This document shows positions 1 through 64,000 of a stretch of 64,000 nt of DNA, one piece after another. The position numbers and the translations under genes were made by a program. Within the stretch, counting starts at the first letter, position 1, and the number at the start of each line of letters is the position of its first letter. Source of the stretch: Thermoplasmata archaeon (GTDB taxonomy: Archaea > Thermoplasmatota > Thermoplasmata > Halarchaeoplasmatales > Halarchaeoplasmataceae); the NCBI GenBank assembly GCA_003553085.1, contig PUPH01000031.1, forward strand, positions 3 through 64,002, read 5' to 3'. The notes beneath the pieces are model-generated. The model did not search any database. It was not told the origin of the DNA and saw only the letters and a program-made list of their open reading frames with translations.

Positions 1-2
1 CC

Positions 3-47
3 GAGGAAGAACCCGAGGAAGAACCCGAGGAAGAACCCGAGGAAGAT
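3..47. repeat. 12-bp coding microsatellite (gaggaagaaccc, about 3.7 copies, may continue upstream of the window)
   Basis: Direct reading: gaggaagaaccc repeated in tandem, encoding EEEP. Confidence 0.8.
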
Positions 48-491
48 AAGATCCCCTGCCCGAGCTGTGGAACAGAACTCGCTGCAGATGCTGAGATATG
101 CTACGCCTGCGGTACCGAAATGGGTGAAGAAGAACCCGAAGAGGAACCTGAGGAAGAAGGAAAGGTCGAGTGCCCGAGCTGTGGAACAGAACTCGCTGCA
201 GATGCTGAGATATGCTACGCCTGCGGTACCGAGCTGGGTGAAGAGGAAGAACCTGAAGAGGAACCTAAGGAAGAAGGAAAGGTCGAGTGTCCGAGCTGTG
301 GACCAGAACTCGCAGCCGATGCTGAGATATGCTACGCCTGCGGTACCGAACTAGGTGAAGAGGAAGGAGACGAAGGACTGAGCTGTCCCGTTTGCGGAAC
401 CGAACTCAGTCCAGATGCAGAGATGTGTTACGCCTGCGGCTCGGATGTAGATAATAAGGAGAAATCCTCTGGCAAGAAGAAGATAGTCTGA
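3..491 (+). CDS. 5'-truncated acidic zinc-ribbon repeat protein. It has four tandem CPxCG-x8-C(Y/Y)ACG zinc-ribbon units joined by EEEP/EEPK acidic linkers.
   Basis: The frame is open from the window edge with no stop before 491. Translation gives EEEPEEEP...CPSCGTELAADAEICYACGTE repeated three times, then CPVCGTELSPDAEMCYACGS. Confidence 0.6.
   Translation, partial: EEEPEEEPEEEPEEDKIPCPSCGTELAADAEICYACGTEMGEEEPEEEPEEEGKVECPSCGTELAADAEICYACGTELGEEEEPEEEPKEEGKVECPSCGPELAADAEICYACGTELGEEEGDEGLSCPVCGTELSPDAEMCYACGSDVDNKEKSSGKKKIV
57..440. repeat. Imperfect tandem coding repeats (114, 117 and 96 bp units), each encoding one zinc-ribbon unit
   Basis: The motif tg(c/t)ccgagctgtgg recurs at 57, 171 and 288, with a diverged copy at 384. 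Confidence 0.7.
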
Positions 492-550
492 GCAGACTCC
501 TCAGAAAACCTTTTATCCCCTCTTTCATTCCTTATTTTAAGTGAAATGTT

Positions 551-2698
551 GTGCTGATGAATCAGATTATGGTCTTTGTGATGACGTCATTATTAGAAAA
601 CATCGAATCTGACCATGGATCACCGGACCTGGAAAAGATCCTAGATCGGGCAGAAAAACTCTGTGACCAGGAGCGCTACTTAGAGGCTACCGAGTGCTAC
701 AAATCAGTACTGCGTTACAAGAAGGATAAAGTCGTTGCGAACAATCTAGGGGTGGCCTACGATGCCATCGATCAACATGAACGAGCCATAGAGTGTTATG
801 AACTAGCTATCAAATTCGATCCCGAATATGTGACCGCTTGGCACAACAAAGGTAACTCCCATTTTTACCTGGAAGAATATCGAAAATCGATCCAGTGTTA
901 CGATGAGGCCATAAGGTTAGATCCTACGAACTCTCAAGTTTATTTTGACAAAGCAAGCGCATACGTCAGGTTGGGTAGAAGGAGAACGGCAAAAAAATGG
1001 GCGGACAGGGGTGTCAAAAATGGAGATGACAGAAAAGATCTATTATTGATCAAAAAGGCTGAGATATACGAAGATATCGGAGATTTTAAGAGCGCTGTAA
1101 AGATATATCACAACATCCTGAAAGCAAAACCATCCAATATGAAAGCTTTGAAAGGGTTGGCTGACGCATTGATGGAACTGGGACGATACGATGAAGCAGT
1201 TGATACATATGACGAATATCTGGAGGTGGTACCAGATGACGAAGAGGTTTGGAACAACAAAGGGTACGCTTTGTTTTCACAGGGTTTTCATCAAGAAAGC
1301 ATGAATTGTTACAGGACAGCACTTAACATAGATCAGGATCATGGTCCAGCACACTACAATATGGGCTATCTACTTCATACTATTGGTGATTATGAAAGGG
1401 CGATACAACATTACGAAGAGGCTTCAAAATACAGCACCATCAATGAAGTCCTTTGGAATAACCTTGGGAATGCGTTGTACAATCTTGAAAAATACGAAGA
1501 ATCTATACCTTATTTTATGAAGGCTATAGAGGTCAATCCAGAATATGAAATAGCCTGGAACAACATCGGTAATGCTCAGAGCAAGATGGGGTGCTATGAA
1601 GAGTCCATAGAATATCACGAAAAGGCATTAGAATTGAAACCTGATTTCGATTATGCTCTCTACGCTTTAGGACGGTCCCTGGCGGAAGTCGGGAAGTTGG
1701 AGGATGGTTTAGAAAAGGTGGAACTTTCTCTTGACCTGAATCCGGACTACGAAAAGGCATGGTACGCTCGTGCTGAGATCCTTAGATATATGGGTCGGTA
1801 CGAAGATGCGTTAGAGTCTTTGAAGACCGCTGTTGAAATAGATCCTTTGTTTTCGGAAGCCTACTGTTTGAAAGGTGAGATCCTGGAATCTGTGGGTGAT
1901 TTCGATGAAGCACTACAGGCATTCAATAAGGCGCTAAGAACATATGATAAGCTATATAGGAGATATGGAGATATAATAGCCTTGGCTGACAAAGCAGAAC
2001 TGCTTTACGAGCTTGGAAGTATCGAAGATGCATTGAAGGAATATGAAACGCTGCTGAAGGAAGATGAAGATGATCCTGAGGTGTGGAGACGCATAGGTGA
2101 GATTCACCTAGAGTTGGGCGAAATCAGTCAAGCACTTGAAGCCGCTGAAGGGGGGTTGAAACGGGAGATGACACCAGGATTGTTGGTAATTAAGGCCAAC
2201 GCATACGATGGATTGGGAGAAGTCGATAAAGCTATGAAAGCCTTCAGAGATGCGGTGAAGCTAAATGGAACTCACGCACGTGTAAGTTTTTCCAGATATC
2301 TGATGGACCTCGGGAGGTATGAAGTCGCCTTGAGGGTTGTACAAGAAGATAATTGGGAGGAGAAACTGCTAAAAGCGAACATCTTGCTGGAGAAAGGAGA
2401 TCATGGAGAGGCCGTGTCCATGTTCCAGAAAGTACTCAAGGAGGATGAAGTAAGTTCTCCAGCTTGGTTCGGTTTAGGTAAAGCACTAGCGGCATCCGGA
2501 GACCTTAAAAGAGCGTCTAAAGCTTTCGATACCTGTATCGGGATAACGGAAGATTTCGCCCCGGCTTGGTATGAAAAAGCTCTGCTTTTCAAGGAGAAAG
2601 GAGATCACAAGAGAGCGAATGAGTATGCAGAGATTGCCATGGATCTGGGATATGATGAAGCTGAAGAACTGTTGAGCTCGGAGCCAAAAAAAGTATAG
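551..2698 (+). CDS. TPR-repeat protein (715 aa, about 18 TPR units)
   Basis: Repeated 34-aa units with the W-LG-Y/A-G-Y-A-F-A-P pattern, for example AWHNKGNSHFYLEEYRKSIQCYDEAIRLDP. Confidence 0.8.
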   Translation: MLMNQIMVFVMTSLLENIESDHGSPDLEKILDRAEKLCDQERYLEATECYKSVLRYKKDKVVANNLGVAYDAIDQHERAIECYELAIKFDPEYVTAWHNKGNSHFYLEEYRKSIQCYDEAIRLDPTNSQVYFDKASAYVRLGRRRTAKKWADRGVKNGDDRKDLLLIKKAEIYEDIGDFKSAVKIYHNILKAKPSNMKALKGLADALMELGRYDEAVDTYDEYLEVVPDDEEVWNNKGYALFSQGFHQESMNCYRTALNIDQDHGPAHYNMGYLLHTIGDYERAIQHYEEASKYSTINEVLWNNLGNALYNLEKYEESIPYFMKAIEVNPEYEIAWNNIGNAQSKMGCYEESIEYHEKALELKPDFDYALYALGRSLAEVGKLEDGLEKVELSLDLNPDYEKAWYARAEILRYMGRYEDALESLKTAVEIDPLFSEAYCLKGEILESVGDFDEALQAFNKALRTYDKLYRRYGDIIALADKAELLYELGSIEDALKEYETLLKEDEDDPEVWRRIGEIHLELGEISQALEAAEGGLKREMTPGLLVIKANAYDGLGEVDKAMKAFRDAVKLNGTHARVSFSRYLMDLGRYEVALRVVQEDNWEEKLLKANILLEKGDHGEAVSMFQKVLKEDEVSSPAWFGLGKALAASGDLKRASKAFDTCIGITEDFAPAWYEKALLFKEKGDHKRANEYAEIAMDLGYDEAEELLSSEPKKV

Positions 2699-2721
2699 TG
2701 TTCGTCCTATTTACAAACATC

Positions 2722-3525
2722 ATGATATATCTAGGGCCCGGAGGAACACCTCACGGAGTAAAAGGAACGAAAAAGAGTATGGCCTATCTAAATAAGATAG
2801 GACTCAACGCCATGGAAGTGCAGTTCGTTAGAGGGGTGAGGATGAAAGATTCCACCGCTAAAGATATAGGTGATGAGGCTGAAAGAAACGGCATACATCT
2901 CAGTGTCCATGCCCCATATTATATAAATCTGAATTCTGATGATGAAGATGTTATAGAGAAGAGTAAAGAACGTATGATCAATAGCGCTAGAAAGGCGCAT
3001 CTAATGGGTGCAAAAGTGATAGTCGTCCATGCTGGGTATTATGGTGGTAAAGATTCCAAAGAGGTCACCACTATCATCGGTGATGGTGTGCTGGAATGTG
3101 AGGAGACCATCTCTGAAGAAGGTCTGGATGTGAAGATAGGTCTGGAACAGATGGGGAGGGTAAAAAGCTGGGGGACCCTAGATGAGATCGAAGAGGTGAT
3201 GAAGAGGACCAAGATAACGGTTCCCGTGCTAGATTTTGCTCACTACCACGCTAGATACGATGGTAGATTGACCGGTGAAAAGGAGTTCGCCGGACTGCTA
3301 GATCGATACGAAAAGATCCATCCAGGGCCACTGCACAGCCATTTTTCATCTATAGAATACAACGATACCGGTGAACGTGAACATCTCAACCTAAAAGATA
3401 AGGAGCCGGATTTCCAACACTTGGCTCCCTTACTATTGGAAAAAGATTACGATATAACTATAATATGTGAAACTCCAGAGCTTGATAGGGATAGCCTTAG
3501 GATGAAAGATATTTTGGGGCTTTAG
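2722..3525 (+). CDS. nfo: Endonuclease IV (AP endonuclease family 2, TIM barrel)
   Basis: HAPYYINL, VIVVHAGYY, LEQMG, LDFAHYHA and HSHFSSIEY(N)D...EREHLNL motifs are collinear with the Nfo metal-binding motifs. The ORF track starts at GTG 2698; the first ATG is 2722. Confidence 0.8.
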   Translation: MIYLGPGGTPHGVKGTKKSMAYLNKIGLNAMEVQFVRGVRMKDSTAKDIGDEAERNGIHLSVHAPYYINLNSDDEDVIEKSKERMINSARKAHLMGAKVIVVHAGYYGGKDSKEVTTIIGDGVLECEETISEEGLDVKIGLEQMGRVKSWGTLDEIEEVMKRTKITVPVLDFAHYHARYDGRLTGEKEFAGLLDRYEKIHPGPLHSHFSSIEYNDTGEREHLNLKDKEPDFQHLAPLLLEKDYDITIICETPELDRDSLRMKDILGL

Positions 3526-5933
3526 ACCCTTTGTACCTGGGAAACACCGTCTTCCTTACTGACGATGTATTCGATCTCTGCAAGGTTGGCTATCTCGTTT
3601 TCGTGAGATACGATGATTATCTGATCTGCGTTGGTTTTCTCCAGCACATCCTTCAGACGAGTCAGCTGCTCCCTACTGAATCCCATGGTAGGTTCGTCCA
3701 AAACGAGTAAGTTACTTTCCAAACCTAGCTGTTCTTTGATCATTGTGTTGAAGGCTAATCTGTAGGCCAACGCCACCGATGTCCTTTCGCCGCCGCTCAG
3801 ATCATCTACCCTCGTAACGTCGGAAGATGTTGATATCACCGGGGCGAACTTATCGTCCAGCTGGGCATGCTTGGCCGGATCATCCAATATCTCATTGAAC
3901 CATCCCCTGAAATAGGATTCGAATTGTTTGTTGATCTGTACCATCCTGTGCTCTTCTATGGTCTTGATCGATTCTTTGAAGGGACCCTCTATCCAAGATT
4001 TGATACTCTGGTAATGTTTTGACCTGTCTCGGGCCTCTTTCATCTTTTCTATCCTTTCTTTGATCATCTCGGTCCTTTCTTCGATATTTTTCAAGGAACT
4101 TTTTATATTCTCCGTTCGCTCCATTAGTTTACTACGCCGAGCTATAGCTTCTTGATGACTCCGTTTGATATCTTTGTACTCGGACAATGAAAATTTGTCC
4201 TCCAACTCCTCTATCCTCTCATTCACCGTAGAAATCTTCTCGTCCGTATCCTTTATCCGAGAACTGTGTTCGTCGATTTCCTTTTTCAGATCTTCACGTT
4301 TCTTCAACTTTTCAACTAATATGAGATACTCATCTCTATATTCACTGAGTTCATCTTCTTTAGACTCTAGTTTCTCCAGGTCCGAGGTATCCCACTCAAA
4401 AGAGGCTATCTTCTCTTTAGTGGACCCGATATCCTGCATCCTATCAGCTATCTTTTCCTCCAGTTCGACGACCTTTTCATCCAAACCGTCCAATTTCTTC
4501 AGTTCCTTTTCATAGGAGTACAGTTCTTTCTCCTGTTGGGTCAGTTCTTTGATGTCGTCTTGTATAGAAGAGAGTGCATCATCTATATCCCCATCTTGTT
4601 TGGTGAGTTCAGCTAATTTATCGTCGATCCTCGCAAGGTCATCGTCTATCTCACCGACGATGAATGAAACGTGTTCCTGTGAGATGGGTTGCTTACATTT
4701 GGGGCATTCGGCCTCATCTTCGAGCTGCAGAATCTCCTTCTTTTCATCCTTCAACGATGATCTTTCTCTCTTCAAAGACCGTATGTCTCCTAGTATCTCG
4801 GACCTGGTCTCCTCTTTATCTCTTTTTTCCTCTCTCAGTATTTTTAATTCCTTGCGTAAACTCTCATTATCTTGGATGAACTCCTGGATCTGTTTTTTTC
4901 TATCCGATCTGGTTTTAAGATCTGTTAGTTCTCTTCTTTCTGCTTCCAACCTGGTCTCAAGAGCCTCGAGCTTACGCTGGAGCGTCTCCTTCTCCTTTAC
5001 GACTCCCTTTACCTCCGCAACCTTCCTTTTCACTTCTTCGTGCTCTTCTGCTTTATCTTTCAAAGGATCCAATCTTTCCGCCTGCTTCTCTAAGTCTTTC
5101 AGCCGATCCTCCATTTCGGTGAGCTCTTTTTTAAACCGTTCCGATCGTGATAGGAGATTATCCTTCTTATTCCTCGATGAAAAGAGTTCATCTTTTAGTT
5201 CAGACATCTCATCTAGTTTCTCGTCCAAGCTATCGAGCTCTTCTTCGATCTCGTCGAGTTCTGTCTTAGATCTCTCTAGTTCCTCCTCTTTTTCTTCCTT
5301 CTCCTCTCGCAGCCTTATCAATTCTTCTCGAGTTTCTTCCAGCATCTCCGCCCTGGTCCTCATCTGTGTGATCTCATTCCTCAACTCTCGACTGATTATC
5401 GAGATGTTATCGACCGCTCTTTTATAATCCTCTAGATTGAAGATCCTCCGTATGGATGTGAGCCTCTGATCGTCGTTTATGGAAAGGATCTCATTCATCT
5501 TTTCCTGAGGTATGTAGATACCCATGTGAAACGTTTCGACCTTGTATCCCGAGCCTTCTCTCAACTTCAACAACGAATCTATCTTGTCCCTCATCTCTCT
5601 CCATGAAAGTTCCATCCTCGTATCATCTACATCCAAGTAAGATTCGTATGGTTGGATGCCGCTCGATGTGCGCCTTATACTGCGATAGGCGGTATAGTCC
5701 ACTTCGTCTATCTGAAAATCCAGCTTCACACATGCCTTATCCGCCCCATGACGCATGATCTTATCGTAAAAATGCTGCTCGGTACCTCCGAAGAGAACGA
5801 ACTCCATGGCAAGAAGTATGGATGATTTACCAGATCCGATATCACCTTGGAATAGGATGACTCCAGGATAGAATTCGATGTCCTCCTTTTCATAGCTACG
5901 TATGTTCTCTATTTCCATCCTCTTCAACATCAT
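3522..5933 (-). CDS. rad50: DNA double-strand break repair ATPase Rad50
   Basis: N-terminal Walker A GDIGSGKSS, long E/K/L-rich coiled coil, central CPKC zinc hook. The C-terminus has the signature LSGGERTSVALA and Walker B LLVLDEP. Confidence 0.9.
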   Translation of the reverse strand: MMLKRMEIENIRSYEKEDIEFYPGVILFQGDIGSGKSSILLAMEFVLFGGTEQHFYDKIMRHGADKACVKLDFQIDEVDYTAYRSIRRTSSGIQPYESYLDVDDTRMELSWREMRDKIDSLLKLREGSGYKVETFHMGIYIPQEKMNEILSINDDQRLTSIRRIFNLEDYKRAVDNISIISRELRNEITQMRTRAEMLEETREELIRLREEKEEKEEELERSKTELDEIEEELDSLDEKLDEMSELKDELFSSRNKKDNLLSRSERFKKELTEMEDRLKDLEKQAERLDPLKDKAEEHEEVKRKVAEVKGVVKEKETLQRKLEALETRLEAERRELTDLKTRSDRKKQIQEFIQDNESLRKELKILREEKRDKEETRSEILGDIRSLKRERSSLKDEKKEILQLEDEAECPKCKQPISQEHVSFIVGEIDDDLARIDDKLAELTKQDGDIDDALSSIQDDIKELTQQEKELYSYEKELKKLDGLDEKVVELEEKIADRMQDIGSTKEKIASFEWDTSDLEKLESKEDELSEYRDEYLILVEKLKKREDLKKEIDEHSSRIKDTDEKISTVNERIEELEDKFSLSEYKDIKRSHQEAIARRSKLMERTENIKSSLKNIEERTEMIKERIEKMKEARDRSKHYQSIKSWIEGPFKESIKTIEEHRMVQINKQFESYFRGWFNEILDDPAKHAQLDDKFAPVISTSSDVTRVDDLSGGERTSVALAYRLAFNTMIKEQLGLESNLLVLDEPTMGFSREQLTRLKDVLEKTNADQIIIVSHENEIANLAEIEYIVSKEDGVSQVQRV

Positions 5934-7201
5934 TCGGGAGCACCACCATAGCTCTCAAGGGTCAACTGAGAGGGCTTTTGGGGATCTAGTTCCTTCTCCG
6001 GTTTTTCTTCCAACTCTCCCTCTTCTTTGATGTTCTCTATCAGCGAGCGGGTCTGATGCCATATCCGATTTTCATAGTCTGTTGTCGTTTCTCCCTCCTT
6101 CTTTTCACTCTTCAATATCCTGAGGAGTCTTTCACCTAAGTCCCCCTGTGTACCCTCGGGAGTACCTTGTTCCTCGAATACCTTCTTTTCGATCACCTCT
6201 TCCCTTTCCTCATCGACCTTGACCTTTTCCACCCTTTCCGCTTCCAGTGAATTCTTGTTCAAGAAAACCGTTCTTTCACCATCACTCTCCAGTAGGTTGA
6301 TGATACTGGCAAAGTCTATATCTTGAGGTGAACCCTTGAACAGCTTTCCCTGGACCCTGACAAGCACTATATCGCCTTCCAAAACCGCTTCAGCTTTCTC
6401 GATCAACATCTCCTCGACTTCAGAAGCGGTAAACCCTTCCGCATCGACAAGGACTTTTACCATGGAGCAAACATCTACAGGAACGTACTCCGGCCGCCAA
6501 TCCTCCACCATGTAAAATCCACGTTTTTCTTCTCTCTCAAGATCGGTGTAAGAGGAACCGAAAGTTGTCCCGGAGAATATGACCGGTTTTCCATCTTTTA
6601 AATCTTCCAATGGACGGTGTATATGCCCTCCTGCATAGTAGTCATAACCATCGGGCAAGGACGAGATAGGCACCACGTTCTTGTCGGGTATATCGACAGG
6701 TTTCATCTCTGCGATGGGAGAATGGAAAACGAATATACTATCTCCGTCTGGAGTATCAAATTCTATCTGCTCGTAATATCCCTTCTCTAGTCGGTTTTTC
6801 CTCCCGCTCAAACCTGTTATACTGACTCCGGTCTTATCCTTGACGGTGGTGAGTCTATTTTCCGATTCTAGATAATTGACTACGTTCTTGAAGAGCTCCG
6901 CACTCTCCAGAACATCTATCAAGGACGCTCGAGCCAGATTGTAATCGTGGGAGCCGTAAACAGCATATGTACGTATGCCTGCATTCTTGACCTTCATCAG
7001 CAGTTTTACGGTGCGGTTCACTATGTCCATATCGGGTAATGGATTATGGAAAAGATCACCAGCGATTATGATGAAATCTACCTGCCGTTCTATACATTTT
7101 TCTATGGCATCCTCGAACGCCTTTATATTGTATTCTCTCAGCTCTGGCTTACGTCCGAAGGCTCCAAGATGACAATCAGCGATATGGGCGAATCTCACCA
7201 T
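5930..7201 (-). CDS. mre11: DNA double-strand break repair nuclease Mre11
   Basis: Calcineurin-like phosphoesterase motifs: ADCHLG, GDLFH, GSHD, GGHIHR. There is a 4-nt overlap with the rad50 start. Confidence 0.9.
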   Translation of the reverse strand: MVRFAHIADCHLGAFGRKPELREYNIKAFEDAIEKCIERQVDFIIIAGDLFHNPLPDMDIVNRTVKLLMKVKNAGIRTYAVYGSHDYNLARASLIDVLESAELFKNVVNYLESENRLTTVKDKTGVSITGLSGRKNRLEKGYYEQIEFDTPDGDSIFVFHSPIAEMKPVDIPDKNVVPISSLPDGYDYYAGGHIHRPLEDLKDGKPVIFSGTTFGSSYTDLEREEKRGFYMVEDWRPEYVPVDVCSMVKVLVDAEGFTASEVEEMLIEKAEAVLEGDIVLVRVQGKLFKGSPQDIDFASIINLLESDGERTVFLNKNSLEAERVEKVKVDEEREEVIEKKVFEEQGTPEGTQGDLGERLLRILKSEKKEGETTTDYENRIWHQTRSLIENIKEEGELEEKPEKELDPQKPSQLTLESYGGAPE

Positions 7202-7312
7202 TATGTGCGACGATATGCCTTGGATATTAAAAGACTTTACCTAGTGGTCGGTGAAAGTGTGAAAATGGGCTAACTTTAATATGGGGTTCACGTTAGGTGG
7301 ATATCAAGGTGT

Positions 7313-7969
7313 ATGATCATCACAGTTAAAGCACGTAATCAACAGAAACCGGCAGTGATCTTCGATCTGGACGGGACGATCTTCAAAACGAGAGAGGTTG
7401 TGCTACCCGCCGTCAAGGACGCCCTATCGGATGTAGGGTTATCACCTGCCGAAGATGAAAAGATCATCTCTCTGCTGGGTGAAAAGACCGATGAATTCTG
7501 CAGACAGTTAGCAGGAGACGACGATGAAGAGACACTATCTCAGTTCATCGAGAGATTGGGGCATTACGAAGCGATCTACATAAGAGAGTACGGTGAACTT
7601 TACCCAAGAACGAAAGAGATACTACAGTATCTACGAGATCAGGGATACATCATCGCTATGTGTAGTAATGGGAGCGAGGAATACGTGGAATACGTACTAC
7701 ATACTATGGATATAAGATCCTTTTTCGACTCTATATCTTCCGGTCAAAATCACCTATCCAAAGGGGTGATGATCGAAGAAATACTCCAGCAGTTGGGCGC
7801 TGAAGAGGGGGTTATGATAGGAGATTCCCCACACGATATCCAGGGTGCCAAAGAAGCTGGTATCCCCAGTATAGGTGTGCTGTACGGTTACGGAGACGTG
7901 TCTGAGGCAACCTATAAAGTGAGATCACTCATGGAGATCAAGGGCGTACTCGAGTCATTGTCTTCCTAG
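7313..7969 (+). CDS. HAD-superfamily phosphatase (phosphoglycolate phosphatase-like)
   Basis: DLDGTIF motif I, SNGS motif II and a later GDSPHD motif. Confidence 0.75.
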   Translation: MIITVKARNQQKPAVIFDLDGTIFKTREVVLPAVKDALSDVGLSPAEDEKIISLLGEKTDEFCRQLAGDDDEETLSQFIERLGHYEAIYIREYGELYPRTKEILQYLRDQGYIIAMCSNGSEEYVEYVLHTMDIRSFFDSISSGQNHLSKGVMIEEILQQLGAEEGVMIGDSPHDIQGAKEAGIPSIGVLYGYGDVSEATYKVRSLMEIKGVLESLSS

Positions 7970-7980
7970 GAAACATAGGA

Positions 7981-8205
7981 ATGTTTATATCCAACACAAT
8001 CGATGTACCTAGTCCTAAATGGAGGAAAAAACCGATGCTAGACCGGGATACGGAAGTGTATTATGGACCTGGGTTGGGAGAGGGCATATATTTTGAAAGA
8101 TTACTTAGCTCGGCAAAGCGTTCCAAAATAATAGCATCGGAAGAGAAAGATCTCTCGATCTGTCTGGATAGGGTGATCAAGTACATCGAAGAAGGTCTTT
8201 TGTGA
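7981..8205 (+). CDS. Hypothetical small protein (74 aa)
   Basis: ORF only, no recognisable motif. Confidence 0.3.
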   Translation: MFISNTIDVPSPKWRKKPMLDRDTEVYYGPGLGEGIYFERLLSSAKRSKIIASEEKDLSICLDRVIKYIEEGLL

Positions 8206-8261
8206 ATCAATATATATGATCGGTCTTTTAGTTCCTACTTCTGGATCAGACTTGACGATAT

Positions 8262-8290
8262 CTTAAAAAAGAGAAAGAAAAGTGGTTTTT
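8262..8290 (-). terminator. Oligo-T tract immediately after the M14-A stop codon (archaeal-type terminator)
   Basis: The minus strand reads ...ACTTTTCTTTCTCTTTTTT directly after the stop. Confidence 0.5.
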
Positions 8291-10012
8291 TTAGTAATCG
8301 ACTGTCCATTCAACGTTTTCATCAGCATCGTTGTAGAGCCAATAACCGCTTCCAGGGGAGAACTCGAACCCTTGTGAATCCACGTAGGCAACGTTGTACT
8401 CCTCAGTAGCTTCGAAGTATCCCACTGTCGTCACTTCAGTCGGCAGATCATGGTGCCCTGCACTATCGCTGGGCAGCCCCACCATGTTCCAGCCTGGTTC
8501 TAGTGTAAGAGTAGTGGTTCCTGGTTCAATACCTTCCACCGTTAACGTATCCTCCACGTTCATCTGGACCCAGACGCCCATGGTGTGGTCCCATGTACCG
8601 AGGTTGTTGAAGTGATCCGCTCTGTCAGGTACATAAGAATACCAACTTCCTGAATCGAAGTACATAACTTTATCGTAATTACCGGCTATTCCATTATCAG
8701 GGTCCTCGAGGATCGCTTCCAACGACGTATCATCAGGTATCAGATTGAACGATACGAAGTTCCAGCCGTCGGCATCTGCGGTCAACTGTATGTCCATGGT
8801 AGTGGTTTCTGTACCGGGCTCCTGAACGGCGTTTTCATTATCTTCTTCCAAGCCGTTAGTACCAACAGCCCTAACGACGTACCACCAAAATATGTCGTCC
8901 GACATACCTTTATCATGATCAAGGTGTTCATAATCAGCTGAACCATCGGCAGTTACGCTTTCTACAAACGTACTTTCGTCCCACGGACCTGACTGCGATT
9001 CAGAGCGATATATATTGTAATGGCTGACATCTCCGGTCAGCTCATCAGGGCTGGCGTCCCACGAGATCAGGTTGTGATCATCACCCTCAGAGGGGATGCC
9101 TTCTGCGGTAACAAGGACGTTATCTATACGCCAGCCAGCTCCGAAGTCCTCATCATACTCCTCTATACCGGCTTCCCAGCGTAGATGTATCGTATCTCCA
9201 GCATGGGCTGATAGGTCAAAGGTCACTGTTTCCCAGTCCACTGAACTACCCCAGGCCGGTTCACCACCTAGTGGATTGCCAAAGCCGTCGTTTATCTCTC
9301 CGTCGTAGCCCTCGTTAGGGGTTATAAGATCGAAATTCCCGTTCACACCATTGGTCGATAGTTTCAGATTTCCGCCGTCGACCATTGTCGTGACGAAGCC
9401 GAGATCGCGCCAGTGGTCGAACGATAGTTCCACTTCCGTGGCCTCTGCAGGTATCTCTATAGCCGGTGAAGTCAGCATACTTATGTAACCCGCTCCTGAA
9501 GATTTGTGATACTGACCATCTCCGAAGTCCCATGAATTGGAGCCGACCGATGAGCCGTGCTGTCGGATATCCCATTCACTTCCACTGGCACTTCCGGAAA
9601 CGTCCGTTGTGTAACCTTTGTCCGCCGATACGTCGTCCTGGAACAGTATAGCTGTATCTCCACCGGTGTGCTGTACTTCCAAGTTATCAGGAGGTGCCGG
9701 CGGTGTGCCGACTATGGTAAATGTGCTGGCACTTTCGTCGTCTCCCCGTCTACCGGCGGTATCCACTGCTTCCACCCGTACCAAACAGTCGCTGCTGTGC
9801 TCGTTGGGCACCGTCCATGTGTACGAGCCCGTGTCAGCCACGTTGGTATCTATGGTCTGCCAGTTACTACCGGCATCTACACTGTACTCCAGATTGATGT
9901 GATCGACTGGGTTGTCACCAGGTGTCGTACTCCAAGATATCGTTTCTTGTGTACCCGCATCGAATGTCTCTCCTCCACTGGGCTGTGTGACCGATATCTC
10001 CGGAGGCTCTCC
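8291..10012 (-). repeat. Shared C-terminal cassette, copy 1 (modules A-B-C-D)
   Basis: Begins at GEPPEISVTQPSGGE and ends ...GYWLYNDADENVEWTVDY. Long identical nucleotide runs with the copies at 11571-13262 and 18408-20123. Confidence 0.8.
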
Positions 10013-11434
10013 GGCTATGATCTCTATATCTATCCTCTGCCCCCATTCATCGCTTATGGAGAAATCCTCAGAATAGGTTTCTGTATATATCCTAAAGTCA
10101 TCATCGAGCTCATAACCCTCTTCCACAAGATTTCCAAAGTTCAGTTCATAATAGCCATTTCTATCTGTATCGATGGATATGGTTTCACCGGTTTCCATAT
10201 TCTCGATGCTGACTGTAACTCCTTCTGCGTGACCACCGCCATCATATCCTACCGTCCCATATACTAAATACGGTACCGGTGGATAAAGCGTTACATCGCC
10301 ATCTCCGAGATCAGTATCTGCCACCCTGCACTGGTAGATCAAAGAGTCATCGACATCTTGGTTTATCGTCATTATTTCATCGGGATGAGGATAGAATCCT
10401 TCCATACCCCATCCACCTGTATAGATTTCATAAACCAACCCATGAGCACCTAGTGCGTCGTAAGCCCAGTCTGCAGCCCCTCCGGGTGCACTGTAACCTA
10501 TCAATTCATGCGGCTGACCATAGACGTACTGGGAACTATCATCTCCAAGACGGGAAGTTTGCGAAGTCATATGACCTGCCATGCCTCTAAACCAATCGTC
10601 ATGAGGTGACGGAGAGCTTGTGTGCATATAAGGTATCAATAGAGAATGATGGTGACTGTGGATGTTTTGATATGATTGAATATCATTAGAGAGCATGAAA
10701 TCTCTCAAATATTTATTCTCATACTCGGAGAAGGGTGCTTCACCACGATAAGTGTCCGAACTCGGATCGGAAACTCCCTGCTCCCATGCTATATCCCAGT
10801 TCCTGTTAAGATCCACACCGATAGATGTTGTAGGGGTCGAGTCGTTAGTGTTCTTTCTCCACCCTGATCGTTCCTCGTAAACGCCGTCTCCATCATATAT
10901 GTAGCCATCTGGATTCTGAATCGGCATTACGAAGATCCTTCTATTGTTCAGTAACCAGTATATGGTTTCATTGGTTTCGTACTCATTGAGCATCCTCCAG
11001 GTTAGATAAGAAGCTACCTGGGGTCCCGACCATTCTCGAGAGTGCATTATCGCATCGATCAAGATCTCTGGTTTATCATCTACTTGAACGTCCTCATCGG
11101 ATGTGATCTCAAGGACCCAAAGGTCTCTACCTTCATAACTGTTCCCGATATGTATCTTTGATACAAGTTCTGGAAATTCTATCACGAGATCATCGTACCA
11201 ATCGTATAATTCTTGAACACTGGGGTAGTGATCCGGGAACGGATACTCAGATCTCTCGGCGATACTTTCATCCCTAGTATCTTCATTTAAGATATCACAA
11301 GATCTAGACTCATCTATGCACAGGTTCGTATAGATCGAATCGTCTCCACTCTGCACGACACTTACCGAAAAGATCGACAATACTAAAAAAACCGTTATCA
11401 TTAGAACGCCTAGCTTAGTTTTCTCCTCGAACAT
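8291..11434 (-). CDS. Secreted M14 zinc carboxypeptidase (paralog A). Domain order: signal peptide, M14 domain, carboxypeptidase-regulatory-like domain, shared 570-aa C-terminal cassette.
   Basis: N-terminal hydrophobic signal. M14 motifs IMHSREWS (HxxE) and NPDGY. GGAG Shine-Dalgarno 9 nt before the ATG. C-terminal cassette shared with the three downstream genes. Confidence 0.85.
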   Translation of the reverse strand: MFEEKTKLGVLMITVFLVLSIFSVSVVQSGDDSIYTNLCIDESRSCDILNEDTRDESIAERSEYPFPDHYPSVQELYDWYDDLVIEFPELVSKIHIGNSYEGRDLWVLEITSDEDVQVDDKPEILIDAIMHSREWSGPQVASYLTWRMLNEYETNETIYWLLNNRRIFVMPIQNPDGYIYDGDGVYEERSGWRKNTNDSTPTTSIGVDLNRNWDIAWEQGVSDPSSDTYRGEAPFSEYENKYLRDFMLSNDIQSYQNIHSHHHSLLIPYMHTSSPSPHDDWFRGMAGHMTSQTSRLGDDSSQYVYGQPHELIGYSAPGGAADWAYDALGAHGLVYEIYTGGWGMEGFYPHPDEIMTINQDVDDSLIYQCRVADTDLGDGDVTLYPPVPYLVYGTVGYDGGGHAEGVTVSIENMETGETISIDTDRNGYYELNFGNLVEEGYELDDDFRIYTETYSEDFSISDEWGQRIDIEIIAGEPPEISVTQPSGGETFDAGTQETISWSTTPGDNPVDHINLEYSVDAGSNWQTIDTNVADTGSYTWTVPNEHSSDCLVRVEAVDTAGRRGDDESASTFTIVGTPPAPPDNLEVQHTGGDTAILFQDDVSADKGYTTDVSGSASGSEWDIRQHGSSVGSNSWDFGDGQYHKSSGAGYISMLTSPAIEIPAEATEVELSFDHWRDLGFVTTMVDGGNLKLSTNGVNGNFDLITPNEGYDGEINDGFGNPLGGEPAWGSSVDWETVTFDLSAHAGDTIHLRWEAGIEEYDEDFGAGWRIDNVLVTAEGIPSEGDDHNLISWDASPDELTGDVSHYNIYRSESQSGPWDESTFVESVTADGSADYEHLDHDKGMSDDIFWWYVVRAVGTNGLEEDNENAVQEPGTETTTMDIQLTADADGWNFVSFNLIPDDTSLEAILEDPDNGIAGNYDKVMYFDSGSWYSYVPDRADHFNNLGTWDHTMGVWVQMNVEDTLTVEGIEPGTTTLTLEPGWNMVGLPSDSAGHHDLPTEVTTVGYFEATEEYNVAYVDSQGFEFSPGSGYWLYNDADENVEWTVDY

Positions 11435-11537
11435 TTTTTTATCTCCTATGAACCGACGATTAACTTAGCTAGAATTTACCGGGTTAATAAACGTTGGTTG
11501 CAAATTTACATACCTTCTTCCTAAAACCAACTATATT

Positions 11538-11570
11538 CAAAAAAAAAATAAAAAAAGAAAGAAGGGTTTT
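11538..11570 (-). terminator. Long oligo-T tract after the S8 peptidase stop codon
   Basis: The minus strand reads AAAACCCTTCTTTCTTTTTTTATTTTTTTTTTG. Confidence 0.55.
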
Positions 11571-13262
11571 TTAGTACTCAACGGTCCAATCTACTGTGTG
11601 ATCCCCGTCGTTGTACAGCCAGTAGCCTTCTCCAGGTGAGAACTCGTATCCGGCTGCATCCACGTAAGCGATGTTGTATGCTTGCGCAGGATCGAAGTGA
11701 CCGACCGTAGTTACTTCCGCCGGGAGATCGTGGTTCCCGGCTGTAGAGCTAGGTAGTCCCACCATGTTCCATCCTGGATCCAGAGTTATGGTCGTCGTAC
11801 CTGGTTCGTTACCTTCAACCGTTAGCGTATCGTCCACGTTCATACGTATCCAAACACCCATGGTGTGGTCCCATGTACCAAGATTATTGAAGTGGTCCGC
11901 TCTATCAGGCACATACGAGTACCAACTCCCAGAATCGAAGTACATCAGGCTGTCGTAGTTACCAGCGATGCCGTAGTCTTCGTGTTCAAGTATGGATTCC
12001 AGATCTGTGATACCAGGTTCTAGGTTGAAAGATACAAAGTTCCAACCGTCGCCGTCCCCGGACAATTGGATGTCCATTGTCGGTAGGGCATCTCCTCCAG
12101 GTTCCTGTACCGAATCGGTGTTCTCTTCTTCCATGCCATTGGTACCAACAGCTCTAACGACATACCACCAGAATATTTCATCAGCCATACCTTTATCCTG
12201 ATCCAAGTAGTCATAAGTGGCTGAACCGTCGGCGGTTAGACTGTCTATCAGAGTGGTTTCGTCCCAAGGACCGTTCTGGTCTTCGGAACGATAGATATTG
12301 TATCCACTGACTTCATCGGGGTCATCAGGACTGGCGTCCCATGTGATCAGGTTGTGCTCGTCTCCGTCGGAAGGTACTCCCTCGGCTGTGACGGATATAT
12401 CATCGATACGCCATCCGGCACCTCCATCAGTGGTCCAGTCTTCAGCTCCTGCATCCCAACGTATCTGTATCGTCTCTCCGATGTTATCCGTCAGGTCGAC
12501 TGTGACCTCTTCCCAGCCTACCGTGCCGCCCCAGGCATCTTCGCCCTCTATGGGGTTGCTGTATCCTGTGCCGATGGTATGGTCGTACCCCGGTTCCGGG
12601 TCTTCGATCAGATCCCAAGTTTCTCCATCGGTTGATATCTTAAGGTTAACTCCATCCCAAGTATCTGCGATATCTCTCCAGTGCTGGAAGGTGAGTTCTA
12701 TGCTGTCTGCACTCTCCGGTATCATGATCTCTGGAGATATCAGCCAGGCGCCTCCACCTACCTTATCGTACTGTCCATCACCCCAGTCCCAGGAGTGATC
12801 TCCTATCACAGATCCATGATCTCTGATATCCCATCCGACTAGACCGCCGCTTGTTCCGCTAATATATCCAAGGTCCTCGGATACATCGTCAGCGAAGAGG
12901 ACTCCGTCTCCTAAGCCTTCGTGCTCCACGACTAAGTTGGAAGGCGGTTCGGGAGGTGTACCTTCTATGGTGAACACGCCGCTTATGTCTTCACCGGATC
13001 TACCTGAAGTATCCCTCACATTAGCTCTGATCAGAGATTCTGTGCTCTGCTCGTTCGGTACAGTCCATGTGTAACTGCTGGTGTCCGGTAGACCAGACTC
13101 GATCAGGTTCCAAGAGTCTCCGTTGTCAACACTGTAATAAAGATCAACATGATCGACCGGATCGTCGCCTTCCTGGGTATTCCAAAGGATATCTTCCTGT
13201 GTATCAGCGGTGAGCACTTCTCCGCCACTGGGTTGAGATATCGTTATCTCCGGAGGTTCTCC
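11571..13262 (-). repeat. Shared C-terminal cassette, copy 2
   Basis: Begins PGEPPEITISQPSGGE and ends ...GYWLYNDGDHTVDWTVEY. Confidence 0.8.
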
Positions 13263-15476
13263 GGGGACTTCATCGACCGCGTTATACATGACCAAGGCAT
13301 AATCCTGCCCGGTTCCCACGACAGGATCCGGGACATCGTACCCGTGTATTCGGACGGTGTAAAAACCTTCCTCTAGGTCTGTATCGCGTATGAAGACGTT
13401 CTCAACATTATTCACATCGTCCCATCCATCTCCGTTTGAATCAAAGGAACCGTATGTGGATTCCCCGGGTTCGGACCAGCTTTCTACTAGATTGTTACCT
13501 CTATAAACGTCACCAGTGGGTGAAATAACTTCCAGATTCAAGTCGTTCTTCAACGTCGGGTCATCTCCATCCATAGCTTGTGAATCGGACCACACCAAGG
13601 TTATCCTTAAAGGCTCTCCATCGTCCTGGTACTCTATCATATATTCATCAACATCTCCGGTTGATAGGACGGAAGTTTCATCTACGAACACTGAATCTAC
13701 GGGTGGATCGACAATCTGTGGTAAGTTAACCATACCCCAGCCTTCATCCTGATTGGGTATATGAGGACTGTTTTCACCACCGTTGTTGTTTGCCAGATTG
13801 TATGCCGTATTTACCATCAAGGCCTTTACCATGGATGGATTAGGCAGGCTTCCGTAGTGGGTATCATACCAATCAACGATAACGGTTCCTGCTCCGGCTG
13901 CAGCGGGACAAGCCATAGACGTTCCCGACATAGAACCGTATCCTCCACCAGGCATGGTAGATTCCACGTTATCACCAGGTGCTACAACATCAGGCTTTAC
14001 ACGATTATCATTGGTCCATCCACGAGAACTAAAACCAGCCATGTTATCAGGATTACCTCCACGTGATCCATAGTTCTCAGTTGCACCGATGGATATGATG
14101 TTTTTACCGTTAGCCGGACTGCCGATAGTATTAGATCCACTCCCAGAATTACCGGCCGCCACAAATATGACCATCGGTTCTCCGTCACCAGCGTCTCTAG
14201 TTAGCATGTCGAATTCTTCGTCTCCTAAGGTGTATTCTCCTGCGGTTTCCGCACCCCATGAATTTGAGTGAACGTATGCACCGCTGCGGTCCCTGGCTTC
14301 GGTGATTATCCTAACATATGAATCCGTTGGACCGATCCAACTTCCTCCGCCATCGAATATCCTAAGTGCGAACAGGTCGGTTTCAGGGGCAGACCCCTGT
14401 CCAGAATAGTAATCCTCATAGACCGTTGATCCGGTCCCATGATATGTATCGCCGCCCACCGAGCCGGTACAGTGTGTTCCGTGACCGTGACCGTCGTTCC
14501 ATGAACCTTCAGCGTCTGTCTCGTCACCAAAATCATAACCTCCTAGTACTCTACCAGTGAAGTCTTGGTGACCTGCATTCGGAGTAGTCCCATCGCCTAA
14601 CCCAGTATCAGCCACAGCAGTGACTACTCCAGCCCCTTTATATCCTATCTGGTTGGCAAAGGAACCATAATCTCCGTGCTCTCGGTAAGCTGTATCTGGA
14701 TCATCGTCATCATCGTAAACCCATAGACCGCCACCTATCGTCTGGGTAGCCATCTCATCCCATAGTTGGGGTTCTACATAGTTTGATATATAGTAAACAT
14801 CGTTTTTGTTCGCGAGCTCCACGAATTCAGATTCATCTTCAACGACGGTGAGTAATTTGTTTCCATCGGTGGTCCGGATCCTAACCATACCCGGCTCTAG
14901 GCCTTCAGCGAGTTTGAAACCAGGTTGGTATATTCCGATCCAATCAACGAACCATAGATCCTCAACACGATCAGCAAGTTCGGGTGTCATAACTACCTCA
15001 AAAGCGAAGTTTGGTTGATAGTTTATTATCTTAACACCCATCTCCTCCAGCTCAGCTCTCCATGAAGAAGATACCGGTCCGAGCACATGTATGAGGTATA
15101 TTCCCTCTTCACCAGGGCTGTAGCCGTCGATGGTTAATTCCGTATCGAATCGAGGTAAACCCTCGTTTATATCGAATACGTGTCCCTTGATACTGAGTTC
15201 CGTCCTTCCGATCAACGGATTCATTTCCATACCCTGATTTTGTAACGTATTGGCTGTTTCAAGATCCATATCTACAAGAGCGTAATCTCTGTATCTATAC
15301 AAGATCTGGGCATTCGATCGTTTCAGTCTGCTTATTTCTTCGATACTTTGTATATCCACCATAAAGTACTCCGTACTATCAGATCCTACAGAGTTGAACC
15401 CCGTAACAACGAAAACTGACAACAGCAGTACTACTGCGGTGAACACACACAGCATCTTTAGAACTGTCTTTTTCAT
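11571..15476 (-). CDS. Secreted S8 subtilisin-like serine peptidase. Domain order: signal peptide, S8 domain, P-domain-like region, shared C-terminal cassette.
   Basis: Catalytic triad context DTGLGDG, HGTHCTG, GTSMACP and oxyanion AAGNSG. SD GGTGGAG 6 nt before ATG 15476. The ORF-track start 15488 is a GTG. Confidence 0.85.
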   Translation of the reverse strand: MKKTVLKMLCVFTAVVLLLSVFVVTGFNSVGSDSTEYFMVDIQSIEEISRLKRSNAQILYRYRDYALVDMDLETANTLQNQGMEMNPLIGRTELSIKGHVFDINEGLPRFDTELTIDGYSPGEEGIYLIHVLGPVSSSWRAELEEMGVKIINYQPNFAFEVVMTPELADRVEDLWFVDWIGIYQPGFKLAEGLEPGMVRIRTTDGNKLLTVVEDESEFVELANKNDVYYISNYVEPQLWDEMATQTIGGGLWVYDDDDDPDTAYREHGDYGSFANQIGYKGAGVVTAVADTGLGDGTTPNAGHQDFTGRVLGGYDFGDETDAEGSWNDGHGHGTHCTGSVGGDTYHGTGSTVYEDYYSGQGSAPETDLFALRIFDGGGSWIGPTDSYVRIITEARDRSGAYVHSNSWGAETAGEYTLGDEEFDMLTRDAGDGEPMVIFVAAGNSGSGSNTIGSPANGKNIISIGATENYGSRGGNPDNMAGFSSRGWTNDNRVKPDVVAPGDNVESTMPGGGYGSMSGTSMACPAAAGAGTVIVDWYDTHYGSLPNPSMVKALMVNTAYNLANNNGGENSPHIPNQDEGWGMVNLPQIVDPPVDSVFVDETSVLSTGDVDEYMIEYQDDGEPLRITLVWSDSQAMDGDDPTLKNDLNLEVISPTGDVYRGNNLVESWSEPGESTYGSFDSNGDGWDDVNNVENVFIRDTDLEEGFYTVRIHGYDVPDPVVGTGQDYALVMYNAVDEVPGEPPEITISQPSGGEVLTADTQEDILWNTQEGDDPVDHVDLYYSVDNGDSWNLIESGLPDTSSYTWTVPNEQSTESLIRANVRDTSGRSGEDISGVFTIEGTPPEPPSNLVVEHEGLGDGVLFADDVSEDLGYISGTSGGLVGWDIRDHGSVIGDHSWDWGDGQYDKVGGGAWLISPEIMIPESADSIELTFQHWRDIADTWDGVNLKISTDGETWDLIEDPEPGYDHTIGTGYSNPIEGEDAWGGTVGWEEVTVDLTDNIGETIQIRWDAGAEDWTTDGGAGWRIDDISVTAEGVPSDGDEHNLITWDASPDDPDEVSGYNIYRSEDQNGPWDETTLIDSLTADGSATYDYLDQDKGMADEIFWWYVVRAVGTNGMEEENTDSVQEPGGDALPTMDIQLSGDGDGWNFVSFNLEPGITDLESILEHEDYGIAGNYDSLMYFDSGSWYSYVPDRADHFNNLGTWDHTMGVWIRMNVDDTLTVEGNEPGTTTITLDPGWNMVGLPSSTAGNHDLPAEVTTVGHFDPAQAYNIAYVDAAGYEFSPGEGYWLYNDGDHTVDWTVEY

Positions 15477-15655
15477 GCTAGACTCCACCTGCTAAGTTTT
15501 CTCCTCAAAACAAAATTTTAAGGCTTTGTTTAATCATGCAATGTAGTTATACAATATAAAGATTTACATCAAGATGGCATATAGAACAAACTATTTATCC
15601 ATGAATCCACAATATATTAGAAACCGCGATTAAAAATAGAAAGGAAAAGATGGGT

Positions 15656-17377
15656 TCAGTAGTCGATAATCCATTCAACACTTTGGTCGGCGTCGTTGTA
15701 GAGCCAGTAGCCCTCTCCAGGTGAGAACTCAAAGTTCGACGGGTCATGATCGTAGGCCAAATTATATTCAACGAAATCATCAAAATATCCTATACAGCTG
15801 ACTTCTCCGGGTAGGTTATGATTTCCAGATGTTGAACTAGGCATACCGACCATGTTCCAACCCGGGTGTAATACAATATCAGTACTGCTCAGTAAATACC
15901 CTTCAATAGTCAATGTATCGTCTGAAGTCATACGTATCCAGATACCCATGGTGTGATCCCAGTCTTGGAGATTGTTGTAGTGCTCATCTCTACCAGGGAC
16001 GTATGAAAACCATTCATGGCTTTCAGCGTCGTAGTACATCACCTGATCATATCGTCCTTGTATCCCAGTATTTGGATCATTTAAAATTGCAGTGATGCTA
16101 GTATCACCATATAACGGAAATAAGTTATAAGATACAAAATTCCAACCGTCGGCATCGCCGTCTGCGTACAGAGGGATATCAAAGGCACCTATATAACCTG
16201 TTTCCTCACCAACATCGGTGTTCTGCTCTTCTAGTCCATTTACTCCAACAGCACGCACTACGTAACACCACCAAACATCATCGGCCGTACCTTTACCTAT
16301 GTCGATGTAACTGTAATCTGCTGAACCGTCAGCGGGTAAGCTGTCTATGAGAGTACTGTCATCCCATGGACCTGTGTGTTCATCCGAACGATAGATATTG
16401 TAATGGCTCACCTCATCTGGATCATCCGGGCTAGCATCCCAGGTCAATAAATTATGATCGTCTCCGTCACCGGAAACCTCTCCTGTAACTAAGATATCAT
16501 CTATCCTCCAGCCCGCATGTGTTGAACCATAATTGTCAACACCGGCGTCCCATCTGATCCAAACACTTTCACCTTCGTATCCGCTGAGATCAACGGTTAC
16601 CTCTTCCCAGTCTGTAGAATGTCCCCATGCTGGTTCTCCCTCAAGTGGATTATCCCATCCACCTTCTACCGTACCATCGTATGCAGGATTCGGATCAGTT
16701 ATGAGATCCCATGAGCCCTCTGGGCCGTCCGTCGATATCTTAAGGTTGCCGCCGTCCCATATTGAGCCATCATCTTCAAATTCCCTCCAGTGCATGAATG
16801 TCATCTCTATCTCAGTCGCATCTGTCAGATCGATCTCAGGTGTTATCAGCCAGCTGAGTCCGCCATTGCTGGGATCGTTATAGTTACCATCGCCGAAGTC
16901 CCATGAATAATCTCCGACTGCGGATCCGTGGGTACGGATACTCCACTCGCTGGCACCGTCAGTCTGTCCTGTGGTATATCCAAGGTCGCCGGATTCCACA
17001 TCATCCTCAAAGATGACTTGAGTAGCTTGTCCGATGTGGTCCACTATCAGATTAGAAGGTGCTGATGGGGGGATACCGTGGATGGCAAAAACGCCGCTGA
17101 TATCTTCGTTCCAGCGTCCCAAGGAATCTACAACACGGACTCGGATCTTACATTCCAAACTATCCTCGTTGGGAACACCCCAGGTATAACTTCCAGTATC
17201 TTGGATATCGCTATCGATGTTATACCATGAATCTCCGGTATCCGTGCTGTACCATATTTCTATACCGTCTATGGGATCTTCCCCTTTTTCAGTAGTCCAT
17301 GTGATGTCTTCTTCTTCGAAGGCATACCATTCTTCTCCACCTATGGGAGAAGTGACGGTTATGGATGGAGGATCCCC
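15656..17377 (-). repeat. Shared C-terminal cassette, copy 3 (most divergent)
   Basis: Begins GDPPSITVTSPIGGEE and ends ...GYWLYNDADQSVEWIIDY. Confidence 0.75.
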
Positions 17378-18376
17378 TTCTGCTACGGGTTGAGCTAGGT
17401 GTCCTAGGCTAGCGATAGCGTGCCTGGTCGTATGGGTTATCTGTGGAAGTGTGAGTTTGTCCAGCGTGTCATCTGCCGTGTGATAGTAGGGGCTAAAGAC
17501 GGTTTCTATGGACAGAGTGGCATTGTATCCCTCGTCCCAAAAGCTGGAATGGTCTGAACGCCATTCAGTGCTGTCGTACTCATAGGTGAAGTTGATTCCT
17601 ATGTTATCATAGGCCTCGCTTACATCCGCCTTGTAATCCAGCATCCAGTTGGAGGGCGTATTTGCGTGAAGTGTGATGGCCAAGTCAGGTTCCGCGTATC
17701 CAACCATATCGTAATTGAGTTTACCCAACAACTGTTCCTCCGTTTCATCGATGTTAGAAGCATAGTAACTGCTACCGTGCAGTCCCTGTTCCTCCGCACC
17801 CCATAGTGCAAAACGGATGGTACGTTCAAAACTGTATTGGGACATTATCCTCGCAGCCTCTATAGTCACTGCTGAACCACTGCCGTTATCGTCTGCACCA
17901 GGAGCCGCCCCGCCCCAATTGTTTATACTATCAAGGTGCCCGCCGATGATATATGTCTGAGGCTCTAGGTCTGGATTGGTTCCAGGATGTACCGCTATAA
18001 CATTCGTGCTGCTGTGCCCACCAGATGTGAAGTTCTGCATATAGGTATCTAAACCGAAGGAGCTAAGTTCTTGATATGCCCATAGAGCTGCATCATCGAA
18101 ACCACTGGTACCGGTTAATCTGGTCGGTACGCCGTTTTCATCCTCAAAACTTTGTAAAGTATCGATGTAATCATATATATTTGATTCTTCGACTTGATCT
18201 ATCATCATCTGTATCTGAGGATCATGTCCTGGAAACACAGGTGTATCGAGGATATACTCATCGCTTTCATGGTCTAAAATAGGTCCTCCAGAGGTCAAAG
18301 ATACTACCTGTGAGAAAACAGATAGCACTAACGATAAACCGACAAGAAGAACCAGTGATTTCATCTTTTTTTTCAT
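15656..18376 (-). CDS. Secreted M28 zinc aminopeptidase. Domain order: signal peptide, M28 domain, shared C-terminal cassette (divergent copy).
   Basis: M28 metal-ligand motifs GGHLDS, GADDNGSGS, EEQGLHGS and DMVG. Only 31 bp separate it from the upstream M14-B gene, with a GGAG SD in the gap. Confidence 0.8.
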   Translation of the reverse strand: MKKKMKSLVLLVGLSLVLSVFSQVVSLTSGGPILDHESDEYILDTPVFPGHDPQIQMMIDQVEESNIYDYIDTLQSFEDENGVPTRLTGTSGFDDAALWAYQELSSFGLDTYMQNFTSGGHSSTNVIAVHPGTNPDLEPQTYIIGGHLDSINNWGGAAPGADDNGSGSAVTIEAARIMSQYSFERTIRFALWGAEEQGLHGSSYYASNIDETEEQLLGKLNYDMVGYAEPDLAITLHANTPSNWMLDYKADVSEAYDNIGINFTYEYDSTEWRSDHSSFWDEGYNATLSIETVFSPYYHTADDTLDKLTLPQITHTTRHAIASLGHLAQPVAEGDPPSITVTSPIGGEEWYAFEEEDITWTTEKGEDPIDGIEIWYSTDTGDSWYNIDSDIQDTGSYTWGVPNEDSLECKIRVRVVDSLGRWNEDISGVFAIHGIPPSAPSNLIVDHIGQATQVIFEDDVESGDLGYTTGQTDGASEWSIRTHGSAVGDYSWDFGDGNYNDPSNGGLSWLITPEIDLTDATEIEMTFMHWREFEDDGSIWDGGNLKISTDGPEGSWDLITDPNPAYDGTVEGGWDNPLEGEPAWGHSTDWEEVTVDLSGYEGESVWIRWDAGVDNYGSTHAGWRIDDILVTGEVSGDGDDHNLLTWDASPDDPDEVSHYNIYRSDEHTGPWDDSTLIDSLPADGSADYSYIDIGKGTADDVWWCYVVRAVGVNGLEEQNTDVGEETGYIGAFDIPLYADGDADGWNFVSYNLFPLYGDTSITAILNDPNTGIQGRYDQVMYYDAESHEWFSYVPGRDEHYNNLQDWDHTMGIWIRMTSDDTLTIEGYLLSSTDIVLHPGWNMVGMPSSTSGNHNLPGEVSCIGYFDDFVEYNLAYDHDPSNFEFSPGEGYWLYNDADQSVEWIIDY

Positions 18377-18383
18377 TTTTGAT

Positions 18384-18387
18384 CTCC
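18384..18387 (-). promoter_or_regulatory. Shine-Dalgarno GGAG for the M28 gene, inside the 31-bp gap after M14-B
   Basis: The minus strand reads TAAATGAGCATGTATATATCCAAGGAGATCAAAAATG. Confidence 0.5.
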
Positions 18388-18407
18388 TTGGATATATACA
18401 TGCTCAT

Positions 18408-20123
18408 TTAATATTCGATCGTCCAATCTACATCATGATCCGCGTCGTTGTACACCCAATAACCGCTACCGGGCGAGAACTCGAATCCACTGGCATCGGT
18501 ATAAGCGACGTTATACTCCTCACTTGCATCGAAGTATCCCACTGTCGTTACTTCCGCCGGTAGGTTGTGGTTCCCGGCTGTAGAGCTAGGTAGTCCCACC
18601 ATGTTCCATCCAGGATCCAGAGTTATGGTCGTAGTACCGGGTTCGTTACCTTCGATCGTTAGCGTATCGTCCACGTTCATCTGGATCCAGACACCCATGG
18701 TGTTGTCCCACGTACCTAGGTTGTTGAAGTGATCCGCTCTATCCGGTACATAAGAATACCAACGTCCAGAATCGAAGTACATAACTTTATCGTAATTACC
18801 GGCTATACCGTTATCCGGGTCCTCAAGTATATCCACTAGATCGGTGCTGCCGAGCTCAAGATTGAAGGATACGAAGTTCCAGCCGTCGGCATCTGCGGTC
18901 AACTGTATATCCATGGTAGTGGTTTCTGCACCCGGTTCCTGCACCGCGTTTGTGTTATCTTCCTCAATACCATTGGTACCTACCGCTCTAACGACATACC
19001 ACCAGAATATTTCATCAGCCGTACCTCTTTCGGGGTCGATATACTCGTAACCTGTAGAACCGTCGGCGGTAACACTGTCTATCAGGGTACTTCCGTCCCA
19101 CGGTCCATCACTGGATTCAGCTCGATAGATATTATAGTGACTGACTTCGTCAGGATCATCTGGACTAGCATCCCAGGTGATCAGATTGTCTTCGTCTCCA
19201 TCCGAGATGATGCCTTCCGCCGTCACCAGGATATCGTCGATACGCCAGCCCTGGGCACCACCATCATAATCTTCGACTCCAGCGTCCCATCTAAGCCATA
19301 TTGAGTCTCCGGCATATTCACTCAGATCTACCGTTACCTGTTCCCACCCCTGAGAATCAACCCAGGCTGGCTCTCCTTCTATGGGATTTTCAAATCCGGT
19401 TCCAAGGGTTACATCATAAGATGGGTCGGGGTTTTCGATCAAAGACCATTCTCCGTTGGGATCCGCACTTTCCACGGATATCTTTAGATTTCCTCCGTCG
19501 TAATAGTTCGTCCATGAGTCATCGTAATCGAAGTCCCTCCAGTGCTGGAATGTCAACTCCACCTCCTCGGCTTCTTCGGGTATATCGATCTCGGGAGATA
19601 TCAACCAGCTGACTTCTCCTACTTTCTCATAGCCTCCATCGCCCCAATCCCAGGAACTGTCTCCGACTATGGATCCGTGGTCTCTGATATCCCATTCGTT
19701 CGTGCCTTCACTGCTGCCTGTGGTATATCCAAGGTCCTCCGATGCATCATCATGGAATAATACTTCTTGTCCTGAACCAACATGCTGTACATCTAGATTT
19801 TCCGGAGGGTCTGGAGGTGCGCCTTCGATGGTGAAGACATCACTGATGTCTTCTCCACTCCTACCTACCGTGTCTATTACGTTCAACCTGACACGACATT
19901 CCGTACTATCTTCATTGGGTACGGTCCATGTATAGCTTCCCGTATCTGCTACTCCGGATCCGATAGATGCCCAGCTATATCCATCATCTACACTGTACCA
20001 TAGATCTATAGAATCGATAGGATCGTCCCCCTGTTCGGTAGTCCAAGTGATATCTTCTTCAGTGCCCGCGGTGAAGGTCTCTCCTCCTTCAGGTCGGTTT
20101 ATGGTGATATCCGGGGGATCCCC
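18408..20123 (-). repeat. Shared C-terminal cassette, copy 4
   Basis: Begins GDPPDITINRPEGGE and ends ...GYWVYNDADHDVDWTIEY. Confidence 0.8.
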
Positions 20124-21656
20124 CACCTCTTCCAGAACGATATCTATCCTCTGGCCCCATTCTTCACCGATGGTAAAATCTTGATCATTATGATCGGCAG
20201 AAATACGGAAGGTGTCGTCGGTCGTGTATCCACTATCTACAAGATTTCCAAAGTTCAATTCGTAGTAGCCGTTACTGTTCGTCCCGATGGAGATCGTTTC
20301 TGATGTATCGACGTTCTCTACCGTTACTGGAACATCCACCACAGAACCTCCTGAAGAATATTCGACCGTACCGTAAACCAGGTAGGGGACCGGAGGATGG
20401 AGGTGGTTTGTACCGTCTCCGAGATCTATATCGGCTATCCTTCCTTGATATATCAGGGCGTCATCAACGTCTTTATTGATGGTCATTATCTCATCTGGTG
20501 GTGGATAAAATCCATGACCTCCGGTTTCAAGTTCGAAAACCATCGAGAAAGCTCCGGTTTCATCATAGACCCAATCTCCAGCACCACCAGGTGCTGAGTA
20601 ACCGATCTCTTCTCCCGCCTGACCATAGCTGTAGGGATCATTCTCATCCCCCATCTGAGAGGTCAGAGAAGTCATATGTCCTGCCATCCCTCGGTACCAA
20701 CTATCATGGGGCGATGGATCAGTAGAATTACACCAAGGGATCAACATGGTCCCGGCATAGCTGTGGATGTTCTGATACGTGTCGATATCGTTTTCAAGTA
20801 TGAAATCCCTGAGAGACTTAGTCTCATACTCAGAAAACGGTGCCTCGCCGTGATAATCGTCTGCACCACCTCTTGAATTGCCGTCTTCCCAATGTATATC
20901 CCAATTCCGATTAAGATCTACACCTACAGCATCATCAGGGATCGTATCGTTACGGTTTTTCCGCCAATTATTTTGGTTTCCGTAATCGCCGTCACTATCA
21001 TAGATATACCCATCAGGATTGACCATGGGCATAACGTAGATCCTACGATTGTTGAGCATCCAGTGGATGGTCTCGTTGGAGTCGTATTCGTCCAGTATCC
21101 GCCACATGAAGTAGGCTGAAGCCTGAGTGGATGACCATTCTCTTGCGTGCATCGATCCATCCACAAGGAAACCAGGTTTGTGATCCACCTGTGTATCTTC
21201 GTCAGAGGTCACCTCCAGGACCCATAGATCTCTGCCCTCCCAGGACTGGCCTATGTTGATCTTCGATACAAGATCGGGATACTCGTCGACCAGGTCATCG
21301 TACCAATCATTCAACTCACTCACACTGGGATAGTGGTTGGCAAAAGGATAGTCGGTTTCAAGGATCTTTTCTCTGTCCTCTTCCTGCCTAATAACCTCGA
21401 CCTCCATACCTGAAGATTCCAGATAAGACAAGGTTGAATCATCGGTTTCAACTAATAGATTCATACCATCTCGCACCAATATTTCAGTATTGGCTTCGTT
21501 TATACTCTGTAAGTCCGCTAGAGATCTCATCTGGACTCCAGCTTTGATCACCTCTACATCTTCATCTTCGTAGTGGTTTACAGCTACAAAACAGACAGAA
21601 AACATCAAAAGCAGAACTACCGTTATTACCCCGAGGGGGATCTTTGTATTGTGCAT
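18408..21656 (-). CDS. Secreted M14 zinc carboxypeptidase (paralog B). Domain order: signal peptide, M14 domain, carboxypeptidase-regulatory-like domain, shared C-terminal cassette.
   Basis: SMHAREWS and NPDGY motifs. Collinear with and similar to paralog A. GGAGG SD 6 nt before the ATG. Confidence 0.85.
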   Translation of the reverse strand: MHNTKIPLGVITVVLLLMFSVCFVAVNHYEDEDVEVIKAGVQMRSLADLQSINEANTEILVRDGMNLLVETDDSTLSYLESSGMEVEVIRQEEDREKILETDYPFANHYPSVSELNDWYDDLVDEYPDLVSKINIGQSWEGRDLWVLEVTSDEDTQVDHKPGFLVDGSMHAREWSSTQASAYFMWRILDEYDSNETIHWMLNNRRIYVMPMVNPDGYIYDSDGDYGNQNNWRKNRNDTIPDDAVGVDLNRNWDIHWEDGNSRGGADDYHGEAPFSEYETKSLRDFILENDIDTYQNIHSYAGTMLIPWCNSTDPSPHDSWYRGMAGHMTSLTSQMGDENDPYSYGQAGEEIGYSAPGGAGDWVYDETGAFSMVFELETGGHGFYPPPDEIMTINKDVDDALIYQGRIADIDLGDGTNHLHPPVPYLVYGTVEYSSGGSVVDVPVTVENVDTSETISIGTNSNGYYELNFGNLVDSGYTTDDTFRISADHNDQDFTIGEEWGQRIDIVLEEVGDPPDITINRPEGGETFTAGTEEDITWTTEQGDDPIDSIDLWYSVDDGYSWASIGSGVADTGSYTWTVPNEDSTECRVRLNVIDTVGRSGEDISDVFTIEGAPPDPPENLDVQHVGSGQEVLFHDDASEDLGYTTGSSEGTNEWDIRDHGSIVGDSSWDWGDGGYEKVGEVSWLISPEIDIPEEAEEVELTFQHWRDFDYDDSWTNYYDGGNLKISVESADPNGEWSLIENPDPSYDVTLGTGFENPIEGEPAWVDSQGWEQVTVDLSEYAGDSIWLRWDAGVEDYDGGAQGWRIDDILVTAEGIISDGDEDNLITWDASPDDPDEVSHYNIYRAESSDGPWDGSTLIDSVTADGSTGYEYIDPERGTADEIFWWYVVRAVGTNGIEEDNTNAVQEPGAETTTMDIQLTADADGWNFVSFNLELGSTDLVDILEDPDNGIAGNYDKVMYFDSGRWYSYVPDRADHFNNLGTWDNTMGVWIQMNVDDTLTIEGNEPGTTTITLDPGWNMVGLPSSTAGNHNLPAEVTTVGYFDASEEYNVAYTDASGFEFSPGSGYWVYNDADHDVDWTIEY

Positions 21657-21755
21657 TTTTTTCCTCCAATTTTACCAAGAATCTATGTATCGTTGAACAC
21701 ACAGGTCATAAATAAATCTTCTTAGCACATTTAGCTCGAAAAAGGCGGTGATAAC

Positions 21756-21765
21756 TTTCATATAT
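21756..21765 (+). promoter_or_regulatory. TATA-box-like element (ttcatatata) centred about 27 nt upstream of the cysS ATG, which suggests a leaderless transcript
   Basis: AT-rich octamer at the canonical archaeal TATA distance from the start codon. No SD motif in between. Confidence 0.4.
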
Positions 21766-21787
21766 AGCAATAAGAATACAACTTCGC

Positions 21788-23227
21788 ATGACCCTAAATC
21801 TGTATAACACCCTCAATGGTAAAAAAGAGCCTTTCGAACCCATCGGGAACGTAGTCAGGATCTATTCCTGTGGGCAGACGATCTACGAGGATATGCACGT
21901 AGGCAACGCAAAGACATACAGTGCCTGGGACATCCTGATTAGATACCTTAGATGGAAAGGCTACGAAGTATTTCATGTGATGAATATTACAGATGTGGGT
22001 CATCTGACCGACGATGCAGATCAGGGAGAAGACAAGATAGAAAAATCTGCTAGAGAGAAAAAACTTGAGCCTATGGAATTAGTGACCCGTCAGGTCATCA
22101 AATTTTATAACGAGATGGACAGGCTGAACATGTGTGGTGCGAACGTATACCCTCGAGCTACTGGACACATGGTAGAGATGATCGAGGCGGTCGAAGATAT
22201 CATGGAGAACGGTTATGCTTATGAAGTCAACGGCACGGTTTACTTCGATGTGCCGAAGTTCGCAGAGGACCATGGATACCCTATGTTGGGAGGCAGAACT
22301 ATCGAAGACCTTGAAGTCGGTGCCGGAGGCAGAGTTGGTGAAAGGGAGTTGAAGGAAAAAAGATCGCCTCTTGATTTTGCATTGTGGATAAACGCACCTC
22401 CTGAACATCTGATGAGATGGACCTCACCATGGGGAGAGGGATACCCGGGTTGGCACTTGGAATGCAGCGTCATGGGAAATAAATATCTGGGTGAGACATT
22501 CGACATCCACGCCGGCGGTGTGGACCATATATTCCCACATCACCCTAACGAGAGGGCACAGAACATCGCCATGAACGATCTTGATGAAGAACCTGTGAAG
22601 TATTGGCTGCACAGCGCTTTTATCACTGTTGATGGAGAGAAGATGTCCAAGAGCAAAGGCAACTACTACACCGTCGAAGATCTGTTGGAAGAGTACGACC
22701 CCATGGTTATAAGGACCTTCTTCGCAGGACTTCACTACCGGTCCCAAAGCGATTTCAGTGAGAAAGCACTCAAAGAAGCAGAAAAAAATCTAAAAACCAT
22801 GGAGAACGCTATCCGGCTTGCTAAGGAAAGTGAAGGGGGTTCCGGAGAGGAACTAAAAGAGAGTATTAAGGATGTTAAAAACGGATTTGAAGATGCCATG
22901 GACGAGGATCTGAACACCTCTCTGGCGTTGAGTAAGATCCTCAATTTTGCTAGAGCTATCAATCGCAACTTGGATGATAGACCTGAAATATTGCTTTTGG
23001 CAGTGGATACCTTGAAGGAGCTCGCGGGTGTACTCGGGATAAGGTTGGAAAGAAGCAAGACCATCATCCAAGGTGATGAATACATAGACTTACTGGTGGA
23101 CATCAGGGAGGAACTGAGAACGAAGAAGGAGTTCGATCTGGCGGACAAGATAAGGGACGAGTTAGCATCCAGAGGTATCGTAGTAGAAGATACAGCCGAT
23201 GGTACAAAATGGTATCAGACAGGGTAG
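21788..23227 (+). CDS. cysS: Cysteinyl-tRNA synthetase
   Basis: Class I HIGH-type motif HVGNAKTY, KMSKS motif KMSKSKGN and Zn-binding Cys. Confidence 0.9.
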   Translation: MTLNLYNTLNGKKEPFEPIGNVVRIYSCGQTIYEDMHVGNAKTYSAWDILIRYLRWKGYEVFHVMNITDVGHLTDDADQGEDKIEKSAREKKLEPMELVTRQVIKFYNEMDRLNMCGANVYPRATGHMVEMIEAVEDIMENGYAYEVNGTVYFDVPKFAEDHGYPMLGGRTIEDLEVGAGGRVGERELKEKRSPLDFALWINAPPEHLMRWTSPWGEGYPGWHLECSVMGNKYLGETFDIHAGGVDHIFPHHPNERAQNIAMNDLDEEPVKYWLHSAFITVDGEKMSKSKGNYYTVEDLLEEYDPMVIRTFFAGLHYRSQSDFSEKALKEAEKNLKTMENAIRLAKESEGGSGEELKESIKDVKNGFEDAMDEDLNTSLALSKILNFARAINRNLDDRPEILLLAVDTLKELAGVLGIRLERSKTIIQGDEYIDLLVDIREELRTKKEFDLADKIRDELASRGIVVEDTADGTKWYQTG

Positions 23228-23295
23228 AACGGTCTCCGAAAAGGTAAAATCATATCAGGCTTTATTCATCTTCAACTAAAACGAGATGTAGTTCG

Positions 23296-24993
23296 ATGTT
23301 TGAGATGAAGGATAATCCACGAATATCCGTGATGATGATCACTGCTTTGATCTTGATTACGCTATCGATCTCAACTTCAGTTCAAGGGTTCCAAGAATAT
23401 CCCTGGGGTTCGTACGGTGGAGATCCAAGGAACAGTGGTTTAAGCCCTCACGACACTTCACATCATGAAGGTGAGATAATATGGGACTATGAAGTCGATA
23501 GAGCCATAAGCGCTTCACCCATAATCGGACCTAGAGATCAAGTGTATGTCGGAACGGTAGGAGGCTATCTTTACTCACTATCTTCGGCCGGGCTTCAAAG
23601 ATGGGTACACTCAGTCCAAGGAGCCATAAGGTCCACACCGGCCATAGGGGTTAACGATATGATCTACGTTGGGTGCGACGACGGTATGCTCTATGGGATC
23701 TCAGATCATGGTGAGCGTGTTTGGGAGCACGAGATCGGTGGAAATGTGAGATCATCTCCTACGGTCGGAGAGGATGGGAGTTTGTATATCGGTTCCAGCT
23801 CGGGACATGTTTACTCCTTTTCGCCTCATGGTGATCTTAGATGGAAAACATATGTGGGTGGAAGGATCACCGGTTCACCGGCCTTAAACGATGATAATCT
23901 ATATGTCGGTGTTAATATAGATGCATTCGGCGATAACGCCACGCTGATATCCATGGACCTTGGTGGTGAGGTAAGGTGGAATCATTCTATCAATACGAGC
24001 ACACTTTCTTCCCCATCGATAGATGATCAAGGAAACCTATATATCGGTGGCGGTAATAATTTGTACTCATTCGAGGCCGATGGTTCACCCCGATGGACAT
24101 TTCAAACAAACGGCACGATAAGATCATCGGCATCCATAGGGCCGAATGCAGAGATATACGTCACCTCCATGGACAAAAATCTGTACGCTTTAAATACCGA
24201 TGGGCAGATCAGGTGGTATTTCGAAACGGGAGCTTATATAAGCGGCTCACCGTCGATCTGTTCGGATGGAAACGTGTTCGTCGGTTCTGCCGACGGTAAA
24301 CTGTACTCACTGAATTATGAGGGGGATCTAAGGAGTACCGTCAACGTCGGTGAGAACATAATCAGCACACCAGCCATCGGCTCAGATGGAAAGATATATT
24401 TTGGTACAGTGGGAGGTGTTTTTTATGCAGTCAATGGGCACGTCGAGGACGAGAAGACACCACCTATACCCGTATCGGTCAGTGTTGAAGTCGGAGCAGA
24501 TCATATAAACATCAGCTGGGAATTACCGTCTGAAGAACTTGAGGTGGATCACTTCAACATATACAGAACCGATGTAGATGGTAATAGATCCTACCTATTT
24601 TCCATAAGCGGAGCGAGGCGTTACTACAGAGATGGTATGGTGGATCACGATGTGAAGTATATCTATCGCATTTCTTCCGTGGATGAAAGAGGGGAGTCCT
24701 TACCGAGCGAACCTATGATCATATCTTTAACTCCACCCGAAGATAAAGAAGAGATATCTGTTTTTGAAAGGGGGGAAATCCTTCTGCCCATACTGTTAGT
24801 AACCATCATCTCCTTCGTGATGATCTGCAAACATCTTAAAAAGAAAAGAGAAGAAAAGAATCGACTCCCTATGGAGATAGGGTTGCGTTATACCTGCCCA
24901 TACTGTGCCAATAAAGTGTATTCATCAGGTGATCCCGGAGAATGTGTGAACTGTACTCGATGTGGTAGTCTGATCAAGGGGTTGAATCACTGA
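23296..24993 (+). CDS. Membrane-anchored PQQ-like beta-propeller protein. Domain order: signal peptide, about 8 propeller blades, FN3-like domain, TM helix, C-terminal zinc ribbon.
   Basis: Repeated (D/N)G.(L/I)Y.G(S/T) blades. The FN3-like stretch contains HFNIYRTD. TM segment LLPILLVTIISFVMICKHL. C-terminal CPYCANKV...CVNCTRCGS. Confidence 0.7.
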   Translation: MFEMKDNPRISVMMITALILITLSISTSVQGFQEYPWGSYGGDPRNSGLSPHDTSHHEGEIIWDYEVDRAISASPIIGPRDQVYVGTVGGYLYSLSSAGLQRWVHSVQGAIRSTPAIGVNDMIYVGCDDGMLYGISDHGERVWEHEIGGNVRSSPTVGEDGSLYIGSSSGHVYSFSPHGDLRWKTYVGGRITGSPALNDDNLYVGVNIDAFGDNATLISMDLGGEVRWNHSINTSTLSSPSIDDQGNLYIGGGNNLYSFEADGSPRWTFQTNGTIRSSASIGPNAEIYVTSMDKNLYALNTDGQIRWYFETGAYISGSPSICSDGNVFVGSADGKLYSLNYEGDLRSTVNVGENIISTPAIGSDGKIYFGTVGGVFYAVNGHVEDEKTPPIPVSVSVEVGADHINISWELPSEELEVDHFNIYRTDVDGNRSYLFSISGARRYYRDGMVDHDVKYIYRISSVDERGESLPSEPMIISLTPPEDKEEISVFERGEILLPILLVTIISFVMICKHLKKKREEKNRLPMEIGLRYTCPYCANKVYSSGDPGECVNCTRCGSLIKGLNH

Positions 24994-25493
24994 TGATCTA
25001 TCGTTTTGTCGAAATCCTTCATCTTATCTAAAACGGTTTCAGTCTCTGGTAAAAACTTTTTGTGTTTTAGGTGTTCGTCTATTTCGTTGAATGGTACGAA
25101 CTCACCTTCCTGAAACTCGTTTGGATTCAGCCGTACTTCCTCGGGAGGAACTGTAGTCTTAAAGAGTGAAACGTGTTCTATCTCTTCAGGCAGTTCCTTA
25201 ACGAAATTCCCTATGTGTACGTGTTCACCGACAGTACCTATCTCCTCCTCCATCTCTTTAAGCAACGTTTTTTCGTATGAATCACCGGAGGAGACATGGC
25301 CACCTAATACAACGCTCCAGTGACCCCCGAAAAACTCCTTATCATTACTCCGTTTGGTTATCAGTACACGTCCATCGTTACTGACAACGAAGAACATCAC
25401 AGTTCTATGTGGTAATTTTTTTTCATGAACTTCTTTACGTGTTGCCTTTCCAACGACTTCGTTCTTTTCGTTCACAACATCGATCAGTTCCAT
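24987..25493 (-). CDS. NUDIX hydrolase
   Basis: Nudix box GGHVSSGDSYEKTLLKEMEEEIG. Confidence 0.75.
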   Translation of the reverse strand: MELIDVVNEKNEVVGKATRKEVHEKKLPHRTVMFFVVSNDGRVLITKRSNDKEFFGGHWSVVLGGHVSSGDSYEKTLLKEMEEEIGTVGEHVHIGNFVKELPEEIEHVSLFKTTVPPEEVRLNPNEFQEGEFVPFNEIDEHLKHKKFLPETETVLDKMKDFDKTIDHQ

Positions 25494-25611
25494 GGAGTAC
25501 TTGATAAGGTTTTCATATAAAAAGTATGTCTTTGATAAGTCTAGTGTGCACGGATATGAGTCAAAAATGACGAATTATCAGAGTAAAGTTTTAAATAATT
25601 TAAACCTTTAT

Positions 25612-26037
25612 TCATGAATCCATGCTTTTTCTCTTGGAGTAGTAGCGTATGTCCAGATCCTCGTAACCTAGCTTTTCGAAGAATTTCATAGACTCGGGAT
25701 TATCCCCTTCTATCAAAACACCGATGATCTCTATTCCTTTGTTATAAAATTCTTCCTCCAGAGCGCTGACCAATCGGGTCCCTAGACCCCGGTTCCGATG
25801 CTCGGGATGAACAGCTAAACGGTTTATCCAACCCTTTCTACCGTCGTCAGTACCGAAAGCCACCGCCACCATCCTATCACCCTCATAGAATGCCTTCCAG
25901 TATTCCGGTTCCCTCTGTATCTCTTTTCTGATCTTATCACGGGTATCCCTCCCTCGAGGTTTATACGGTAAACCGCAAATACCCCATAATTCCATCATGT
26001 CCTCATAATCCTGGATATCTACCGTGCTTATCCTCAT
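25612..26037 (-). CDS. GNAT family N-acetyltransferase
   Basis: Acetyl-CoA-binding motif HPEHRNRGLGTRLV. Confidence 0.7.
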   Translation of the reverse strand: MRISTVDIQDYEDMMELWGICGLPYKPRGRDTRDKIRKEIQREPEYWKAFYEGDRMVAVAFGTDDGRKGWINRLAVHPEHRNRGLGTRLVSALEEEFYNKGIEIIGVLIEGDNPESMKFFEKLGYEDLDIRYYSKRKSMDS

Positions 26038-26076
26038 AGGATGGGATAGAATATTATCGGTTTATAATCCTTATGT

Positions 26077-26346
26077 TCATTTCAGATCCAGCTTCAGGTG
26101 ATATTCGTCCCTCTCCAACCTATATTCCCAGACTTCACCAGTTAATCCTTTAGCCCGCCTTTTATCCAGCAATCCAACTTTAGAAAGAGACCGTAAATAT
26201 GTGACCGCTGTGGCTGTGGTTATGCCGATATAAGATGCGAGCTCGTTTGCTTTGATCCAATCCTTCCTCATCAGTTCACGGATCACTTCTGGCACGTGCT
26301 TTTTCCCTAGGATACGAGCACACTCATTGAACTCTTCGATATACAT
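26077..26346 (-). CDS. Small winged-helix (ArsR/TrmB-like) transcriptional regulator
   Basis: HTH stretch ANELASYIGITTATAVTYLRSLSKVGLL followed by a wing. Confidence 0.55.
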   Translation of the reverse strand: MYIEEFNECARILGKKHVPEVIRELMRKDWIKANELASYIGITTATAVTYLRSLSKVGLLDKRRAKGLTGEVWEYRLERDEYHLKLDLK

Positions 26347-26363
26347 GCAATAGGTATTAAGTT

Positions 26364-26376
26364 TTAATATTATTAA
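26364..26376. promoter_or_regulatory. Perfect 13-bp palindrome TTAATAT-TATTAA in the divergent regulator/nurA promoter region. Candidate operator or BRE-TATA.
   Basis: Direct reading. It is centred about 24 nt upstream of the regulator's start codon. Confidence 0.35.
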
Positions 26377-26486
26377 ATCTTTACTCCTCGACCGAATGAA
26401 TTTATCTTATCACCCATCTACAGAACCCACTACCGCAACGCACTTTCACTCATCTCCCTCGTCAAAGATTAAGTACTCCCTGGTAT

Positions 26487-27524
26487 ATGCTGGTTCAGAT
26501 GATCCAAGAGCTGTGGCGAATACTGAATGAGATGGGAGGAGTGCCCGATGATTGGGGGGACCCTCACTTCCAGCATCATCAGGGGTATTACGAGTCTGTG
26601 CCACTATCTACAGACAACTTTACACCCTTCAGTTCTACCGGGGAGGAGGATAAAGTTGTATGCTGTGTTGACGGAGGGAACAACTGCATCTATAGATCAC
26701 CGATCGATTCACTTCACCTGATACGGATATATTTCAACCTATTCAAAGGACGAACCCGGTCTAAAAATGTAAAACCCCTCAACGCCTTCCTTACTGTCAA
26801 ACAGGGATATGAATCTATCGAATGTCGAATCAGACCGATAGAATCCTACATGCCGATCTCAGAAACGGAGTTCATATTGAATAAGGAAGACCTAGGTGAT
26901 GGAAACGGGGAAAACGCCGGTAGGATCATACGGACATACCTGGAATGGGATACCATGAGTCATGTGGTTGAAAAACACCTCGATGAAGGTGATATACTGG
27001 TCAAGGACGGAGTACTGCAGACCAGTGTAGAGGGGGAGAAGGAACATTCAGATAGATTATACGGATTAGTGGAAAAGCACAACATCAACCTTGTTGGGGT
27101 GGCAAAGAGCTGTTCATTAAAGACCACCATGGGCCACCCACTCATATCCGCTGTTCGATTTATTGGTGATGGACTCGAAGAAGACCTTTGGTACTATCAC
27201 CCACTAGCGATAAATAAAAACCCTGATCATAAGGGGGATATGGCCATAGTAAAATATCATCCACGGTCTGAATATGTCTTTAGGACCGAGTTCTACGAAG
27301 GTGTTGATATGGATAAAAAAGAAGTACTAGGTCATCTGGCAAACCAGGCCAAGGATCCTTTGTTCCTTGGTTACCCTTACGGGTTGGTTGATGCAGATAT
27401 GAAAGCGAGAGTAACGGATGAAGAGACAAGACACCTTCGACGTGCTGGGACGGACCGTATGAGAAAAGAAGTATCGTACCGAATAAAAGCGTTAGATGCA
27501 CATGATAGATTGAGCAATCTTTGA
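26487..27524 (+). CDS. nurA: NurA 5'-3' nuclease (HerA partner)
   Basis: Lies immediately upstream of herA in the same orientation. Has an N-terminal VDGG(N) aspartate motif and is about 340 aa. Confidence 0.65.
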   Translation: MLVQMIQELWRILNEMGGVPDDWGDPHFQHHQGYYESVPLSTDNFTPFSSTGEEDKVVCCVDGGNNCIYRSPIDSLHLIRIYFNLFKGRTRSKNVKPLNAFLTVKQGYESIECRIRPIESYMPISETEFILNKEDLGDGNGENAGRIIRTYLEWDTMSHVVEKHLDEGDILVKDGVLQTSVEGEKEHSDRLYGLVEKHNINLVGVAKSCSLKTTMGHPLISAVRFIGDGLEEDLWYYHPLAINKNPDHKGDMAIVKYHPRSEYVFRTEFYEGVDMDKKEVLGHLANQAKDPLFLGYPYGLVDADMKARVTDEETRHLRRAGTDRMRKEVSYRIKALDAHDRLSNL

Positions 27525-27539
27525 ATTAGGGATGATCAT

Positions 27540-29039
27540 ATGACAGTTATAGGACAGATAATAGGCGGAGAATACGGAGAACTCTACGTTAGACAGAAAG
27601 CACGGAAAACCATAGAGATAGGAGAGCTGCTTTCCGTCGGAGGAGATGTGATACTCCAAGTGCATGATCTAGGTTACGACTCGTTGATGGAGGATGACGA
27701 TCTAGCCAGGATCAGCGGGATGCAGTTAGAAGGGTACGACGACACCGCTATAATGGAGGAAGAGATCAGGAACTACATATGTGCTAGGGCGAAGCTCCTG
27801 GTACACGTTAAAGATGGTACAGCCAAGATACCTAAGAAACTACCACCTTTCTTCGATCAAGTCAGAAGGGTCAGTGAAGAAAACTTCGAGTTCTTGGATG
27901 AACCGGAGAATGGACTGTACTTGGGGAAGATAAGGAGCGGCAGCAGAGTGCTCGATGTCCCCGTATATATCGACGGGAAGAAGGCTTTGTCCCATCACAT
28001 ACTGATCCCGGCAACCACCGGCAGAGGAAAGAGTAATCTGGTAAAGGTGATGCTGTGGAACCTCATACCTAAGGACTACTGCGGCATGTTGATCATCGAT
28101 CCACATGATGAATACTATGGAAGGAACGAACTAGGCGCCAAAGATCATCCAGAAGCCCCGAACAAGGTAGAATACTATTCTCCGAACCCTCCACCGGGAG
28201 GGTACAGTCTAAAAGTTAACACGAACTTGCTTCGACCCTGGGATCTAAGAGGCATCATAGATCTAACATCTGCTCAGACCGATGCGATGTACGTTTACTA
28301 TGGGATATATGGTGAAGAATGGCTTGGATCTATCATGGTCAGCGACCCTGAGGAAGCCAAGATACACGGTGTGCAGGAATCCACCCTCGATGTATTACGA
28401 CGTAAGCTCTCTCTAGCCATCGATATCAACGAGGTCAATGGAAGGGTTTACTGTGACAGCACGATATTCACAACCGAGGGAAATGAGAACATGATGAACC
28501 AGATCGTTGAATCCATAGAAGAAGGAAAAAAAGTGATATTAGACACAAGTTCCATGCCCCAAGACAAGGAACTACTCATAGCCGGGATGATCACAAGCCG
28601 TGTGTTCAACAGATACAAACATTACAAAGAGAAGGGAGAACTGGATGGTAAACCAACCGTTAGCGTCGTCATCGAAGAGGCGCCTAGAGTACTCGGTGAA
28701 AGAGCGGGCAGGAACGTATTCCACACTATCGCAAGAGAAGGTAGAAAATTCAGGGTCGGTCTGATAGCCATCACACAGTTATCCAGCATGATACCCCGAG
28801 AACTACTGGCCAATATGAACACCAAGATAATACTCGGCAACGAGATGAGGAGTGAAAGAGAAGCGATCATCGGTAGTGTAGCACAGGACCTATCCAAAGA
28901 CAGTAAGAACATCGCTAGCCTTGACAAAGGGGAAGCCATAGTCAGCAGTATATTCACAAAGTTCGCAGTTCCGATAAAGATCGACCTTTTTGACGATATT
29001 GTAGAAAGGAAGGAAAGAAAAAATTTGAAGTTCTTTTAA
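27540..29039 (+). CDS. herA: HerA DNA helicase/translocase (FtsK-HerA ATPase)
   Basis: Walker [12 protein letters not shown], Walker [11 protein letters not shown] and the N-terminal barrel region typical of HerA. About 500 aa. Confidence 0.8.
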
Positions 29040-29071
29040 AAAATAAAGAAAAGGGGTTTTGGGGAAAGAGT

Positions 29072-31618
29072 TCACCAGACTTCTTCATCATCGGATTCCG
29101 AATCCTCTTCGATGGAGACTTCCTCATCATCCAACGGTGGAGTTTCAGCCCAGGATCTCTGGTCTTCAGGTGATTCCTCAGGTATCTCGGGTACCTCTTC
29201 CTCCTTGGCAGGTTTTTCCGACTTCCTTGCCATGGCGATCATGGCCACTATCAATGCGATGATCACTATGATAGCTATCAATAGTACCTCAAAGAGTGGA
29301 GATTCCATCCCGAATATTCCAGTGGTTTCTTCCTCTTCCTCTGTTTCTTGTGTCCTGATGGTTATCGGATAATCTACTTCCCACATCTCTCCATCAGAAT
29401 CCATAGTCTGTATTGAGATGGTTTCTTGGTATGGTTCGCCAAGCTGCATGTGCTGAGAGGATACCATGCTGAACGAAACCGTTACACTCTCACCAGGGGC
29501 AAGTTCTCCGACATACAGAGTCCATATGTGTGGTCGTGGAGCGGAAAGAGCTCCTTCGAAATAGAAGTGCAGGTCAACTAGATCCTCTGCAGAATCTATC
29601 CCCAAACTCTCTAAAGTCACTTCCTCTGAAACATTCTTGGACTCATGTATCAATCCGAAATCCTCTACGTCTGTGCTAGAGGATATAGCTTTGATGAACC
29701 CGTGCAGAACATCCCAGTTCTCATTGTCGTAGAGTTCTGGAATCATGCTTACCCAGGTGTCTCTAGCAGTATCGTCGCCGTGGTTGGATATCGTGTAGTT
29801 CAGTGTGAATATTTCACCGGGCTCGATCAGATTATCTTCTAGTTCTCCTTCCACAACGAGTCTTGGACCCATACCTCTTAGTTCACCTGTAACAGGGATC
29901 TGAAAACCAGAGAGCTCCTCGTTTGTATCAACATTCACAGCTCTTGTTACATTAATGTAGGAAACATAAGCGTGGGCTCCTTCGTTCAACCTTTGTTGTA
30001 CGTAAGCAGAGTTTATGTCCACATTGAAGTAAACATCTACAGAATCCTCCGCTGCCAGATAATCTCCAGAAATGGGGTCCATCTCTACATGATCCAATGA
30101 TGGGTCAACGGGATTGAGGAACGGTGTGTTCTCTCCGACCTCAAGCTCTACGATCAGATCTTTGAAATCAACCAGTTCATGATTAGTTAGTGTCACTTCT
30201 AGTTGAACATAGGTGATATCGCCCAATAGTGCTACCTGTTCCGAAGTCGCAGTCATATGGATAGCCACTGAAGAAACCTGTAAGAATCCATACGGTCCTC
30301 TCCAAGGACTCTCGAGCTCTGTATCCCCTGCACCTGGATTATACATGTGATCATCTTCTTCGACCTCGTATAATATCGCCCGGTTGGGGCTCACTGTCTG
30401 ATCCCAGTCAGCACCGACATGGATATATCTTGTGGCTTCGCCGGTTGAACCGTCATTATAGTACCAACCATCCCATCTGAACATCATCTTATGAAGACCG
30501 TCTTGAAGGTAACGATGTAGTCCGATGGTGATCTCCATGGTCTCGGTATCTCCAACGGATAAGTCTCCAAGTGGGACTGCCACATACCTCACATCTTCAC
30601 CATACTCATAATGATCCACGGTCTGTACGAAGAAGTCGTCATCTGTAATCAGACCGATGTGAACATCGCTTAAGTCTACGTTACCGGTGTTTTCGAAGTC
30701 AACTTCGAATGTCACCTCTGTATCACCTTGTTCGATGGTAACTTGGTCCTCGATATCCGCCTCGATCCTTGGAGTGAACTCGACTACTACATCGACTACA
30801 CCTACCTCTGTGATCTCTACACCGTCCCTGGTGCCAACCAGTTCATAATCTAAGGTATAGATGCCAGGATCTACGTTAGCAGCAACATCTACGCGGAAGT
30901 ATGCGGTCGTGGTCTCTCCATCCGGCAGATCACCTGGGATATATGCGGTCGAATCAAGGATTGAAACACCTGCTGGTGCACCGCTCAATTCGAGATATAT
31001 ATCCTGAACTGCCTCATCACCTATATTTTCTACGTCCACCTCCAACTCCTGGAAGTGTTCTCCAGCCCATAAGGTTGTATCGATATCTAAAACGTTAGTG
31101 TTTTCCCAGATTTCAAAGGTGAGCCATGTTTCCAATGTCCCATCTTGAGTTACGTTCTCATCGTCAACGTATACATAGTGTACCTCTATATCCATAACGT
31201 ATTCTCCGGGTGTAGCATCAGGGTTTGCGTGGAACTCGAAGGGGCCGAATGAATAAAATTGGTCTCCATCAGGTTCGCTCATGTCAGTTCCATTCTCACC
31301 GGGGATGTGTATGTTGTTTACCCATGTGATCTCTCCAAGGTTGTTACCTGGATCGACTTCCACCCAAACATCGGTAACATTGCTTTCAGTTCCATCTCCA
31401 TACAAGAGAGATTCCACTTGCAATTCAAAGGCTATATTTTGTTCGCCTACGTAGCAGTCCAGATCGCCCACGATATTCACGATTTCAACAAAATCGTCTT
31501 CCGGGTCTGGGGCGAGTTCACCGGCTTCAACAGGTGTATAAAATACACCAATTATTGATAGCAGCAGTGCTGTTGCCACAAATATACTTATTAGTCTATT
31601 CATTTTTTTGCATTTCAT
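29072..31618 (-). CDS. Cell-surface (S-layer-like) protein with CARDB-like repeats, a C-terminal TM helix and a 60-aa acidic cytoplasmic tail
   Basis: Signal peptide. Repeated N(I/T)G...V.L patterns (NIGDEAVQDIYLEL, FENTGNVDLSDVHIGL, ISNHGDDTARDTWVSM). TM segment LFEVLLIAIIVIIALIVAMIAM. Strong GGAGGA SD. Confidence 0.6.
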   Translation of the reverse strand: MKCKKMNRLISIFVATALLLSIIGVFYTPVEAGELAPDPEDDFVEIVNIVGDLDCYVGEQNIAFELQVESLLYGDGTESNVTDVWVEVDPGNNLGEITWVNNIHIPGENGTDMSEPDGDQFYSFGPFEFHANPDATPGEYVMDIEVHYVYVDDENVTQDGTLETWLTFEIWENTNVLDIDTTLWAGEHFQELEVDVENIGDEAVQDIYLELSGAPAGVSILDSTAYIPGDLPDGETTTAYFRVDVAANVDPGIYTLDYELVGTRDGVEITEVGVVDVVVEFTPRIEADIEDQVTIEQGDTEVTFEVDFENTGNVDLSDVHIGLITDDDFFVQTVDHYEYGEDVRYVAVPLGDLSVGDTETMEITIGLHRYLQDGLHKMMFRWDGWYYNDGSTGEATRYIHVGADWDQTVSPNRAILYEVEEDDHMYNPGAGDTELESPWRGPYGFLQVSSVAIHMTATSEQVALLGDITYVQLEVTLTNHELVDFKDLIVELEVGENTPFLNPVDPSLDHVEMDPISGDYLAAEDSVDVYFNVDINSAYVQQRLNEGAHAYVSYINVTRAVNVDTNEELSGFQIPVTGELRGMGPRLVVEGELEDNLIEPGEIFTLNYTISNHGDDTARDTWVSMIPELYDNENWDVLHGFIKAISSSTDVEDFGLIHESKNVSEEVTLESLGIDSAEDLVDLHFYFEGALSAPRPHIWTLYVGELAPGESVTVSFSMVSSQHMQLGEPYQETISIQTMDSDGEMWEVDYPITIRTQETEEEEETTGIFGMESPLFEVLLIAIIVIIALIVAMIAMARKSEKPAKEEEVPEIPEESPEDQRSWAETPPLDDEEVSIEEDSESDDEEVW

Positions 31619-31741
31619 CTTTTATTCCTCCTTATAGGAATATTTTAAGTTATAGGGTTATGCATCATATATTATATTTTTGGTATGTTAATGAAATGAA
31701 CCGAAAGTGGTTTAACGTTCACTTCGATTTAGTCTACCAAT

Positions 31742-32161
31742 ATGTCAGTCGAAGAGATAGTATTCAGAGTAAAGACCTCGAAAGAGCTGGATATCAAAGA
31801 CATCACACCACATGTGAAAGAAGCGGTGAGCAAAACCGGAATAAAGGAGGGTATAGTTCTAGTCTTCGTTCCAGGGTCAACCGGTGCCATAACGACCATC
31901 GAGTACGAACCCGGACTATTGGAAGATTTCCCAAGAGCATTGGAGAAACTCTTTCCAAAGGACATAAGATACGAACACCACGAGAGATGGCACGATGGAA
32001 ATGGTCATTCACATGTTCGTGCTTCATTCATAGGACCTAGTCTTATGATACCGCTATCTGGCGGATCCCTCACATTGGGTACATGGCAGCAGATAATCCT
32101 ATGCGATATGGATGTCCCCGCTAGAGAGCGAGAGATAATCGTTAAAATCGTGGGTGAATAG
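31742..32161 (+). CDS. YjbQ/UPF0047 family protein (secondary thiamine-phosphate synthase-like)
   Basis: Family signature FVPGSTGAITTIEYEPGL and HDGNGHSHVRASFIGPS. Confidence 0.8.
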   Translation: MSVEEIVFRVKTSKELDIKDITPHVKEAVSKTGIKEGIVLVFVPGSTGAITTIEYEPGLLEDFPRALEKLFPKDIRYEHHERWHDGNGHSHVRASFIGPSLMIPLSGGSLTLGTWQQIILCDMDVPAREREIIVKIVGE

Positions 32162-32162
32162 C

Positions 32163-33119
32163 TCACTGTCTTTTCGCTTCCAGTGCGAAATGAGCAAGTA
32201 GAGACTCCAGCTGTATACGTTCGTTGGAACCCTGAACCATACGATACTCCGCCTCGCCGATCTTCTCCACCAACTTCATCCTCTTCCAATTGTCCATCGG
32301 AACGTTATAGATGCTTTTATGGATCTGTTTGATGATGTCTCCTCCCGATAGACCGTTCTCGATCAAAAGGTTATCCAATTTGTTACGTACGACCATGAAC
32401 TCTTCTTTCATAGCGGATACTATCAATTCCTCGACATCCTTCGGTCTCGCTATATTTGCACTGCGTCTGACGATCTCAGCGGTGATCCGGGTGGTTGTAG
32501 ATGCGGATATCTGGAGTAGATTGGTAGCTCTCCTCAGATCGCCTTCGGACAATCTGACTAACATCTGCATAGCATCCTCGGATATCTCCAGATCTTCTTC
32601 ATCTGCGATGTGCTCTATCCACTTTCTGACGTCTTCATCGTTTATGTGTCTGAACCTGAAAACAGCACACCTAGATTGTATCGGGTCTATGATCTTAGAG
32701 GAATAGTTACAAGATAGGATAAAACGGCAGTTATTGGAGTACTTCTCCATGGTCCTCCGAAGGGCGGCTTGTGCTTCTGATGTGAGAGAATCTGCCTCAT
32801 CCATGAAGATTATCTTGAACCCGCGTTGACTGATGGCGGTTGTACGGGCATATTCCTTTATCTTATTTCTGATCACATCTATGCCTCGTTCATCGCTGGC
32901 GTTGAGTTCAAAGAAAGCGGCGCTCCATTGATCCCCGTACATCTCCTTGGACAGGGCTATCGCTGATGTGGTCTTCCCAGTTCCAGCGGGACCTGCAAAG
33001 AGTAGATGGGGAAGGGTTCCTTTTTCAACGTATGCCTGTAAACGTTCGATAACCCTCTGTTGACCGTAAACATCACTCAGCCTGTCAGGCCTGTACTTCT
33101 CCGTCCAAATCTTTTCCAT
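32163..33119 (-). CDS. rfcS: Replication factor C small subunit
   Basis: WTEKYRP, Walker A GPAGTGKTT, DEAD-like DEADSLT, and the SRC motif in IQSRCAVFRF. Confidence 0.9.
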   Translation of the reverse strand: MEKIWTEKYRPDRLSDVYGQQRVIERLQAYVEKGTLPHLLFAGPAGTGKTTSAIALSKEMYGDQWSAAFFELNASDERGIDVIRNKIKEYARTTAISQRGFKIIFMDEADSLTSEAQAALRRTMEKYSNNCRFILSCNYSSKIIDPIQSRCAVFRFRHINDEDVRKWIEHIADEEDLEISEDAMQMLVRLSEGDLRRATNLLQISASTTTRITAEIVRRSANIARPKDVEELIVSAMKEEFMVVRNKLDNLLIENGLSGGDIIKQIHKSIYNVPMDNWKRMKLVEKIGEAEYRMVQGSNERIQLESLLAHFALEAKRQ

Positions 33120-33218
33120 CTAAGAACCGCACGTTGGAAGCCGTAATATATTTTTCGTCCGAAAATGGGTGGTTCGGAACTAAAAACTAAAATAACATGA
33201 GTTAAATGTTGGTACCGT

Positions 33219-33413
33219 ATGGTAAAAGAAGATGCTGATGAACTGGTTGAAAAATACACTCGCGAGGATCTTAACAGACTTGCTCTTAACTTAGGTGTTA
33301 CTGGACCGGAGAAACTACCCAACAAAAAAACAGTAGCACTGGAGATAGTAAAGGCTCGTAAAACAAGAGAATACATTAGAAAACCCGTAGGATTATACCT
33401 CGGTGAAGATTGA
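33219..33413 (+). CDS. Small SAP/HeH-like protein (64 aa)
   Basis: The helix-extension-helix pattern EDLNRLALNLGVTGPEKLPNKKTVALEIV resembles SAP/Rho-N motifs. Confidence 0.35.
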   Translation: MVKEDADELVEKYTREDLNRLALNLGVTGPEKLPNKKTVALEIVKARKTREYIRKPVGLYLGED

Positions 33414-33430
33414 TGATCAGGTTATGAACC

Positions 33431-34987
33431 ATGTTCCCCGGTTTATTCAGAAAAGGACCAAAACGAGCTAGCAAAGTCGAAGAACAGAAGCTAATAGAGA
33501 TGGGGCAGAAGTTGAAGAAGGACCCATCCGTAGTCATACCTCGGTGTGAAGATAACTGCTTACTATGTAAGTTCGGTAAAGAAAAGAGATGGATGAAAAA
33601 ACTCGAAGCATCCAAGGAAGATAAAAATAAGCTCGAAAAATACTCGAAAAAAGGTCCCGACCTCACCAAAGCAGTAGCGGCTACGATGCTGCTGGCCCAC
33701 GAAAAAAAAGCTAAAGTATTGGCCACGGCATCCATACCAGGAGGTAAGATATCTTATGCGAAAAAAGGAAATGCCGGTGCAAAATACCTGGTAGGGGTCC
33801 AATACTTCGACGATCCATTCCTCAGACTCATGGCATATCATGAATACTCACAGAAAGGATACTACATATATTCTTGGAAAGATAATATAGTCTGTACCGG
33901 GAAGGATGATAAACCCCCCAAAGGATACATCAAAGACAGGCTCGGTTCCACACCATACGATCTCAGAAGTAAGGGGAAAAAATTCTCATGCCCACATGAT
34001 CATGAAGAAAATTCATCATTCACATTAAGATGGATAACACCAGAGTGTTCTATCAAGATATGTGAGAGATGTGCTTCTAAAGGGTCAAACATGTTCATAC
34101 ATCTCAGTGAAGGGATAGCATCTCCGGAGAACAAAAACATGTTCGACCTTTCAGGTGAATACCGGATGAGATGTGAATCAGATTGTGATACCTGTATCGC
34201 CGCCGGTGACACTTCTTTGAAGAAGGAAGTCAAAGAAGAGTTCTTTAAAGGATCTATCTCAGATAGAGATCTGATAGAGAAGATCATCGAAGATAAACGT
34301 AAGATCCTGAAAAATAGAAAACACATCTTCGCCGTGGGAGAAAGGTGCTTTGGTAAAGACGCCGATGCATTCCTAGAGTCTTTGAGATATGAGAGTTGGG
34401 AACAAGATGTTCTTAAAAAGACCATAGAATTGACAGGACCGGTGATGCTTGAACAGGGTACTGTGAACGAGCTCTTGGAACTCGGATGGAAGGAAGATCC
34501 CTATGAAATCTTAAAAGTTCTTCTCGATGATGAAGATCGTATCGGAGAGTTGGTGGAAGATAGTGATAAAAAGATACCCAGAGATATCGTAAGAGAAGCA
34601 AATAAAAGGAAGACTGAACTCGATGAATTATCCGCTTTACCCAACTTTTCCAAGCTACCGCCCCGGGCGAAATTGGCACACGAGCTGTCTCTGGCCTACA
34701 AGACCGGTGGTGCAGAACAGGCCATCAACTACCTAAAAGGTGTCAATCCCAGGGAAACACGGATGAAATCCATAGCATACAGTTTCCTCGTGGCCATCGG
34801 AAGAGCGGAATCACACAGGTGGAAGTATGCTGACAACGAAGTGGAAACAGGAGAATTCTTATCTACTTACTTCAAAAAACTGATAGATAGTTCGGGCGAA
34901 GAGTACGCAAAAACACTACAGGAGTTGTTGAAGATGAGCGGTTCGACTGAAACCATCGTGTTAGAGGATGGGTCTAAACTCCGTTGA
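33431..34987 (+). CDS. Hypothetical 518-aa Cys-rich protein, no recognisable family
   Basis: Long ORF with coding-like composition. Cys clusters at CEDNCLLCKF, CPHDHEEN...CSIKICERC and CESDCDTC. Confidence 0.5.
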   Translation: MFPGLFRKGPKRASKVEEQKLIEMGQKLKKDPSVVIPRCEDNCLLCKFGKEKRWMKKLEASKEDKNKLEKYSKKGPDLTKAVAATMLLAHEKKAKVLATASIPGGKISYAKKGNAGAKYLVGVQYFDDPFLRLMAYHEYSQKGYYIYSWKDNIVCTGKDDKPPKGYIKDRLGSTPYDLRSKGKKFSCPHDHEENSSFTLRWITPECSIKICERCASKGSNMFIHLSEGIASPENKNMFDLSGEYRMRCESDCDTCIAAGDTSLKKEVKEEFFKGSISDRDLIEKIIEDKRKILKNRKHIFAVGERCFGKDADAFLESLRYESWEQDVLKKTIELTGPVMLEQGTVNELLELGWKEDPYEILKVLLDDEDRIGELVEDSDKKIPRDIVREANKRKTELDELSALPNFSKLPPRAKLAHELSLAYKTGGAEQAINYLKGVNPRETRMKSIAYSFLVAIGRAESHRWKYADNEVETGEFLSTYFKKLIDSSGEEYAKTLQELLKMSGSTETIVLEDGSKLR

Positions 34988-35031
34988 GCATCATAAATGA
35001 TAAATACACTGCATTGTATTTCTCTTAAGAA

Positions 35032-36198
35032 GTGAATTATATGTTGGACCTAAATACAGTCAGGGAAAAACTGGATTACTATGATTTTAGTAAGACAAAG
35101 ATAGGGGTAGTTGCATCACATTCAGCACTCGATGTGTGCGATGGTGCGGTGGACGAGGGTTTTCCTACTCTAGCCATCTGCCAGAAGGGTAGGGAAAAAA
35201 CATATGACCGATATTTCAAAACCATATTCGATGATAAGGGAGATCGTCTTAGAGGTGTGGTGGATGAGACATGGGTGCTGGATAAGTTCGCCGATGTTTT
35301 GAAGGATGAATATCAGAAGAAGTTGATCGAAGAGAACGTGATCTTCGTACCTAACCGTTCTTTTACCTCTTACGCACCGCTAGACAAGATCGAGGATGAG
35401 TTCGTAGTTCCCATGGTGGGCAGCAGGAATCTACTGAGGAGCGAAGAGAGGGAAGAGGAAAAGGATTACTATTGGATATTGGAAAAAGGAGGTTTACCTT
35501 TCCCTGAGAAGATCGACGACCCTGAGGATATCGATAGACTGTGCATAGTGAAGTTAAAACACAAGGTAAAAAGACTCGAAAGAGGGTTCTTCACAGCAGC
35601 GTCATACGAAGAATACCAGGAAAAAGTTGATAATCTTATCAGGAACGACGTGATCACTAAAGAAGATCTCGGCAATGCAAGGATTGAAGAATATATCATC
35701 GGACCGGTATTCAACTTCGACTTCTTCTACAGTCCCTTGAATGCCAAAGGTTCGGAGATAGAATTACTCGGTATAGACTGGAGGTTCGAAACAAGTCTTG
35801 ATGGGCATGTAAGATTACCTGCCCCACAACAGATGACACTGAACGAAGAACAACGGGTTCCGGAGTACACCGTCACCGGACACAACAGCGCTACGCTGAG
35901 GGAATCACAGCTGGAGAAGGTCTTCGAGCTGGCTGAACTATATGTAAAAGCCACCAAAAAGCACTACGACCCCGGAGTCATAGGTCCGTTCTGTCTTCAA
36001 ACCTGTGTTGATAAAGACCTTAATTTCTACATATACGATGTGGCTCCAAGGACCGGTGGAGGTACCAATGTTCATATGAACGTTGGCCATCCATATGGAA
36101 ACACACTATGGGGTAAACGTATGTCCACAGGTAGAAGACTCGCCCTGGAGATAAGAAGGGGGATAGAGATGGACAGACTAAAGGAGATAATCACGTGA
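35032..36198 (+). CDS. purP: 5-formaminoimidazole-4-carboxamide ribonucleotide synthetase (archaeal PurP, ATP-grasp)
   Basis: ASHSALDV...EGFPT...CQKGREKTY at the N-terminus, then IGPFCLQ and GGTNVHMN, as in PurP. Confidence 0.7.
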   Translation: MNYMLDLNTVREKLDYYDFSKTKIGVVASHSALDVCDGAVDEGFPTLAICQKGREKTYDRYFKTIFDDKGDRLRGVVDETWVLDKFADVLKDEYQKKLIEENVIFVPNRSFTSYAPLDKIEDEFVVPMVGSRNLLRSEEREEEKDYYWILEKGGLPFPEKIDDPEDIDRLCIVKLKHKVKRLERGFFTAASYEEYQEKVDNLIRNDVITKEDLGNARIEEYIIGPVFNFDFFYSPLNAKGSEIELLGIDWRFETSLDGHVRLPAPQQMTLNEEQRVPEYTVTGHNSATLRESQLEKVFELAELYVKATKKHYDPGVIGPFCLQTCVDKDLNFYIYDVAPRTGGGTNVHMNVGHPYGNTLWGKRMSTGRRLALEIRRGIEMDRLKEIIT

Positions 36199-36235
36199 AG
36201 ATGAAATCGTATATGAATTACTGGAGGATCTGAAT

Positions 36236-39200
36236 ATGGGTTTCTTAGACTCTATAGATAATTTACTGGATAAGGAAAAAAGAGTGTTGAATAAAGCACA
36301 AAAATACCTTGATAAATCTGAAGAACAACGCCAGGAAGGCGATATCTCAAAGGCGAAGGAACTGTGTGATAGAACATGGGATCTTCTCAAAAAGCACGAA
36401 GAAAACTTCTCAGAACAGCAGGAAGAGGTGTCTAAAGCTTTCGATCGATTAGGATGGCTGTACTACCATCTGGGCTACGAAGATCATGCACTTCACTCAG
36501 AAGACCAAGCCATCAGATATGATAATAACAACATCGAAGCTTTGAACCACAAAGCGTTGATCTTGACTCAGAAGGGGAGTCCTAGTAAAGGGTTGAAGTT
36601 GTTATCCCGAGCGCTTGAGATAGATCGCAAAAATAAGTATTCGTTGATAAATCGTGGAGACATCCTCACAAAGATGGGGAGGAAAGAAGAAGCGGTCAGG
36701 ACTTATGAAAAAGCTCTAGAAGTGGATGAAGACGATATATCCGTTTACGATAAGATACTCGAAATTGAACCAAGGAACGGTGAGATCTGGGCAAAAAGAG
36801 GGCTCGCCCTGAAAAGAGGAGGTAATTACGAGAAGGCCATTGAATCCTTCAACAAATCCCTCGAAATCAACCCAAATCAAGAAAAGATATGGCTGTATAA
36901 AGGTCTCACCTTAAGAGATATGGAAAAATTGAACGATGCAGTGGTTTGCTTCGATAACGGGCTGGAGATAAACCCGGATAATAAAGACCTTTGGAGCGCT
37001 AAAGGGACCACTCTACACCTATTGAAAAGGGACGAAGACGCATTGGAGGCTTTCAGCAGAGCTCTAGAGATAGATTCTGAAGACAAGGACCTCTGGAATC
37101 GAAAGGGGACCATATTGTATGAGATGGAACGTCACATAGAGGCAGTAGAAGCCTTCGACAAAGGTATCGCTATAGACCCCAGCGACGTGAGACTACTCAA
37201 CAACAAAAAGGAAGCTTTGAAGCCACTCGGTAGATACGAAGAGCTGATCAGAGTTTGTGATAGGATCCTTGAAAAGAATCCCTCCGATGCTGGAAGTCTG
37301 TATGATAAAGGTGTAGCTCTCCACAAGTTGGGAAAACCGGAAGAAGCTATAGCACAGCTGGAAGAAGCCCTGTCATATAATCCCAAAGACATCTACGCCC
37401 TGGAGAGGGAGAAGAAGATATACAAAGAACAGCAGGACTGGGAAAACGTTGTCCGTACTGCTGACCGTATCCTAGAATTTGAGCCCAACAACTGGGAGGC
37501 TTGCTATGATAAGGGTACATCATTGCTAAAGTTGAACAATCCACAAGGGGCGTTAGAAAGCTTTGAAGAAACCCTCAGGATAAAGGATAACGACCTAGAT
37601 GCTCTTGTGGGTAAGAAGGAAGCATTGAAATCACTGGGAAATTACGAAGAAGTGGTCTTCGTGTGTGATAGGATAATATCCATGGATCCTGACAACATAG
37701 AGGCTTACTTCGATAGGGCAAAATCACACGAAAAGCTGAGAGAATACGATAGAGCCATCCGAGATTATCGTAAGGGCCTTTCTTACGATCCTTCCAACGA
37801 TGAAGCATGGAACGACAAGGGTCTCTGCGAATATCGTTTGAAACGATATGAGGAGGCGCTAGAGAGTTTCGATAAAGCGATAGGTATCAATTCAGATGAT
37901 AAAAAATACTGGAACAATAAAGCTCACTGTTTGGTCAAATTGGAAAGGTACGAAGAGGCGATCAAATCCTACGATAAAGCTCTAGAGATCGACGTCAGCG
38001 ACGATAGGATATGGTACAGCAAAGGATTGGCCCTTGAGGGACTGAATCGATATGAAGAAGCCATCATATCATACGACAAGGCTTTGGAGATCGATGATGA
38101 AAACGCAAGAGTACTCTACAGTAAGGCGATAGCGTTGGAATGGTTGGACAGATACGAGGAGGCGGTGGAAGCCTTCGATAAATCATTGAAGATCAAACCT
38201 AACAACCGCTTCGCATACATCCGTAAAGGACTAGCCCTGGCCAACCTCGGCCGTCATGAAGATGCCGTTCAAGCCTACGATAGAGCTCTGGATATGCAAA
38301 GTCAGGACATCAAGTTATTGGAGAAAAAGAAAGACTCTTTGATAACCCTAACACGATGGAGCGATATCATAGAAACGTGCGATAGGATACTGGATATAGA
38401 TTCCAATAATCTACAAGCATGGAGGGATAAAGGCGAGGCTTTAAAAAAGCTAGGAGAGCCTCAAAGTGCTTTAGATTGTTTCGAAAGGGCATTGTCCATA
38501 CAAGAATCGGTTGTAGATCTGGTTAAGGCAAAGGATCTTCTAAAAGAGCTGAACATGCCCGAAGAAGTGGTTGAACACTGTGAACGTATAATCGAAGATG
38601 ATCCGGAAAATATCGAGGCATGGCAAGATAAGGCCATGGCCTTGAAGTTGCTCAAGAGAAGAGAGGAGGCACTAGAGGCTTTCGATGAGGCGCTAGACCT
38701 GGATCCCGATAACAAGAAGATGTGGCTGCACAGGGGCATGGTGTTCGAACACCTGGAACAATATGAAAACGCCATAAGATCTTACAATGAAGCCCAAGAA
38801 TTAGATCCTACCGATGTGATACCCATCGCACGTAAGGCAGAGTGTCTACGTAAGATGGAAAGATATTCAGAGGCCTCAGAATGGTTCGATAAAGCCATGG
38901 ATCTTGAACCCGAAAATACCCTATACATCAACCGGAAAGGAAGATGTTTGATAGAGATCGGAGAACTGGAGGAGGCTGATGAACTGTTCGAGAGATCATT
39001 GAACATAGACGACCAGAATGGCACCACCTGGAAATACAAAGGAATCCTCGCTGAAAAGTTGGAAAAATACGAGGAAGCGATCAGTGCCTTGGATACCGCT
39101 GTTAAACTAGGGATCGACGATAGTGAGGTATGGATAACCAAGGCTGAATGTTACGATTACCTCGGAAGGAAAAGGGATGCCATCGATACTTATGATAAGG

Positions 39201-40414
39201 CAATAGATCTATCTCCAGACGATGCTCATCTTTGGTTTAAGAAAGGCGAGTTACAGATGGAGATAGAAGATCACGCAGGTGCTCTGGAAAGCTTCGACGA
39301 GGCTACGGAGATAGATCCGGATTACGAAGAAGCATGGTTCGAGAAAGGACGTGTTTTAGAGGAGGTCAGTAGGTATCAGCGGGCGATAGAGGCATACGAC
39401 CGTGCCATCGGTTTAAAGTCAGAAGATAAATACGCCTGGAATAACAAAGGTCGAGTACTTATCGAAGTGGGTAAAACGGATAAGGCTATACGTGCATTCG
39501 AGAAGGCACTTGAACTCGACCCTGAGATGGAATCAGCTAGACATGGTCTGGACATAGCTAGAGAAAAGGAAGAGGAAAGGAAGTTAGAAGAGTACGCCAA
39601 ACGGATACTTGAATATGAATGTTCCAGGAATCGTGAGATCTCGAAAGAAGAAGCTTTCAAAAAATGCAATGTCCCCTATAACTACATAGACGATGTGTTC
39701 GGTTATCTATCACTACGTGAAGCCCTGGACATCGGTGCTTTAGATGAAGAAGAGAAAGACAAGTTGGAGAACGCTTCTCGAGCGGTATTGAAGAAACTAG
39801 CATTGGTATCTCGGGAAAGCCTGATAAAAAATGGGGTGAGGCTCTGTGACATAGTCACTAACTTCCCCGACAAATCGATACCGGAAGCCAAAAGGGTCCT
39901 TGAATACATCCGTGAAGTCGATTCAATGGATATCTCTGCCGAACAGATAGATGAAAAAACCGAACGTTTATTGAGGAAAAGGGTGCTGACGCTCCCTGAA
40001 GAAAAACGTGATTTCCTCACGCTGATCACCAATCTGAACGTGGGTATATATCAAGCGAAGAAGGTACTGGCCGCATTGAAGAAGTTCGAAGGAAAGGATT
40101 ATAAACCGCCCAGTACAGAGATATCGACTCTGGTACAGGAAGATTTCGTAAGAAAAGAAGATAAAGCGGAGATAGACACCGTTGGTGAAGAGCAAAAATC
40201 TGAAAAGCCGAAAAAGAAGGTGAAAAAGAAGGTGAGTTCCGAACCGGAGCCGGACTGTCATTTCTGTGGCAAAGCGACCAACTACAAACACGACTGCAAT
40301 GAACTACCTTTATGCCCTTCCTGTGAATCCAAACATGCTGGAGAATTCTGCCCAGAGTGTAGTGAATTGATCGGTTCCATTGACACCGACGAAGAAGACG
40401 ATATGATGCTCTAA
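36236..40414 (+). CDS. Giant TPR-repeat protein (1392 aa) with a non-TPR C-terminal region ending in a zinc ribbon
   Basis: More than 30 consecutive 34-aa TPR units. The C-terminus has CHFCGKATNYKHDCNELPLCPSCESKHAGEFCPECS. Confidence 0.8.
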   Translation: MGFLDSIDNLLDKEKRVLNKAQKYLDKSEEQRQEGDISKAKELCDRTWDLLKKHEENFSEQQEEVSKAFDRLGWLYYHLGYEDHALHSEDQAIRYDNNNIEALNHKALILTQKGSPSKGLKLLSRALEIDRKNKYSLINRGDILTKMGRKEEAVRTYEKALEVDEDDISVYDKILEIEPRNGEIWAKRGLALKRGGNYEKAIESFNKSLEINPNQEKIWLYKGLTLRDMEKLNDAVVCFDNGLEINPDNKDLWSAKGTTLHLLKRDEDALEAFSRALEIDSEDKDLWNRKGTILYEMERHIEAVEAFDKGIAIDPSDVRLLNNKKEALKPLGRYEELIRVCDRILEKNPSDAGSLYDKGVALHKLGKPEEAIAQLEEALSYNPKDIYALEREKKIYKEQQDWENVVRTADRILEFEPNNWEACYDKGTSLLKLNNPQGALESFEETLRIKDNDLDALVGKKEALKSLGNYEEVVFVCDRIISMDPDNIEAYFDRAKSHEKLREYDRAIRDYRKGLSYDPSNDEAWNDKGLCEYRLKRYEEALESFDKAIGINSDDKKYWNNKAHCLVKLERYEEAIKSYDKALEIDVSDDRIWYSKGLALEGLNRYEEAIISYDKALEIDDENARVLYSKAIALEWLDRYEEAVEAFDKSLKIKPNNRFAYIRKGLALANLGRHEDAVQAYDRALDMQSQDIKLLEKKKDSLITLTRWSDIIETCDRILDIDSNNLQAWRDKGEALKKLGEPQSALDCFERALSIQESVVDLVKAKDLLKELNMPEEVVEHCERIIEDDPENIEAWQDKAMALKLLKRREEALEAFDEALDLDPDNKKMWLHRGMVFEHLEQYENAIRSYNEAQELDPTDVIPIARKAECLRKMERYSEASEWFDKAMDLEPENTLYINRKGRCLIEIGELEEADELFERSLNIDDQNGTTWKYKGILAEKLEKYEEAISALDTAVKLGIDDSEVWITKAECYDYLGRKRDAIDTYDKAIDLSPDDAHLWFKKGELQMEIEDHAGALESFDEATEIDPDYEEAWFEKGRVLEEVSRYQRAIEAYDRAIGLKSEDKYAWNNKGRVLIEVGKTDKAIRAFEKALELDPEMESARHGLDIAREKEEERKLEEYAKRILEYECSRNREISKEEAFKKCNVPYNYIDDVFGYLSLREALDIGALDEEEKDKLENASRAVLKKLALVSRESLIKNGVRLCDIVTNFPDKSIPEAKRVLEYIREVDSMDISAEQIDEKTERLLRKRVLTLPEEKRDFLTLITNLNVGIYQAKKVLAALKKFEGKDYKPPSTEISTLVQEDFVRKEDKAEIDTVGEEQKSEKPKKKVKKKVSSEPEPDCHFCGKATNYKHDCNELPLCPSCESKHAGEFCPECSELIGSIDTDEEDDMML

Positions 40415-40953
40415 AAGAAACCTTGTCGACGCCTCTTGATGTCTGTCCTTTTGCTCTCAAGGTAGCTGTAAACCGAGCTGTGTTCCGCACCCTCTAGTAT
40501 CATCTGTATCGCCCTTCGTGCGATGGACAGTTCCAAAGAAGATCCGATTATAGCAACGGTGTTACCATAAACAGAAACATAGCTCTCGCTCAGTTCTTCT
40601 ATCAATTCCCTAGTTCTACCTTCTTTCCCGATTATCCGAGCCTTCATGCGGTGTACCGCATTGGAACTCTTTCCTACGTAAGAACGTATATCCATGAGTT
40701 CAAAGTAGATCTCGTCATCCACTAGAGATAGGGCTTTTTTAGGATTGAATCCACGACCTATGGCTCTGATAATGTCTTCCACCTTGAGTTTTAACACAGG
40801 ATCTTCCACTTCTCGTGTATCGATCTCAACGACACCAGTTTTGGAATCGATATCCAATGTGGTACCTGTAACTTCTTCGATCTTCATTTTTGTCTTACCA
40901 CCCTCACCGATGAGTACACCGATACGGTCCTTTGGGATCTTTATTGTTGGCAT
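40411..40953 (-). CDS. KH-domain RNA-binding protein (Dim2/Krr1-like, two KH domains)
   Basis: GxxG loops IGEGGKT and IGKEGRT. Adjacent to the Rio kinase gene, as is typical in archaea. Confidence 0.75.
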   Translation of the reverse strand: MPTIKIPKDRIGVLIGEGGKTKMKIEEVTGTTLDIDSKTGVVEIDTREVEDPVLKLKVEDIIRAIGRGFNPKKALSLVDDEIYFELMDIRSYVGKSSNAVHRMKARIIGKEGRTRELIEELSESYVSVYGNTVAIIGSSLELSIARRAIQMILEGAEHSSVYSYLESKRTDIKRRRQGFF

Positions 40954-40958
40954 GGATA

Positions 40959-41708
40959 TCAGCTCTCTTCCTCCATGATAGTTTTGATAATTATATCTTC
41001 TGTTGTTTCCAGCCCGTATTTGCTGAAATATCTGGATAGATTCGATACGTCTCTTAAAAATAGTTCATCGGCCATTGGATGACTTGTTGGTACGGATTGA
41101 GACACATCGATCAAGTAAGGTACCCCTTCGGAATACAAGATATTGTATTCGCTCAAGTCACCATGTATCATCTTTGCCTTTTTTACCGATATGCGATAAT
41201 TTTCTAGAACTATATCGTAGATGTCCTTCATTTCGTCCAGTTCCAAATGTACATCCTTTAACAGAGGTGCTGCCACACCCTGATGTTCTAAAAGCTTCAT
41301 GATGAGCACATTTTTTGAAAATGTGACCGGCTCTGGAACATTCATGGAATGTTCATGCATCCGTTTAAGATTAGAGAATTCTTTTCTAGTCCAGTTATAG
41401 ACCAGATTCCTACCTCTTCCCACACGTTTGAACCTATAATCCCCCTCGATATACTTACGATATTCTTTAAAAATTGAAGTGCTCAATCTCATAATCTTTA
41501 TGGCTAATAGCTCACCTTCAGGAGATACCGCTCTGAAGACCTTCGCCTCTTTTCCGGTAGATATGGGATAATCTACATATTCCACGTAATCCTTGTTCAT
41601 AAGATCATAAAGGACTTCCAAGGTGCTCTTGTCGAAAACCTCGTCTATGGTCTTTCTACCGGGAACATAGATCTCTTCTTCATTCCGACTCATATCATCG
41701 ATCTTCAC
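40959..41708 (-). CDS. rio1: RIO-type serine/threonine protein kinase (Rio1-like)
   Basis: STGKEAKVFRA...AIKIMR, the catalytic loop HGDLSEYNIL and the metal-binding IDVSQSV. Confidence 0.8.
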   Translation of the reverse strand: MKIDDMSRNEEEIYVPGRKTIDEVFDKSTLEVLYDLMNKDYVEYVDYPISTGKEAKVFRAVSPEGELLAIKIMRLSTSIFKEYRKYIEGDYRFKRVGRGRNLVYNWTRKEFSNLKRMHEHSMNVPEPVTFSKNVLIMKLLEHQGVAAPLLKDVHLELDEMKDIYDIVLENYRISVKKAKMIHGDLSEYNILYSEGVPYLIDVSQSVPTSHPMADELFLRDVSNLSRYFSKYGLETTEDIIIKTIMEEES

Positions 41709-41719
41709 TACGATGGAAG

Positions 41720-42067
41720 TTAAAAACGTTTCGAATCTTCCACAGGGTACTTGCTCCTGTTTTTTTCCAACTTTTTCATCACTGCTTTACCTAGGTCAAT
41801 ATCCATCACATCCACCAAAGAGAGAAGATAGATGAATACATCCGCCATCTCCTCCTCGACCCGCTCCTTTTCAACCATATCCGGATCTCTCCACTGAAAC
41901 AACTCTAGTAATTCCGCAGCCTCTACAGATATCGATATGGAGAGGTCCTTGGGATTATGGTATCTCAACCAATCGCGTCGATCCCTGAACTTCACGACCT
42001 CTTTTTTTAACTCATCGATCTTATTCATGGTTCCTTGAACTATCAAGGTATATTTCAGTCTTGTCAA
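41720..42067 (-). CDS. MazG-like nucleotide pyrophosphohydrolase
   Basis: EAAELLELFQW...EEEMADVFIYLLSL, the EExxE/D MazG signature. Confidence 0.65.
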   Translation of the reverse strand: MTRLKYTLIVQGTMNKIDELKKEVVKFRDRRDWLRYHNPKDLSISISVEAAELLELFQWRDPDMVEKERVEEEMADVFIYLLSLVDVMDIDLGKAVMKKLEKNRSKYPVEDSKRF

Positions 42068-42113
42068 AAGAGATGATAAGAATGGGTTTCATTGACTCTA
42101 CCTATGTGTCATC

Positions 42114-42422
42114 TCAGGCCAGTTTCATAGTTATTTCCATGGAAGACACGTTGGCGGTACCATCGTCACCTTCACGTTCTAACTGTTCAGTGTCGGTTAT
42201 GATCTCGATGATCTCTGACTCTGGCACGAATCTGTGCCTGGTGATCTCCGCTACATCCACTGCTTTACTTATGGCTCTGCCTCTTGCTTTGATCACTACT
42301 TCGTTCGAGCCACTGTTGAACTGAGTCACGACAGCCATTACGTAGTTCATGGTTTCTTTTTTTCCGATATACACTGTGTTTTCATCATCCATCTGTATTC
42401 CTCCTGGATCGATTCTAGGCAC
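42114..42422 (-). CDS. albA: Alba (Sso10b) DNA/RNA-binding protein
   Basis: [44 protein letters not shown] is near-identical in pattern to Alba. Confidence 0.9.
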
Positions 42423-42490
42423 GACTCTAACTTAAGGCAGGTATTTAATATTTTGGTTTTTGAACTATAAACATGATCTTCAGCAAAAAG

Positions 42491-42628
42491 CGGACTCGCC
42501 GGGAGTTCCGTCCGATGAGGTGTTTCCTCACCAATTTTCGAACCCGGGTTTGGGGCTCCGGAGGCCCCAGTGATATCCATTGTAGTCCAAGCACGAGTAT
42601 GTACGTTGGATTGCTACACCACGAGCCC
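42491..42628 (-). tRNA. tRNA-Arg (anticodon CCG) with two putative 32-nt non-canonical introns. The mature form is about 74 nt with no encoded CCA.
   Basis: Acceptor stem GGGCUCG/CGAGUCC. D-arm GUGU-AGCA[intron]UGGAUA-UCAC. Anticodon stem-loop GGGGC-CUCCGGA-GCCCC. T-arm CCGGG-UUCGAA[intron]U-CCCGG. Discriminator G is followed by an oligo-U run. Confidence 0.6.
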
Positions 42629-42780
42629 TATTTATTTTTGAATTCCGTATATCCACACTTTCCGCAGGATACCCTATCTTCATGTACCGCTAGGAAAACA
42701 CCATCGCCGCATTTTGGGCAGCTGCGTCTCAAACGCTTCAGCTTGCCGTTCTCTACTTCGTACATATCTTTCTTAGCCAT
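42628..42780 (-). CDS. rps27ae: Ribosomal protein S27ae (eS31), 50 aa. Not in the ORF track because it is under 60 aa.
   Basis: Manual translation gives [50 protein letters not shown] with a C4 zinc ribbon. The stop codon's last G is the first G of the tRNA. Confidence 0.8.
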
Positions 42781-42785
42781 CTCTA

Positions 42786-43088
42786 TCAACCCTTCAACTT
42801 GTTTCTAGCTATCTGGTAATCGCGTTCGTACTCCAATGCATCTTCTTTCTTATCGTATAGTTTTGCCTGGACCCTGGCTCTATCCATACCGAATTCTGAT
42901 CTGATCTTGTTCACTACTATCTTATCCTTTTCAAAACCGGTTAGTGATGCGATCCCTGCCTTTATCTGCTCTCGTGTGGGCGTGGGACCAGACTCATGAT
43001 GTACTGTTAGTACGAGTTCCCTTCTATTTAGGAGTTTGTTCTCCTTTTCCTCTTCTATGTCTATCGATATTTCCGACATTCTATCCAC
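42786..43088 (-). CDS. rps24e: Ribosomal protein S24e
   Basis: [27 protein letters not shown]...KLYD matches the S24e pattern. Canonical position upstream of S27ae. Confidence 0.85.
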
Positions 43089-43593
43089 CTTGGTTCACTT
43101 TTTCCATACTATTTATTACTTGCCACGTCTTTTCCTTGATTTTATCGTCTATGATATTGACTACCATGCCCTCTAAGGGTATCCCATATATTACAATTCC
43201 TCCTATAGGGGCTAGAGCTATAGATGCCAATGCAAGTAAGTCCTCTTCTCCATGCACATTGATCAACACCGGTTCATGGGATAAAACGGCGTCTTCGATG
43301 GCTTCCCATGCCTCTACCGTTATATACTCCGGAGGATTGTGGACTTCGACTTGAATCCCTACATCGGGTCTATCTCCCTTGAAAGGTCCTCGACGCGTTT
43401 TACCGTCGAAGATCCCTACATCCGGAATCACACCCTGCTCATGCAATACATCTAGCACGTAATCACCAACGGCGATCATAGGATGGTGATCCAAGTATCT
43501 TTCAGGTAGAGGACCAGAGACCACTTCGCCTAACTTTTGTTTTAGTGCATCTCTGAGCTCATTTGGTAGCTTCAGATCTCTATCTAAGGACAT
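43081..43593 (-). CDS. DUF359/UPF0218 protein (archaeal GTP-dependent dephospho-CoA kinase family)
   Basis: GEVVSGPLP...AVGDYVLDVL...GIFDGKTRRG. Conserved position between spt4 and rps24e in archaea. Confidence 0.65.
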   Translation of the reverse strand: MSLDRDLKLPNELRDALKQKLGEVVSGPLPERYLDHHPMIAVGDYVLDVLHEQGVIPDVGIFDGKTRRGPFKGDRPDVGIQVEVHNPPEYITVEAWEAIEDAVLSHEPVLINVHGEEDLLALASIALAPIGGIVIYGIPLEGMVVNIIDDKIKEKTWQVINSMEKVNQGG

Positions 43594-43599
43594 GATGTT

Positions 43600-43791
43600 T
43601 TATTCTCTTACTTTTAACGCAAATTTTCCGTTGGTACTGATACCCATCTTACGAGCCAATTCAGAGTGTTCGTGTTCGATGACTATCAAGTACCCCTGCC
43701 ACTCTTTGGCTACTTCAGAACCACAGAGTGGGCATTCGTTCTCATCTGTGATGGCGTTACACCTCTTGCAGGCTTTCATCTTCTTTGCCAT
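43600..43791 (-). CDS. spt4: Transcription elongation factor Spt4 (RNA polymerase subunit E'')
   Basis: 63 aa, CKRC...CPLCGS zinc finger, adjacent to rpoE'. Confidence 0.8.
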   Translation of the reverse strand: MAKKMKACKRCNAITDENECPLCGSEVAKEWQGYLIVIEHEHSELARKMGISTNGKFALKVRE

Positions 43792-43792
43792 T

Positions 43793-44341
43793 TTAAGCCT
43801 CCTGTTTCTCTTCTATCCATTCCAGCTTACCCAATCCAGTTTGGCGCATGGTCAAACCGATCTTGCTCTCCCTAGGACTTCGCTCGTTAACGCTGACGGT
43901 CACTATCCTGGCCCTCAGCTTGTCGTTGACGCCGATCTCTTTTTTGGACTCTCGTCCTCTGAGACGCTGATTTCCGATGTCAACCTCCACCTTATCGTTC
44001 ATTATCTGACTTATGTGAAGCAATCCATCGAGTGGACCGAACCTTACGAATGCACCGAACTTGAGTATCTCGCACACGTATCCATGTATCAACTCGTGTT
44101 CCTCTAATTCGAAAACCAGTGCGTCATAGGTAACATGCTGATATATACCACCGTCACCGTGAACGATCTTTCCGTCTCCAACACGCTCGACGTTGGTGGC
44201 CATGATGATCAGCTTATTACCGTCTTCAAGGGTTCCCTCAAAGGTTTCATTAGCTATCTCTCCTGATATCTCATCTAGGTCCTCGTCTAACCTGTCTGGA
44301 GGGATCCTTATACTGTCCTTTTTCTTTTCCATCTTGTACAT
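43793..44341 (-). CDS. rpoE: DNA-directed RNA polymerase subunit E' (Rpo7), S1 domain
   Basis: S1 fold motif GYVCEILKFGAFVRFG...GLLHISQI. Gene order rpoE'-spt4. Confidence 0.8.
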   Translation of the reverse strand: MYKMEKKKDSIRIPPDRLDEDLDEISGEIANETFEGTLEDGNKLIIMATNVERVGDGKIVHGDGGIYQHVTYDALVFELEEHELIHGYVCEILKFGAFVRFGPLDGLLHISQIMNDKVEVDIGNQRLRGRESKKEIGVNDKLRARIVTVSVNERSPRESKIGLTMRQTGLGKLEWIEEKQEA

Positions 44342-44355
44342 GTGGTTTCACCGAT

Positions 44356-46437
44356 TTAAATGAGTCCGTACTTGGCTATCACGCTGGCAAAAACCAGAGC
44401 CACGATAGACATCAACTTTATCAATATGTTCAAAGAAGGACCTGAGGTATCTTTGAACGGGTCGCCGACAGTGTCACCTACAACTGCGGCCTTGTGAGCG
44501 TCCGAGCCCTTACCTCCATGGTGCCCCTGTTCTATGTACTTTTTGGCGTTATCCCATGCACCGCCTGCGTTGGCCATCATTATCGCAAGCACAAAGCCAG
44601 TACCCACAGACGCCATCAGGAAACCTCCCAATGCCGCAGGTCCGAGCAGTAAGCCGACTGCTACAGGTACTACTATGGCTAATATGCCGGGTATCACCAT
44701 CTCTCTGAGTGCTGATGCGGTGCTGAGATTTATCACCCTTTGATAGTCTGCATCAGCTTCGCCTTCTATTAGCCCGGGTATCTCTTTGAACTGCCTTCTG
44801 ACTTCCTTGACAATCTCGAAGGCTGACTTACCAACGGCCTTCATCGTGATGGCACAGAATATGAACGGTACCATAGCACCGAGGAAGATGCCCACGAGAA
44901 CGGGAGGCTCAAGGATGCTGAAGTCACCGATAGCGATGTCTACCCGTGTAGCATAAGCTGCTGTCAAAGTAAGGGCGGTCAAGGCTGCAGAGCCGATGGC
45001 GAATCCTTTTCCAGTGGCGGCAGTGGTATTTCCTAGGGAGTCCAAAGCATCGGTCCTATCCCTGACCTTGGGATCGAGTCCGCTCATCTCCGCAAGACCA
45101 CCTGCGTTATCCGCCACAGGACCATAAGCATCTGTCGAGAGTGTGACTCCCAGGGTTGAGAGCATACCGACCGCGGATATGGCTACTCCATAAAGCCCTG
45201 CTAAATAGAATGATGTGAGTATGGCTGCACAAACTATTATCACCGGGAACAGAGTACTTTCCATACCGCTCGCGATACCCTGTATGATGAACGTAGCAGG
45301 ACCCGTTTCGGTGGATTGTGCCAGTGTTTTGGTCGGTTTGTACCTATCTGAAGTATAATATTCCGTGAAATAGCCTATCAAAGAGCCCGCTACGAGTCCA
45401 GCTATCACCGCTCCCCATATACCCAGGTTATCGGGTGCGAGTAGATAAACTATGATAAAGGAAAAAACGGCAACGATAACTGCTGCACCATAAGTTCCAC
45501 GTCGTAGAGCATTCAACAACGCTTCTTGGCTTGCATCTTCCCTCGTCCTTACGAAGAATATGGCCACCATGGAAGCTATTATACCTGCAGCGGCGATAAG
45601 AAGGGGGATGGCGAATATTTCAGCACCCATACCATCCACGGGACTCTCCAACAAAGGAGTCATATCAGAGCCTTCATAGGCCATCCACCCGAGGGTAAGA
45701 GCCGCTATGATCGAGTTAGTGTATGATTCGTAAAGGTCGGCACCCATGCCGGCAACGTCGCCCACGTTATCACCGACGTTATCGGCGATCACTGCTGGGT
45801 TCCGAGGATCGTCTTCTGCAATGCCGGCCTCGACTTTACCAGCCAAGTCTGCGCCTACATCGGCAGCTTTGGTGTAGATACCTCCTCCCACACGGGCGAA
45901 GAGTGCTATAGAACTTGCACCGAAACCGAATCCGGCTATGAACGTCAGGGAATCCTCCAGCCCCACCATATAATCCGTTAATAAGAGTACGGAACTCAAT
46001 CCTAGAAGTCCAAGGCTGACCACGGACATACCCATGACCGCACCACCCCTGAATGCTATACGAAGTGATTTATCTAGACTTTTTCGGGCAGCCTGTGTCG
46101 TGGGTGCACTGGAATTGGTCGCGGTGATCATCCCAAGATATCCTGCGGTAGCGGATAATATCGCACCCACCAAGAAAGCTAACGCGGTATAGGGTGCATG
46201 TCCATCAGCTACATCCATGCCCGCTAGCAATATAGCCACTATGGCTACAAAGATAGCTATGTATTTGTACTCAGTATGTAGATATGTTTTAGCCCCTACC
46301 TGCACTTGACCAGCGATCTTTTTCATCAAACTCGTTCCACAGTCCTGTTTGGAGATATATTTTGTAAAGTATCCCGCCAACACTATTCCGAGCAAAGATG
46401 CCAATATCGCTACTATGCCGTACTCTATGCCATTCAT
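44356..46437 (-). CDS. hppA: Membrane-bound proton-translocating pyrophosphatase
   Basis: About 16 TM helices. Signature motifs GGG(I)[28 protein letters not shown] and [13 protein letters not shown]. Confidence 0.9.
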
Positions 46438-46558
46438 TTTAACACCTGATTGATTAAAGGCACTGAAATTTAGTATTTATATTTTTTCGATGTTCTGTGA
46501 TAAATCCATCGTATTTTATTTTATGATCTACAACGGAAAAGACCTAATCATTATGGAT

Positions 46559-47938
46559 TCATCCGGAAACGAAAGACAAGTCCTCCACGCGTACATACGG
46601 CAACTCCATGCAAAGCACGGTGACTACGAGCTCAATGTCTGAAGATATATTCGATATATTTGTAAAGAGGTCGAAAACATTTCCAGATACCATCATCTGC
46701 TTCAGCGGATGTACTATCTCACCACCTTTGATCATATGTCCACCTTTGACTACTCCCGAAAAATCACCGCTGACCGGATCGACATCTCCAGAAAATCTAT
46801 TGATCAGAACTCCGTGCTCAACTTGTTCGATCATACTATCATATCCGATGTTCCCCGGTTTGACCACCAAGTTCGTTGGATCTATATAGGGTACCGACCG
46901 TGGCCCTCCGGAGGCGTGCCCAGTCGATACGGTCTCCATGGCACTGGCAGTATAGCTATTGTGAAACAACGACTTCAGTACCCCGTCTTCAACGACGGTC
47001 ATCTTTGGAGTGGGCAACCCTTCACGGTCGAAAGATCGGCTCCTCAACGCATCCTTCTTCGATGCATCATCGATCAATGTGAAGGATCCCGAAGCGATCT
47101 GCTCCTCCAACTTATCTCCCATGGGACTCAATCCCTTCACCACCCTATTTCCTTTCAAGGGGTATAGTAACCCCATGAACAAGATTTGTGCAAGGGCGTG
47201 TGGAGAGAAGATACCAACACCTTCGAAACTTTTACCCTTTTCAGCACCGAGGTTATCGACTGCGGCCAAAACCAGCTCTCTGGCAACACTCTCTACATCT
47301 ATGTCCTTGATCGTTATGGAACCGCCGGCTTTAACATCCATGTTGGATACCTCACCATGGGATGATGCCAATCCGATACCGAGATAGTGGAAACCGCTGG
47401 ACCGCTCGGATTCGGCTATACCCTTCGAGTTGATAACAGCCCTTTCTACGTCGTGGGATGCAAAAAAACCTTCGTTGAATCTGAACCTATCATCCGCTTC
47501 TAGAGCGGTATGAAGGAAGTTTTTTCCATACTCCAAGCCATCTTCGACCCCGAAATTCTCGATATCTTTGTCGTAGAGTCCATCTAATTTCTTGACTTTC
47601 ATCGGCGATGGTATATTATTATGCTTATCTGGTATCGAGGACCGGGCTAGCTTGACGGCTTCCTTTATCTTGTTTATGATAGCATCTTTGTCCAAAGAAT
47701 TGAGAGATGTGAATCCAAGCTTGCCATCTTGAATATAACGTATGCCCACCTGCTCCTTCTCATGGCATCTAGACATGTTGATCTCATCCCGTTGTATGCC
47801 CACATCTATGTTCTTGTCGGAACCCATATACAGTTCGATATCTCCGGGCACATCGACCTTTTCTAATATTTCCGCACCTAGATCCAGTAACTTTGACAAA
47901 TGAATACCTCCTCTACTTTCCTCCCACGGTGGCTTCAC
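46559..47938 (-). CDS. pmbA: PmbA/TldE-family protein (metallopeptidase-like, no HExxxH), copy 1
   Basis: Overall TldD/PmbA (U62) architecture without the HExxxH motif. Downstream partner of tldD-1 with overlapping ends. Confidence 0.7.
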   Translation of the reverse strand: MKPPWEESRGGIHLSKLLDLGAEILEKVDVPGDIELYMGSDKNIDVGIQRDEINMSRCHEKEQVGIRYIQDGKLGFTSLNSLDKDAIINKIKEAVKLARSSIPDKHNNIPSPMKVKKLDGLYDKDIENFGVEDGLEYGKNFLHTALEADDRFRFNEGFFASHDVERAVINSKGIAESERSSGFHYLGIGLASSHGEVSNMDVKAGGSITIKDIDVESVARELVLAAVDNLGAEKGKSFEGVGIFSPHALAQILFMGLLYPLKGNRVVKGLSPMGDKLEEQIASGSFTLIDDASKKDALRSRSFDREGLPTPKMTVVEDGVLKSLFHNSYTASAMETVSTGHASGGPRSVPYIDPTNLVVKPGNIGYDSMIEQVEHGVLINRFSGDVDPVSGDFSGVVKGGHMIKGGEIVHPLKQMMVSGNVFDLFTNISNISSDIELVVTVLCMELPYVRVEDLSFVSG

Positions 47939-49298
47939 ATCTCATATTCGGTCCGCCGCCATCCACCTTCGCGCTCTGGAACTTACCGCAATAGCCCGAA
48001 CCCATGCTGAACTCGAAGTTGTCTGCTACCGCGTCTACACTCCTGAGTACATCGAAGCCAGAACCAGAGATGGATACTCCTCGTAGTAGTTCTGTCAATT
48101 CACCGTTCTCTATACGCCATGCCTTCTCGACTCCGAATGTAAACTCAGCATTGGCATCGGCCTGCCCACCTTTTGCACCTTCTAGATAATATCCATCCTT
48201 AGTTTCCTCTATCATCTCATCCACACCGTATTCTCCTGTCTCGATGAACGTGTTCGTCATACGTATTATCGGTGGGTCGGAATACTGATAAGCTCGTGCG
48301 TTGCCCCTAGGTGTCATCTCGAGTACCCGGGCGGTCTCAAGATCACACAGGTATCCTTTCAGCACACCGTCTTTTATTAGCTCAGTTCGTTGAGACAACG
48401 TTCCTTCGTCATCTACCGGCGTCCATCCTGCTGCGTGTGGGTCCGCCACCCCATGATCCACTAGGGTGACCAATTCACTCGCTACCTTCTTCCCCAATTT
48501 ATCCTGTGCAACGGAGCCCGAGAGTACAAAATCAGCTTCCACCGTATGTCCGATGGCTTCGTGTGCTATCAACCCGACCAGCTCCGGATTCAGGATCACC
48601 TTAGCGGGACCACCTTTGGGATGTTCGGCTTTTAAGAGTCTTTGAGCCGACCCAACGGCCTTATCCGCCATCTCATGAGGTGTACTTTTAGCGAACAAGT
48701 CGTCCCATCCACCGGTGACCCCTCTGCTTTCGATCCCCGATATCTTTTCACCATGAAGGTTTGCATAAGCTATCGTATAAAAATCCACTTTTTCATCGTG
48801 TATCTCCACCTCGGTCCCAAAGCTGTTGACGATAAACTTGTCGTCCTGCATCTCGTTCCAAAGACATTTGGCAGAGTTGATGGATTTTTTATTCCTCATC
48901 TCCGAGTCTAGTTCTTTCAATAATTCTATCTTCTTTTCGATAGGATGATCTGTAACACTATCGTTCACCTCTGCACGAAACACTCCGGAGCAAGGGATGA
49001 CATCACCGATTTCGCCTACCTTTTGTGTTTTCAACCGTGAGGTGATACGTGCCGCCTTCTCCGCTCGTTGGATGGTGTTGATTATATCTTTGTCATCCAT
49101 CTTACTGGTGCTGCTGAACCCCCAGACACCGTCATGAAGAACTCTCACCCCGATACCAGAGTAGGTGGACGAGTGTAGGTCCTCTACATCGCCCCTTACT
49201 ATCTCTATCTTCTTCTGCTCTCTAGAATGATACCTTAGCTCAACATAGGCCGCCTGGCTCTTCTCTACTAACTTCGATAGCTTATCTTTCATATTCAC
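47913..49298 (-). CDS. tldD: TldD family metalloprotease, copy 1
   Basis: HEAIGHTVEAD (HExxxH), C-terminal GxC motif and the U62 family pattern. Confidence 0.75.
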   Translation of the reverse strand: MNMKDKLSKLVEKSQAAYVELRYHSREQKKIEIVRGDVEDLHSSTYSGIGVRVLHDGVWGFSSTSKMDDKDIINTIQRAEKAARITSRLKTQKVGEIGDVIPCSGVFRAEVNDSVTDHPIEKKIELLKELDSEMRNKKSINSAKCLWNEMQDDKFIVNSFGTEVEIHDEKVDFYTIAYANLHGEKISGIESRGVTGGWDDLFAKSTPHEMADKAVGSAQRLLKAEHPKGGPAKVILNPELVGLIAHEAIGHTVEADFVLSGSVAQDKLGKKVASELVTLVDHGVADPHAAGWTPVDDEGTLSQRTELIKDGVLKGYLCDLETARVLEMTPRGNARAYQYSDPPIIRMTNTFIETGEYGVDEMIEETKDGYYLEGAKGGQADANAEFTFGVEKAWRIENGELTELLRGVSISGSGFDVLRSVDAVADNFEFSMGSGYCGKFQSAKVDGGGPNMRCEATVGGK

Positions 49299-50623
49299 TT
49301 ACCCGAGATGGTTACATCCTTCAATTTGACCGAAGGAAGCTCGATGTTTATAGTAGCAGATCCGATGCTGTCATAGATCTTCTTGTGATCATCACCCAAC
49401 TCCATGGTATGCAATGATCCGGGTAGATTACCTGATATCATCAGACCTTCTAAACGTCCCTTTTTGATACCATCTTCCACCAACCATGCGGGATTGGCCA
49501 CCACACTAAAGTCACCGCTTGCAGGACTGGATGTATGGGCACCCATGACATTGTCCACCAATATCGTTCTACCTGCAAACAGTTCCTCTCTCGGTATATC
49601 CTCACCACTCATCATCACGTTCCTACTGCCTATCTGAGGGGGTGATTTAAAGGATGGGCGTACTCCATTGGCAGTACTCTTTGTGCCGCTTTGTACAGCC
49701 TCTTTAAGATCGTAAAAGAAGTTGTCCAATATTCCTCCGGATATAAGAGATACTGGTGAGCTGAGTACACCCTCATCGTCGAAGGGGAAACTGCCAAGCC
49801 CCCAATTAGATGTGGGATCTTCCACCAGATCGATGTATCCTGCGGCCACTTCATCCCCTACTCTATCTTCATACACAGATTTACCTTTCCTAACGTTCTC
49901 ACCGTCAAAGGATGGGAGCAATCCGAAGTGGATCAATATCCCCATGGCGTCGGGGCTTAAAATTACCGGGATCTTATCTCCTGGGATCTCCGCTAGATCT
50001 TTCATAGAAACTACCCTTTCACCTGCGGCGATACCTACCTCTTCAAAATCTATATCGTACTTTCTACTGCTAGATGATTCACTGGCCATAAGAGATGTCT
50101 TCTCACCGGGCAAAGTCGCGGCCACGCCTCCAGTGATGATGGATCCGTCCTGTGAGTAAAAAAGACCTTTGGTATTGCCGACGATCACGTTTCCTGAAGC
50201 TATCTTCAATGTACCTCGAGAGGGGAGTATATCGTCATCAACGGATGAGGCACCATCTACCATCTGTTGAGCTATCTCAATTCCATCGTCCATTGCCCTT
50301 TCCACTTTTTTATCGTACGTCTTTACTGCTGGTGGTTTCTCGCCCATCGGGAGCTCCATCTCCGTCTTTGGAGATAAAGATGTTAGCTCTATGGCTCTTT
50401 TTACACCGATCTCTTCTTTTCCAGGTGCGCAGTATCCGAAGCCGACTCTTCCGTCCTTAAATACCCTGATGCCTAAACCCATATCCTCATACTCATTACT
50501 GTCGGATACCTCTCCGTTCATTATCGAATAGCTAAGGATCCTTGAACGGATTCCATAAACATCTCCTGTCAACCCCTTTTTCTTCAACTGCTCTAAACAC
50601 TCTTTGATACCCTCTTCGATCAT
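49295..50623 (-). CDS. pmbA: PmbA/TldE-family protein, copy 2
   Basis: U62-like without HExxxH. 4-nt overlaps with both flanking genes. Confidence 0.7.
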   Translation of the reverse strand: MIEEGIKECLEQLKKKGLTGDVYGIRSRILSYSIMNGEVSDSNEYEDMGLGIRVFKDGRVGFGYCAPGKEEIGVKRAIELTSLSPKTEMELPMGEKPPAVKTYDKKVERAMDDGIEIAQQMVDGASSVDDDILPSRGTLKIASGNVIVGNTKGLFYSQDGSIITGGVAATLPGEKTSLMASESSSSRKYDIDFEEVGIAAGERVVSMKDLAEIPGDKIPVILSPDAMGILIHFGLLPSFDGENVRKGKSVYEDRVGDEVAAGYIDLVEDPTSNWGLGSFPFDDEGVLSSPVSLISGGILDNFFYDLKEAVQSGTKSTANGVRPSFKSPPQIGSRNVMMSGEDIPREELFAGRTILVDNVMGAHTSSPASGDFSVVANPAWLVEDGIKKGRLEGLMISGNLPGSLHTMELGDDHKKIYDSIGSATINIELPSVKLKDVTISGK

Positions 50624-52020
50624 TCTCTACCACCTACCGTGACCTGGGAGATGAGGGTGTTACCCCCACCATCGGTGACCGATGCACTCTGACCCTTTCC
50701 ACAGTGTCCGATCCCCATACCAGTCTCTTTTGTGATACCTACGATGTTCTGTAGTGTTTCAAGAGTAAATCCGTTAAAACTTACGTTCCTCAGTGGTCTC
50801 CCTATCTCTCCGTTCTCTATGAGATATGCGACCTGTGCGTTGAATTGGAAGGTACCCTGGGCGGTGTTCACCTGTCCACCGCTTGTAGATCTTGCATAGA
50901 TACCCTTGTCTATATCTTCTATCAATTCATCAAAGACCATATCACCGGCTTCCATGATGGTGTTACTCATCCTTACCAAGGGTTTGACACGGAAGTCCTC
51001 GGCTCTAGCACCACCGTTGGGTTCCATGTTCAGCTTCCATGCATTTTCACGGTCCAGTATGAAATCGTTCAGCACCCCGTCTTTGACCAGTACACGGTTC
51101 TTCGCTCGTGTTCCCTCGTCGTCGAAGGGGAAACTCCCGTAACCGTCCATCGTTGGATCATCCTTGATGGTGACTATCTCGGAGGCTACCTTCTCACCTA
51201 TCTTTCCCTTCAAACAACTGTTACCGCTGGAAACCAGGTCGCCCTCTGCGGCGTGGCCGAAGGCTTCATGGGAGAATACACCGGTAAGGTGTGGATCCAT
51301 TACCAAAGGTAACTTTCCCGAAGGCGGACTCTTTGCTTCTAAAAGGGCTCCCAATCTGTCCAGTAGGATATCGGCCTTCTCGAATGCCTCACCGCTCAAC
51401 TCGAAGCCGCCGGTTCCCCCGATGGCTTCGGTAGCCATCTGTACCGTATCGCTTTTACCGGTGACTATCATATAGGTTACCAGTCGAGGTATCTCCATGG
51501 TCACGTGCGTACCTTCACTGGTGATTATCTCCTTTTCCACCAGTAGATCTCTGTATCGTAGATCGGTCGATCTGACGATATCGCTCTTTAGATGGGTTTC
51601 CAACTCCTGTAAAAAATCCAGCTTCTCCTCGGGACTCACATCAAGAAAGCTGTCTTTCATGGGATATACAGCCTTCTCCTGCAAAGGCTCCACCTCTGCC
51701 AGTCCAGTTCTATCTTTTTTCAGCTTATCACTGTTCTTCGCCATGGATAACGCTCTTTCCAGCGATCGTTCTAGTGAAGATAGATCAGCAGTACCTACAT
51801 AACCCCATCCATCACCATATAATACCCTGGTCATGGCACCTTCTTCTTCCCCCTGTATCACCGTTTCCGGAACTCCATCCTTTAGATAAAGGATCTTCCT
51901 GTGCCACTTTTCCTTTCGTATATCACAATACTGAGCACCCTTCTGAAGGATACTTTGTATGAGCTCTTTTTCTTCCATCGCTTGCGAAGAGGACCTTGGG
52001 GATAAAAGTATTTTGTGCAA
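50620..52020 (-). CDS. tldD: TldD family metalloprotease, copy 2
   Basis: HEAFGHAAEGD (HExxxH). The start may be the internal Met (MEEKELIQ). Confidence 0.75.
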   Translation of the reverse strand: MHKILLSPRSSSQAMEEKELIQSILQKGAQYCDIRKEKWHRKILYLKDGVPETVIQGEEEGAMTRVLYGDGWGYVGTADLSSLERSLERALSMAKNSDKLKKDRTGLAEVEPLQEKAVYPMKDSFLDVSPEEKLDFLQELETHLKSDIVRSTDLRYRDLLVEKEIITSEGTHVTMEIPRLVTYMIVTGKSDTVQMATEAIGGTGGFELSGEAFEKADILLDRLGALLEAKSPPSGKLPLVMDPHLTGVFSHEAFGHAAEGDLVSSGNSCLKGKIGEKVASEIVTIKDDPTMDGYGSFPFDDEGTRAKNRVLVKDGVLNDFILDRENAWKLNMEPNGGARAEDFRVKPLVRMSNTIMEAGDMVFDELIEDIDKGIYARSTSGGQVNTAQGTFQFNAQVAYLIENGEIGRPLRNVSFNGFTLETLQNIVGITKETGMGIGHCGKGQSASVTDGGGNTLISQVTVGGRE

Positions 52021-52035
52021 ATGTGTACAATATTA

Positions 52036-53226
52036 TTAACGATCTCTCATCATCGCCTGAATGGTTCTAACGACATCTACCGTTTCATGGACATCGTGGA
52101 CCCTCAGTATCCCGACCTTCTTTTGGACCGCCAGTGCCGCAACCGCAAGAGAGCCGTAAAGTCGCTCATCTGCCTTTTTGTCCAACACCTGTCCTAAAAA
52201 GCTTTTACGAGAAGCTCCCAGTAATACCGGATAACCCATGGAATTGAACTCCTCCAAACGTGAGATGATCTCCAGGTTATGATGTATCCTCTTTCCGAAT
52301 CCGATACCAGGATCGATAATTATATTTGATGGGGATATACCGGCCTCCTCGGCTTGGGAAGCCCTGTTTCTCAGGTATCGATATATCTCGGTGATCACAT
52401 CATCGTATCTAGGGTCGTCCTGCATGGTTTCAGGTGTTCCCTGCATGTGCATGATCACCACGGGTACGTCCAGGGTTGCAACGGTTTCGCGCATACCTTC
52501 ATCCCTTAACCCATAAACATCATTGATCATGGAGGCACCTGCATCCACGGCGGCTTCAGCTACCTTCGGTCGATGGGTGTCGATACTCAGCGGTACGTCT
52601 ATCTTATCCACGAGACTATCGATCACTGGCAGCACCCTATCGATCTCATCTTCTACGGATACACGTCCACTTCCAGGCCTGGTACTTTCACCGCCTATAT
52701 CTATTATATCGGCACCTTCGCCCACCATATCCTGAGCTCGTTCGATGGCTCTGTCCAGATCGTAGTTTACACCACCATCATAGAAGCTATCCGGAGTCAC
52801 GTTCAATATCCCCATCACTCGTGTTCCTTCACCGGGAACGGGAGGTTCGGCGGGATCGTCAAAATTCTTTAAAGCGGTCTTTACCTCTTCAGATAAGTTC
52901 GGTAATCCCAGGGGTTGTTCTTCGAGTTTTCTAAGGACCCTTCTATAATGAGAGAGGGTCCCCATCATGATCACTTCGCTCTCATCTTCGGATACGTTCA
53001 ATGCGGCCCAGGATACCGCAGCCTCCGCTCCTGCGGCTAAAAACTCTTGCTTTAAGATGTTGGCAGCTCTTGGATCGAGTCCAGATGCTCTGATCAAGCG
53101 GTACGTCCCTTTGGGTGCCATGATCTCTACACCCCTTGGATCACACCCCATGCGTTCTAGTTCATCGGCTATACGATCTTTTGAGAGTATCCGAGTTTCG
53201 AACATATTCTCAGGTAATATGAACAC
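52036..53226 (-). CDS. folP: Dihydropteroate synthase with an unusual N-terminal extension of about 110 aa
   Basis: Pterin-binding core GILNVTPDSFYDGG...DIIDIGGESTRPG...NDV...GIGFGK. The residues before the core match no family I recognise. Confidence 0.8.
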   Translation of the reverse strand: MFILPENMFETRILSKDRIADELERMGCDPRGVEIMAPKGTYRLIRASGLDPRAANILKQEFLAAGAEAAVSWAALNVSEDESEVIMMGTLSHYRRVLRKLEEQPLGLPNLSEEVKTALKNFDDPAEPPVPGEGTRVMGILNVTPDSFYDGGVNYDLDRAIERAQDMVGEGADIIDIGGESTRPGSGRVSVEDEIDRVLPVIDSLVDKIDVPLSIDTHRPKVAEAAVDAGASMINDVYGLRDEGMRETVATLDVPVVIMHMQGTPETMQDDPRYDDVITEIYRYLRNRASQAEEAGISPSNIIIDPGIGFGKRIHHNLEIISRLEEFNSMGYPVLLGASRKSFLGQVLDKKADERLYGSLAVAALAVQKKVGILRVHDVHETVDVVRTIQAMMRDR

Positions 53227-53238
53227 ATGATAAAAAAG

Positions 53239-53781
53239 TTAATCCTCGAATATTGCCCCACATCCGGGACACTCATCTGCACTCTCGGACACTTCGCTGC
53301 CGCACAGGGGACACATGAACTTTAATTCAAAATCATACTCTTCTTCCGATTCCTCCATCAGGAACGCGAACTGTTTTATTTCCTCGACCACCGATTCAGT
53401 ATCCGTGATCTCGAAAGTGCGGTCATCCACGTTTTCGAGTAGTTCTTCCAGAAGGGTCTGGTGGATGATCTCCTTTAGATCCGCTCCGCACTCCGGGCAT
53501 TTCTTTTCTTTTATGGTGGCTTCAGATCCACACTCAGGGCATGCTACGGTCTTTCCCGGGTCCATCTCGTGCCTGACTTCCTCACCCTCTTCGGATAACA
53601 CTGAAACATAGGGTACCCTGTTTCCGCTCCTATCTACGAACCTTTGCCCCATCTGAGATATTATCCACTCTAAGTCAACATCACATTCTGGGCACTTCTT
53701 ATCGGAGCTGGAGATATCCGAACCACATCTCGGGCAGTGGTCGGGTCTTTTTGTTTCACTTTCCTGCTCGGATGACATCAT
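53239..53781 (-). CDS. Triple zinc-ribbon protein (three CPxCG-x9-10-CPxCG units)
   Basis: CPRCGSD...CPECDVDL, CPECGSE...CPECGADL and CPLCGSE...CPGCGA. Confidence 0.6.
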   Translation of the reverse strand: MMSSEQESETKRPDHCPRCGSDISSSDKKCPECDVDLEWIISQMGQRFVDRSGNRVPYVSVLSEEGEEVRHEMDPGKTVACPECGSEATIKEKKCPECGADLKEIIHQTLLEELLENVDDRTFEITDTESVVEEIKQFAFLMEESEEEYDFELKFMCPLCGSEVSESADECPGCGAIFED

Positions 53782-53819
53782 ACACCTTCCAAGGATACAC
53801 AGTAAGTACGATTAAAGAT

Positions 53820-54800
53820 TTATCCCTTGAAGATCGGCCTTTGTATGCCTTCTTTTGACACATAGACCATCTCTTCGTCCTCTTCACTCACTTCTTCCTT
53901 CGCCTGTAAGAAACCTCGCATACGAACATTGAGCAGATCTATATGGTGTAATGCAACCGCTTCTTCCATCCTGGGACTACGGGCGCTTCCCCACTCGAAA
54001 TCTCCGTGGTGGGATAGTATTATGTGAGAAAGTTTCAGTGATCGTTCGTCCGTCAGATCATCGATTTTTTGTGCACGTTCCCTGACCAGTCTTTCACAGA
54101 GTACGGTATGACCGATCAATCTAGCTTCTGTGGTCAATTCTATGGAGGTGTAATGTTCATATTCTAGGACCTTACCGAAATCGTGGACGATGGATGCTGC
54201 CAGGAGTAGATCTCGGTCCAACTCAGAATAAAGGGATGTTACATGATATGATAAACGTACATCGTCGAGAGTGTGCTCCAGCAATCCACCGAGGTAATTA
54301 TAACTATAATTTTTACTGTAAGGACTCCTTTTGAACGCTTCAGCGAAGGGTTCGTCTTCCAGAAAGGACATCGTCAATGAATATAGTCCTTTATCCTCTA
54401 TCTCAGCTGCATACTCCATGAGCTCTTCAAACATGGCTTCCACATCTCTGTCCGTGGTGGGCATGAACTCCGAGGGATCTATTGATCCTATATCCGCACG
54501 CCTCAATTTATGAAAATCATCTGGACTGATGGATATCTGTAGATCGCCTCTATAGGTGGTGACCGAGCCGTCGACTTCCAACACATCGCCCACCTTGATC
54601 CTTTCATAAAGGTCGTTCACCATCTGTCTATCTACACCACCCCAGTAAACTAAAGGGATATCGCCGGTCCTATCACCGACTTTCAATCTAAAAAACCAGC
54701 CTTTGGAATACTCCTTAGGTGGCATCTTCGTCCTCACCGCGAACCTATCCCTTACGTTTTGACCCTCTACAAGGTCCTCCACATACTTTTTCTTTTCCAA
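53820..54800 (-). CDS. OB-fold plus HD-domain phosphohydrolase (YhaM-like 3'-5' exonuclease family)
   Basis: N-terminal OB fold. HD motifs HTVLCERL...HD(F)GK...LSHHGDFEWGS. Confidence 0.6.
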   Translation of the reverse strand: MEKKKYVEDLVEGQNVRDRFAVRTKMPPKEYSKGWFFRLKVGDRTGDIPLVYWGGVDRQMVNDLYERIKVGDVLEVDGSVTTYRGDLQISISPDDFHKLRRADIGSIDPSEFMPTTDRDVEAMFEELMEYAAEIEDKGLYSLTMSFLEDEPFAEAFKRSPYSKNYSYNYLGGLLEHTLDDVRLSYHVTSLYSELDRDLLLAASIVHDFGKVLEYEHYTSIELTTEARLIGHTVLCERLVRERAQKIDDLTDERSLKLSHIILSHHGDFEWGSARSPRMEEAVALHHIDLLNVRMRGFLQAKEEVSEEDEEMVYVSKEGIQRPIFKG

Positions 54801-54851
54801 TCTATCACGATATGCTCAAAGTCCGAAGGGATATTTAACTTAAACGGTTTT

Positions 54852-55805
54852 TCACACTTCCACTTCAAGATCTAATTCGTCCACCAGTTCCTTATATCGG
54901 TTCCTTACGGTGACCTCGGTGACCGCCGCCACATCGGCAACTTCTCTTTGAGTTCTACGTTGATTTTTTTGTATAGAAGCTATGTATATGGATGCCGCCG
55001 CCAGGCCCGTAGGACCCTTTCCTGAGATCAGTTCCTTTTCCTCGGCCATCTTGATTATCTCGTCCGCTCTCCTCTGTACTTTACCGGATAAGCCCAGTTC
55101 GCTGCAGAAGCGACCCAGATATTCTTCTGGTCGGGTGGGTTTCAGTTTGAGAACAAGCTCCCTGCTAAGGAAACGATAAGTTCGGCCTATCTCTTTCCTA
55201 TCCGATGAAGTGGCTTCAGCTATCTCGTCCAGTGTTCTAGGAACGCTGGCTTTCCTGCAGGCTGCGTAAAGTGATGCAGCCACCACACTGTTTATGCTTC
55301 TACCTCGGATAAGATTCTTTTTCACTGCGTTCCTATAGATCACCGCGGCACTCTCTCTGATGTTCTTAGGAAGCCCCATGGTGGAAGCCATCCTGTCAAG
55401 TTCGGTAAGTGCGTAAGCTAGATTTCTCTCCGTAGCATCGGAAACACGTATCCTCCTCTGCCACTTCCTTAAACGATAGATTTGTGCCTTCTTTTTACTA
55501 GGTATGGATCTGCCGTAAGAATCGCGGTTGGATTGATCTATACCAGTGGATAATCCCTTGTCGTGGACCATCTGTGTCATAGGGGCACCTGTACGCGCTC
55601 TGCTCTGTTCCTGCTGCATATCGAATGCCCTCCATTCAGGCCCTTCGTCCACATACTGATCATCCACCACCAGACCGCATTCTTCACACACTAATTCTCC
55701 CCGATCGTAATCTTGAGCTAGATGTTTACTATTGCACTCCGGACATTCGGTTATCTTTTCGACCCGGTCTCGACCCCGGCCAACTGCTTCGGTATCATCA
55801 TTCAT
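54852..55805 (-). CDS. tfb: Transcription initiation factor TFIIB (TFB)
   Basis: N-terminal zinc ribbon CPECNS...CEECGLV, B-reader, two cyclin folds and the C-terminal HTH. Confidence 0.9.
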
Positions 55806-56040
55806 AGTTTTCGTCCTCCACGAAAACCGATCTACCTACCATGGTAAGAGGTCTCCTGGAATCCTTCCTTGGTTTTACTTCGACATATGGTGAACCGACT
55901 GGACCAAAAACCCACGAAATCTTACCGATAACATTCCTTCTCTTATCGATTACCTCTGTGCCCGGTGGAACATACTGAGGAAAGCGAGTGATAATTTCCC
56001 CTCGATGGGACACTGTGTGGATCTTTCCTTCGATTCGCAA
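55798..56040 (-). CDS. gar1: H/ACA ribonucleoprotein subunit Gar1
   Basis: 80 aa. [19 protein letters not shown] matches the Gar1 core. Classic tfb-adjacent position with an 8-nt overlap. Confidence 0.75.
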
Positions 56041-56160
56041 TATTTAAAGCCTCCATATGGTGGTAGCGGTTCTTCAGCTTAACCACATAAGTGGGGTGGA
56101 AGTATATAAAACTTTCGAAAAACTTTATTACATAATCGATTTCATGCAAAATAAAGGTTT

Positions 56161-57036
56161 CTACAAAAGATGCATCAACGGATTTCCTATCAAAAATGAT
56201 ATCACAAAACCGATGGTCATAGGTACTATAAAAGGTATCTTTGGTGTCACCCATATCCTCTTCCTTCCCTTCAAACTGTCGAACATATCTTCTTCATCCC
56301 CCCTAGGTCTGAGTATTACTTTTCTCTCACCTCCTTCATAGAACTCCATTGGCCAAACGAACGATCCCCTTGCCTTATCGATCCCGGTTCTATAACCAAA
56401 GAACATCAAAGGGAACTCAAGATCACCCCTCTTAAGGTTCAATATCAGATATGATACCGGAAGAACCAGCATTATAACTGATGAATTCAAGAGCACAACG
56501 AAGGTGAAGGGAAACAAACTCTGCATGGATTCTATAACCTGAGTCGAAGCACCATGGTCGGTGATGCCATGTAGTACCGGGTAATAAGGAAGTAGGATGG
56601 CAAGAACGACTACAGCCTTTGCATCCGCACCGCCATAGATGATGCCATAATAATAGAACACGAATGCTACAGCCATCATACCGGGTATCCATAGCAAAGG
56701 CCATAAATCTGGATCTGTGAAAGATGAAAAGATCAGGAATCCCACTGTAACGACCGGCAGTAGGAACCATAGTACCACTAAAAAATTGACTCCGGATTCA
56801 TCGTATAGTACCGGTAATTCAACGAAGGCTTCAACCAGTAGAAAGAGTATGGGAACCAGTATCAGATAATAGTGTATCGGAGATCCAGCAGAGATCATCT
56901 GATAGATCAATATACCAAGGGCAAAAAATGACATGATGATCCAGACCTTGTCAGGAACCCTCCTAGTTTTCAAGTCGCATATAGATGCGAATAGCAGGAA
57001 AGTGATCCCAACAAGAAATCTAGCTGACGAGTACAT
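56161..57036 (-). CDS. A24-family prepilin/preflagellin peptidase (PibD/FlaK-like)
   Basis: Polytopic membrane protein. First catalytic Asp in ASICDLKTRRVPD and second in YGGADAKA (GxGDxK-type). Confidence 0.65.
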   Translation of the reverse strand: MYSSARFLVGITFLLFASICDLKTRRVPDKVWIIMSFFALGILIYQMISAGSPIHYYLILVPILFLLVEAFVELPVLYDESGVNFLVVLWFLLPVVTVGFLIFSSFTDPDLWPLLWIPGMMAVAFVFYYYGIIYGGADAKAVVVLAILLPYYPVLHGITDHGASTQVIESMQSLFPFTFVVLLNSSVIMLVLPVSYLILNLKRGDLEFPLMFFGYRTGIDKARGSFVWPMEFYEGGERKVILRPRGDEEDMFDSLKGRKRIWVTPKIPFIVPMTIGFVISFLIGNPLMHLL

Positions 57037-57037
57037 T

Positions 57038-57859
57038 CTACCTCTCGATGGTCATGGAAACGTCGACTGCAGGTGCGGAGTGTGTAAGTGCACCAGATGA
57101 GACTACGTCCGCATGTGGTGTATAATCCTTTACGTTGTATATATCGATATTTCCGGATACTTCGACGAGTATATCCTTACGTATATCTTTAATTTTTGTG
57201 TAAGCCCTCTCGACCTCAGAGGGGGTCATGTTGTCCAGCATCACGATGTCCGCTCCGTTTTCCGCAGCGATCACGGCGCCTTCAAAATCCACCACCTCCA
57301 CATCGATCTTTTTGGAAAAAGAGGCTTTTTTAGCCCGTTCTATAGCTTCCTGCAAACCTCCAGCAAGTGCGATGTGATTGTCCTTGACCAGGACCATATC
57401 GTCCAGGCGCATCCTGTGTGTATCTCCACCACCGTCCTGAACCGCCTTTTTCTCGAAGTATCTGAAGCCGGGTGTTGTTTTTCTAGTGCAGGCCACCACC
57501 GTACCCTCGGCGGCATCCACCATGGAACGTACCTTCGTAGCTATTCCTGACATCCTCATTATCAGATTCAAGGCCAATCGTTCCAGGCTCAATATCACGG
57601 AAGCCGGACCTCTGACCTCCATCAATACGTCACCTTCGCCGACTCTATCCCCGGGGTCAAAGTACTCTTTGACCTCGACACCGTGATCTTCGAAGAGTAC
57701 TGTGGCCTCACGGACACCACTCAACACGAAATCCTCTTTTGAAGTGACCACGCCTTTAACGATCTCATCTTCCACACACAGTCGTGTGGTGATATCACCG
57801 TCGCCGAGATCTTCCTGGATGAACTGTTCTAGATGTTTGAGTAGGATCCATCTATCCAT
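57038..57859 (-). CDS. nadC: Nicotinate-nucleotide pyrophosphorylase (quinolinate phosphoribosyltransferase)
   Basis: TRKTTPGFR...KKAVQDGGGDTHRMRLDDMVLVKDNH matches NadC. Confidence 0.9.
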   Translation of the reverse strand: MDRWILLKHLEQFIQEDLGDGDITTRLCVEDEIVKGVVTSKEDFVLSGVREATVLFEDHGVEVKEYFDPGDRVGEGDVLMEVRGPASVILSLERLALNLIMRMSGIATKVRSMVDAAEGTVVACTRKTTPGFRYFEKKAVQDGGGDTHRMRLDDMVLVKDNHIALAGGLQEAIERAKKASFSKKIDVEVVDFEGAVIAAENGADIVMLDNMTPSEVERAYTKIKDIRKDILVEVSGNIDIYNVKDYTPHADVVSSGALTHSAPAVDVSMTIER

Positions 57860-57863
57860 GGGC

Positions 57864-59087
57864 CTACACCTCTATCGTTTCTCCTTCGACGGGCAAACGA
57901 ACATCGTATTCATCAAGATCCTCAGCCACCAGTTCGCGTTTGTCACCGTGCATAAGAACTATCTTCTCAGGTTCACATCCGTGGGCAAAGTCGATGAGTT
58001 CGGAGTGACCGCCATGGGCACTGAAGTCGTACTTCTTCACACAGCACTCCACAGGCACCGTAGCTCCTCTATCGTGGACCATACCCGTGTTCAGTAATCG
58101 GTCTCCGTTGGTACCTTCCACCTGATATCCGGTCAAGAATATGGCACTGTTCGGATCCCTACGTTTGTTCATGATGTACTCCAGCACGGGACCGCCTTCC
58201 ACCATACCGCTGGTGGTCACTACTACCTCGGCCTCCTTTGCACGTTTTCTGCTCTTATTTGAATGTACTGGGTTCGCGTTACCAACGGCCTTTTTCAACG
58301 CCTTACCTTTCCTGAGGAAGCCCTGGTGATTGAGGTATATCTGATTCACCGTACGTCCCATACCGTCGAACCACACGTCGTAATCTCTATCGTTAAGGAC
58401 CATCAGTACTTCTTGAGTACGTCCCACTGCGAAGGCAGGAACGATGGCCTGGCCGCCTTTGGCTAAAACGTCGTCTATATCGTCTAAAAATTCCTTCTCA
58501 GACTCTTCTCTATCCTTATGTTCTTCTCCACCGTATGTTGCTTCTAATATCAATGTGTCACATTTTACCGGATGTGCACCCCAGAGCAATCTGCTGTTTC
58601 CAGTGTTCATATCTCCGGTGAACACCACAGTTTCCTCTCCCCTGAGCTCGGTCATCATGGACCCGGGTATGTGCCCTGCTGAGTGAACCTCTATCTCCAT
58701 TCCACCTATATCCCTCTTGGAGTTGAACCCCATGAGGTCGAAGGCGGCTTTGGTCCTTTTGATATCGCTTTTATCGTAATACTGTGGATAGCCCTCTATG
58801 TTGGCTATCTTCAAGCTGTCGTACAGCAGTAACTCAGTGACCTCTAAAGTCGGGTGTGTCGCCAGTACGTTAACATCGCACATCCTGACCAGAGAGGGTA
58901 TCATACCACAATGGTCCAGGTGCGAGTGAGTTAAGAAAGCTAAATCAACAAGCGGCGGTCGCATAGGGTATTCTGGAGGGTCCGCCGGAAGCATACCGTG
59001 ATCGAATATCAAAGTCGTATTCTTGTATTCCATAACCATGGAGAGGGGTCCGACTTTCGACACCCCTCCTAAGAAAGTCAGTTTCAT
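57864..59087 (-). CDS. Metallo-beta-lactamase/beta-CASP ribonuclease (short aCPSF2-like)
   Basis: MBL motif HSHLDHCG, beta-CASP motifs and a C-terminal His. Confidence 0.65.
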   Translation of the reverse strand: MKLTFLGGVSKVGPLSMVMEYKNTTLIFDHGMLPADPPEYPMRPPLVDLAFLTHSHLDHCGMIPSLVRMCDVNVLATHPTLEVTELLLYDSLKIANIEGYPQYYDKSDIKRTKAAFDLMGFNSKRDIGGMEIEVHSAGHIPGSMMTELRGEETVVFTGDMNTGNSRLLWGAHPVKCDTLILEATYGGEEHKDREESEKEFLDDIDDVLAKGGQAIVPAFAVGRTQEVLMVLNDRDYDVWFDGMGRTVNQIYLNHQGFLRKGKALKKAVGNANPVHSNKSRKRAKEAEVVVTTSGMVEGGPVLEYIMNKRRDPNSAIFLTGYQVEGTNGDRLLNTGMVHDRGATVPVECCVKKYDFSAHGGHSELIDFAHGCEPEKIVLMHGDKRELVAEDLDEYDVRLPVEGETIEV

Positions 59088-59169
59088 ATATTTTTCACCG
59101 TTTCTTTTTTTTTCAATATTGCTTAAACATTAAGGGGTGGTATATATTGGTTTTGTGTGTCTCTTTTGA

Positions 59170-59935
59170 TCAAAATTCGACTATAGCGGCCAAATTTTGC
59201 TCCTCCGGGTCGTATGTCCCTTCCATCTTTATACCGATCACCATCCCGTTCACAGGGGACTTAACCTCCGACCCCTCAAGCAGTCCCAGTATATCTCCTT
59301 CTTTGACCTCCATACCCGGTAGTATCATGGGTACGTAATATCCAGCCTTCTCTACTGAGAACTGCTGGTAGCTGTCGAAGAATCTTACCTTCTCCGGAGC
59401 ACGACCGGACAGGTAATCTTTCAAAGCGTCCTTGACCAGATCGAGTTCGTCCCTCAACCAGCGTCGCCCACCGGTTTCTATGATCATGGATGGGATACCG
59501 ATTTTCGAGAGCTCTAAAAACATTTGTTGAGAAGTTCCTGCGGTCTGAACCGCATATGGAATACCCATCCTTCTGCAGAACTCCCTGTTGTGATCCTTCC
59601 TCAGGTCGGTCAGCATGTAGGGAACACACCTTCCAGCTTTACCATAGGTGTGAAGATCGATCACCCGGTCGTAACGTTTGGCCTTACCGAACAACTCAGC
59701 GGCTATGACTTCTGATACGGTACCGTTCAGGTCCCCGGGGAAGCACCTATTTAGATCTTTACCGTCCTTCGGATTCTCTCTCATGCCTTCCTCGATGGCT
59801 TCGGGGTTGACTTCCGGGATCACGTCAACATTTTCCATACCGATACCCTCTATCCATCCCCTGAGCTCACGAGCTATCATTACACTGCCGATCTCGTCGC
59901 CATGTACGCCTGCAGTTATCAGCACCTTCTCCATG
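59170..59935 (-). CDS. Succinylglutamate desuccinylase/aspartoacylase (AstE/AspA) family zinc deacylase
   Basis: MEKVLITAGVHGDEIGS, the Zn-binding HxxE of the family. The ORF-track start 60078 is probably an over-extension. Confidence 0.6.
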
Positions 59936-59995
59936 CTACTACATGAACTTTGCACCTTATATTCTTTTTTGAGATAGAAGCGTAAAGTTATAACC

Positions 59996-60271
59996 GTGGT
60001 CGTGTATTGTATCATCGGTGTCGAGATGCAAGATACTGAAGAACTGAAAGAAGTCATGACGACTTTGAAAGAAACCATACCAACATTGATCTCCGGGATG
60101 ATAGAGGCTGTTTACAACGCTGAAGACGGCGAAAGTTTGGCTAGGATCACAGCGAGATTCTACCGGGAATTGGTGACTGCGGGGATGGATGAAGATAATG
60201 CCTTCCAACTCACCAGAGAATTCATGAAGAGTAGAGATGTGACCAACATCGCTAAGGAAGTGCTCAGATAG
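59996..60271 (+). CDS. Hypothetical small acidic protein (91 aa, or 81 aa from Met 60026)
   Basis: ORF abutting the downstream aldo-keto reductase. No recognisable motif. Confidence 0.3.
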   Translation: MVVYCIIGVEMQDTEELKEVMTTLKETIPTLISGMIEAVYNAEDGESLARITARFYRELVTAGMDEDNAFQLTREFMKSRDVTNIAKEVLR

Positions 60272-61435
60272 GTGGTCGATATGAGATACGATACGATAAA
60301 CGGGGATGAGATATCCGCTATAGGTATGGGGTGTTATGCTTTGAGCGGAGCTTACGGTTCCGTGGATCATCATAAGTACAGGAAGGTCATAGATAGGGCC
60401 ATCGAACTAGGTGTCGTTCTTTTCGATACCGCCGATACTTATGGAGAGGATGCTGAAAGGGTGTTGGGAGATGCATTAGTGAATGTCCGGGAAGATGTAT
60501 TCATCTCCACGAAAGTGGGGATCACCGAGGGTAAGAAGCCGGATCTTTCTTACGATTCAGTTGTGGATGCATGTAAAAATAGCCTTTCGCGACTAAAAAC
60601 TAATTACATCGATTTTTACTTGATACACTTCGATGACCCTGAAACCCCTGTAGAAGAGACTGTGGAGGCTTTAGAACATCTACAGGACGAGCAGATGATT
60701 TTACATTATGGTGTCAGCCATATACCCCATCAAAGGGTCGAAGAATATATCGAATTAGGGGACCCATCGATATTGATGTTCGAGTACAGTGCTGTGGCAA
60801 GGGACGCAGAATCAAGATTGTTCCCCCTATGTCGAAAACATGATCTAGCAGGTCTGGCTTTCAGCGTTACAGGGCGGGGTGTTCTTACAGGGAAGATAAC
60901 TCCTGAAACAGAATTCGGTGAGGGGGATATCCGGAACAACGACCCACTCTTCAAGTACGCTAGGTTCGGATCCGCTCTGAGGATTGCACGGAAGATGGAG
61001 GAGATCGGAAAAAAACACGATAAGACCCCTGTGCAGATGGCTATCGCATGGGTACTTTCGCACCCAGAGATAACCTGTGCCCTGACAGGTCCATCGTCCA
61101 TAGAGCACCTGGAAGAGAACGTTCAAGGTGCCGAATTCACTATCCCCGATGAGGACATGGAAGAGCTGGAACAGTTCCTCAAACAAGACCACCAACGTAT
61201 GCTGGAGGATGAGAGCGAGCTGTTAAAGAAACTACTCAAAGAACCATTGGACCAGAAAAGTGGGGTCAGTGATCTGGTATACGTTTTTGAGACCGCCATC
61301 TCACGAGGATGGGCTGAAGAAACGGACTTGATGCCGCTATTCATGCGATTGTGGAAGATGAAAGAGGATCCCGACAGTGCAGTCATGGAAGAGATCCAGT
61401 CTGTTCTCAAAGAAGGTCTGCTGGATAATATTTGA
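60272..61435 (+). CDS. Aldo-keto reductase with a C-terminal extension of about 90 aa
   Basis: AKR motifs GMGCYALSG, FDTADTYG and IHFDDPE. The ORF-track start is GTG; the first ATG is 60281. Confidence 0.75.
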   Translation: MVDMRYDTINGDEISAIGMGCYALSGAYGSVDHHKYRKVIDRAIELGVVLFDTADTYGEDAERVLGDALVNVREDVFISTKVGITEGKKPDLSYDSVVDACKNSLSRLKTNYIDFYLIHFDDPETPVEETVEALEHLQDEQMILHYGVSHIPHQRVEEYIELGDPSILMFEYSAVARDAESRLFPLCRKHDLAGLAFSVTGRGVLTGKITPETEFGEGDIRNNDPLFKYARFGSALRIARKMEEIGKKHDKTPVQMAIAWVLSHPEITCALTGPSSIEHLEENVQGAEFTIPDEDMEELEQFLKQDHQRMLEDESELLKKLLKEPLDQKSGVSDLVYVFETAISRGWAEETDLMPLFMRLWKMKEDPDSAVMEEIQSVLKEGLLDNI

Positions 61436-61436
61436 T

Positions 61437-61973
61437 CTAGGCTTCCATCTGTCCCTCTAGGAAAGCTGATATCCGTTCTACGTTCTCAAGGTTCTTTCCA
61501 TAATCCACAGCAGTTGTCGGAGAGACCGGTTCACTCAAAAAATATACGCTAGTTTTCTCCTCATCCACACTCTCCACCTTGAAGATGATCCTTTCTCCAA
61601 GTGTTTTGGATGACATCCCGGTCCTGCCAACGATACGGCCTTGAGAGCGGTCAAGTTTGTTGATAGATGCCTTTTTGATCTCTTTCAAAGATTCGATGCA
61701 AAGGTTGAAGGTTTTATCATAAGACAAAGATAGGACCATCCTCCTTTCTTGCTTGACTTCCAGCGCATCCTCATAATCTTCATAAGGGAGTTGCTTCACG
61801 GACCTGCGGTGTAGAAAACCGAGTATCAATGATAAAGTACTGCCCACGAACATACCTCCGATCAAACCAGCTATCAGACCTGCTGGAAAGCCCCTCTGCA
61901 TGTGATAAAAGGTCCCGAACACTAATCCGAAGGGGATACCGGTCGTTAGAAAGATCTTGATATATCTATCCAT
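61437..61973 (-). CDS. Hypothetical membrane protein (two N-terminal TM helices)
   Basis: Hydrophobic N-terminus followed by a soluble domain. No recognisable motif. Confidence 0.4.
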   Translation of the reverse strand: MDRYIKIFLTTGIPFGLVFGTFYHMQRGFPAGLIAGLIGGMFVGSTLSLILGFLHRRSVKQLPYEDYEDALEVKQERRMVLSLSYDKTFNLCIESLKEIKKASINKLDRSQGRIVGRTGMSSKTLGERIIFKVESVDEEKTSVYFLSEPVSPTTAVDYGKNLENVERISAFLEGQMEA

Positions 61974-62053
61974 GTGAAGTACCTCCCCAACGACTCAGGT
62001 GTTGAATACTTTGACATCCGTGGGTCATGGAGTGCTTATCAAGAAGACGAAAA

Positions 62054-62671
62054 TTAAATCTTTTGTTGAGCATCGTCCATCATTTTGTATTTTCTTGCGA
62101 TGTTCTCATGTTTCTTCAACGCATCTTTTACGAAAGAATCCAGCAGCTCTTTTGCACCGTCGTTCTCTATGATACGACCTGAGATCGAACTTTGGGAATA
62201 ATTATGACTTTGCAAAAGGATTATTTCTTCGTGTTTCTTCAGGTCGGAAGACAACAGATCCACGGTTTCTTTACCACCGGATTCCTCATTACCTATCACG
62301 ATGTAGTACTTACTGACCCTTTCGAATCGGTTATACAATCGAACATCATGGAAAACACTTTGAGAGCGTTCTCTGAAAGCAAAATATTTCGAACAAGGAG
62401 CGCCGCTGTAGATAGGGACACTGATGAATACCAGGTCGTGATCCACTATCTCTCCATATATATCGGAAATATCATCGGATTTTGGACAGTCTTTATCTGG
62501 ATCAAAACATTGATACTTGCACTCGCTGCAAGGGGCGATGTTGTGATCATTCATCTCGATGAGGTGACTATCCACTCCTTCTTCGTCAAGGATATCTGAT
62601 ATGTGATCCAACGTACCAAGGCAGTTGCCCATGGTTTTCCTACCACTGAAGGACAATAACAGAGCTTTCAT
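62054..62671 (-). CDS. Flavodoxin-fold NAD(P)H-dependent FMN reductase / iron-sulfur flavoprotein-like protein
   Basis: MKALLLSFSGRK...Cys cluster CSECKYQC...DCP, then FISVPIYSG. This is a pattern call only. Confidence 0.4.
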   Translation of the reverse strand: MKALLLSFSGRKTMGNCLGTLDHISDILDEEGVDSHLIEMNDHNIAPCSECKYQCFDPDKDCPKSDDISDIYGEIVDHDLVFISVPIYSGAPCSKYFAFRERSQSVFHDVRLYNRFERVSKYYIVIGNEESGGKETVDLLSSDLKKHEEIILLQSHNYSQSSISGRIIENDGAKELLDSFVKDALKKHENIARKYKMMDDAQQKI

Positions 62672-62817
62672 AGTACCAGCGTCCTCTCATAGTTCATAAT
62701 CTTTCTACGTACATACTTGTAAATTAAATCTTTGCTGTGTTAAGGGGAATACCCAAGCTACAAAAATTTATTTAAGGTGTATGCTATCATAATATAGCAC
62801 AGATAAAGGGATCCACT

Positions 62818-63552
62818 ATGGAAAAGACTAAACAAGGTTTAAAATATTCGATGACGGGATTGTTATCAGCTACCCTGGGGATGATGGGGTTTTTTATGCT
62901 AGGTTTTCAACATTATCTATTGAGGGATATTGAAGAGGTAGGAGCAACCTCTATAAGTTTCGCAGGTTTTGGGATCCTCCTATCCATGATAGCTATGGGT
63001 TTCCTTCTAGTCGGGATAGTAAACCTTAGAAAGGACTCCGATGAGTTAGGGGATGATCACAAAATGAATGTTCAGAAGAGCTCACGATTTTTAGCTTTTG
63101 GGATCATCTTTTTCATATTGTTTATTTTGCTACTGTTCGTGTTCGGATCACGGCCCGTGGTGCGTGCGGACACACCCCAAGAAACCATAAATGAGATCAA
63201 AATTCTTATCTTCGCCTTACAGATATCATCCATAATTTCAACAGTTTTTATCTGCCTTGCAGCGGTTTACCAAATATATGACGTAGTTTCAGGATTATGG
63301 AGAAAGATACTTTGGTCTGCTGCGGGAACTGGTATCGTCTCAACTTTGGTAGGATTCGGGATGTTCTTTTCGATCTACATAGGGAACGATTTCGTGGACG
63401 TCATAAGAAGATTCGATACATCACATTTTTTGACCAAAGGGTTCGCATTCATCGCGTATGGGATCTTTTTTGTGACTTATTTAACCGTCTACATCAACCT
63501 GAAAAGAGACGGATCTGAAAAGGAAAAAGATAATAAAAATCCTTTTCAATAA
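62818..63552 (+). CDS. Hypothetical polytopic membrane protein (about 7 TM)
   Basis: Hydropathy only. Confidence 0.4.
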   Translation: MEKTKQGLKYSMTGLLSATLGMMGFFMLGFQHYLLRDIEEVGATSISFAGFGILLSMIAMGFLLVGIVNLRKDSDELGDDHKMNVQKSSRFLAFGIIFFILFILLLFVFGSRPVVRADTPQETINEIKILIFALQISSIISTVFICLAAVYQIYDVVSGLWRKILWSAAGTGIVSTLVGFGMFFSIYIGNDFVDVIRRFDTSHFLTKGFAFIAYGIFFVTYLTVYINLKRDGSEKEKDNKNPFQ

Positions 63553-63559
63553 CAGATCA

Positions 63560-64000
63560 TGACGGATCTGAAATTCGGAGTGTGTGGTAACCTCGATTGG
63601 CACGGTACACCCGATGAATTGAACCCGATATCCACATTGAAGAGAAATGATGTTGGGGAATTACTGCTAAAACTCAACAGGGAACCTATGGGAAAAAGTG
63701 ATCTCATTGATGAATACGGTGATCTAGAAGAGGAGATCGAAAAGCTGCTCAGATTAGGGGCTTTGAGAGAAGATGATCTGGTTTATGTAAACTTCACATT
63801 CATAGATGAAAAAGACAGCGATCACGTGTTCAGAGAAAGCGAGCCTTTTGCCAGACGTTTATGTGGATCGATCATGGAGAATAAGGGTACACTGTATGAA
63901 ACACTCGATAGATACGATAATCCTGAGGTTTCTAAAGAAAAGCTCGCCTTCTTCATAATAGGCTGTTACCTACTCGATTGGGGCGCGTTGGAGATGTTCC
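63560..64000 (+). CDS. Hypothetical protein, 3'-truncated at the window edge. Absent from the ORF track because there is no stop.
   Basis: ATG at 63560 and an open frame to the end (MTDLKFGVCGNLDWHGTPDELNP...). Confidence 0.4.

Follow-up and report, generated by a model that had tools for sequence, protein, structure and literature searches.

Archaea of the class Thermoplasmata are among the leading candidates for protein degradation in sediments. For sedimentary members of the class (Thermoprofundales/MBG-D and Candidatus Proteinoplasmatales), peptidases of families M14A, M28, S8A and C25 have been reported as predicted extracellular enzymes, and protein catabolism by the Proteinoplasmatales has been demonstrated by isotope probing (PMC9123169, PMC6461988). 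In the passages of these two reports that were searched, the peptidases are classed by MEROPS family and signal peptide, and no shared C-terminal cassette or domain is mentioned.

C-terminal devices carried by many different proteins are known from several other systems. Archaeosortase substrates (PGF-CTERM and relatives) represent an archaeal sorting device found on many surface proteins, the signal being a short motif followed by a transmembrane (TM) helix and a basic tail. In the T9SS of Bacteroidota, PorU performs the cleavage and covalent attachment of the cargo, and archaeosortase does likewise for PGF-CTERM proteins. The T9SS cargo (gingipains RgpA/Kgp, carboxypeptidase CPG70, PPAD) combines a Sec signal with a catalytic domain and with Ig-like and jelly-roll ('cleaved adhesin') modules, and its many unrelated members share one conserved domain at their very C-terminus. 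Truncation of this domain by two residues stops export (PMC5445135). In cellulosomal enzymes, the dockerin is an internally duplicated C-terminal module present on many hydrolases.

Here we analyse an array of four peptidase genes in a 64-kb stretch of DNA (the whole of the sequence analysed, hereafter the window) from a haloalkaliphilic Thermoplasmata archaeon. The named relatives recovered in searches are Candidatus Saliniplasma and Thermoplasmata MAGs, and we assign the source to Candidatus Saliniplasma, which belongs to the order Halarchaeoplasmatales (PMC11332174). This host is a soda-lake halophile, unlike the sedimentary Thermoplasmata, and its proteins, as seen in the sequences of the four peptidases, are very acidic (PMC11332174). 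The window carries archaeal genes such as Mre11-Rad50, NurA-HerA, RFC, TFB and a class III prepilin peptidase, and no peptide transporter was found within it. A scan of the window for sigma-70 promoters and terminators gave matches at chance level, the sigma-70 model not being applicable to an archaeon. Two other surface proteins of the window are served by C-terminal TM helices.

The preliminary description of this locus had proposed four same-strand genes in a row, and open reading frames and Pfam matches bear this out, all four lying on the minus strand. The first in the direction of reading, M14b (18408..21656; 1082 aa), encodes an M14A-type zinc carboxypeptidase with its catalytic domain at aa 116-396 (20469..21311; PF00246, 3e-73). 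The M28 aminopeptidase gene (15656..18376; 906 aa; PF04389, 9e-37, aa 125-321) begins 31 nt downstream of it and is followed by the gene for a KP-43-like S8 subtilase (11571..15488; 1305 aa; PF00082, 3e-38, aa 285-585) and by M14a, a second M14A-type carboxypeptidase (8291..11434; 1047 aa; PF00246, 1e-66, aa 77-360), the catalytic half of which is 55% identical to that of M14b. The Pfam scores exceed the gathering cut-offs by a wide margin (225 and 247 bits against 21.6 for the two M14 genes, 132 against 21.8 for S8 and 127 against 21.3 for M28). The 1305-aa reading of S8 starts at a GTG codon; an ATG four codons downstream, at 15476, would give 1301 aa, which is the length of the L081 gene call for the S8 counterpart. 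A GGAGG Shine-Dalgarno sequence, earlier ascribed to every gene, is present 6 nt upstream of M14b only, and the other three genes have GGAGA.

The catalytic residues, described earlier as intact, are retained in all four proteins. M14b could be aligned with procarboxypeptidase A (PDB identifier 1pca) with H69, E72, R127, N144, R145, H196, Y248 and E270 all conserved, and the same catalytic motifs can be read in the sequence of M14a. The closest solved structures to S8 are SubHal (5fax; 8e-41) and KP-43 (1wmd; 7e-39), with which it shares the Asp-His-Ser triad and the oxyanion Asn, the DTG, HGTH, GTSMA and AAGN motifs being aligned. In M28, alignment with 2ek8 shows that H(LDS), D(DNGSG), EE, D(MVG) and H(TADD) are kept, the co-catalytic Zn ligands and the catalytic Glu; 1amp is known to have the same set.

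The N-terminal export signals claimed for the four proteins are also predicted here. A single, strongly hydrophobic stretch near the N-terminus (mean Kyte-Doolittle hydropathy of 2.3-2.9 over 19 residues) occurs in each, with Lys/Arg before it, and in none was a second hydrophobic segment found beyond aa 50 (no 19-mer with a mean hydropathy >1.6), nor did the hydropathy scan reveal a C-terminal TM helix of the archaeosortase type. We infer that all four are probably exported by the Sec route, and together with the retained catalytic residues this supports the view that they are intact peptidases, exported from the cell and belonging to three catalytic classes. As the hydrophobic stretches are ~19-21 residues long, they could be uncleaved signal anchors, in which case the C-terminal end of each protein would form its distal tip. 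However, the N-terminal pre-catalytic segments of subtilases and M14A enzymes are usually propeptides that are cut off on activation. The reading frame of S8 has a long N-terminal pro-region ahead of the catalytic domain and the N-terminal region of M14b is ~60 aa longer than that of M14a; these putative pro-segments show no similarity to each other by BLAST. Propeptide removal from S8 and M14b would sever an N-terminal tether, so that, with no other anchor among the four proteins, the C-terminus alone would be left to retain the enzyme.

All four proteins end in one shared cassette of 561-571 aa, as had been claimed, and the copies align end to end with 56-71% identity. They occupy aa 477-1047 of M14a (8294..10006), aa 745-1305 of S8 (11574..13256) and aa 336-906 of M28 (15659..17371), all on the minus strand, with the terminal domain (CTD) at 8294-8812, 11574-12095 and 15659-16195, respectively. 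The proposed four-module layout, in the order Ig-like (Kre9_KNH), MAM/CBM-like jelly roll, FN3-like and CTD, is in agreement with an AlphaFold model (pLDDT 88, dropping at module borders); a Foldseek search of the whole cassette against the PDB returned generic Ig/FN3 strings only. In M14b, module 1 (aa 514-612; 19821..20117, minus strand) is all-beta with a pLDDT of ~97 and matches Kre9_KNH (PF10342) and, more weakly, Big_7; the PF10342 matches of this module score 27.7-31.7 bits against a cut-off of 24.6. Module 2 (aa 613-815; 19212..19820, minus strand) bears the HWRD...WRIDD motifs, module 3 (aa 816-909; 18930..19211, minus strand) is FN3-like with a YNIYR motif, and module 4 (18411..18929, minus strand) is the 173-aa CTD, a duplicated all-beta domain ending in W-T-I-E-Y.

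Module 2 has the MAM/CBM-type jelly-roll fold, that of choice-of-anchor J and of the gingipain 'cleaved adhesin', and in fold searches it matches carbohydrate-binding modules, MAM domains and the K1 adhesin of gingipain. By sequence it matches NF038128 (choice-of-anchor J), myxosortase- and rhombosortase-dependent M36 models and InhA-like_MAM, a domain of InhA (M6) metallopeptidases. The window copies fall below the curated cut-offs (17.8 against 26.9 bits for PF20773; 26 against 30 for NF038128), and relatives of the cassette match these two models more often (16/31 and 7/31, E down to 4e-8). Modules of this choice-of-anchor J type are known ahead of various C-terminal anchors, but the domain that follows here is none of LPXTG, PEP-CTERM, MYXO-CTERM, GlyGly-CTERM or T9SS.

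Two further, independent assemblies contain the array (99.9% and 97.5% DNA identity). We considered and rejected an artefact of assembly and a recent gene conversion, because the cassettes are only 60-89% identical in DNA and lack long exact repeats, and because three assemblies, counting that of the window, have the array. The four-gene arrangement was seen only in near-identical strains, and more distant M28 genes with the cassette are solitary. Searches for other proteins with these C-terminal modules, as proposed in the preliminary description, found the full cassette on C25 peptidases too and on proteins whose N-terminal type matched no identified family, and related module layouts on PETase-like hydrolases. 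The nearest cassette to that of M14a, at 71%, is carried by a C25 peptidase from a different Saliniplasma MAG. Kinship among the cassettes does not track catalytic class, which suggests domain shuffling.

The CTD stands apart from the other modules. It is an all-beta domain of 173 aa with an internal duplication, in which alignments show a repeated GWN motif with invariant Trp, Asn and Tyr. No family match was found in Pfam-A (2025) or NCBIfam 20.0 at E<=5 to 10, nor in PDB sequences, using a single sequence, 21 members or a profile, and fold comparison against the PDB gave only weak matches. No SLH or other known S-layer or cell-wall-binding domain was detected in the four proteins or in the 21 CTDs with Pfam and NCBIfam. 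The cassette thus consists of three common modules, none with a documented sorting role, and a fourth without a database relative, so that the finding which the preliminary description had named as refuting it, a cassette of well-known domains documented to act in sorting, was not made. The family is large, with 2503 cluster representatives at E<=1e-3 (172 at E<=1e-30) and at least 399 confirmed genomic loci, and four MAGs carry at least 8-10 loci each. A relative is present in a protein of Proteinoplasmatales SG8-5, and a large protein search with a profile of divergent CTDs returned just seven matches, which leave the taxonomic picture unchanged. A bacterial origin was considered and rejected: the three CTD loci in bacterial bins lie on short contigs that come from these soda-lake samples, one of them sharing 83% DNA identity with the window, and the window carries archaeal genes.

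The passengers of the CTD are diverse. Among 50 representatives we find Glug (11), S8 (10), beta-helix/NosD (4), C25 (4), PQQ propellers (3), PAD_porph (2), Amidase_3 (2), GH18 (2) and C1 (2), besides M14, cadherin, PKD and CARDB. The PQQ propeller encoded in the window has a TM anchor, and copies elsewhere carry the CTD. An N-terminal hydrophobic segment is present in 142/153 complete CTD proteins. The CTD occurs once per protein, never twice, and lies within 3 aa of the protein end in 88/92 ORFs of the genomic loci and in 261/279 proteins (~94%). The tail itself is conserved as W-x-[VI]-x-aromatic, Trp being kept at -5 in 94% and Val/Ile at -3 in 93%, while the last residue is aromatic in 86%, and the four window proteins end in ...W-T-[VI]-[DE]-Y. 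Nevertheless, the CTD is a foldable module, more than a terminal signal, since ~5% of CTDs are internal (in the layout signal-MAM-CTD-PAD_porph) and three proteins have a jelly roll inserted inside the CTD. Throughout Thermoplasmata the CTD tags exported proteins in general, being carried by dozens of unrelated passengers and not specific to peptidases.

This alters how the locus is to be read, and the earlier interpretation is supported in part. The constant C-terminus had been regarded as the element unifying a peptidase kit, which its many unrelated passengers contradict. A degradation-kit logic had been put forward, and the combination had not been recognised as a described system; M14A, M28 and S8A sets are, however, already described as extracellular in the reports on sedimentary Thermoplasmata (PMC9123169, PMC6461988), which concern the same archaeal class and the same peptidase families, so that the kit logic is not new. 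What remains new is the CTD tag.

On these grounds we favour, with a probability of about one half for the account as a whole, a model of Sec-exported peptidases on a common stalk with a lineage-wide C-terminal tag for surface retention or sorting. Each catalytic head, be it one of the two M14A-type carboxypeptidases, the KP-43-like subtilase or the M28 aminopeptidase, is borne by the Ig-like, jelly-roll and FN3-like modules with the CTD at the end. The CTD most likely holds the enzymes at the cell surface, for which it could bind a component of the envelope (for example a glycocalyx, lipoglycan or S-layer) or be read by a sorting step. The jelly roll would assist in holding a polymeric substrate, and an endopeptidase together with N- and C-terminal exopeptidases would then digest external protein beside the cell. 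We suggest more tentatively, as a possibility on which we would not yet rely, that the CTD is the address tag of an unrecognised Thermoplasmata-specific sorting or surface-display system. It would play the part that the T9SS CTD and the sortase and archaeosortase signals play elsewhere, with a receptor or processing enzyme of its own.

The comparison with T9SS is the closest one. The window proteins share the architecture of its cargo, from the Sec signal through the Ig-like and jelly-roll modules to a single C-terminal domain, the cargo classes C25, PAD_porph, M14, S8 (KP-43-like) and GH18 are common to both, and the terminal residues are conserved or important in both CTDs (PMC5445135, PMC4804311). 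However, the T9SS CTD is an Ig-like sandwich of 70-100 aa, whereas the archaeal CTD is 173 aa long and built from a duplicated beta unit, and no sequence-model or fold match connects the two. Hosts of the T9SS type have an outer membrane, whereas the archaeal host has neither an outer membrane nor a known T9SS; cleavage and lipid attachment, features of T9SS cargo, would be hypothetical for the archaeal proteins. The CTD could still be a translocation or processing signal of a dedicated archaeal sorting machine, removed on maturation while its passenger becomes covalently linked to a lipid or glycan, given the T9SS-like rule of extreme C-terminal position, the conserved last five residues and the parallel cargo (PMC5445135). 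C25-family proteins themselves bear the CTD and one matches the PorU model at 8e-15, though ordinary C25 homology accounts for this match. Thermoplasmata have a single membrane, and such archaea need no second translocation after Sec; moreover, 173 aa is a large domain for a signal, and a census of neighbours at 79 loci found no conserved partner, processing gene or sorting machinery beside CTD genes, the recurrent neighbours being MalT-like STAND-TPR proteins and more CTD genes. We consider this explanation distinctly improbable. That the CTD is a dockerin-like module, by which a scaffold protein would gather CTD proteins into a surface multi-enzyme complex, a proteolytic counterpart of the cellulosome, is slightly less probable still. 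It would agree with a single C-terminal module common to many different hydrolases, with the dockerin-like two-fold internal duplication and with the frequent arrangement of CTD genes in arrays, but no dockerin or cohesin signal is detected in Pfam or NCBIfam, the modelled all-beta 173-aa domain differs in fold and size from a Ca-binding helical pair, and no neighbour resembling a scaffold, with its partner domains in repeat, recurs at the 79 loci.

Two further readings concern the function of the C-terminal region. The CTD might be a lectin- or CBM-like module that binds substrate or particles, on enzymes that are released or are anchored by an uncleaved signal at the N-terminus, the distal CTD sticking to detritus, biofilm matrix or other cells. 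The invariant Trp, Asn and Tyr of the repeated GWN motif are of a kind typically seen on surfaces that bind sugars, the N-terminal hydrophobic stretches could span the membrane, and the CTD is at times internal and repeatedly paired with a CBM/MAM-like module. We nevertheless regard this as unlikely, for ordinary binding modules move about and often repeat, whereas the CTD is single-copy, with a conserved last-residue motif and an extreme C-terminal position in 94%; the substrates of its passengers (peptidases, chitinase, muramidase-type amidase, adhesin-like beta-helices) are unrelated, and propeptide removal from S8 and M14b would cut these enzymes loose from any N-terminal anchor. Least credible, and barely to be entertained, is that the cassette is a spacer without common function, which duplication and domain shuffling have carried from one neighbouring paralogue to another. 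The shuffled kinship of the cassettes and the restriction of the array to close strains are compatible with it, but the CTD family has thousands of members and is conserved down to ~30% identity among distant Thermoplasmata with its invariant residues and fixed position kept, a degree of constraint that points to selection on a function.

Surface retention by the CTD would bear on how Thermoplasmata hold their exoenzymes near the cell. Found at the end of hundreds of exported proteins, the domain offers a sequence handle with which the surface proteome of uncultured Thermoplasmata may be listed, something definite to study by binding and localisation experiments, and a candidate display tag for the engineering of halophilic enzymes. 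The close resemblance to T9SS cargo of the gingipain type would clearly exemplify convergent design in bacteria and archaea. If a Thermoplasmata sorting system of this kind does exist, it would display much of the exoenzyme and adhesin repertoire of archaea that are abundant in sediments and salt lakes.

Four successive minus-strand open reading frames (ORFs) of the window encode predicted exported peptidases at exactly the coordinates of the preliminary description. ORF reading and Pfam searches, with scores well over the gathering thresholds, assign M14a (8291-11434) and M14b (18408-21656) to Peptidase_M14, S8 (11571-15488) to Peptidase_S8 and M28 (15656-18376) to Peptidase_M28. The catalytic residues, earlier read as intact, are complete for M14b, S8 and M28 in alignments to solved structures: M14b keeps every zinc ligand and catalytic residue of carboxypeptidase A; in S8, whose nearest subgroup is KP-43/SubHal, both the Asp-His-Ser triad and the oxyanion Asn are conserved; and M28 has the same two-zinc ligand set as bacterial leucyl aminopeptidases. 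All four proteins are extremely acidic (Asp+Glu ~19% vs Lys+Arg 4%) and begin with a few basic residues followed by one very hydrophobic stretch of ~20 residues, and hydropathy reveals no second hydrophobic segment in any of them. The GGAGG Shine-Dalgarno motif ascribed to each gene lies upstream of one start, the other three having GGAGA. M14b and M28 are separated by 31 nt, and the remaining gaps are 136-167 nt long, with TATA-like boxes and, following the stop codons, T-tracts, suggesting that the array forms about three transcription units.

Over their whole length, the C-terminal 561-571 residues of the four proteins can be aligned with 56-71% identity, which bears out the claim of one common C-terminal cassette; no further copy is present among the other ORFs of the window. 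The cassettes are 60-89% identical in DNA and share no long exact repeats, and two further public assemblies contain the same array (99.9% and 97.5% nucleotide identity); they are genuine paralogous tails that have diverged. When the M14b cassette was modeled with AlphaFold from 31 relatives (mean pLDDT 88), confidence dropped at three borders, giving four β-rich modules: a 99-aa Ig-like module with a Kre9_KNH match over the cut-off; a ~200-aa HWRD...WRIDD jelly roll of the MAM/CBM kind (InhA-like_MAM matched in 16 and choice-of-anchor J in 7 of the 31 relatives); a 94-aa YNIYR module, FN3-like at the fold level; and the terminal 173-aa all-β domain (CTD). Elsewhere, the complete cassette is found in one C25 peptidase and one protein of unidentified N-terminal type, and PETase-like hydrolases have a related module set in a different order. 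The cassette closest to that of M14a (71%) belongs to a C25 enzyme from another MAG, those of S8 and M14b pair at 71%, and the catalytic halves of M14a and M14b are 55% identical; judged by these identities, cassette kinship cuts across catalytic class. The four-gene array is limited to close strains, and the M28-cassette genes of more distant genomes are solitary or adjoin other CTD genes.

Neither one CTD sequence, nor 21 members queried individually, nor a profile gave any match in Pfam-A, NCBIfam or the PDB sequences. The CTD is made of two halves with mutual homology (hhalign E 1e-5 over 69 columns), each starting with GWN-h-V-[SG]-x-P and ending with G-x-W. When 1.84 billion cluster representatives were scanned exhaustively with HMMER, 2503 relatives passed E<=1e-3 and 172 passed E<=1e-30; in nearly every case the CTD forms the terminal part of a 500-2400-aa protein. 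The named relatives all come from Thermoplasmata/Thermoplasmatota MAGs, including Candidatus Saliniplasma, Halarchaeoplasma, Haladaptatiplasma and, at ~32% identity, Proteinoplasmatales SG8-5. At least 399 loci were confirmed in species-representative genomes, four MAGs have at least 8-10 loci each among the top 80 alone, and arrays of CTD genes are common. On a metagenomic contig of 58% GC (JGI 3300033145, positions 1-20948), five CTD genes in a row encode a β-helix protein, two small proteins and S8 subtilases, with a second CTD half that matches the profile of the first; this contig shows that the family exists outside halophiles and reaches beyond the halophilic lineage. CTD genes also occur in bins labeled Sumerlaeota, Halanaerobiaceae and Bacteroidetes (L001, L043 and L077). 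All three lie on short contigs recovered from the same sediment samples of soda lakes, and L001 shares 83% DNA identity with the CTD of the window's S8, so that mis-binning is the best explanation and a bacterial home was rejected.

The position of the CTD is nearly invariant. It ends within three residues of the protein end in 261 of 279 proteins with a complete CTD, none of which has two copies, and does so in 88/92 ORFs of the genome loci. Among 231 proteins in which it extends to the stop, Trp occupies position -5 in 94% and Val/Ile position -3 in 93%, with an aromatic final residue in 86%. An N-terminal hydrophobic segment is present in 142/153 complete CTD proteins. Some exceptions to the terminal rule have the order signal-MAM-CTD-PAD_porph, a Porphyromonas-type peptidyl-arginine deiminase following an internal, more divergent CTD (P0027, P0028, P0030-P0032); in three proteins (P0014-P0016) a MAM-like jelly roll is inserted within a CTD loop. 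Among 50 sampled representatives, the passengers comprise Glug-repeat, S8, β-helix/NosD, C25, C1, M14, PQQ propeller, PAD_porph, Amidase_3, GH18, cadherin, PKD and CARDB proteins, among others, and the first protein search added M28 and α/β hydrolases.

This distribution says that the role of the CTD is independent of passenger chemistry and linked with export and with a place at the C-terminal end of the polypeptide, which is the signature of a localization device. We therefore read the four genes as encoding displayed peptidases that the CTD would retain or sort, standing on a common stalk whose MAM/CBM-like module would likely hold substrate. Two other surface proteins of the window are kept by C-terminal transmembrane (TM) helices: a PQQ-type β-propeller-FN3 protein (23296-24993, plus strand) with a signal sequence and a cytoplasmic zinc-ribbon tail, and an 848-aa CARDB/NPCBM-assoc/DUF11 protein (29072-31618, minus strand) with a very acidic tail, which may be an envelope or S-layer-like component. 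PQQ propellers of other genomes end in a CTD in place of the TM helix, an example of choice of anchor.

Among the main rivals, the CTD could be a lectin-like tip binding substrate or particles, which is possible since the N-terminal hydrophobic stretches are long and could be signal anchors. The catalytic domain of S8 is preceded by a long region, and M14b exceeds M14a by ~60 aa; such segments in the subtilase and M14A families are usually propeptides removed on activation. Their removal would take away any N-terminal tether, lending support to C-terminal retention. A dockerin-like assembly module could also explain a tail common to several enzymes, but dockerins, like archaeosortase signals and SLH-type anchors, were ruled out by direct tests (hydropathy, the model, Pfam/NCBIfam scans). 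If the CTD were instead a cleaved sorting signal for an undescribed machine, the C25 proteins with a CTD would be the first candidates for its processing enzyme; however, the neighbor census of 79 loci yielded no candidate partner. The NCBIfam model of the T9SS sortase PorU has a single match (8e-15), presumably the full-cassette protein P0002, as this is the sole C25 member of the scanned set, and most likely reflects plain C25 homology.

The only recurrent neighbors in the census are further CTD genes and a MalT-like STAND ATPase of ~990 aa (AAA_16 and TPR_MalT), which directly adjoins the CTD gene in 13 of the 79 loci (L057, 3540-6521, minus strand, and 12 others, e.g., L048, L050, L035, L022, L005, L017, L023 and L027). 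Judged by its sequence, this ATPase seems to contain an inserted domain, and it may regulate exoenzyme genes. The window's own TPR proteins (551-2698 and 36236-40414) are only distantly similar to it. The window is otherwise ordinary archaeal chromosome (Rad50-Mre11, HAD hydrolase, CysRS, NurA-HerA, RFC, TFB, H+-PPase, class III prepilin peptidase, TPR proteins), with no peptide transporter within the 64 kb. Rad50-Mre11 and NurA-HerA usually share one operon in archaea; here (3522-7201, minus; 26487-29039, plus) they occupy opposite strands ~19 kb apart, separated by the peptidase array, CysRS and the propeller gene. Four tandem TldD/PmbA-family metallopeptidase genes (46559-52020, minus strand; 459, 461, 442 and 466 aa), probably two TldD/PmbA pairs, have no obvious link with the exported peptidases. 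Two ORFs (33431-34987, 518 aa, and 62818-63552, 244 aa, both plus strand) have no Pfam match at E<=1e-3.

In design, the closest analogue is the T9SS cargo of Bacteroidota, which likewise combines a signal peptide, a catalytic domain, Ig-like and jelly-roll adhesin domains and a common C-terminal domain. That cargo includes gingipain C25, PPAD, the M14 carboxypeptidase CPG70 and KP-43-like S8 enzymes (PMC5445135, PMC4804311, PMC11982257), a spectrum similar to that of the CTD. However, the CTD differs in sequence, size and fold, and its host is an archaeon; by analogy, it works like a T9SS CTD rather than being one. Predicted extracellular M14A, M28 and S8A sets are already described for sedimentary Thermoplasmata (PMC9123169, PMC6461988), so that the proposed degradation kit is consistent with the literature and not new, whereas no earlier description of the cassette or the CTD was found in the literature searched. 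The observation of four peptidases with a common cassette is confirmed, but its interpretation as a kit unified by its C-terminus is only partly supported and needs widening, the CTD being lineage-wide and carried by many unrelated passengers. The object of interest is this undescribed domain rather than the four-peptidase kit, and we class the CTD, by predicted function, with the domains that sort or anchor exported proteins through their C-terminus.

Follow-up and report, generated by a model that had tools for sequence, protein, structure and literature searches.

Evidence for gene conversion confined to the 3' end of an old C-terminal cassette in secreted peptidase genes of a halophilic Thermoplasmata archaeon

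Our data support gene conversion, or concerted evolution, in only one part of an array of four secreted peptidase genes arranged in tandem, namely the FN3-like and terminal domains (roughly the final 0.8 kb, chiefly the final 0.55 kb) of three of them, g1, g2 and g4. The array lies in the window, the 64,000-nucleotide stretch of DNA analysed here. We consider it likely that the genes share an old cassette, the 3' third of which was patched in g1, g2 and g4 by short non-allelic conversion, and that heads and cassette parts have discordant histories over deeper time. We directly observed the domain content, the excess of synonymous identity, the mosaic with its changing partners, the discordance between heads and cassette, and the agreement between assemblies. 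Conversion itself is an ordinary process; here it would act on an undescribed C-terminal domain. The initial annotation had proposed conversion or concerted evolution for the 3' regions of all four genes, which holds for the FN3-like and terminal domains of g1, g2 and g4 but not for the remaining cassette or for g3.

The array consists of four minus-strand open reading frames:

8291..11434, minus strand: g1, secreted M14 zinc carboxypeptidase, 1047 aa (Pfam Peptidase_M14, E=1.4e-66), with a hydrophobic signal-like segment at the N-terminus; cassette from about residue 470
11571..15488, minus strand: g2, secreted S8 subtilase, 1305 aa (Pfam Peptidase_S8, E=2.6e-38); cassette from about residue 738
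15656..18376, minus strand: g3, secreted M28 aminopeptidase, 906 aa (Pfam Peptidase_M28, E=8.6e-37); cassette from about residue 329
18408..21656, minus strand: g4, secreted M14 zinc carboxypeptidase, 1082 aa (Pfam Peptidase_M14, E=2.8e-73); cassette from about residue 507
18377..18407, minus strand: g4-g3 spacer, 31 nt, with GGAGAT placed 6 nt ahead of the g3 ATG and without a T-run

The catalytic portions were originally described as four unrelated ones; g1 and g4, however, both have Peptidase_M14 heads that are 60% identical, and g4 is a full-length paralog of g1 (60% identity across 1095 aligned positions). The PDB relatives of the M28 head of g3 are bacterial leucyl aminopeptidases. Judging from their spacer, g4 and g3 are probably co-transcribed. 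As clear members of Peptidase_M14, Peptidase_S8 and Peptidase_M28, the heads resemble those of extracellular M14, S8 and M28 peptidases extended C-terminally by Ig or FN3 domains, but the array differs in having one identical-type 575-aa tail on all four proteins and in ending in an undescribed domain.

The C-terminal region common to g1-g4 is about 575 aa long, with pairwise amino-acid identity of 54-68%, and its domains follow the order Ig-like (A), MAM-like jelly roll (B), FN3-like (C) and an unannotated domain of about 180 aa (D):

9113..10009, minus strand: g1 A (Ig-like, 9719-10009) and B (MAM-like, 9113-9715), the non-converted, ancient part
8294..9109, minus strand: g1 C (FN3-like, 8843-9109) and D (unannotated, 8294-8839)
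12393..13259, minus strand: g2 A (12972-13259) and B (12393-12968), non-converted, observed identity about as expected
11574..12389, minus strand: g2 C (12126-12389) and D (11574-12122)
16490..17374, minus strand: g3 A (17087-17374) and B (16490-17083), non-converted
15659..16486, minus strand: g3 C (16226-16486) and D (15659-16222)
19227..20120, minus strand: g4 A (19833-20120) and B (19227-19829), non-converted
18411..19223, minus strand: g4 C (18960-19223) and D (18411-18956), mosaic recipient or partner of g1 and g2

The cassette is an old, family-wide module found in hundreds of copies in related genomes on many kinds of hydrolase head. An AF2 model of the g4 cassette had a pLDDT of 90.5, and a Foldseek search with the whole-cassette model matched the InhA2 structures 4yu5 and 4yu6. 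Domain B weakly matches the InhA-like MAM domain (PF20773; InhA-like_MAM E=0.0025 in g3) and resembles choice-of-anchor J (NF038128; choice_anch_J 27.0 bits, cut-off 30). However, every domain B score is under the curated cut-offs, and the domain stands here within a fixed four-domain module. D matched no Pfam model at E 0.1 or better, no NCBIfam model, no PDB sequence and no PDB fold at E<=0.001; it is an undescribed all-beta terminal domain.

Over the whole 1.7-kb cassette we found that paralog pairs share 59-70% nucleotide identity and 36-47% third-position identity. Nucleotide identity in the first ~310 codons equals the prediction from amino-acid identity and codon usage; in the Ig-like and MAM-like parts the observed value (0.54-0.64) equals the expected one, with z <=2.0 in 11 of 12 segment-pair comparisons and a sole exception in the g3-g4 MAM-like part (z=3.3). 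NG86 dS in these parts was mostly not computable and otherwise above 1.8, which indicates that synonymous sites there are saturated. The shared four-gene cassette reported in the initial annotation is therefore real, but the long identical runs that it placed over the full 3' 1.7 kb are wrong for about two thirds of that length.

Excess nucleotide identity was limited to the final ~270 codons in g1, g2 and g4. D exceeded the codon-constraint expectation with z=6.3 for g1-g4, 5.6 for g2-g4 and 3.4 for g1-g2, the last a modest excess, while all pairs with g3 were non-significant in the FN3-like and D parts. The longest exact runs, 41 nt in g1/g4 (8751-8791 and 18868-18908) and 45 nt in g2/g4 (11730-11774 and 18567-18611), were longer than those in all 500 codon-resampling simulations (null maximum 32). 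The 23-nt g1/g2 run is within the null of amino-acid conservation and codon usage (P=0.056), and the longest exact g1/g2 run is not significant. Three strings had been cited earlier as shared, and each is indeed present in two copies, slightly away from the places first given: a 33-mer at 8759 and 18876, a 38-mer at 8652 and 18769, and a 23-mer at 8577 and 11857. Thus runs above chance are confirmed for g1/g4 and g2/g4, but not for the g1/g2 example.

Within the 3' part, we located four tracts of high identity:

8742..8811, minus strand: g1/g4 tract, 70 nt, 97% identity, partner g4 18859-18928, including the 41-nt exact run
8553..8689, minus strand: g1/g4 tract, 137 nt, 93% identity, partner g4 18670-18806
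11730..11843, minus strand: g2/g4 tract, 114 nt, 96% identity, partner g4 18567-18680, including the 45-nt exact run
12151..12186, minus strand: g2/g4 tract, 36 nt, 100% identity, partner g4 18985-19020

Along the tail, the partner of g4 alternates in blocks from g1 to g2 and back to g1, and in one 90-nt bin 20 sites favour g2=g4 and 0 favour g1=g4. The third-position closest-pair pattern is clustered along the FN3-like and D parts (z=6.3, P<=1e-4); no such clustering was found in the upstream 310 codons of the Ig-like and MAM-like parts (z=-1.0, P=0.86). A home-made permutation of the GENECONV type, a check that had been suggested with the original claim, gave P=0.0002 for g1-g4 and P=0.001 for g2-g4. 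Tracts of 36-137 nt at 93-100% identity with alternating partners are what marks non-allelic gene conversion. With 3-7% differences accumulated (93-97% identity instead of 100%), the tracts are not of very recent origin. The divergent copy, g3, has no conversion tracts.

Pure ancient domain sharing, in which heads and cassette were fused long ago and the similarity reflects purifying selection and codon bias with no recombination, is improbable as an account of the entire cassette. It holds for the Ig-like and MAM-like parts and for all g3 pairs in the FN3-like and D parts, where observed identity equals expectation and dS is saturated, and the 23-nt g1/g2 run also fits it. However, it is refuted for the FN3-like and D parts of g1, g2 and g4 by D identity above expectation (z up to 6.3), by the 41- and 45-nt runs, and by the third-position partner switching, which protein-level constraint cannot give. 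Identity no higher than codon constraint, the outcome named at the outset as speaking against conversion, was thus seen in the Ig-like and MAM-like parts but not in D of these three genes. Setting conversion against ancient sharing, as had been done, is a false dichotomy; both processes apply.

That the tracts or the array arose in assembly, from mis-joined paralog or strain reads of a short-read metagenome, is in our view very improbable. The window is a MAG-type metagenome assembly, in which chimeric joins in paralogous regions are possible on sequence alone. Two independent assemblies from other samples or studies match it at 99.93% and 97.5% over the covered parts, and the cassettes of these same-species assemblies are near-identical to those of the window there. 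One (L001) spans g2, g3 and g4 in full plus the part of g1 upstream of 9448; over 18.9 kb it differs by 12 substitutions and a single 1-nt indel, with none in the tracts that it covers. The other (L002) spans g3, g4 and some of the g2 head and has 2 differences between 14102 and 20250. Thus g2-g4 and the first part of g1 are not an artefact, and the assembly duplication once raised as a concern was not found where these two assemblies reach. The g1 segment 8291-9447, with the g1 tracts at 8553-8811, lies beyond the end of L001 and is covered in neither. Other points that an artefact would fit are that contig PWEC01000085.1 stops within the g1 cassette at window position 9448, that a contig end cuts the cassette in at least 11 of 76 related loci, and that L079 has a split S8 gene with a middle unlike that of L024. 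However, the copies are far from identical and so are not duplicated contigs, and no exact repeat exceeds 45 nt, which is below both the read length and the large assembler k-mers (k141, k191 in contig names). At 59-70% identity between paralogs, the hazard for short-read assembly had been overstated.

Comparison with other genomes separated the histories of the cassette parts. The g1 A and B domains have their nearest relative in a C25 peptidase from another Saliniplasma MAG (L003), at 74-79% amino-acid identity; their identity to the window paralogs is 54-58%. Domain B of g2, g3 and g4 is likewise closest to genes in other genomes, while the Ig-like parts of g2 and g4 match each other about as closely (66%). 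The D domains of g1, g2 and g4 are nearest to one another (74-82%). The end of g2 has further matches:

11574..11753, minus strand: g2 tail, about the last 60 codons, 82-95% nucleotide-identical (peak ~92-95%) to S8 gene tails on MAG contigs L024, L079 and L080

The heads of those S8 genes are only 28-51% identical to that of g2. In another genome, an orthologous M14-M28 pair (L038) has heads 66-69% identical to those of g4 and g3, D domains 74% identical to each other versus 54-59% across genomes, and a MAM-position domain of another type. Over deeper time, heads group by orthology, and the MAM-like domain type and D group by genome.

The full reading of the initial annotation, that the entire 1.7-kb cassette was recently exchanged or duplicated together with its terminator, is hardly tenable and is refuted by our data. 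The domain order is common to all four genes, and in three of them the stop is followed by a similar T-rich terminator-like motif:

8265..8290, minus strand: motif after the g1 stop, coding strand AAAAACCACTTTTCTTTCTCTTTTTT
11539..11570, minus strand: motif after the g2 stop
15632..15655, minus strand: motif after the g3 stop

However, the overall and third-position identities are too low for such an exchange, dS is saturated in two thirds of the cassette, and domains A and B of g1, like domain B of g2, g3 and g4, are closer to copies in other genomes, on other heads, than to the array. The motif also occurs 3' of an unrelated gene (29072-31618) and is missing from g4; the form quoted earlier is inexact in g1 (GAAAGAAAAGTGGTTTTTTTAG). 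The shared "3' UTR" is a generic low-complexity T-rich terminator-like motif.

Nucleotide-level constraint, with an RNA structure, antisense gene or regulatory element at the mRNA 3' end preserving synonymous sites, would fit the concentration of synonymous conservation at the 3' end and the long antisense ORFs at 9557-10267 (+) and 12298-12798 (+), but is just as hard to credit: a shared element would keep the same sites in all copies, whereas here the conserved sites differ from pair to pair, with changing partners, and g3 shows no such conservation; moreover, Rfam gave no match, and the antisense ORFs lie in A/B upstream of the tracts, that in g2 reaching ~90 nt into C.

Conversion of an old cassette, the reading that we prefer, probably proceeded as follows. 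The host, a Candidatus Saliniplasma-like, halophilic archaeon of the Thermoplasmata, carries the cassette fused to each of four secreted peptidase heads, and the 5' two thirds of the cassette have diverged to synonymous saturation within the array. The FN3-like and D parts of g1, g2 and g4 were probably overwritten several times by non-allelic conversion tracts of ~35-140 nt, for which the best-conserved stretches presumably served as seeds. As a result, g4 is a patchwork of g1-like and g2-like segments, and the g2 tail matches S8 genes on other contigs. The events are probably older than the split of the sampled strains; their direction and number are not fixed by four sequences alone.

Known ectopic gene conversion and concerted evolution among surface or secreted paralogs likewise yield short tracts of raised synonymous identity, partner-switching mosaics, and within-genome paralogs closer than between-genome orthologs in part of a gene only. 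The array differs in its host, an uncultured archaeon, in the limitation of tracts to targeting-like C-terminal domains on different catalytic heads, in the age of the tracts (3-7% differences), and in showing no evidence of a programmed variation system.

Cellulosomal dockerins and the C-terminal domains of type IX secretion (Por_Secre_tail, PF18962) place one C-terminal module on many secreted hydrolases. D may be comparable: a single organism carries it on secreted hydrolases of various kinds, and it varies less inside one genome than from one genome to another, which would be expected of a module whose cargo all meets the same partner. However, D has no sequence or fold relationship to these modules, and at ~180 aa exceeds their roughly 70-90 aa. 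We infer that homogenisation of D may be favoured because the exo-enzymes must all dock to one common cell-surface or export partner. D is present in 4296 cluster representatives, almost always at the extreme C-terminus. Across the family, the nearest neighbour came from the same genome for 41% of MAM-like and 40% of D domains. The MAM-like domain thus clusters within genomes as often as D, and D is not uniquely prone to homogenisation.

We found that short-tract non-allelic recombination has acted on the FN3-like domain (C) and the terminal domain (D) of the tandem secreted-peptidase array; the remaining cassette reflects ancient divergence, and the heads (N-terminal catalytic parts) and the shared C-terminal cassette have discordant histories. 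The array consists of four genes:

8291–11434, minus strand: g1, 1047 aa, predicted Peptidase_M14 head (E = 1.4e-66, 225.5 bits)
11571–15488, minus strand: g2, 1305 aa, predicted Peptidase_S8 head (E = 2.6e-38, 132.4 bits)
15656–18376, minus strand: g3, 906 aa, predicted Peptidase_M28 head (E = 8.6e-37, 127.2 bits)
18408–21656, minus strand: g4, 1082 aa, predicted Peptidase_M14 head (E = 2.8e-73, 247.5 bits)

All four heads are predicted peptidases that score above the Pfam gathering threshold across the catalytic domain (cut-offs of 21.6 bits for Peptidase_M14, 21.8 for Peptidase_S8 and 21.3 for Peptidase_M28), and each N-terminus has a hydrophobic signal-like segment. The initial annotation regarded the catalytic portions as unrelated. 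This does not hold for g1 and g4, which are both Peptidase_M14 proteins and paralogous along their full length, thus the heads are not all unrelated. The g1 and g4 heads share 60% amino acid identity; their nucleotide identity is 62% observed versus 60% expected and their longest exact run is 19 nt.

The cassette forms the common C-terminal end of g1–g4, is approximately 575 aa long and has a pairwise amino acid identity of 54–68%. No copies other than these four were found in the window. AlphaFold confidently predicts an all-beta structure for the g4 cassette (mean pLDDT 90.5), and the model together with weak family matches divides the cassette into four domains, from N- to C-terminus A (Ig-like), B (MAM-like), C (FN3-like) and D. 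Against Kre9_KNH-like (PF10342, threshold 24.6) domain A scored 27.7 in g4, 24.2 in g1 and 18.7 in g2, with no match in g3. Domain B remained below the curated cut-offs for InhA-like_MAM (17.8 versus 26.9) and choice_anch_J (27.0 versus 30), and the Foldseek comparison suggests a likeness to InhA2 at the level of the fold only. When the cassette profile was compared with PDB sequences the only matches were M28 heads.

Over the whole cassette the nucleotide identity is 59–70% and the third-position identity 36–47%. We calculated the identity expected for each segment and pair from the amino acid alignment and the codon usage of the genes themselves. In domains A and B the observed identity equalled the expected identity (z at most 2.0 in 11 of 12 segment-pair comparisons), the sole exception being domain B of g3–g4 (z = 3.3). 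NG86 dS could not be calculated in 10 of these 12 pairs and was 3.8 and 1.8 in the other two. Domain D showed a large excess for g1–g4 (0.795 observed versus 0.717 expected, z = 6.3) and g2–g4 (z = 5.6) and a moderate excess for g1–g2 (z = 3.4), with dS over the entire domain still above 1. No g3 pair had an identity excess in domain C or D. Comparison with codon constraint, a condition set by the initial annotation, therefore revealed excess identity in domain D of the g1, g2 and g4 pairs, but none in A and B apart from domain B of g3–g4. Exchange across the whole 1.7-kb cassette is contradicted by domains A and B, which lie at the codon-constraint expectation with saturated dS, and the involvement of all four genes by g3, which lacks a signal in its FN3-like and D parts.

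In codon-resampling simulations the longest exact run averaged about 17 nt with a maximum of 32, and the runs of 41 nt (g1/g4) and 45 nt (g2/g4) are longer than in any simulation. The three strings that had been quoted as shared are each present twice, but lie off the reported positions, by between a few and about 30 nt. One of them, the 23-nt g1/g2 example, is not evidence of excess identity under codon resampling (P = 0.056). The high-identity stretches between paralogs that we read as conversion tracts are as follows:

8742–8811 and 18859–18928, minus strand: g1/g4 tract, 70 nt, 97% identity
8553–8689 and 18670–18806, minus strand: g1/g4 tract, 137 nt, 93% identity
12151–12186 and 18985–19020, minus strand: g2/g4 tract, 36 nt, 100% identity
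11730–11843 and 18567–18680, minus strand: g2/g4 tract, 114 nt, 96% identity

A GENECONV-type test, run as a home-made permutation of polymorphic sites, bore out conversion for g1–g4 (P = 0.0002) and g2–g4 (P = 0.001). Among g1, g2 and g4, the sites at which two genes agree against the third cluster in blocks over the last ~200 codons. Along g4 these blocks run from g1=g4 to g2=g4 and back to g1=g4, and one 90-nt bin contains 0 versus 20 sites in favour of g2=g4. With third positions alone, such sites cluster strongly in domains C and D (z = 6.3, P ≤ 1e-4) and not in A and B (z = -1.0, P = 0.86). The synonymous identity is pair-specific and switches partners, a pattern that neither protein-level nor shared RNA-level constraint can produce, and this indicates recombination. 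Counts of quartet-informative sites over g1–g4 were dropped for the triplet analysis because g3 is the outgroup throughout and makes them uninformative. Gene conversion or concerted evolution thus stands for the last third of the cassette (FN3-like and D domains) of g1, g2 and g4, but not for the rest of the cassette or for g3.

Starting from the M28 protein, we located the locus in two independent public assemblies. L001 (GCA_003553355.1) is 99.93% identical to window 9448–28376 and L002 (GCA_019594275.1) is 97.5% identical to window 14102–27346, and up to the contig ends both have the gene order CysRS, M14, M28, S8, M14. L001 covers the g2, g3 and g4 cassettes and g1 upstream of 9448, L002 covers the g3 and g4 cassettes, and g1 8291–9447, which holds the tracts of g1, falls outside both. 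The covered cassettes are near-identical to the window, with few differences and none inside the tracts. Therefore the mosaic of g2–g4 is real and older than the split of these strains. The exchange had been called recent; the g2–g4 events are shared by strains and hence are not very recent. An assembly duplication artefact is ruled out by the 59–70% identity of the copies and by the reproduction of the covered part in L001 and L002.

The hazard that the repeats were said to pose for assembly is overstated, as the longest exact repeat is 45 nt. The L001 contig terminates within the g1 cassette at window position 9448, and the cassette is broken by a contig end in at least 11 of 76 related loci. 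We rejected these breaks as proof of a hazard since, with contigs of 3–20 kb, this frequency does not clearly exceed chance.

L002 also carries a divergent patch in the M14 catalytic domain of g4 (window 20415–21174, ~760 nt), with about 150 differences, 82% identity and a 3-codon insertion. Only 2 differences from the window occur over 14102–20250 and none from the end of the patch to about 21750. Conversion from g1 was ruled out, as the patch is 65% identical to g1, and from its sequence the patch looks like a homologous-recombination import from a more distant strain.

Comparison with related loci showed that heads and cassette parts have separate histories. Domains A and B of g1 are nearest to a C25 peptidase encoded in another Saliniplasma MAG (L003; 74–79%), and the paralogs in the window reach only 54–58%. 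By segment-wise nearest neighbours, domain B of g2, g3 and g4 also has its nearest relatives in other genomes. The D domains of g1, g2 and g4 are mutual nearest neighbours at about 74–82%. Another genus-level MAG (L038) has an orthologous M14-M28-(M14) array whose heads are 66–69% identical to those of g4 and g3. The two L038 D domains share 74% identity with one another versus 54–59% with the window D domains, and D identity across genomes is 54–62% overall. The L038 Ig-like domain follows its M14 head (64% to g4), so that paralogs are closer than orthologs for domain D and not for the Ig-like domain. At the MAM-like position both L038 genes have another domain type (22–30% identity across genomes).

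The last ~60 codons of g2 have 82–95% nucleotide identity (about 92–95% at the peak) to the tails of S8 genes in three loci elsewhere (L024, L079 and L080), although the heads of these genes are only 28–51% identical to that of g2. The L080 gene was rejected as a clean g2 ortholog for polarising the conversions. It is itself a mosaic, because its head is 51% identical and its FN3-like domain and tail are 83–95% identical at the nucleotide level. The discordance of heads and cassette, together with such mosaics elsewhere in the family, argues that over long times the cassette is a module that has been shuffled and in part homogenised. Over short time, conversion in this array is limited to the FN3-like and D domains of three genes.

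The same S8 gene in L024 (PWGE01000106.1) and L079 (JAFDUC010000103.1) is 97% identical over 4.8 kb of head and flank and 98–100% identical in domain D, and shows no homology in the middle cassette domains. L079 has it broken into two ORFs of 834 aa and 483 aa. This difference is either a real swap of the cassette middle or a pseudogene, or else a chimera of the assembly. The assignment of L024 to a Sumerlaeota bacterium is probably a binning error.

The terminator had also been included in the copied unit. Downstream of the stop codons of g1, g2 and g3 we found a low-complexity motif made of an A-run followed by CC(C), a TCTTTTCYTTTCT-like stretch and a T-run. The motif is absent at g4 and a similar ACCC...TTTTCTTT...T-run follows an unrelated surface-protein gene (29072–31618), and the motif is thus not specific to the cassette copies. 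It is best read as a generic, terminator-like oligo-T signal and provides no proof of a terminator copied with the cassette. Since a 31-nt spacer with GGAGAT precedes the g3 start, g4 and g3 are probably co-transcribed. The gene at 29072–31618 (minus strand) encodes a probable surface protein of 848 aa with CARDB, NPCBM_assoc and DUF11 repeats. Between it and the convergent gene 27540–29039 (plus strand), positions 29040–29071 hold a shared, minus-strand terminator-like ACCCCTTTTCTTTATTTTTT resembling the motif after g1, g2 and g3.

By protein and genome searches, the window belongs to the Candidatus Saliniplasma / Haloplasmatales group, a lineage of extremely halophilic Thermoplasmata represented only by MAGs from soda and saline lakes (PMC11332174). 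A literature search found no description of the module, although the lineage itself is described. Among GTDB species representatives we confirmed 380 cassette stretches. The cassette is joined to many kinds of head, among them M28, C25, papain C1, peptidyl-arginine deiminase, PET-hydrolase/dienelactone hydrolase-like, Glug and others. At E ≤ 1e-3 the profile of domain D (~180 aa) alone matched 4296 cluster representatives, and at E ≤ 1e-10 it matched 1369; the match nearly always runs to the last residue of the protein. Domain D matched no Pfam model at E ≤ 0.1, no NCBIfam model, no PDB entry in a profile sequence search and no PDB fold at E ≤ 0.001 (Foldseek). A T9SS C-terminal domain (CTD), a dockerin and a PGF-CTERM-type signal were each ruled out, given no Pfam or NCBIfam match and no hydrophobic C-terminal helix. 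The D-protein C-termini (g1–g4 and P0002–P0012) have a conserved W-x-[VI]-x-[YF] strand, e.g. WTVDY, WTVEY, WIIDY or WTVEF, and the final residue is almost always aromatic.

Domain D appears to be the invariant final domain on dozens of different exo-enzymes per genome and would tend to genome-specificity. It would probably mediate a common step, surface tethering or export, and if D is selected to match a single partner, conversion tracts would be fixed more readily. It is possible, if rather doubtful, that D is a lineage-expanded docking or sorting domain of halophilic Thermoplasmata, with thousands of members nearly always forming the C-terminal ~180 residues of large secreted proteins, that it tethers or exports the exo-enzyme repertoire via one common partner, and that recurrent conversion among the cargo genes keeps it matched within each genome. 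Such a domain would be analogous in its logic to dockerins and T9SS CTDs and not a member of either family; if true, this would be an archaeal analogue of that logic on a new fold.

Ectopic gene conversion between paralogs is a textbook process, and the understanding of such loci is unchanged. The array shows ordinary evolution at work in an unusual organism, and the most interesting by-product is the undescribed C-terminal domain. The analysis shows that the modular exo-enzyme genes of this uncultured, extremely halophilic archaeal order evolve via shuffling and homogenising of a common C-terminal module, which bears on ortholog calling, on phylogenies and on how MAGs are assembled or binned for these genomes. 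The more useful by-product is domain D, an unannotated family that lacks a counterpart in Pfam, NCBIfam and PDB and lies at the extreme C-terminus of diverse secreted hydrolases; it is a concrete candidate for a signal of surface anchoring or export in this lineage.

tRNA and Rfam scans of the window gave no matches. Two antisense ORFs on the plus strand, 9557–10267 (236 aa) in the g1 cassette and 12298–12798 (166 aa) in the g2 cassette, oppose domains A and B, the latter extending about 90 nt into C; both lie outside the conversion tracts and probably arose by chance in sequence that codes for acidic proteins. One flank of the array encodes a Rad50-like protein (3522–5933) and an Mre11-like phosphoesterase (5930–7201), and the other, about 19 kb off, encodes NurA (26487–27524) and HerA/DUF87 (27540–29039). 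Between these two sides lie the protease array, CysRS and a beta-propeller gene. The latter adjoins the array (23296–24993, plus strand) and encodes a 565-aa PQQ/BamB-like protein with a weak FN3 match; by tblastn the FN3-like domain of the cassette has a marginal match within it (24493–24573, E about 1e-3). Two very large TPR-repeat proteins, in which TPR_1 stretches number up to 17, are encoded at 551–2698 (715 aa) and 36236–40414 (1392 aa).

What the first reader, a model, noticed from the sequence alone, without database searches (positions are those of the whole stretch)
8291..8800. Terminal roughly 170-aa module (GWNMVGLPS ... GYWLYND ... W(T/I)(V/I)(D/E)Y) may be a new C-terminal sorting or surface-attachment domain
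All four peptidases end in the same module. The copies are also at 11571-12080, 15656-16170 and 18408-18920. None has a C-terminal TM helix, a PGF-CTERM-like tripeptide plus TM, or a lipobox. By analogy with bacterial cargo proteins that carry variable enzymes on a constant C-terminal secretion or anchoring domain, this module may serve the same role. It could direct export, S-layer binding or assembly onto a scaffold in this archaeon. The larger surface protein at 29072-31618 uses a different C-terminal TM anchor, so two surface-display strategies coexist here.
Basis: inference. Interest (0 to 1): 0.6.

Follow-up and report, generated by a model that had tools for sequence, protein, structure and literature searches.

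The report
Unannotated C-terminal tail domain of archaeal exoenzymes
Four neighbouring secreted peptidases of a salt-loving Thermoplasmata archaeon end in the same 170-residue all-beta domain, which matches no catalogued family but sits at the tail of thousands of secreted archaeal proteins and probably tethers them to a surface; that role is inferred, not shown.

Summary
Four tandem minus-strand genes (two M14, one S8, one M28 peptidase) each end in a 168-175-aa module that is 61-82% identical between copies. It is the last and best conserved part of a shared cassette of about 560 aa: Ig-like, MAM-like, FN3-like, then the module.

The module is an internal duplication of a unit of about 80 aa (hhalign probability 96.9%). 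AlphaFold2 models it confidently as one compact all-beta domain (pLDDT 96.9). It matches nothing in Pfam, NCBIfam, PDB sequences, or Foldseek searches of PDB and BFVD.

The family is large, with 1,290 50%-identity representatives at E<=1e-30. It lies mainly in Thermoplasmatota, with 10-18 or more genes per genome bin. The module ends the protein in about 95% of cases, and nearly all carriers have an N-terminal signal-like sequence. The N-terminal partners vary widely: C1, S8, M14, C25 and M28 peptidases, arginine deiminase, esterases, propellers, beta-helices and GLUG.

The sorting-signal reading is not supported. No machinery gene recurs nearby. The module also occurs internally, near the N-terminus, in tandem and alone, and distant copies occur in bacteria and in contigs binned as giant viruses.

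The best reading is a non-covalent tethering or binding domain. Homologous ectodomains end either in a transmembrane anchor or in this module. It is a new domain family of a known kind, and its function is unproven.

The parts
8294..8797 (-). Terminal module of the M14 carboxypeptidase gene 8291-11434 (residues 880-1047). Half A is 8516-8797 and half B is 8294-8515.
   Evidence: Alignment A1; boundaries; homology of the two halves; AF2 model with pLDDT 96.9.
11574..12077 (-). Terminal module of the S8 subtilase gene 11571-15488 (residues 1138-1305).
15659..16183 (-). Terminal module of the M28 aminopeptidase gene 15656-18376 (residues 732-906).
18411..18914 (-). Terminal module of the second M14 carboxypeptidase gene 18408-21656 (residues 915-1082).
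8294..10006 (-). Shared C-terminal cassette in M14a: Ig-like (9710-10006), MAM-like (9083-9709), FN3-like (8798-9082), module. The equivalent cassettes are 11574-13256 (S8), 15659-17371 (M28) and 18411-20117 (M14b).
   Evidence: Kre9_KNH, InhA-like_MAM and Reelin_subrepeat-B hits; choice_anch_J at 26 bits against a cut-off of 30 in the M28 protein; windowed identity 54-78%; boundaries.
11339..11434 (-). N-terminal signal-like hydrophobic segment of M14a. The equivalents are 15393-15488, 18281-18376 and 21561-21656.
   Evidence: It is the only segment in each protein with a 19-residue Kyte-Doolittle average above 1.6. Cleavage was not tested.
8291..21656 (-). Tandem array of four module-bearing peptidase genes, with intergenic gaps of 136, 167 and 31 bp.
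   Evidence: Similar arrays of up to 5 module genes occur in related genomes.
23296..24993 (+). Comparator: a PQQ-type beta-propeller plus FN3 protein that ends in a TM helix and a Zn-ribbon tail instead of the module.
   Evidence: Its homologue P0028 (33% identity, E 3e-40) ends in the module.
29072..31618 (-). Comparator: a CARDB surface protein with a signal peptide, a C-terminal TM helix and an acidic tail.

Best explanation
The module is an autonomously folding, non-catalytic extracellular domain that no domain library lists. It arose by tandem duplication of a beta unit of about 80 residues. Each unit starts with an I-x-L strand and a GWN-x-V motif and ends with a G-x-GYW motif and a final strand. 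The two units pack into one compact, pseudo-symmetric all-beta domain.

In this archaeon the four peptidases are most likely exported through Sec by their N-terminal signal sequence. The catalytic domain comes first. An Ig-like, MAM-like, FN3-like stalk follows, and the module forms the extreme C-terminus.

The most likely job of the module is non-covalent binding that keeps otherwise soluble exoenzymes and adhesins attached to a surface. That surface is most plausibly a component of the cell's own envelope, so that hydrolysis products stay near the cell. In that role it stands in for a C-terminal membrane anchor.

Shown: the homology, the internal duplication, the confident fold prediction, the strong preference for the C-terminal position, the exported and highly varied partners, the many paralogues per genome, the lack of any other anchor, and the alternation with TM anchors in homologous ectodomains.

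Inferred: Sec export and signal cleavage, the binding activity, and the identity of the ligand.
For: - Four paralogues are 61-82% identical in the module.
- The two halves are homologous: hhalign probability 96.9%, E 1.3e-10.
- The AF2 model has pLDDT 96.9 and pTM 0.90, with 12-13 strands.
- The family is large: 1,290 50%-identity representatives at E<=1e-30, and all of the best 150 cover the module.
- 213 of 225 relatives end with the module, with the C-terminal pattern W-T-V-[ED]-Y.
- The 74 loci from species-representative genomes hold 110 module ORFs. They form arrays of up to 5, with at least 10-18 per genome bin.
- All 55 complete relatives have a signal-like N-terminus, and many have an A-x-A-like cleavage site.
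- Partners are functionally unrelated: C1 x6, S8 x5, M14 x3, C25 x3, M28 x2, PAD_porph x2, PETase-like x2, PQQ propeller x5, beta-helix/NosD x5, GLUG, Flg_new_2. This argues for a general localisation or binding role, not a substrate-specific one.
- The window proteins have no other anchor.
- Homologous ectodomains end either in a TM anchor or in the module. Examples are the propeller protein at window 23296-24993 against P0028, and GLUG proteins with a TM anchor (L054) against GLUG plus module (P0003, P0007).
- The module is aromatic-rich, with 7 Trp and 23-29 aromatic residues per 170, as is common in glycan-binding modules (established knowledge, suggestive only).
Against: - There is no direct evidence of binding and no identified ligand or partner.
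- The envelope of these uncultured archaea is unknown.
- The conserved Trp, Gly and Asn residues recur in both halves and in bacterial and viral relatives. They may be core residues and not a binding site.
- In L058 the module sits near the N-terminus of a protein that has its own C-terminal TM anchor. There it cannot be the anchor and looks more like a distal ligand-binding head.
- Stand-alone bacterial forms and giant-virus-bin forms show that the fold is not tied to one envelope type.
- The N-terminal hydrophobic segments of the four window proteins are long (about 20 residues) and lack clear A-x-A sites. They could be uncleaved signal anchors, which would make the module the distal tip and not the tether.
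Confidence: 0.45

Rival explanations
1. The module is a C-terminal sorting signal. A dedicated secretion, processing or attachment machine recognises it, as the T9SS recognises its CTD or as sortase and archaeosortase recognise their substrates. It then directs export or covalent attachment and may be removed.
For: - The module is at the extreme C-terminus in about 95% of relatives, with a conserved final strand and a terminal aromatic residue.
- There are dozens of cargo proteins per genome.
- The cargo list (C25 gingipain-like, PAD_porph, M14, S8) closely parallels the known T9SS CTD cargo of Porphyromonas (the comparison rests on established knowledge).
Against: - No candidate machinery gene recurs within 10 kb of module genes in 75 loci. 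The only recurrent neighbours are cytoplasmic ATPase/wHTH-TPR proteins and other surface proteins.
- The module also works in internal, N-proximal, tandem (5 copies) and stand-alone positions.
- It occurs in Bacteria and, without signal peptides, in giant-virus bins.
- It is a folded domain of 170 aa, larger than any known sorting tag.
- There is no HMM match to Por_Secre_tail or any sorting-domain family.
Confidence: 0.1
2. The module is a substrate-, particle- or cell-binding head, like a carbohydrate-binding module, lectin or adhesin. The proteins stay anchored by an uncleaved N-terminal signal anchor or diffuse freely, and the module targets them to detrital polymers, mineral-bound organic matter or other cells.
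For: - In L058 the module is distal in a TM-anchored protein.
- Stand-alone secreted forms and multi-copy forms exist.
- The composition is aromatic-rich.
- Frequent partners are adhesin-type domains: GLUG, PKD, cadherin-like, CARDB.
- The N-terminal hydrophobic segments of the window proteins are long.
Against: - The partners are dominated by peptidases and other non-glycan enzymes, which is unusual for a polysaccharide-targeting CBM.
- Many relatives have classical cleavable-looking signal peptides.
- In homologous ectodomains the module occupies the slot of a TM anchor.
Confidence: 0.22
3. The module is a docking or oligomerisation domain, like a dockerin. It assembles many different enzymes onto a scaffold protein or onto each other.
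For: - Many different enzymes share one constant tail.
- They are clustered in arrays.
- The pseudo-symmetric two-lobe structure could offer two binding faces.
- Bacterial neighbours include proteins with faint or weak Pfam dockerin hits.
Against: - No candidate scaffold with repeated receptor domains was found near the module genes.
- There is no similarity to dockerin or cohesin.
- No complex prediction was possible with these tools.
Confidence: 0.1
4. The module is a C-terminal propeptide, folding helper or inhibitor that is removed on maturation. This would resemble the PPC (pre-peptidase C-terminal) domain of secreted bacterial proteases.
For: - It lies at the C-terminus of secreted peptidases of four families in the window.
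- PPC domains occupy the same position in bacterial M4, M28 and S8 enzymes (established knowledge).
Against: - Most partners outside the window are not peptidases: propellers, beta-helices, GLUG, PKD, CAP, esterases.
- There is no HMM match to PF04151, and one relative carries PPC as a separate domain upstream (P0268).
- Internal and stand-alone forms exist.
Confidence: 0.06

Closest known systems
T9SS C-terminal domain (type A CTD, Pfam Por_Secre_tail PF18962 / TIGR04183) of Bacteroidota
   Same: It is a constant folded all-beta domain at the extreme C-terminus of many unrelated Sec-exported proteins per genome. The cargo spectrum is very similar: gingipain-like C25, peptidyl-arginine deiminase, M14 carboxypeptidase, subtilases.
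   Different: - There is no sequence or Foldseek similarity.
- The module is about twice as long and is built from two repeats.
- The host is an archaeon without an outer membrane.
- No associated machinery was found.
- The module also tolerates internal and N-proximal positions.
WxL domain (PF13731) of Enterococcus and Lactobacillus surface proteins
   Same: It is a C-terminal domain of about 160-190 aa with two spaced Trp-containing motifs. In relatives the motif here, GWN-L-V, literally contains W-x-L. The WxL domain attaches secreted proteins non-covalently to the cell surface (established knowledge).
   Different: There is no HMM match at E<=10. The WxL ligand is peptidoglycan, which archaea lack. 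The resemblance is functional and architectural only.
GW modules / SH3b-type repeats (Listeria InlB, Ami) and SLH domains
   Same: They are repeated units of about 80 aa at the C-terminus that tether secreted proteins non-covalently to envelope polymers.
   Different: No sequence or structure match was detected. The ligands are different, being lipoteichoic acid and secondary cell-wall polymers.
PGF-CTERM / archaeosortase and plain C-terminal TM anchors of archaeal surface proteins
   Same: They occupy the same architectural slot. Homologous ectodomains in these genomes end either in a TM helix plus charged tail or in this module.
   Different: The module has no hydrophobic helix and no tripeptide motif. 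It is a soluble, very acidic beta domain with pI about 4.
PPC (pre-peptidase C-terminal, PF04151) domain
   Same: It is a C-terminal beta domain of secreted peptidases.
   Different: There is no HMM match. The module is not restricted to peptidases and can coexist with a separate PPC domain.
Kelch-type beta-propeller blades
   Same: There is a weak local motif resemblance: W-x-x-V ... Y-D-x-x-T-D-x-W. The only PDB sequence hit is to designed Kelch propellers (SAKe).
   Different: Each blade scores only about 9 bits (i-E 10). The summed E-value comes from six identical blades. There is no Pfam Kelch hit, and the AF2 model is a two-lobe domain and not a propeller. Rejected.

Membership tests
T9SS type A C-terminal sorting domain (PF18962 / TIGR04183) | Match to the family HMM | tested here: not met
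   There is no hit at E<=10 in Pfam for the 4 window modules or for 36 diverse members, and none in NCBIfam at E<=1.
T9SS type A C-terminal sorting domain (PF18962 / TIGR04183) | Host is a diderm bacterium with T9SS machinery (PorK/L/M/N, Sov, PorU) | tested here: not met
   The window is archaeal, with Rad50/Mre11, NurA/HerA, an RFC small subunit and an archaeal-type purine gene. The closest relatives are Thermoplasmata bins. No such genes lie in 75 loci. Whole genomes were not searched.
PGF-CTERM / archaeosortase substrates | C-terminal tripeptide motif followed by a TM helix and a basic tail | tested here: not met
   The maximum 19-residue Kyte-Doolittle average in the last 200 aa is 0.39-0.92, and the proteins end ...W(T/I)(V/I)(D/E)Y.
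WxL domain (PF13731) | Match to the family HMM | tested here: not met
   No Pfam hit at E<=10.
WxL domain (PF13731) | Non-covalent binding to the cell wall | not testable with these tools
   This needs binding assays.
PPC pre-peptidase C-terminal domain (PF04151) | Match to the family HMM; restricted to secreted peptidases | tested here: not met
   No hit. Most partners are not peptidases.
Kelch repeat | Significant match per blade and a propeller fold | tested here: not met
   About 9 bits and i-E 10 per blade against a designed six-fold repeat. The AF2 model is not a propeller. No Pfam Kelch hit.
Any solved fold (PDB) | Structural similarity of the confident model to a solved chain | tested here: not met
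Choice-of-anchor J domain (NF038128), for the MAM-like domain upstream of the module | Score above the curated cut-off (30 bits) | tested here: inconclusive
   26.0 bits, E 9e-6, in the M28 protein only. The InhA-like_MAM and Reelin subrepeat-B hits are also below their cut-offs.
The new family itself (two-unit 'GWN ... GYW' domain) | Two homologous units of about 80 aa, each with a GWN-x-V motif and a G-x-GYW motif, forming one domain | tested here: met

The most novel reading that the evidence does not exclude
The module is the attachment or recognition element of a so far undescribed surface-display system of Thermoplasmatota. In this reading a new-fold C-terminal domain docks dozens of exoenzymes per cell onto a specific envelope component or scaffold. 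It would be the archaeal functional counterpart of the T9SS CTD, SLH or dockerin systems. It would also mark the extracellular peptidases through which sediment and hypersaline Thermoplasmata degrade detrital protein.
Probability: 0.25. Interest if true: 0.75.

Novelty: new variant of a known kind. Interest (0 to 1): 0.55.

Why it matters
Thermoplasmatota such as the sediment-dwelling Thermoprofundales (MBG-D) are thought to degrade detrital protein with extracellular C25, C1, M14, M28 and S8 peptidases (PMC6461988; PMC9123169). How these enzymes are kept at the cell is not addressed in those papers.

This module tags exactly that enzyme set, and much else, in many Thermoplasmatota genomes. 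It is absent from Pfam and NCBIfam. It therefore gives a sequence marker for a large secreted-protein repertoire. It also gives a concrete, testable candidate for how these uncultured archaea, whose cell envelope is not known, retain exoenzymes. The model has no Foldseek match to any solved structure, so the fold may be new.

If the module proves to be only a generic spacer or stability domain, the finding is one more domain of unknown function.

Tried and rejected
- Pfam and NCBIfam scans gave nothing consistent. This covered the four modules and 36 diverse members at E<=10 (Pfam), and one module plus the four full-length proteins at E<=1 (NCBIfam).
- The first AlphaFold2 run used only the four window copies and was unusable, with pLDDT 48. 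The second run with 36 sequences was used instead.
- Foldseek against PDB and BFVD gave no significant match.
- The PDB sequence search hit only designed Kelch propellers (SAKe). I rejected it because each blade scores about 9 bits and the total comes from six identical repeats.
- I clustered all non-module ORFs in 75 loci to look for a conserved machinery or partner gene. Only cytoplasmic STAND-ATPase/wHTH-TPR proteins, other TM-anchored surface proteins and housekeeping genes recurred.
- The viral scan with the close-family pattern found nothing. With the distant-family pattern it found 8 giant-virus-bin loci. I noted these but they say nothing about function.
- A literature search for the motifs (GWNLVS and variants) found no paper. 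Papers on Halarchaeoplasmatales and on Thermoplasmata peptidases do not describe the domain.
- Hits to bins named Sumerlaeota, Dojkabacteria and Bacteroidetes (L001, L040, L071) are short contigs from the same soda-lake samples as the Thermoplasmata bins. I treated them as probable mis-binning and not as evidence of bacterial hosts.

Full report
**1. What is in the window**

Between 8291 and 21656 the minus strand carries four adjacent ORFs of 1047, 1305, 906 and 1082 aa, with intergenic gaps of 136, 167 and 31 bp. Pfam identifies their N-terminal catalytic domains:

| ORF | Domain | E-value |
|---|---|---|
| 8291-11434 | Peptidase_M14 | 1e-66 |
| 11571-15488 | Peptidase_S8 | 3e-38 |
| 15656-18376 | Peptidase_M28 | 9e-37 |
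| 18408-21656 | Peptidase_M14 | 3e-73 |

The surroundings are archaeal: Rad50/Mre11, NurA/HerA and an RFC small subunit. The proteins are extremely acidic, with pI about 4, which fits a salt-in halophile.

The refined boundaries are 8294-8797, 11574-12077, 15659-16183 and 18411-18914.

**2. Anatomy**

- The shared part is longer than reported. A cassette of about 560 aa is conserved at 54-78% identity. It consists of an Ig-like domain (Kre9_KNH, up to 27.7 bits), a MAM-like domain (InhA-like_MAM and Reelin subrepeat-B, below cut-off; NCBIfam choice-of-anchor J at 26 bits against a cut-off of 30), an FN3-like domain, and the terminal module. The module is the best conserved piece.
- The module is an internal duplication. 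A profile of residues 1-97 aligns to a profile of residues 98-172 with hhalign probability 96.9% and E 1.3e-10. Each unit begins with a strand (I-x-L) and GWN-x-V, and ends with G-x-GYW and a last strand.
- With 36 diverse sequences, AlphaFold2 gives a single compact domain of 12-13 strands (pLDDT 96.9, pTM 0.90).
- The only hydrophobic segment in each protein is at the N-terminus. There is no C-terminal TM helix, no PGF-CTERM-like end and no lipobox.

**3. Is it a known domain?**

No match was found by any available method:

- Pfam at E<=10, for the four copies and for 36 diverse members.
- NCBIfam at E<=1.
- PDB sequences, apart from a spurious summed hit to a designed six-fold Kelch repeat at about 9 bits per blade.
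- Foldseek against 350,542 PDB chains and against BFVD. There was no match at E<=1e-3 and TM scores were <=0.26, with only weak partial resemblance to small cupin or double-stranded beta-helix proteins.
- Full-text literature. The motifs occur in no paper.

**4. Distribution**

- An exhaustive HMMER search of 1.84 billion 50%-identity representatives found 13,688 proteins at E<=1e-3. This number is inflated because the profile included part of the FN3 domain. It found 1,290 at E<=1e-30, and all of the best 150 cover the module.
- A scan of GTDB species representatives for one motif gave at least 535 confirmed stretches. The best 74 loci are almost all Thermoplasmata from soda lakes and hypersaline sites: Ca. 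Halarchaeoplasma, Ca. Haladaptatiplasma, Ca. Saliniplasma.
- Those 74 loci hold 110 module ORFs, in arrays of up to five. That gives lower bounds of 10-18 per genome bin.
- More distant members occur in other Thermoplasmata, in Woesearchaeota and Nanoarchaeota, and in Bacteria. P0331 lies beside DnaE, HtrA and an OmpR-type system. P0061 lies near YkuD transpeptidases.
- Distant copies also occur on giant-virus-bin contigs, without signal peptides.
- Wherever a source names these proteins, the name is 'hypothetical protein' or reflects another domain.

**5. Position and partners**

- The module ends within 5 residues of the C-terminus in 213 of 225 relatives, with the end pattern W-T-V-[ED]-Y. 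In related genomes it does so in all but six of the 110 ORFs.
- All 55 complete proteins from related genomes begin with a signal-like sequence, and many have A-x-A-like cleavage sites. So do 126 of 145 database proteins.
- The N-terminal partners are functionally unrelated: Peptidase_C1 (6), S8 (5), M14 (3), C25 (3), M28 (2), PAD_porph (2), PETase-like (2), PQQ propellers (5), beta-helix/NosD (5), GLUG, Flg_new_2, metallophosphatase and others. PKD, CARDB+CAP, cadherin-like and BNR also appear.
- This enzyme set matches the extracellular peptidases reported for sediment Thermoplasmata (PMC6461988). It also parallels the T9SS CTD cargo of Porphyromonas (established knowledge).

**6. Evidence bearing on function**

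For a retention or binding role:

- The module is independent of its cargo and terminal, and there are many paralogues per genome.
- The window proteins have no other anchor.
- Homologous ectodomains alternate between two endings. The window's own PQQ-propeller protein (23296-24993) ends in FN3, a TM helix and a Zn-ribbon tail. Its homologue P0028 (33% identity, E 3e-40) ends in the module. GLUG proteins likewise occur with a TM anchor (L054) or with the module (P0003, P0007).

Against a dedicated sorting signal:

- No machinery-like gene recurs near module genes.
- The module also occurs internally.
- In L058 it lies near the N-terminus of a protein that has its own C-terminal TM anchor.
- P0161 carries five copies.
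- Abundant bacterial proteins of 214-232 aa consist of a signal peptide plus the module only.

These forms show an autonomous domain whose activity does not need a free C-terminus or a particular envelope.

**7. Verdict**

The best-supported reading (confidence about 0.45) is a new family of extracellular two-repeat beta domains used as a non-covalent tether or binding tail of Sec-exported enzymes and adhesins. The target is most plausibly the cell's own surface.

| Rival reading | Confidence |
|---|---|
| Distal substrate-, particle- or cell-binding head | about 0.22 |
| Dedicated sorting signal | about 0.10 |
| Dockerin-like docking domain | about 0.10 |
| Removable propeptide | about 0.06 |

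Its interpretation is partly supported: a constant C-terminal localisation-type domain, yes; a sorting signal, not supported; attachment, plausible but untested.

The domain family is new to the libraries searched, but the kind of element is known, namely an accessory C-terminal domain on secreted proteins. I therefore rate it a new variant of a known kind, with moderate interest (0.55).

Noticed in passing
window 551-2698 and 36236-40414; L006, L009, L010, L015, L016, L019, L021, L036, L038, L043, L046, L052, L057, L058, L069, L074: Large cytoplasmic proteins combine a STAND-type P-loop ATPase or a winged-helix N-terminus with long TPR arrays. They recur within 10 kb of module-bearing exoprotein genes in 17 of 75 loci. 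They may regulate these gene arrays, or they may simply be abundant in these genomes.
   Followed up: partly
window 23296-24993 (+) versus P0028; L054 (1687-aa ORF) versus P0003/P0007: The same ectodomain types (PQQ-type beta-propeller, GLUG) occur with either a C-terminal TM helix plus charged or Zn-ribbon tail, or with the module. The two endings therefore appear interchangeable.
   Followed up: yes
L080-L087 (IMG/VR giant-virus MAG contigs), e.g. L087 6420-8468, L081 7952-11246: Distant copies of the two-unit domain (HMM E 1e-14 to 1e-24, nearly full length) occur in AT-rich contigs binned as giant viruses. They sit at the N- or C-terminus of large proteins without signal peptides. One protein pairs a weak S8 subtilase match with a C-terminal module. 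Neighbours include Hsp90, a TTL-family protein and RNase_T+DUF5710. Whether these contigs are truly viral was not established.
   Followed up: partly
L075 400-1098; L077 10001-10645; L078 6088-6732: Bacterial stand-alone proteins of 214-232 aa consist only of a signal peptide plus the module. Two 90%-identity clusters have 72 and 30 member sequences. The gene always lies next to Flg_new_2 (InlB B-repeat) proteins, on a contig that also carries DnaE, HtrA and an OmpR-type two-component system.
   Followed up: partly
L003-L074 (55 complete module proteins): The cargo list includes C25 gingipain-like peptidases, Porphyromonas-type peptidyl-arginine deiminase and M14 carboxypeptidases. In Porphyromonas the same enzyme trio is exported with the T9SS C-terminal domain. 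This may reflect convergent logic, or gene transfer with a swap of tail domain.
   Followed up: no
window 3522-7201 and 26487-29039: The rad50-mre11 pair and the nurA-herA pair, which usually form one archaeal operon, are about 19 kb apart here. The peptidase array, a cysteinyl-tRNA synthetase gene and the propeller surface protein lie between them.
   Followed up: no
L006 10633-16249 (1872-aa ORF): This protein has an internal module (residues 1077-1247). The module is followed by further domains that include a sequence resembling an N-acetylmuramoyl-L-alanine amidase motif (IDPGHGGSDTGAVG). That is odd for an archaeon. It was read by eye only and not scanned.
   Followed up: no
L001, L040, L071: Close relatives of the module (51-69% identity) sit on short contigs assigned to Sumerlaeota, Dojkabacteria and Bacteroidetes bins. 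These come from the same soda-lake sediment samples as the Thermoplasmata bins, so mis-binning is likely.
   Followed up: no

Follow-up and report, generated by a model that had tools for sequence, protein, structure and literature searches.

The minus strand of the window (the whole 64,000-nt stretch of DNA that was analyzed) carries at 42491-42628 what we read, with a probability of roughly 93%, as a functional archaeal tRNA-Arg(CCG) gene. Judged from its sequence, the 74-nt coding region is split by two short introns that would be spliced by proteins, the first at 17/17a of the D loop and the second at 59/60 of the T loop. A sequence-only reading had proposed a tRNA-Arg(CCG) gene on this strand, and every element that it listed was found where it had been placed, with ARAGORN in agreement after in silico splicing. 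Coordinates of the gene, its parts and the adjacent features are collected in Table 1.

Table 1. Positions in the window of the predicted split tRNA gene, its parts and the neighboring features.
Feature	Position	Strand	Description
Pre-tRNA-Arg(CCG) gene, complete	42491-42628	-	138 nt (three exons and two introns); CCA not encoded
Exon 1	42612-42628	-	17 nt; acceptor 5' strand, U8, G9, D-stem 5' strand, A14 G15 C16 A17
Intron 1	42580-42611	-	32 nt; D loop, between mature nt 17 and 18 (Sprinzl 17/17a); hairpin, 3' end CUAC-AA; BHB geometry
Central helix H of intron 1, exon strand	42614-42617	-	G12 U13 A14 G15; partner CUAC
Central helix H of intron 1, intron strand	42582-42585	-	CUAC, followed by AA, the final 2 intron nt, in the 3' bulge
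Exon 2	42537-42579	-	43 nt; U17a G18 G19, D-stem 3' strand, anticodon arm, 4-nt variable region, T-stem 5' strand, U54-A59
Anticodon CCG	42559-42561	-	
Intron 2	42505-42536	-	32 nt; T loop 59/60; 9-bp hairpin, 3' end CGGA-AC; BHB geometry
Central helix H of intron 2, exon strand	42539-42542	-	U54 U55 C56 G57; partner CGGA (CGAA in nine relatives)
Central helix H of intron 2, intron strand	42507-42510	-	CGGA, followed by AC, the final 2 intron nt, in the 3' bulge
Exon 3	42491-42504	-	14 nt; U60, T-stem 3' strand, acceptor 3' strand, discriminator G73
T5 run	42485-42489	-	One base (C) past G73; likely archaeal oligo-T termination signal (putative function)
rps27ae, upstream neighbor	42628-42780	-	50 aa; Pfam Ribosomal_S27; TAG stop at 42628-42630
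alba, downstream neighbor	42114-42392	-	
TATA-like box CCAAAATATTAAATAC upstream of alba	42441-42456	-	Near-identical A/T box at the same place in all relatives, by eye

Read 5' to 3', the minus strand runs GGGCUCG-U-G-GUGU-AGCA, 32 nt, UGGAUA-UCAC-U-GGGGC-CUCCGGA-GCCCC-AAAC-CCGGG-UUCGAA, 32 nt, U-CCCGG-CGAGUCC-G. Reading of this strand bore out three proposed elements: the acceptor halves GGGCUCG/CGAGUCC form 7/7 pairs with G3-U70 as the single G-U, the anticodon arm GGGGC-CUCCGGA-GCCCC has a 5-bp stem, U33 and the anticodon CCG, and the T stem CCGGG/CCCGG pairs at 5/5 positions. When both 32-nt segments are deleted, the D loop AGCAUGGAUA (with A14, G15, G18, G19 and A21) and the T loop UUCGAAU are restored. 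The restored D loop is numbered A14 G15 C16 A17 U17a G18 G19 A20 U20a A21, and A20 can be placed only once intron 1 has been removed. The spliced product also has a D stem of three Watson-Crick pairs plus U13-U22, a variable region of 4 nt and discriminator G73. ARAGORN calls the product left after deletion of 42580-42611 and 42505-42536 as tRNA-Arg(CCG) with a normal cloverleaf, and at 74 nt it has the mature length that had been predicted. The identity elements used by arginyl-tRNA synthetase in bacterial and yeast systems are C35, G36 and A20 in the D loop. All three are present in the spliced tRNA, C35 and G36 within the anticodon CCG and A20 in addition.

Both introns can be folded with a 4-bp central helix in which each cut lies 2 nt into a 3-nt bulge. 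In intron 1, G12 U13 A14 G15 pair with CUAC, and the 5' cut falls in the 3-nt bulge C16 A17/A (the slash marks the cut), which is followed by the 5-bp helix h' UCCAA/UUGGA running on into the hairpin. The 3' cut follows AA (AA/U17a); here the outer helix h is absent, and the site lies in a loop of ~10 nt bounded by the remainder of the D stem. As folded from the sequence, the motif of intron 1 is the relaxed HBh' form with a perfect 5' half. In intron 2, U54 U55 C56 G57 pair with CGGA, the 3' bulge A C/U60 is closed by the 5-bp T stem (h), and the 5' bulge A58 A59/A is followed by a 1x1 mismatch (columns 94/118) and then by the 9-bp h' hairpin. Its predicted motif is nearly a strict hBHBh'. 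The strict hBHBh' form, with both bulges closed by outer helices, is found in neither intron 1 nor intron 2; relaxed BHB forms are counted as members of the family (PMC5829648). The sequence-only reading had staked its introns on BHB or hBH' motifs at the junctions, and BHB or HBh' folds are available at both.

The fold of the window precursor in which the BHB motifs were enforced has an energy of -57.2 kcal/mol, versus -58.0 for the MFE structure, and the stability of the pre-tRNA relative to shuffled sequences corresponds to z = -4.3. In the window sequence, pairing probabilities for intron 1, central helix included, are at least 0.95. For the central helix of intron 2, the ensemble probability in the window sequence taken alone is 0.13-0.16, due to competition from an alternative register; when the T-arm substrate is folded by itself, the BHB structure is the MFE.

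A functional tRNA gene might instead retain one or both insertions as expansion segments, or lose them through another nuclease or by self-splicing rather than through the BHB pathway. The relaxed motif in the D loop lends itself to this view, as does the narrow-specificity a'2 enzyme that Thermoplasmata are expected to carry (PMC5829648). However, insertions of 29-32 nt are far below the size of group I or group II ribozymes, and retained insertions would wreck both the interaction of G18G19 with the T loop and the T loop itself. The invariant intron ends CUAC-AA and CGRA-AN are precisely those demanded by the 4-bp ruler of EndA, a regularity for which other known pathways offer no explanation. 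We therefore consider retention or removal by another route very improbable. Note that a C/D-box guide RNA inside either intron was also considered and discarded, since UGAUGA and CUGA are absent from both and 32 nt is too short.

Relatives of the locus were collected by two routes. A pattern describing the anticodon arm and T arm, applied to one genome per species, gave 13 loci, mostly from Thermoplasmata. Homologues of the neighboring S24e protein (44-74% identical) then supplied additional syntenic contigs; this word-index search, which has low sensitivity, returned 11 candidates. In the genomes of four related species, the arm pattern matched once per genome, at the tRNA-Arg(CCG) locus only. 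Contigs from the same species (L001-L008) are identical over the tRNA locus and so are uninformative for conservation; the window locus is identical to contigs of GCA_003553355.1, GCA_019594325.1 and GCA_019594275.1, and no species-representative genome has an exact match to the window. A metagenome scan with an exon-2 pattern produced one contig, identical to L013. Ten distinct versions were compared: the window, L009 (Ca. Halarchaeoplasma halalkaliphilum), L013, L016, L018 (Thermoplasmata MAGs), L025, L031 (Ca. Saliniplasma), L024, L028 and L029. Both insertions occur at identical sites in nine further distinct versions, which come from Ca. Halarchaeoplasmatales (Thermoplasmatota) and from one unplaced Thermoplasmata genome. 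Ca. Halarchaeoplasmatales is a halophilic Thermoplasmatota order known from soda-saline lake MAGs and includes Halarchaeoplasma, Saliniplasma and others (PMC11332174); the named relatives of the window locus belong to it.

All ten versions, when spliced, are called by ARAGORN as a 74-nt tRNA-Arg(CCG). Mean pairwise identity over the ten is 95% for exons versus about 62% for introns. Between the window and the nine relatives, 15-17 of the 17 positions of exon 1 and 38-43 of the 43 positions of exon 2 are shared, and exon 3 is identical at 14/14 positions across 10/10 sequences. Intron 1 measures 29-32 nt in relatives, with 13-24 of 32 positions the same as in the window, and intron 2 measures 30-32 nt, with 17-23 of 32 the same; the length pairs encountered are 32+32, 30+30 and 29+30 nt. 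Although the rest of intron 1 diverges, its central helix and CUAC strand are invariant in 10/10 sequences. Within the central helix of intron 2, pairing is complete (100% of cells) across the ten sequences, the one change being U-A to U-G (CGAA to CGGA) in the window only.

With the hand-drawn structure laid over the alignment (A2), 97.2% of cells are paired, versus 31-51% after a shift of the 3' partners by 1-3 columns. Changes on both sides affect nine pairs, namely four of the five h' pairs of intron 1, four of the nine h' pairs of intron 2 and a single anticodon-stem pair, and the covariation score was reached by 0 of 500 shuffles. RNAalifold recovered the hand-drawn structure with the alignment as its sole input. 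A compensatory change is also present in the D stem of L018, where G10-C25 has become A10-U25.

These comparisons bear on whether the locus is a dead tRNA gene, decayed after two insertions, with CGG served by another gene or through wobble by tRNA-Arg(UCG). Standard tools do not recognize the locus, CGG is a minor codon (65 of 19,361 codons in the window ORFs, or 3.4 per thousand, and 7% of arginine codons), and a 64-kb window leaves room for a second copy elsewhere in the genome. The exons, however, are 91-100% identical between distinct versions where the S24e proteins are 44-74% identical to that of the window, with the insertions at about 62%. Moreover, compensatory changes uphold the BHB pairing, and the intron side of each intron-exon helix is preserved, neither of which a decaying pseudogene would show. 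A dead gene is thus highly unlikely, and the functional, spliced gene remains the reading that we prefer.

The junctions predicted for this gene can be compared with orthologues that lack introns. Eight were found (L019 from Aciduliprofundum plus seven Thermoplasmata and allied loci), all with the same layout as the spliced tRNA of the window. In L019, an intronless tRNA-Arg(CCG) lies one base past the rps27ae stop codon, and the sequences across the two sites, GUAGCA-UGGAUA and UUCGAA-UCCCGG, are exactly the predicted ligation products. L020 is also intronless, is located downstream of rps27ae and has the predicted junction sequence. Intron 2 is absent in 8/8 intronless orthologues and intron 1 is absent in L019. 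The intronless orthologues therefore give the junction expected if removal of 42505-42536 regenerates the T loop UUCGAAU, and L019 gives the one expected if removal of 42580-42611 regenerates A14, R15, G18G19 and A21 in the D arm. The proposal of two 32-nt non-canonical introns with exact ends accordingly stands, as BHB geometry and intronless junctions agree. These two fix the junctions: ARAGORN accepts many adjacent deletion pairs at the real locus, and so it cannot fix them alone.

The unspliced locus escapes standard searches. ARAGORN in default or canonical-intron mode finds no tRNA in the whole 64-kb window. The Rfam tRNA family (RF00005), run on unspliced sequence, has no match at the gathering score in the window and none at E≤10 on the local 500 nt, so that the unspliced gene falls outside RF00005; every intron-containing relative is missed by the same model. 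Intronless orthologues score 58-62 bits (L019, L020 and L021; 59.8 bits for L019). We attribute the miss to the introns that interrupt the unspliced sequence and not to the gene itself. Counts of tRNA genes in related metagenome-assembled genomes may thus be too low where they were not obtained with an archaeal search that takes BHB motifs into account. In L018, at 4499-4572, ARAGORN reports a 74-nt "tRNA-Arg(ccg)" that begins within intron 1 and ends within intron 2, whereas the real gene is 138 nt (4464-4601); this call is an example of how such genes can be misannotated as a wrong, truncated tRNA.

To measure how often such a gene arises by chance, pairs of segments of 12-60 nt were deleted from 21 intergenic gaps on both strands, and 127,174 trial products were scored by ARAGORN. 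The filter was the 4-bp BHB central-helix rule alone (the four exon nucleotides ending 2 before the 5' cut pair with the four intron nucleotides ending 2 before the 3' cut) and was blind to the proposed introns. ARAGORN matched 168 products, and 167 of these lie in the rps27ae-alba gap, the exact proposed pair among them. The single match outside this gap was rejected as spurious, its tRNA being on the strand opposite to the rule in an AT-rich spacer. A scan with single BHB deletions over all intergenic gaps of the window gave zero tRNAs, and no split tRNA other than the target emerged from the single- or double-deletion scans of the window. Two low-threshold ARAGORN calls with odd introns were set aside as false positives: c14448-14623 (tRNA-Phe(gaa)) lies inside a subtilase ORF (Peptidase_S8) and c58351-58471 (tRNA-Arg(cct)) inside a beta-CASP/RMMBL ORF, both with strong Pfam matches. 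Comparison of the two introns with each other and with the rest of the window revealed no relationship and zero further copies, and therefore gives no sign of intron transposition at the locus.

The same data address the idea that the resemblance to a tRNA is fortuitous, or that the segment is a different element such as part of the short ORFs that overlap 42347-42808 on either strand. ORFs of 49-111 aa do overlap the locus on both strands. However, indels between relatives are 1-3 nt, not multiples of three, and so out of frame; control trials of the other gaps gave 1 spurious match in about 104,000, versus the 167 at the locus. Gene callers left the spacer empty on related contigs except L002 and L006, whose calls have no Pfam match. 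The probability of chance resemblance or of another element is in our estimate negligible.

The split tRNA-Arg(CCG) gene is embedded in a conserved neighborhood. Its order on the minus strand (H+-PPase, rpoE', spt4, DUF359, rps24e, rps27ae, tRNA, alba, mazG-like, rio1, KH) is common to the relatives, and the gene content of the window is archaeal (TFB, RFC, Alba, RpoE', Spt4, Rad50/Mre11, HerA, membrane pyrophosphatase). In the window, L013 and L016, the rps27ae TAG shares its G with tRNA position 1. There is no spacer between the two genes in L009, a spacer of 1 nt in L019, and one of roughly 8-36 nt in other relatives. Upstream of the tRNA, in the conserved rps27ae coding region, no convincing TATA box was found at a fitting distance. 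Due to the start of the tRNA on the last base of the stop codon and the lack of a promoter-like box, the tRNA is probably the tail of a ribosomal-protein transcript. If rps27ae and the tRNA are co-transcribed, RNase P cleavage at G1 would leave an mRNA that ends in UA, with an incomplete stop codon. The box CCAAAATATTAAATAC is, by its sequence, probably the BRE/TATA promoter of alba, in which case the tRNA and alba would be separate transcription units.

Transcription would reach the gene at the end of the rpoE'-spt4-DUF359-rps24e-rps27ae cluster, or would begin at an internal promoter that has escaped recognition, and would stop at the T5 run. An oligo-U terminator had been predicted after the mature tRNA. 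Such a run is indeed present in the window, but not throughout the relatives: most of them have a run of 4-6 T no more than about 15 nt from the gene, and some have none. RNase P would then cleave at G1 to free the 5' end, and trimming of the 3' trailer would precede CCA addition, which is expected since no CCA is encoded. EndA is predicted to cut four phosphodiester bonds, with the 4-bp helices serving as rulers, after which an RtcB-type ligase would join exon 1 to exon 2 and exon 2 to exon 3 and would probably circularize the introns. The mature product would read CGG codons, and the occurrence of these codons in the window ORFs (3.4 per thousand) speaks for a demand for such a tRNA.

Copies of the 3' end of the tRNA were observed in Saliniplasma-like relatives, where the last 15-17 nt (exon 3, ATCCCGGCGAGTCCG) are repeated once or twice more within 60-175 nt downstream. 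These copies were located in L028 at 2581-2770, in the corresponding region of L029, in L031 at 2603-2679, and also in L032 and L033; in L028 they fall within a perfect direct repeat of 47 nt, which in addition includes a CCGTTTT...AAAACGG hairpin. The window has no extra copies. Immediately 5' of the extra copies, the sequence is closer to an intronless T loop (5 of 8 bases) than to the intron end (1 of 6 bases). Judged by sequence, the copies resemble traces left by recombination or integration events at the tRNA 3' end. On a speculative view, this end may be a site at which recombination or integration is directed, and the 59/60 intron would make the uninterrupted target shorter. In L031, a 59-nt unit is present in three tandem copies between the tRNA and alba (2707-2883), each with ATTCTGCGGTGTCCG, which is 71% like the exon-3 repeat.

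Several other features of the window were recorded. At 46559-52020 (minus strand), four paralogous PmbA/TldD-family metallopeptidases, each of 442-466 aa, are encoded in a row. A run of four predicted peptidases of 906-1305 aa (M14 carboxypeptidase, S8 subtilase, M28 and M14) occupies 8291-21656 (minus strand), and these large peptidases suggest a proteolytic lifestyle. Two TPR-repeat proteins, both very large (715 and 1392 aa) and highly acidic, are encoded at 551-2698 and 36236-40414 (plus strand), the latter with a Cys-rich, zinc-ribbon-like C-terminal tail. Double zinc-ribbon proteins are encoded at 120-491 and 53239-53781.

The enzyme that would remove the two introns raises a separate question. 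EndA and ligase genes were not found in the window or the related loci, either by Pfam searches (including 40 window ORFs) or by tblastn with M. jannaschii EndA, a query that matches PDB 1A79. Endonucleases of the a4 and a'2 types cut canonical BHB motifs only, or cut relaxed motifs poorly, and "Cluster II" euryarchaea, Thermoplasmata included, are described as having the a'2 type only (PMC4033280, PMC5829648). The relaxed motif of intron 1 stands in tension with this expectation. An order-wide two-intron tRNA in a Cluster II lineage could be explained in two ways, and we put forward only tentatively, as a doubtful proposition, that it bears on enzyme classification: if EndA is an ordinary a'2 enzyme, then the link between architecture and motif would fail; if it is not, these archaea would possess an unrecognized broad-specificity variant. 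The ten variants of the two motifs constitute a natural substrate set for narrow versus broad endonuclease specificity in halophilic Thermoplasmatota.

The presence of several introns in one tRNA gene had been offered as a taxonomic clue. It points to halophilic Thermoplasmatota (Ca. Halarchaeoplasmatales) and not to Thermoproteales or Thaumarchaeota, which are the groups classically rich in multi-intron tRNAs. In those groups, many genes carry several introns and intron transposition is described (Sugahara et al. 2008, as cited in PMC4033280; tRNAscan-SE 2.0, PMC8450103). The window gene resembles theirs in architecture and in the presumed cutting by EndA at non-canonical BHB motifs followed by ligation, and differs from them in that one gene is documented, its introns are mutually unrelated and its taxon is euryarchaeal. 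Comparable tRNA genes are known from Thermoproteales, Thaumarchaeota, Korarchaeum, N. equitans, ARMAN-1/2, M. kandleri and M. thermautotrophicus (PMC4033280).

Close parallels to intron 2 come from ARMAN-2 (Ca. Micrarchaeum acidiphilum), in which pre-tRNA-Cys(GCA) has a 59/60 intron and pre-tRNA-Pro(GGG) has T-loop introns at 53/54 and 59/60 (PMC3239211). The two systems have in common a short intron of BHB type at the T-loop position 59/60 and the presence of several non-canonical introns in a single gene; in both, a 4-bp helix made of T-loop bases plus the T stem forms the outer half of the motif. Unlike ARMAN-2, which belongs to DPANN, the window gene represents another isoacceptor and another phylum, and its second intron is in the D loop rather than the T loop. 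The ARMAN-2 enzyme is of the e2 type and was shown to cut relaxed motifs. For intron 1, the nearest comparison is pre-tRNA-Glu(UUC) of Methanopyrus kandleri, which contains a canonical intron and, within the D loop, an intron of the relaxed HBh' type (PMC5829648). That gene is also euryarchaeal, with two introns of which one is a relaxed HBh' in the D loop; it differs in having one canonical intron (37/38), whereas both introns of the window gene are non-canonical. Its enzyme is of the (ab)2 type, whereas Thermoplasmata are grouped with lineages "exclusively encoding the a'2-type".

Among Euryarchaeota, the tRNAscan-SE 2.0 survey lists 25 non-canonical introns and 7 two-intron genes in 6,970 tRNA genes (PMC8450103, Table S7). 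The same table gives six non-canonical introns and one two-intron gene for three genomes of Methanomassiliicoccales, one non-canonical intron for five genomes of Thermoplasmatales, and zero for DHVE2 (Aciduliprofundum), the last in agreement with the intronless L019. The Methanomassiliicoccales and Thermoplasmatales introns come from the same class as the window gene, Thermoplasmata. Since the Methanomassiliicoccales tRNA-Arg(CCG) genes in the present comparison (L011, L015) are intronless, the introns tabulated for that order belong to different genes and insertion events. Within a literature search of incomplete coverage, which lacked the original description of the order, no work on tRNA introns in Ca. 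Halarchaeoplasmatales was found. The kind of gene is known, with precedent even within the class; what appears to be new is the gene, the pair of intron positions and the finding that they are fixed throughout a halophilic order. A euryarchaeal lineage in which such genes are rare thereby gains a two-intron tRNA that is conserved order-wide.
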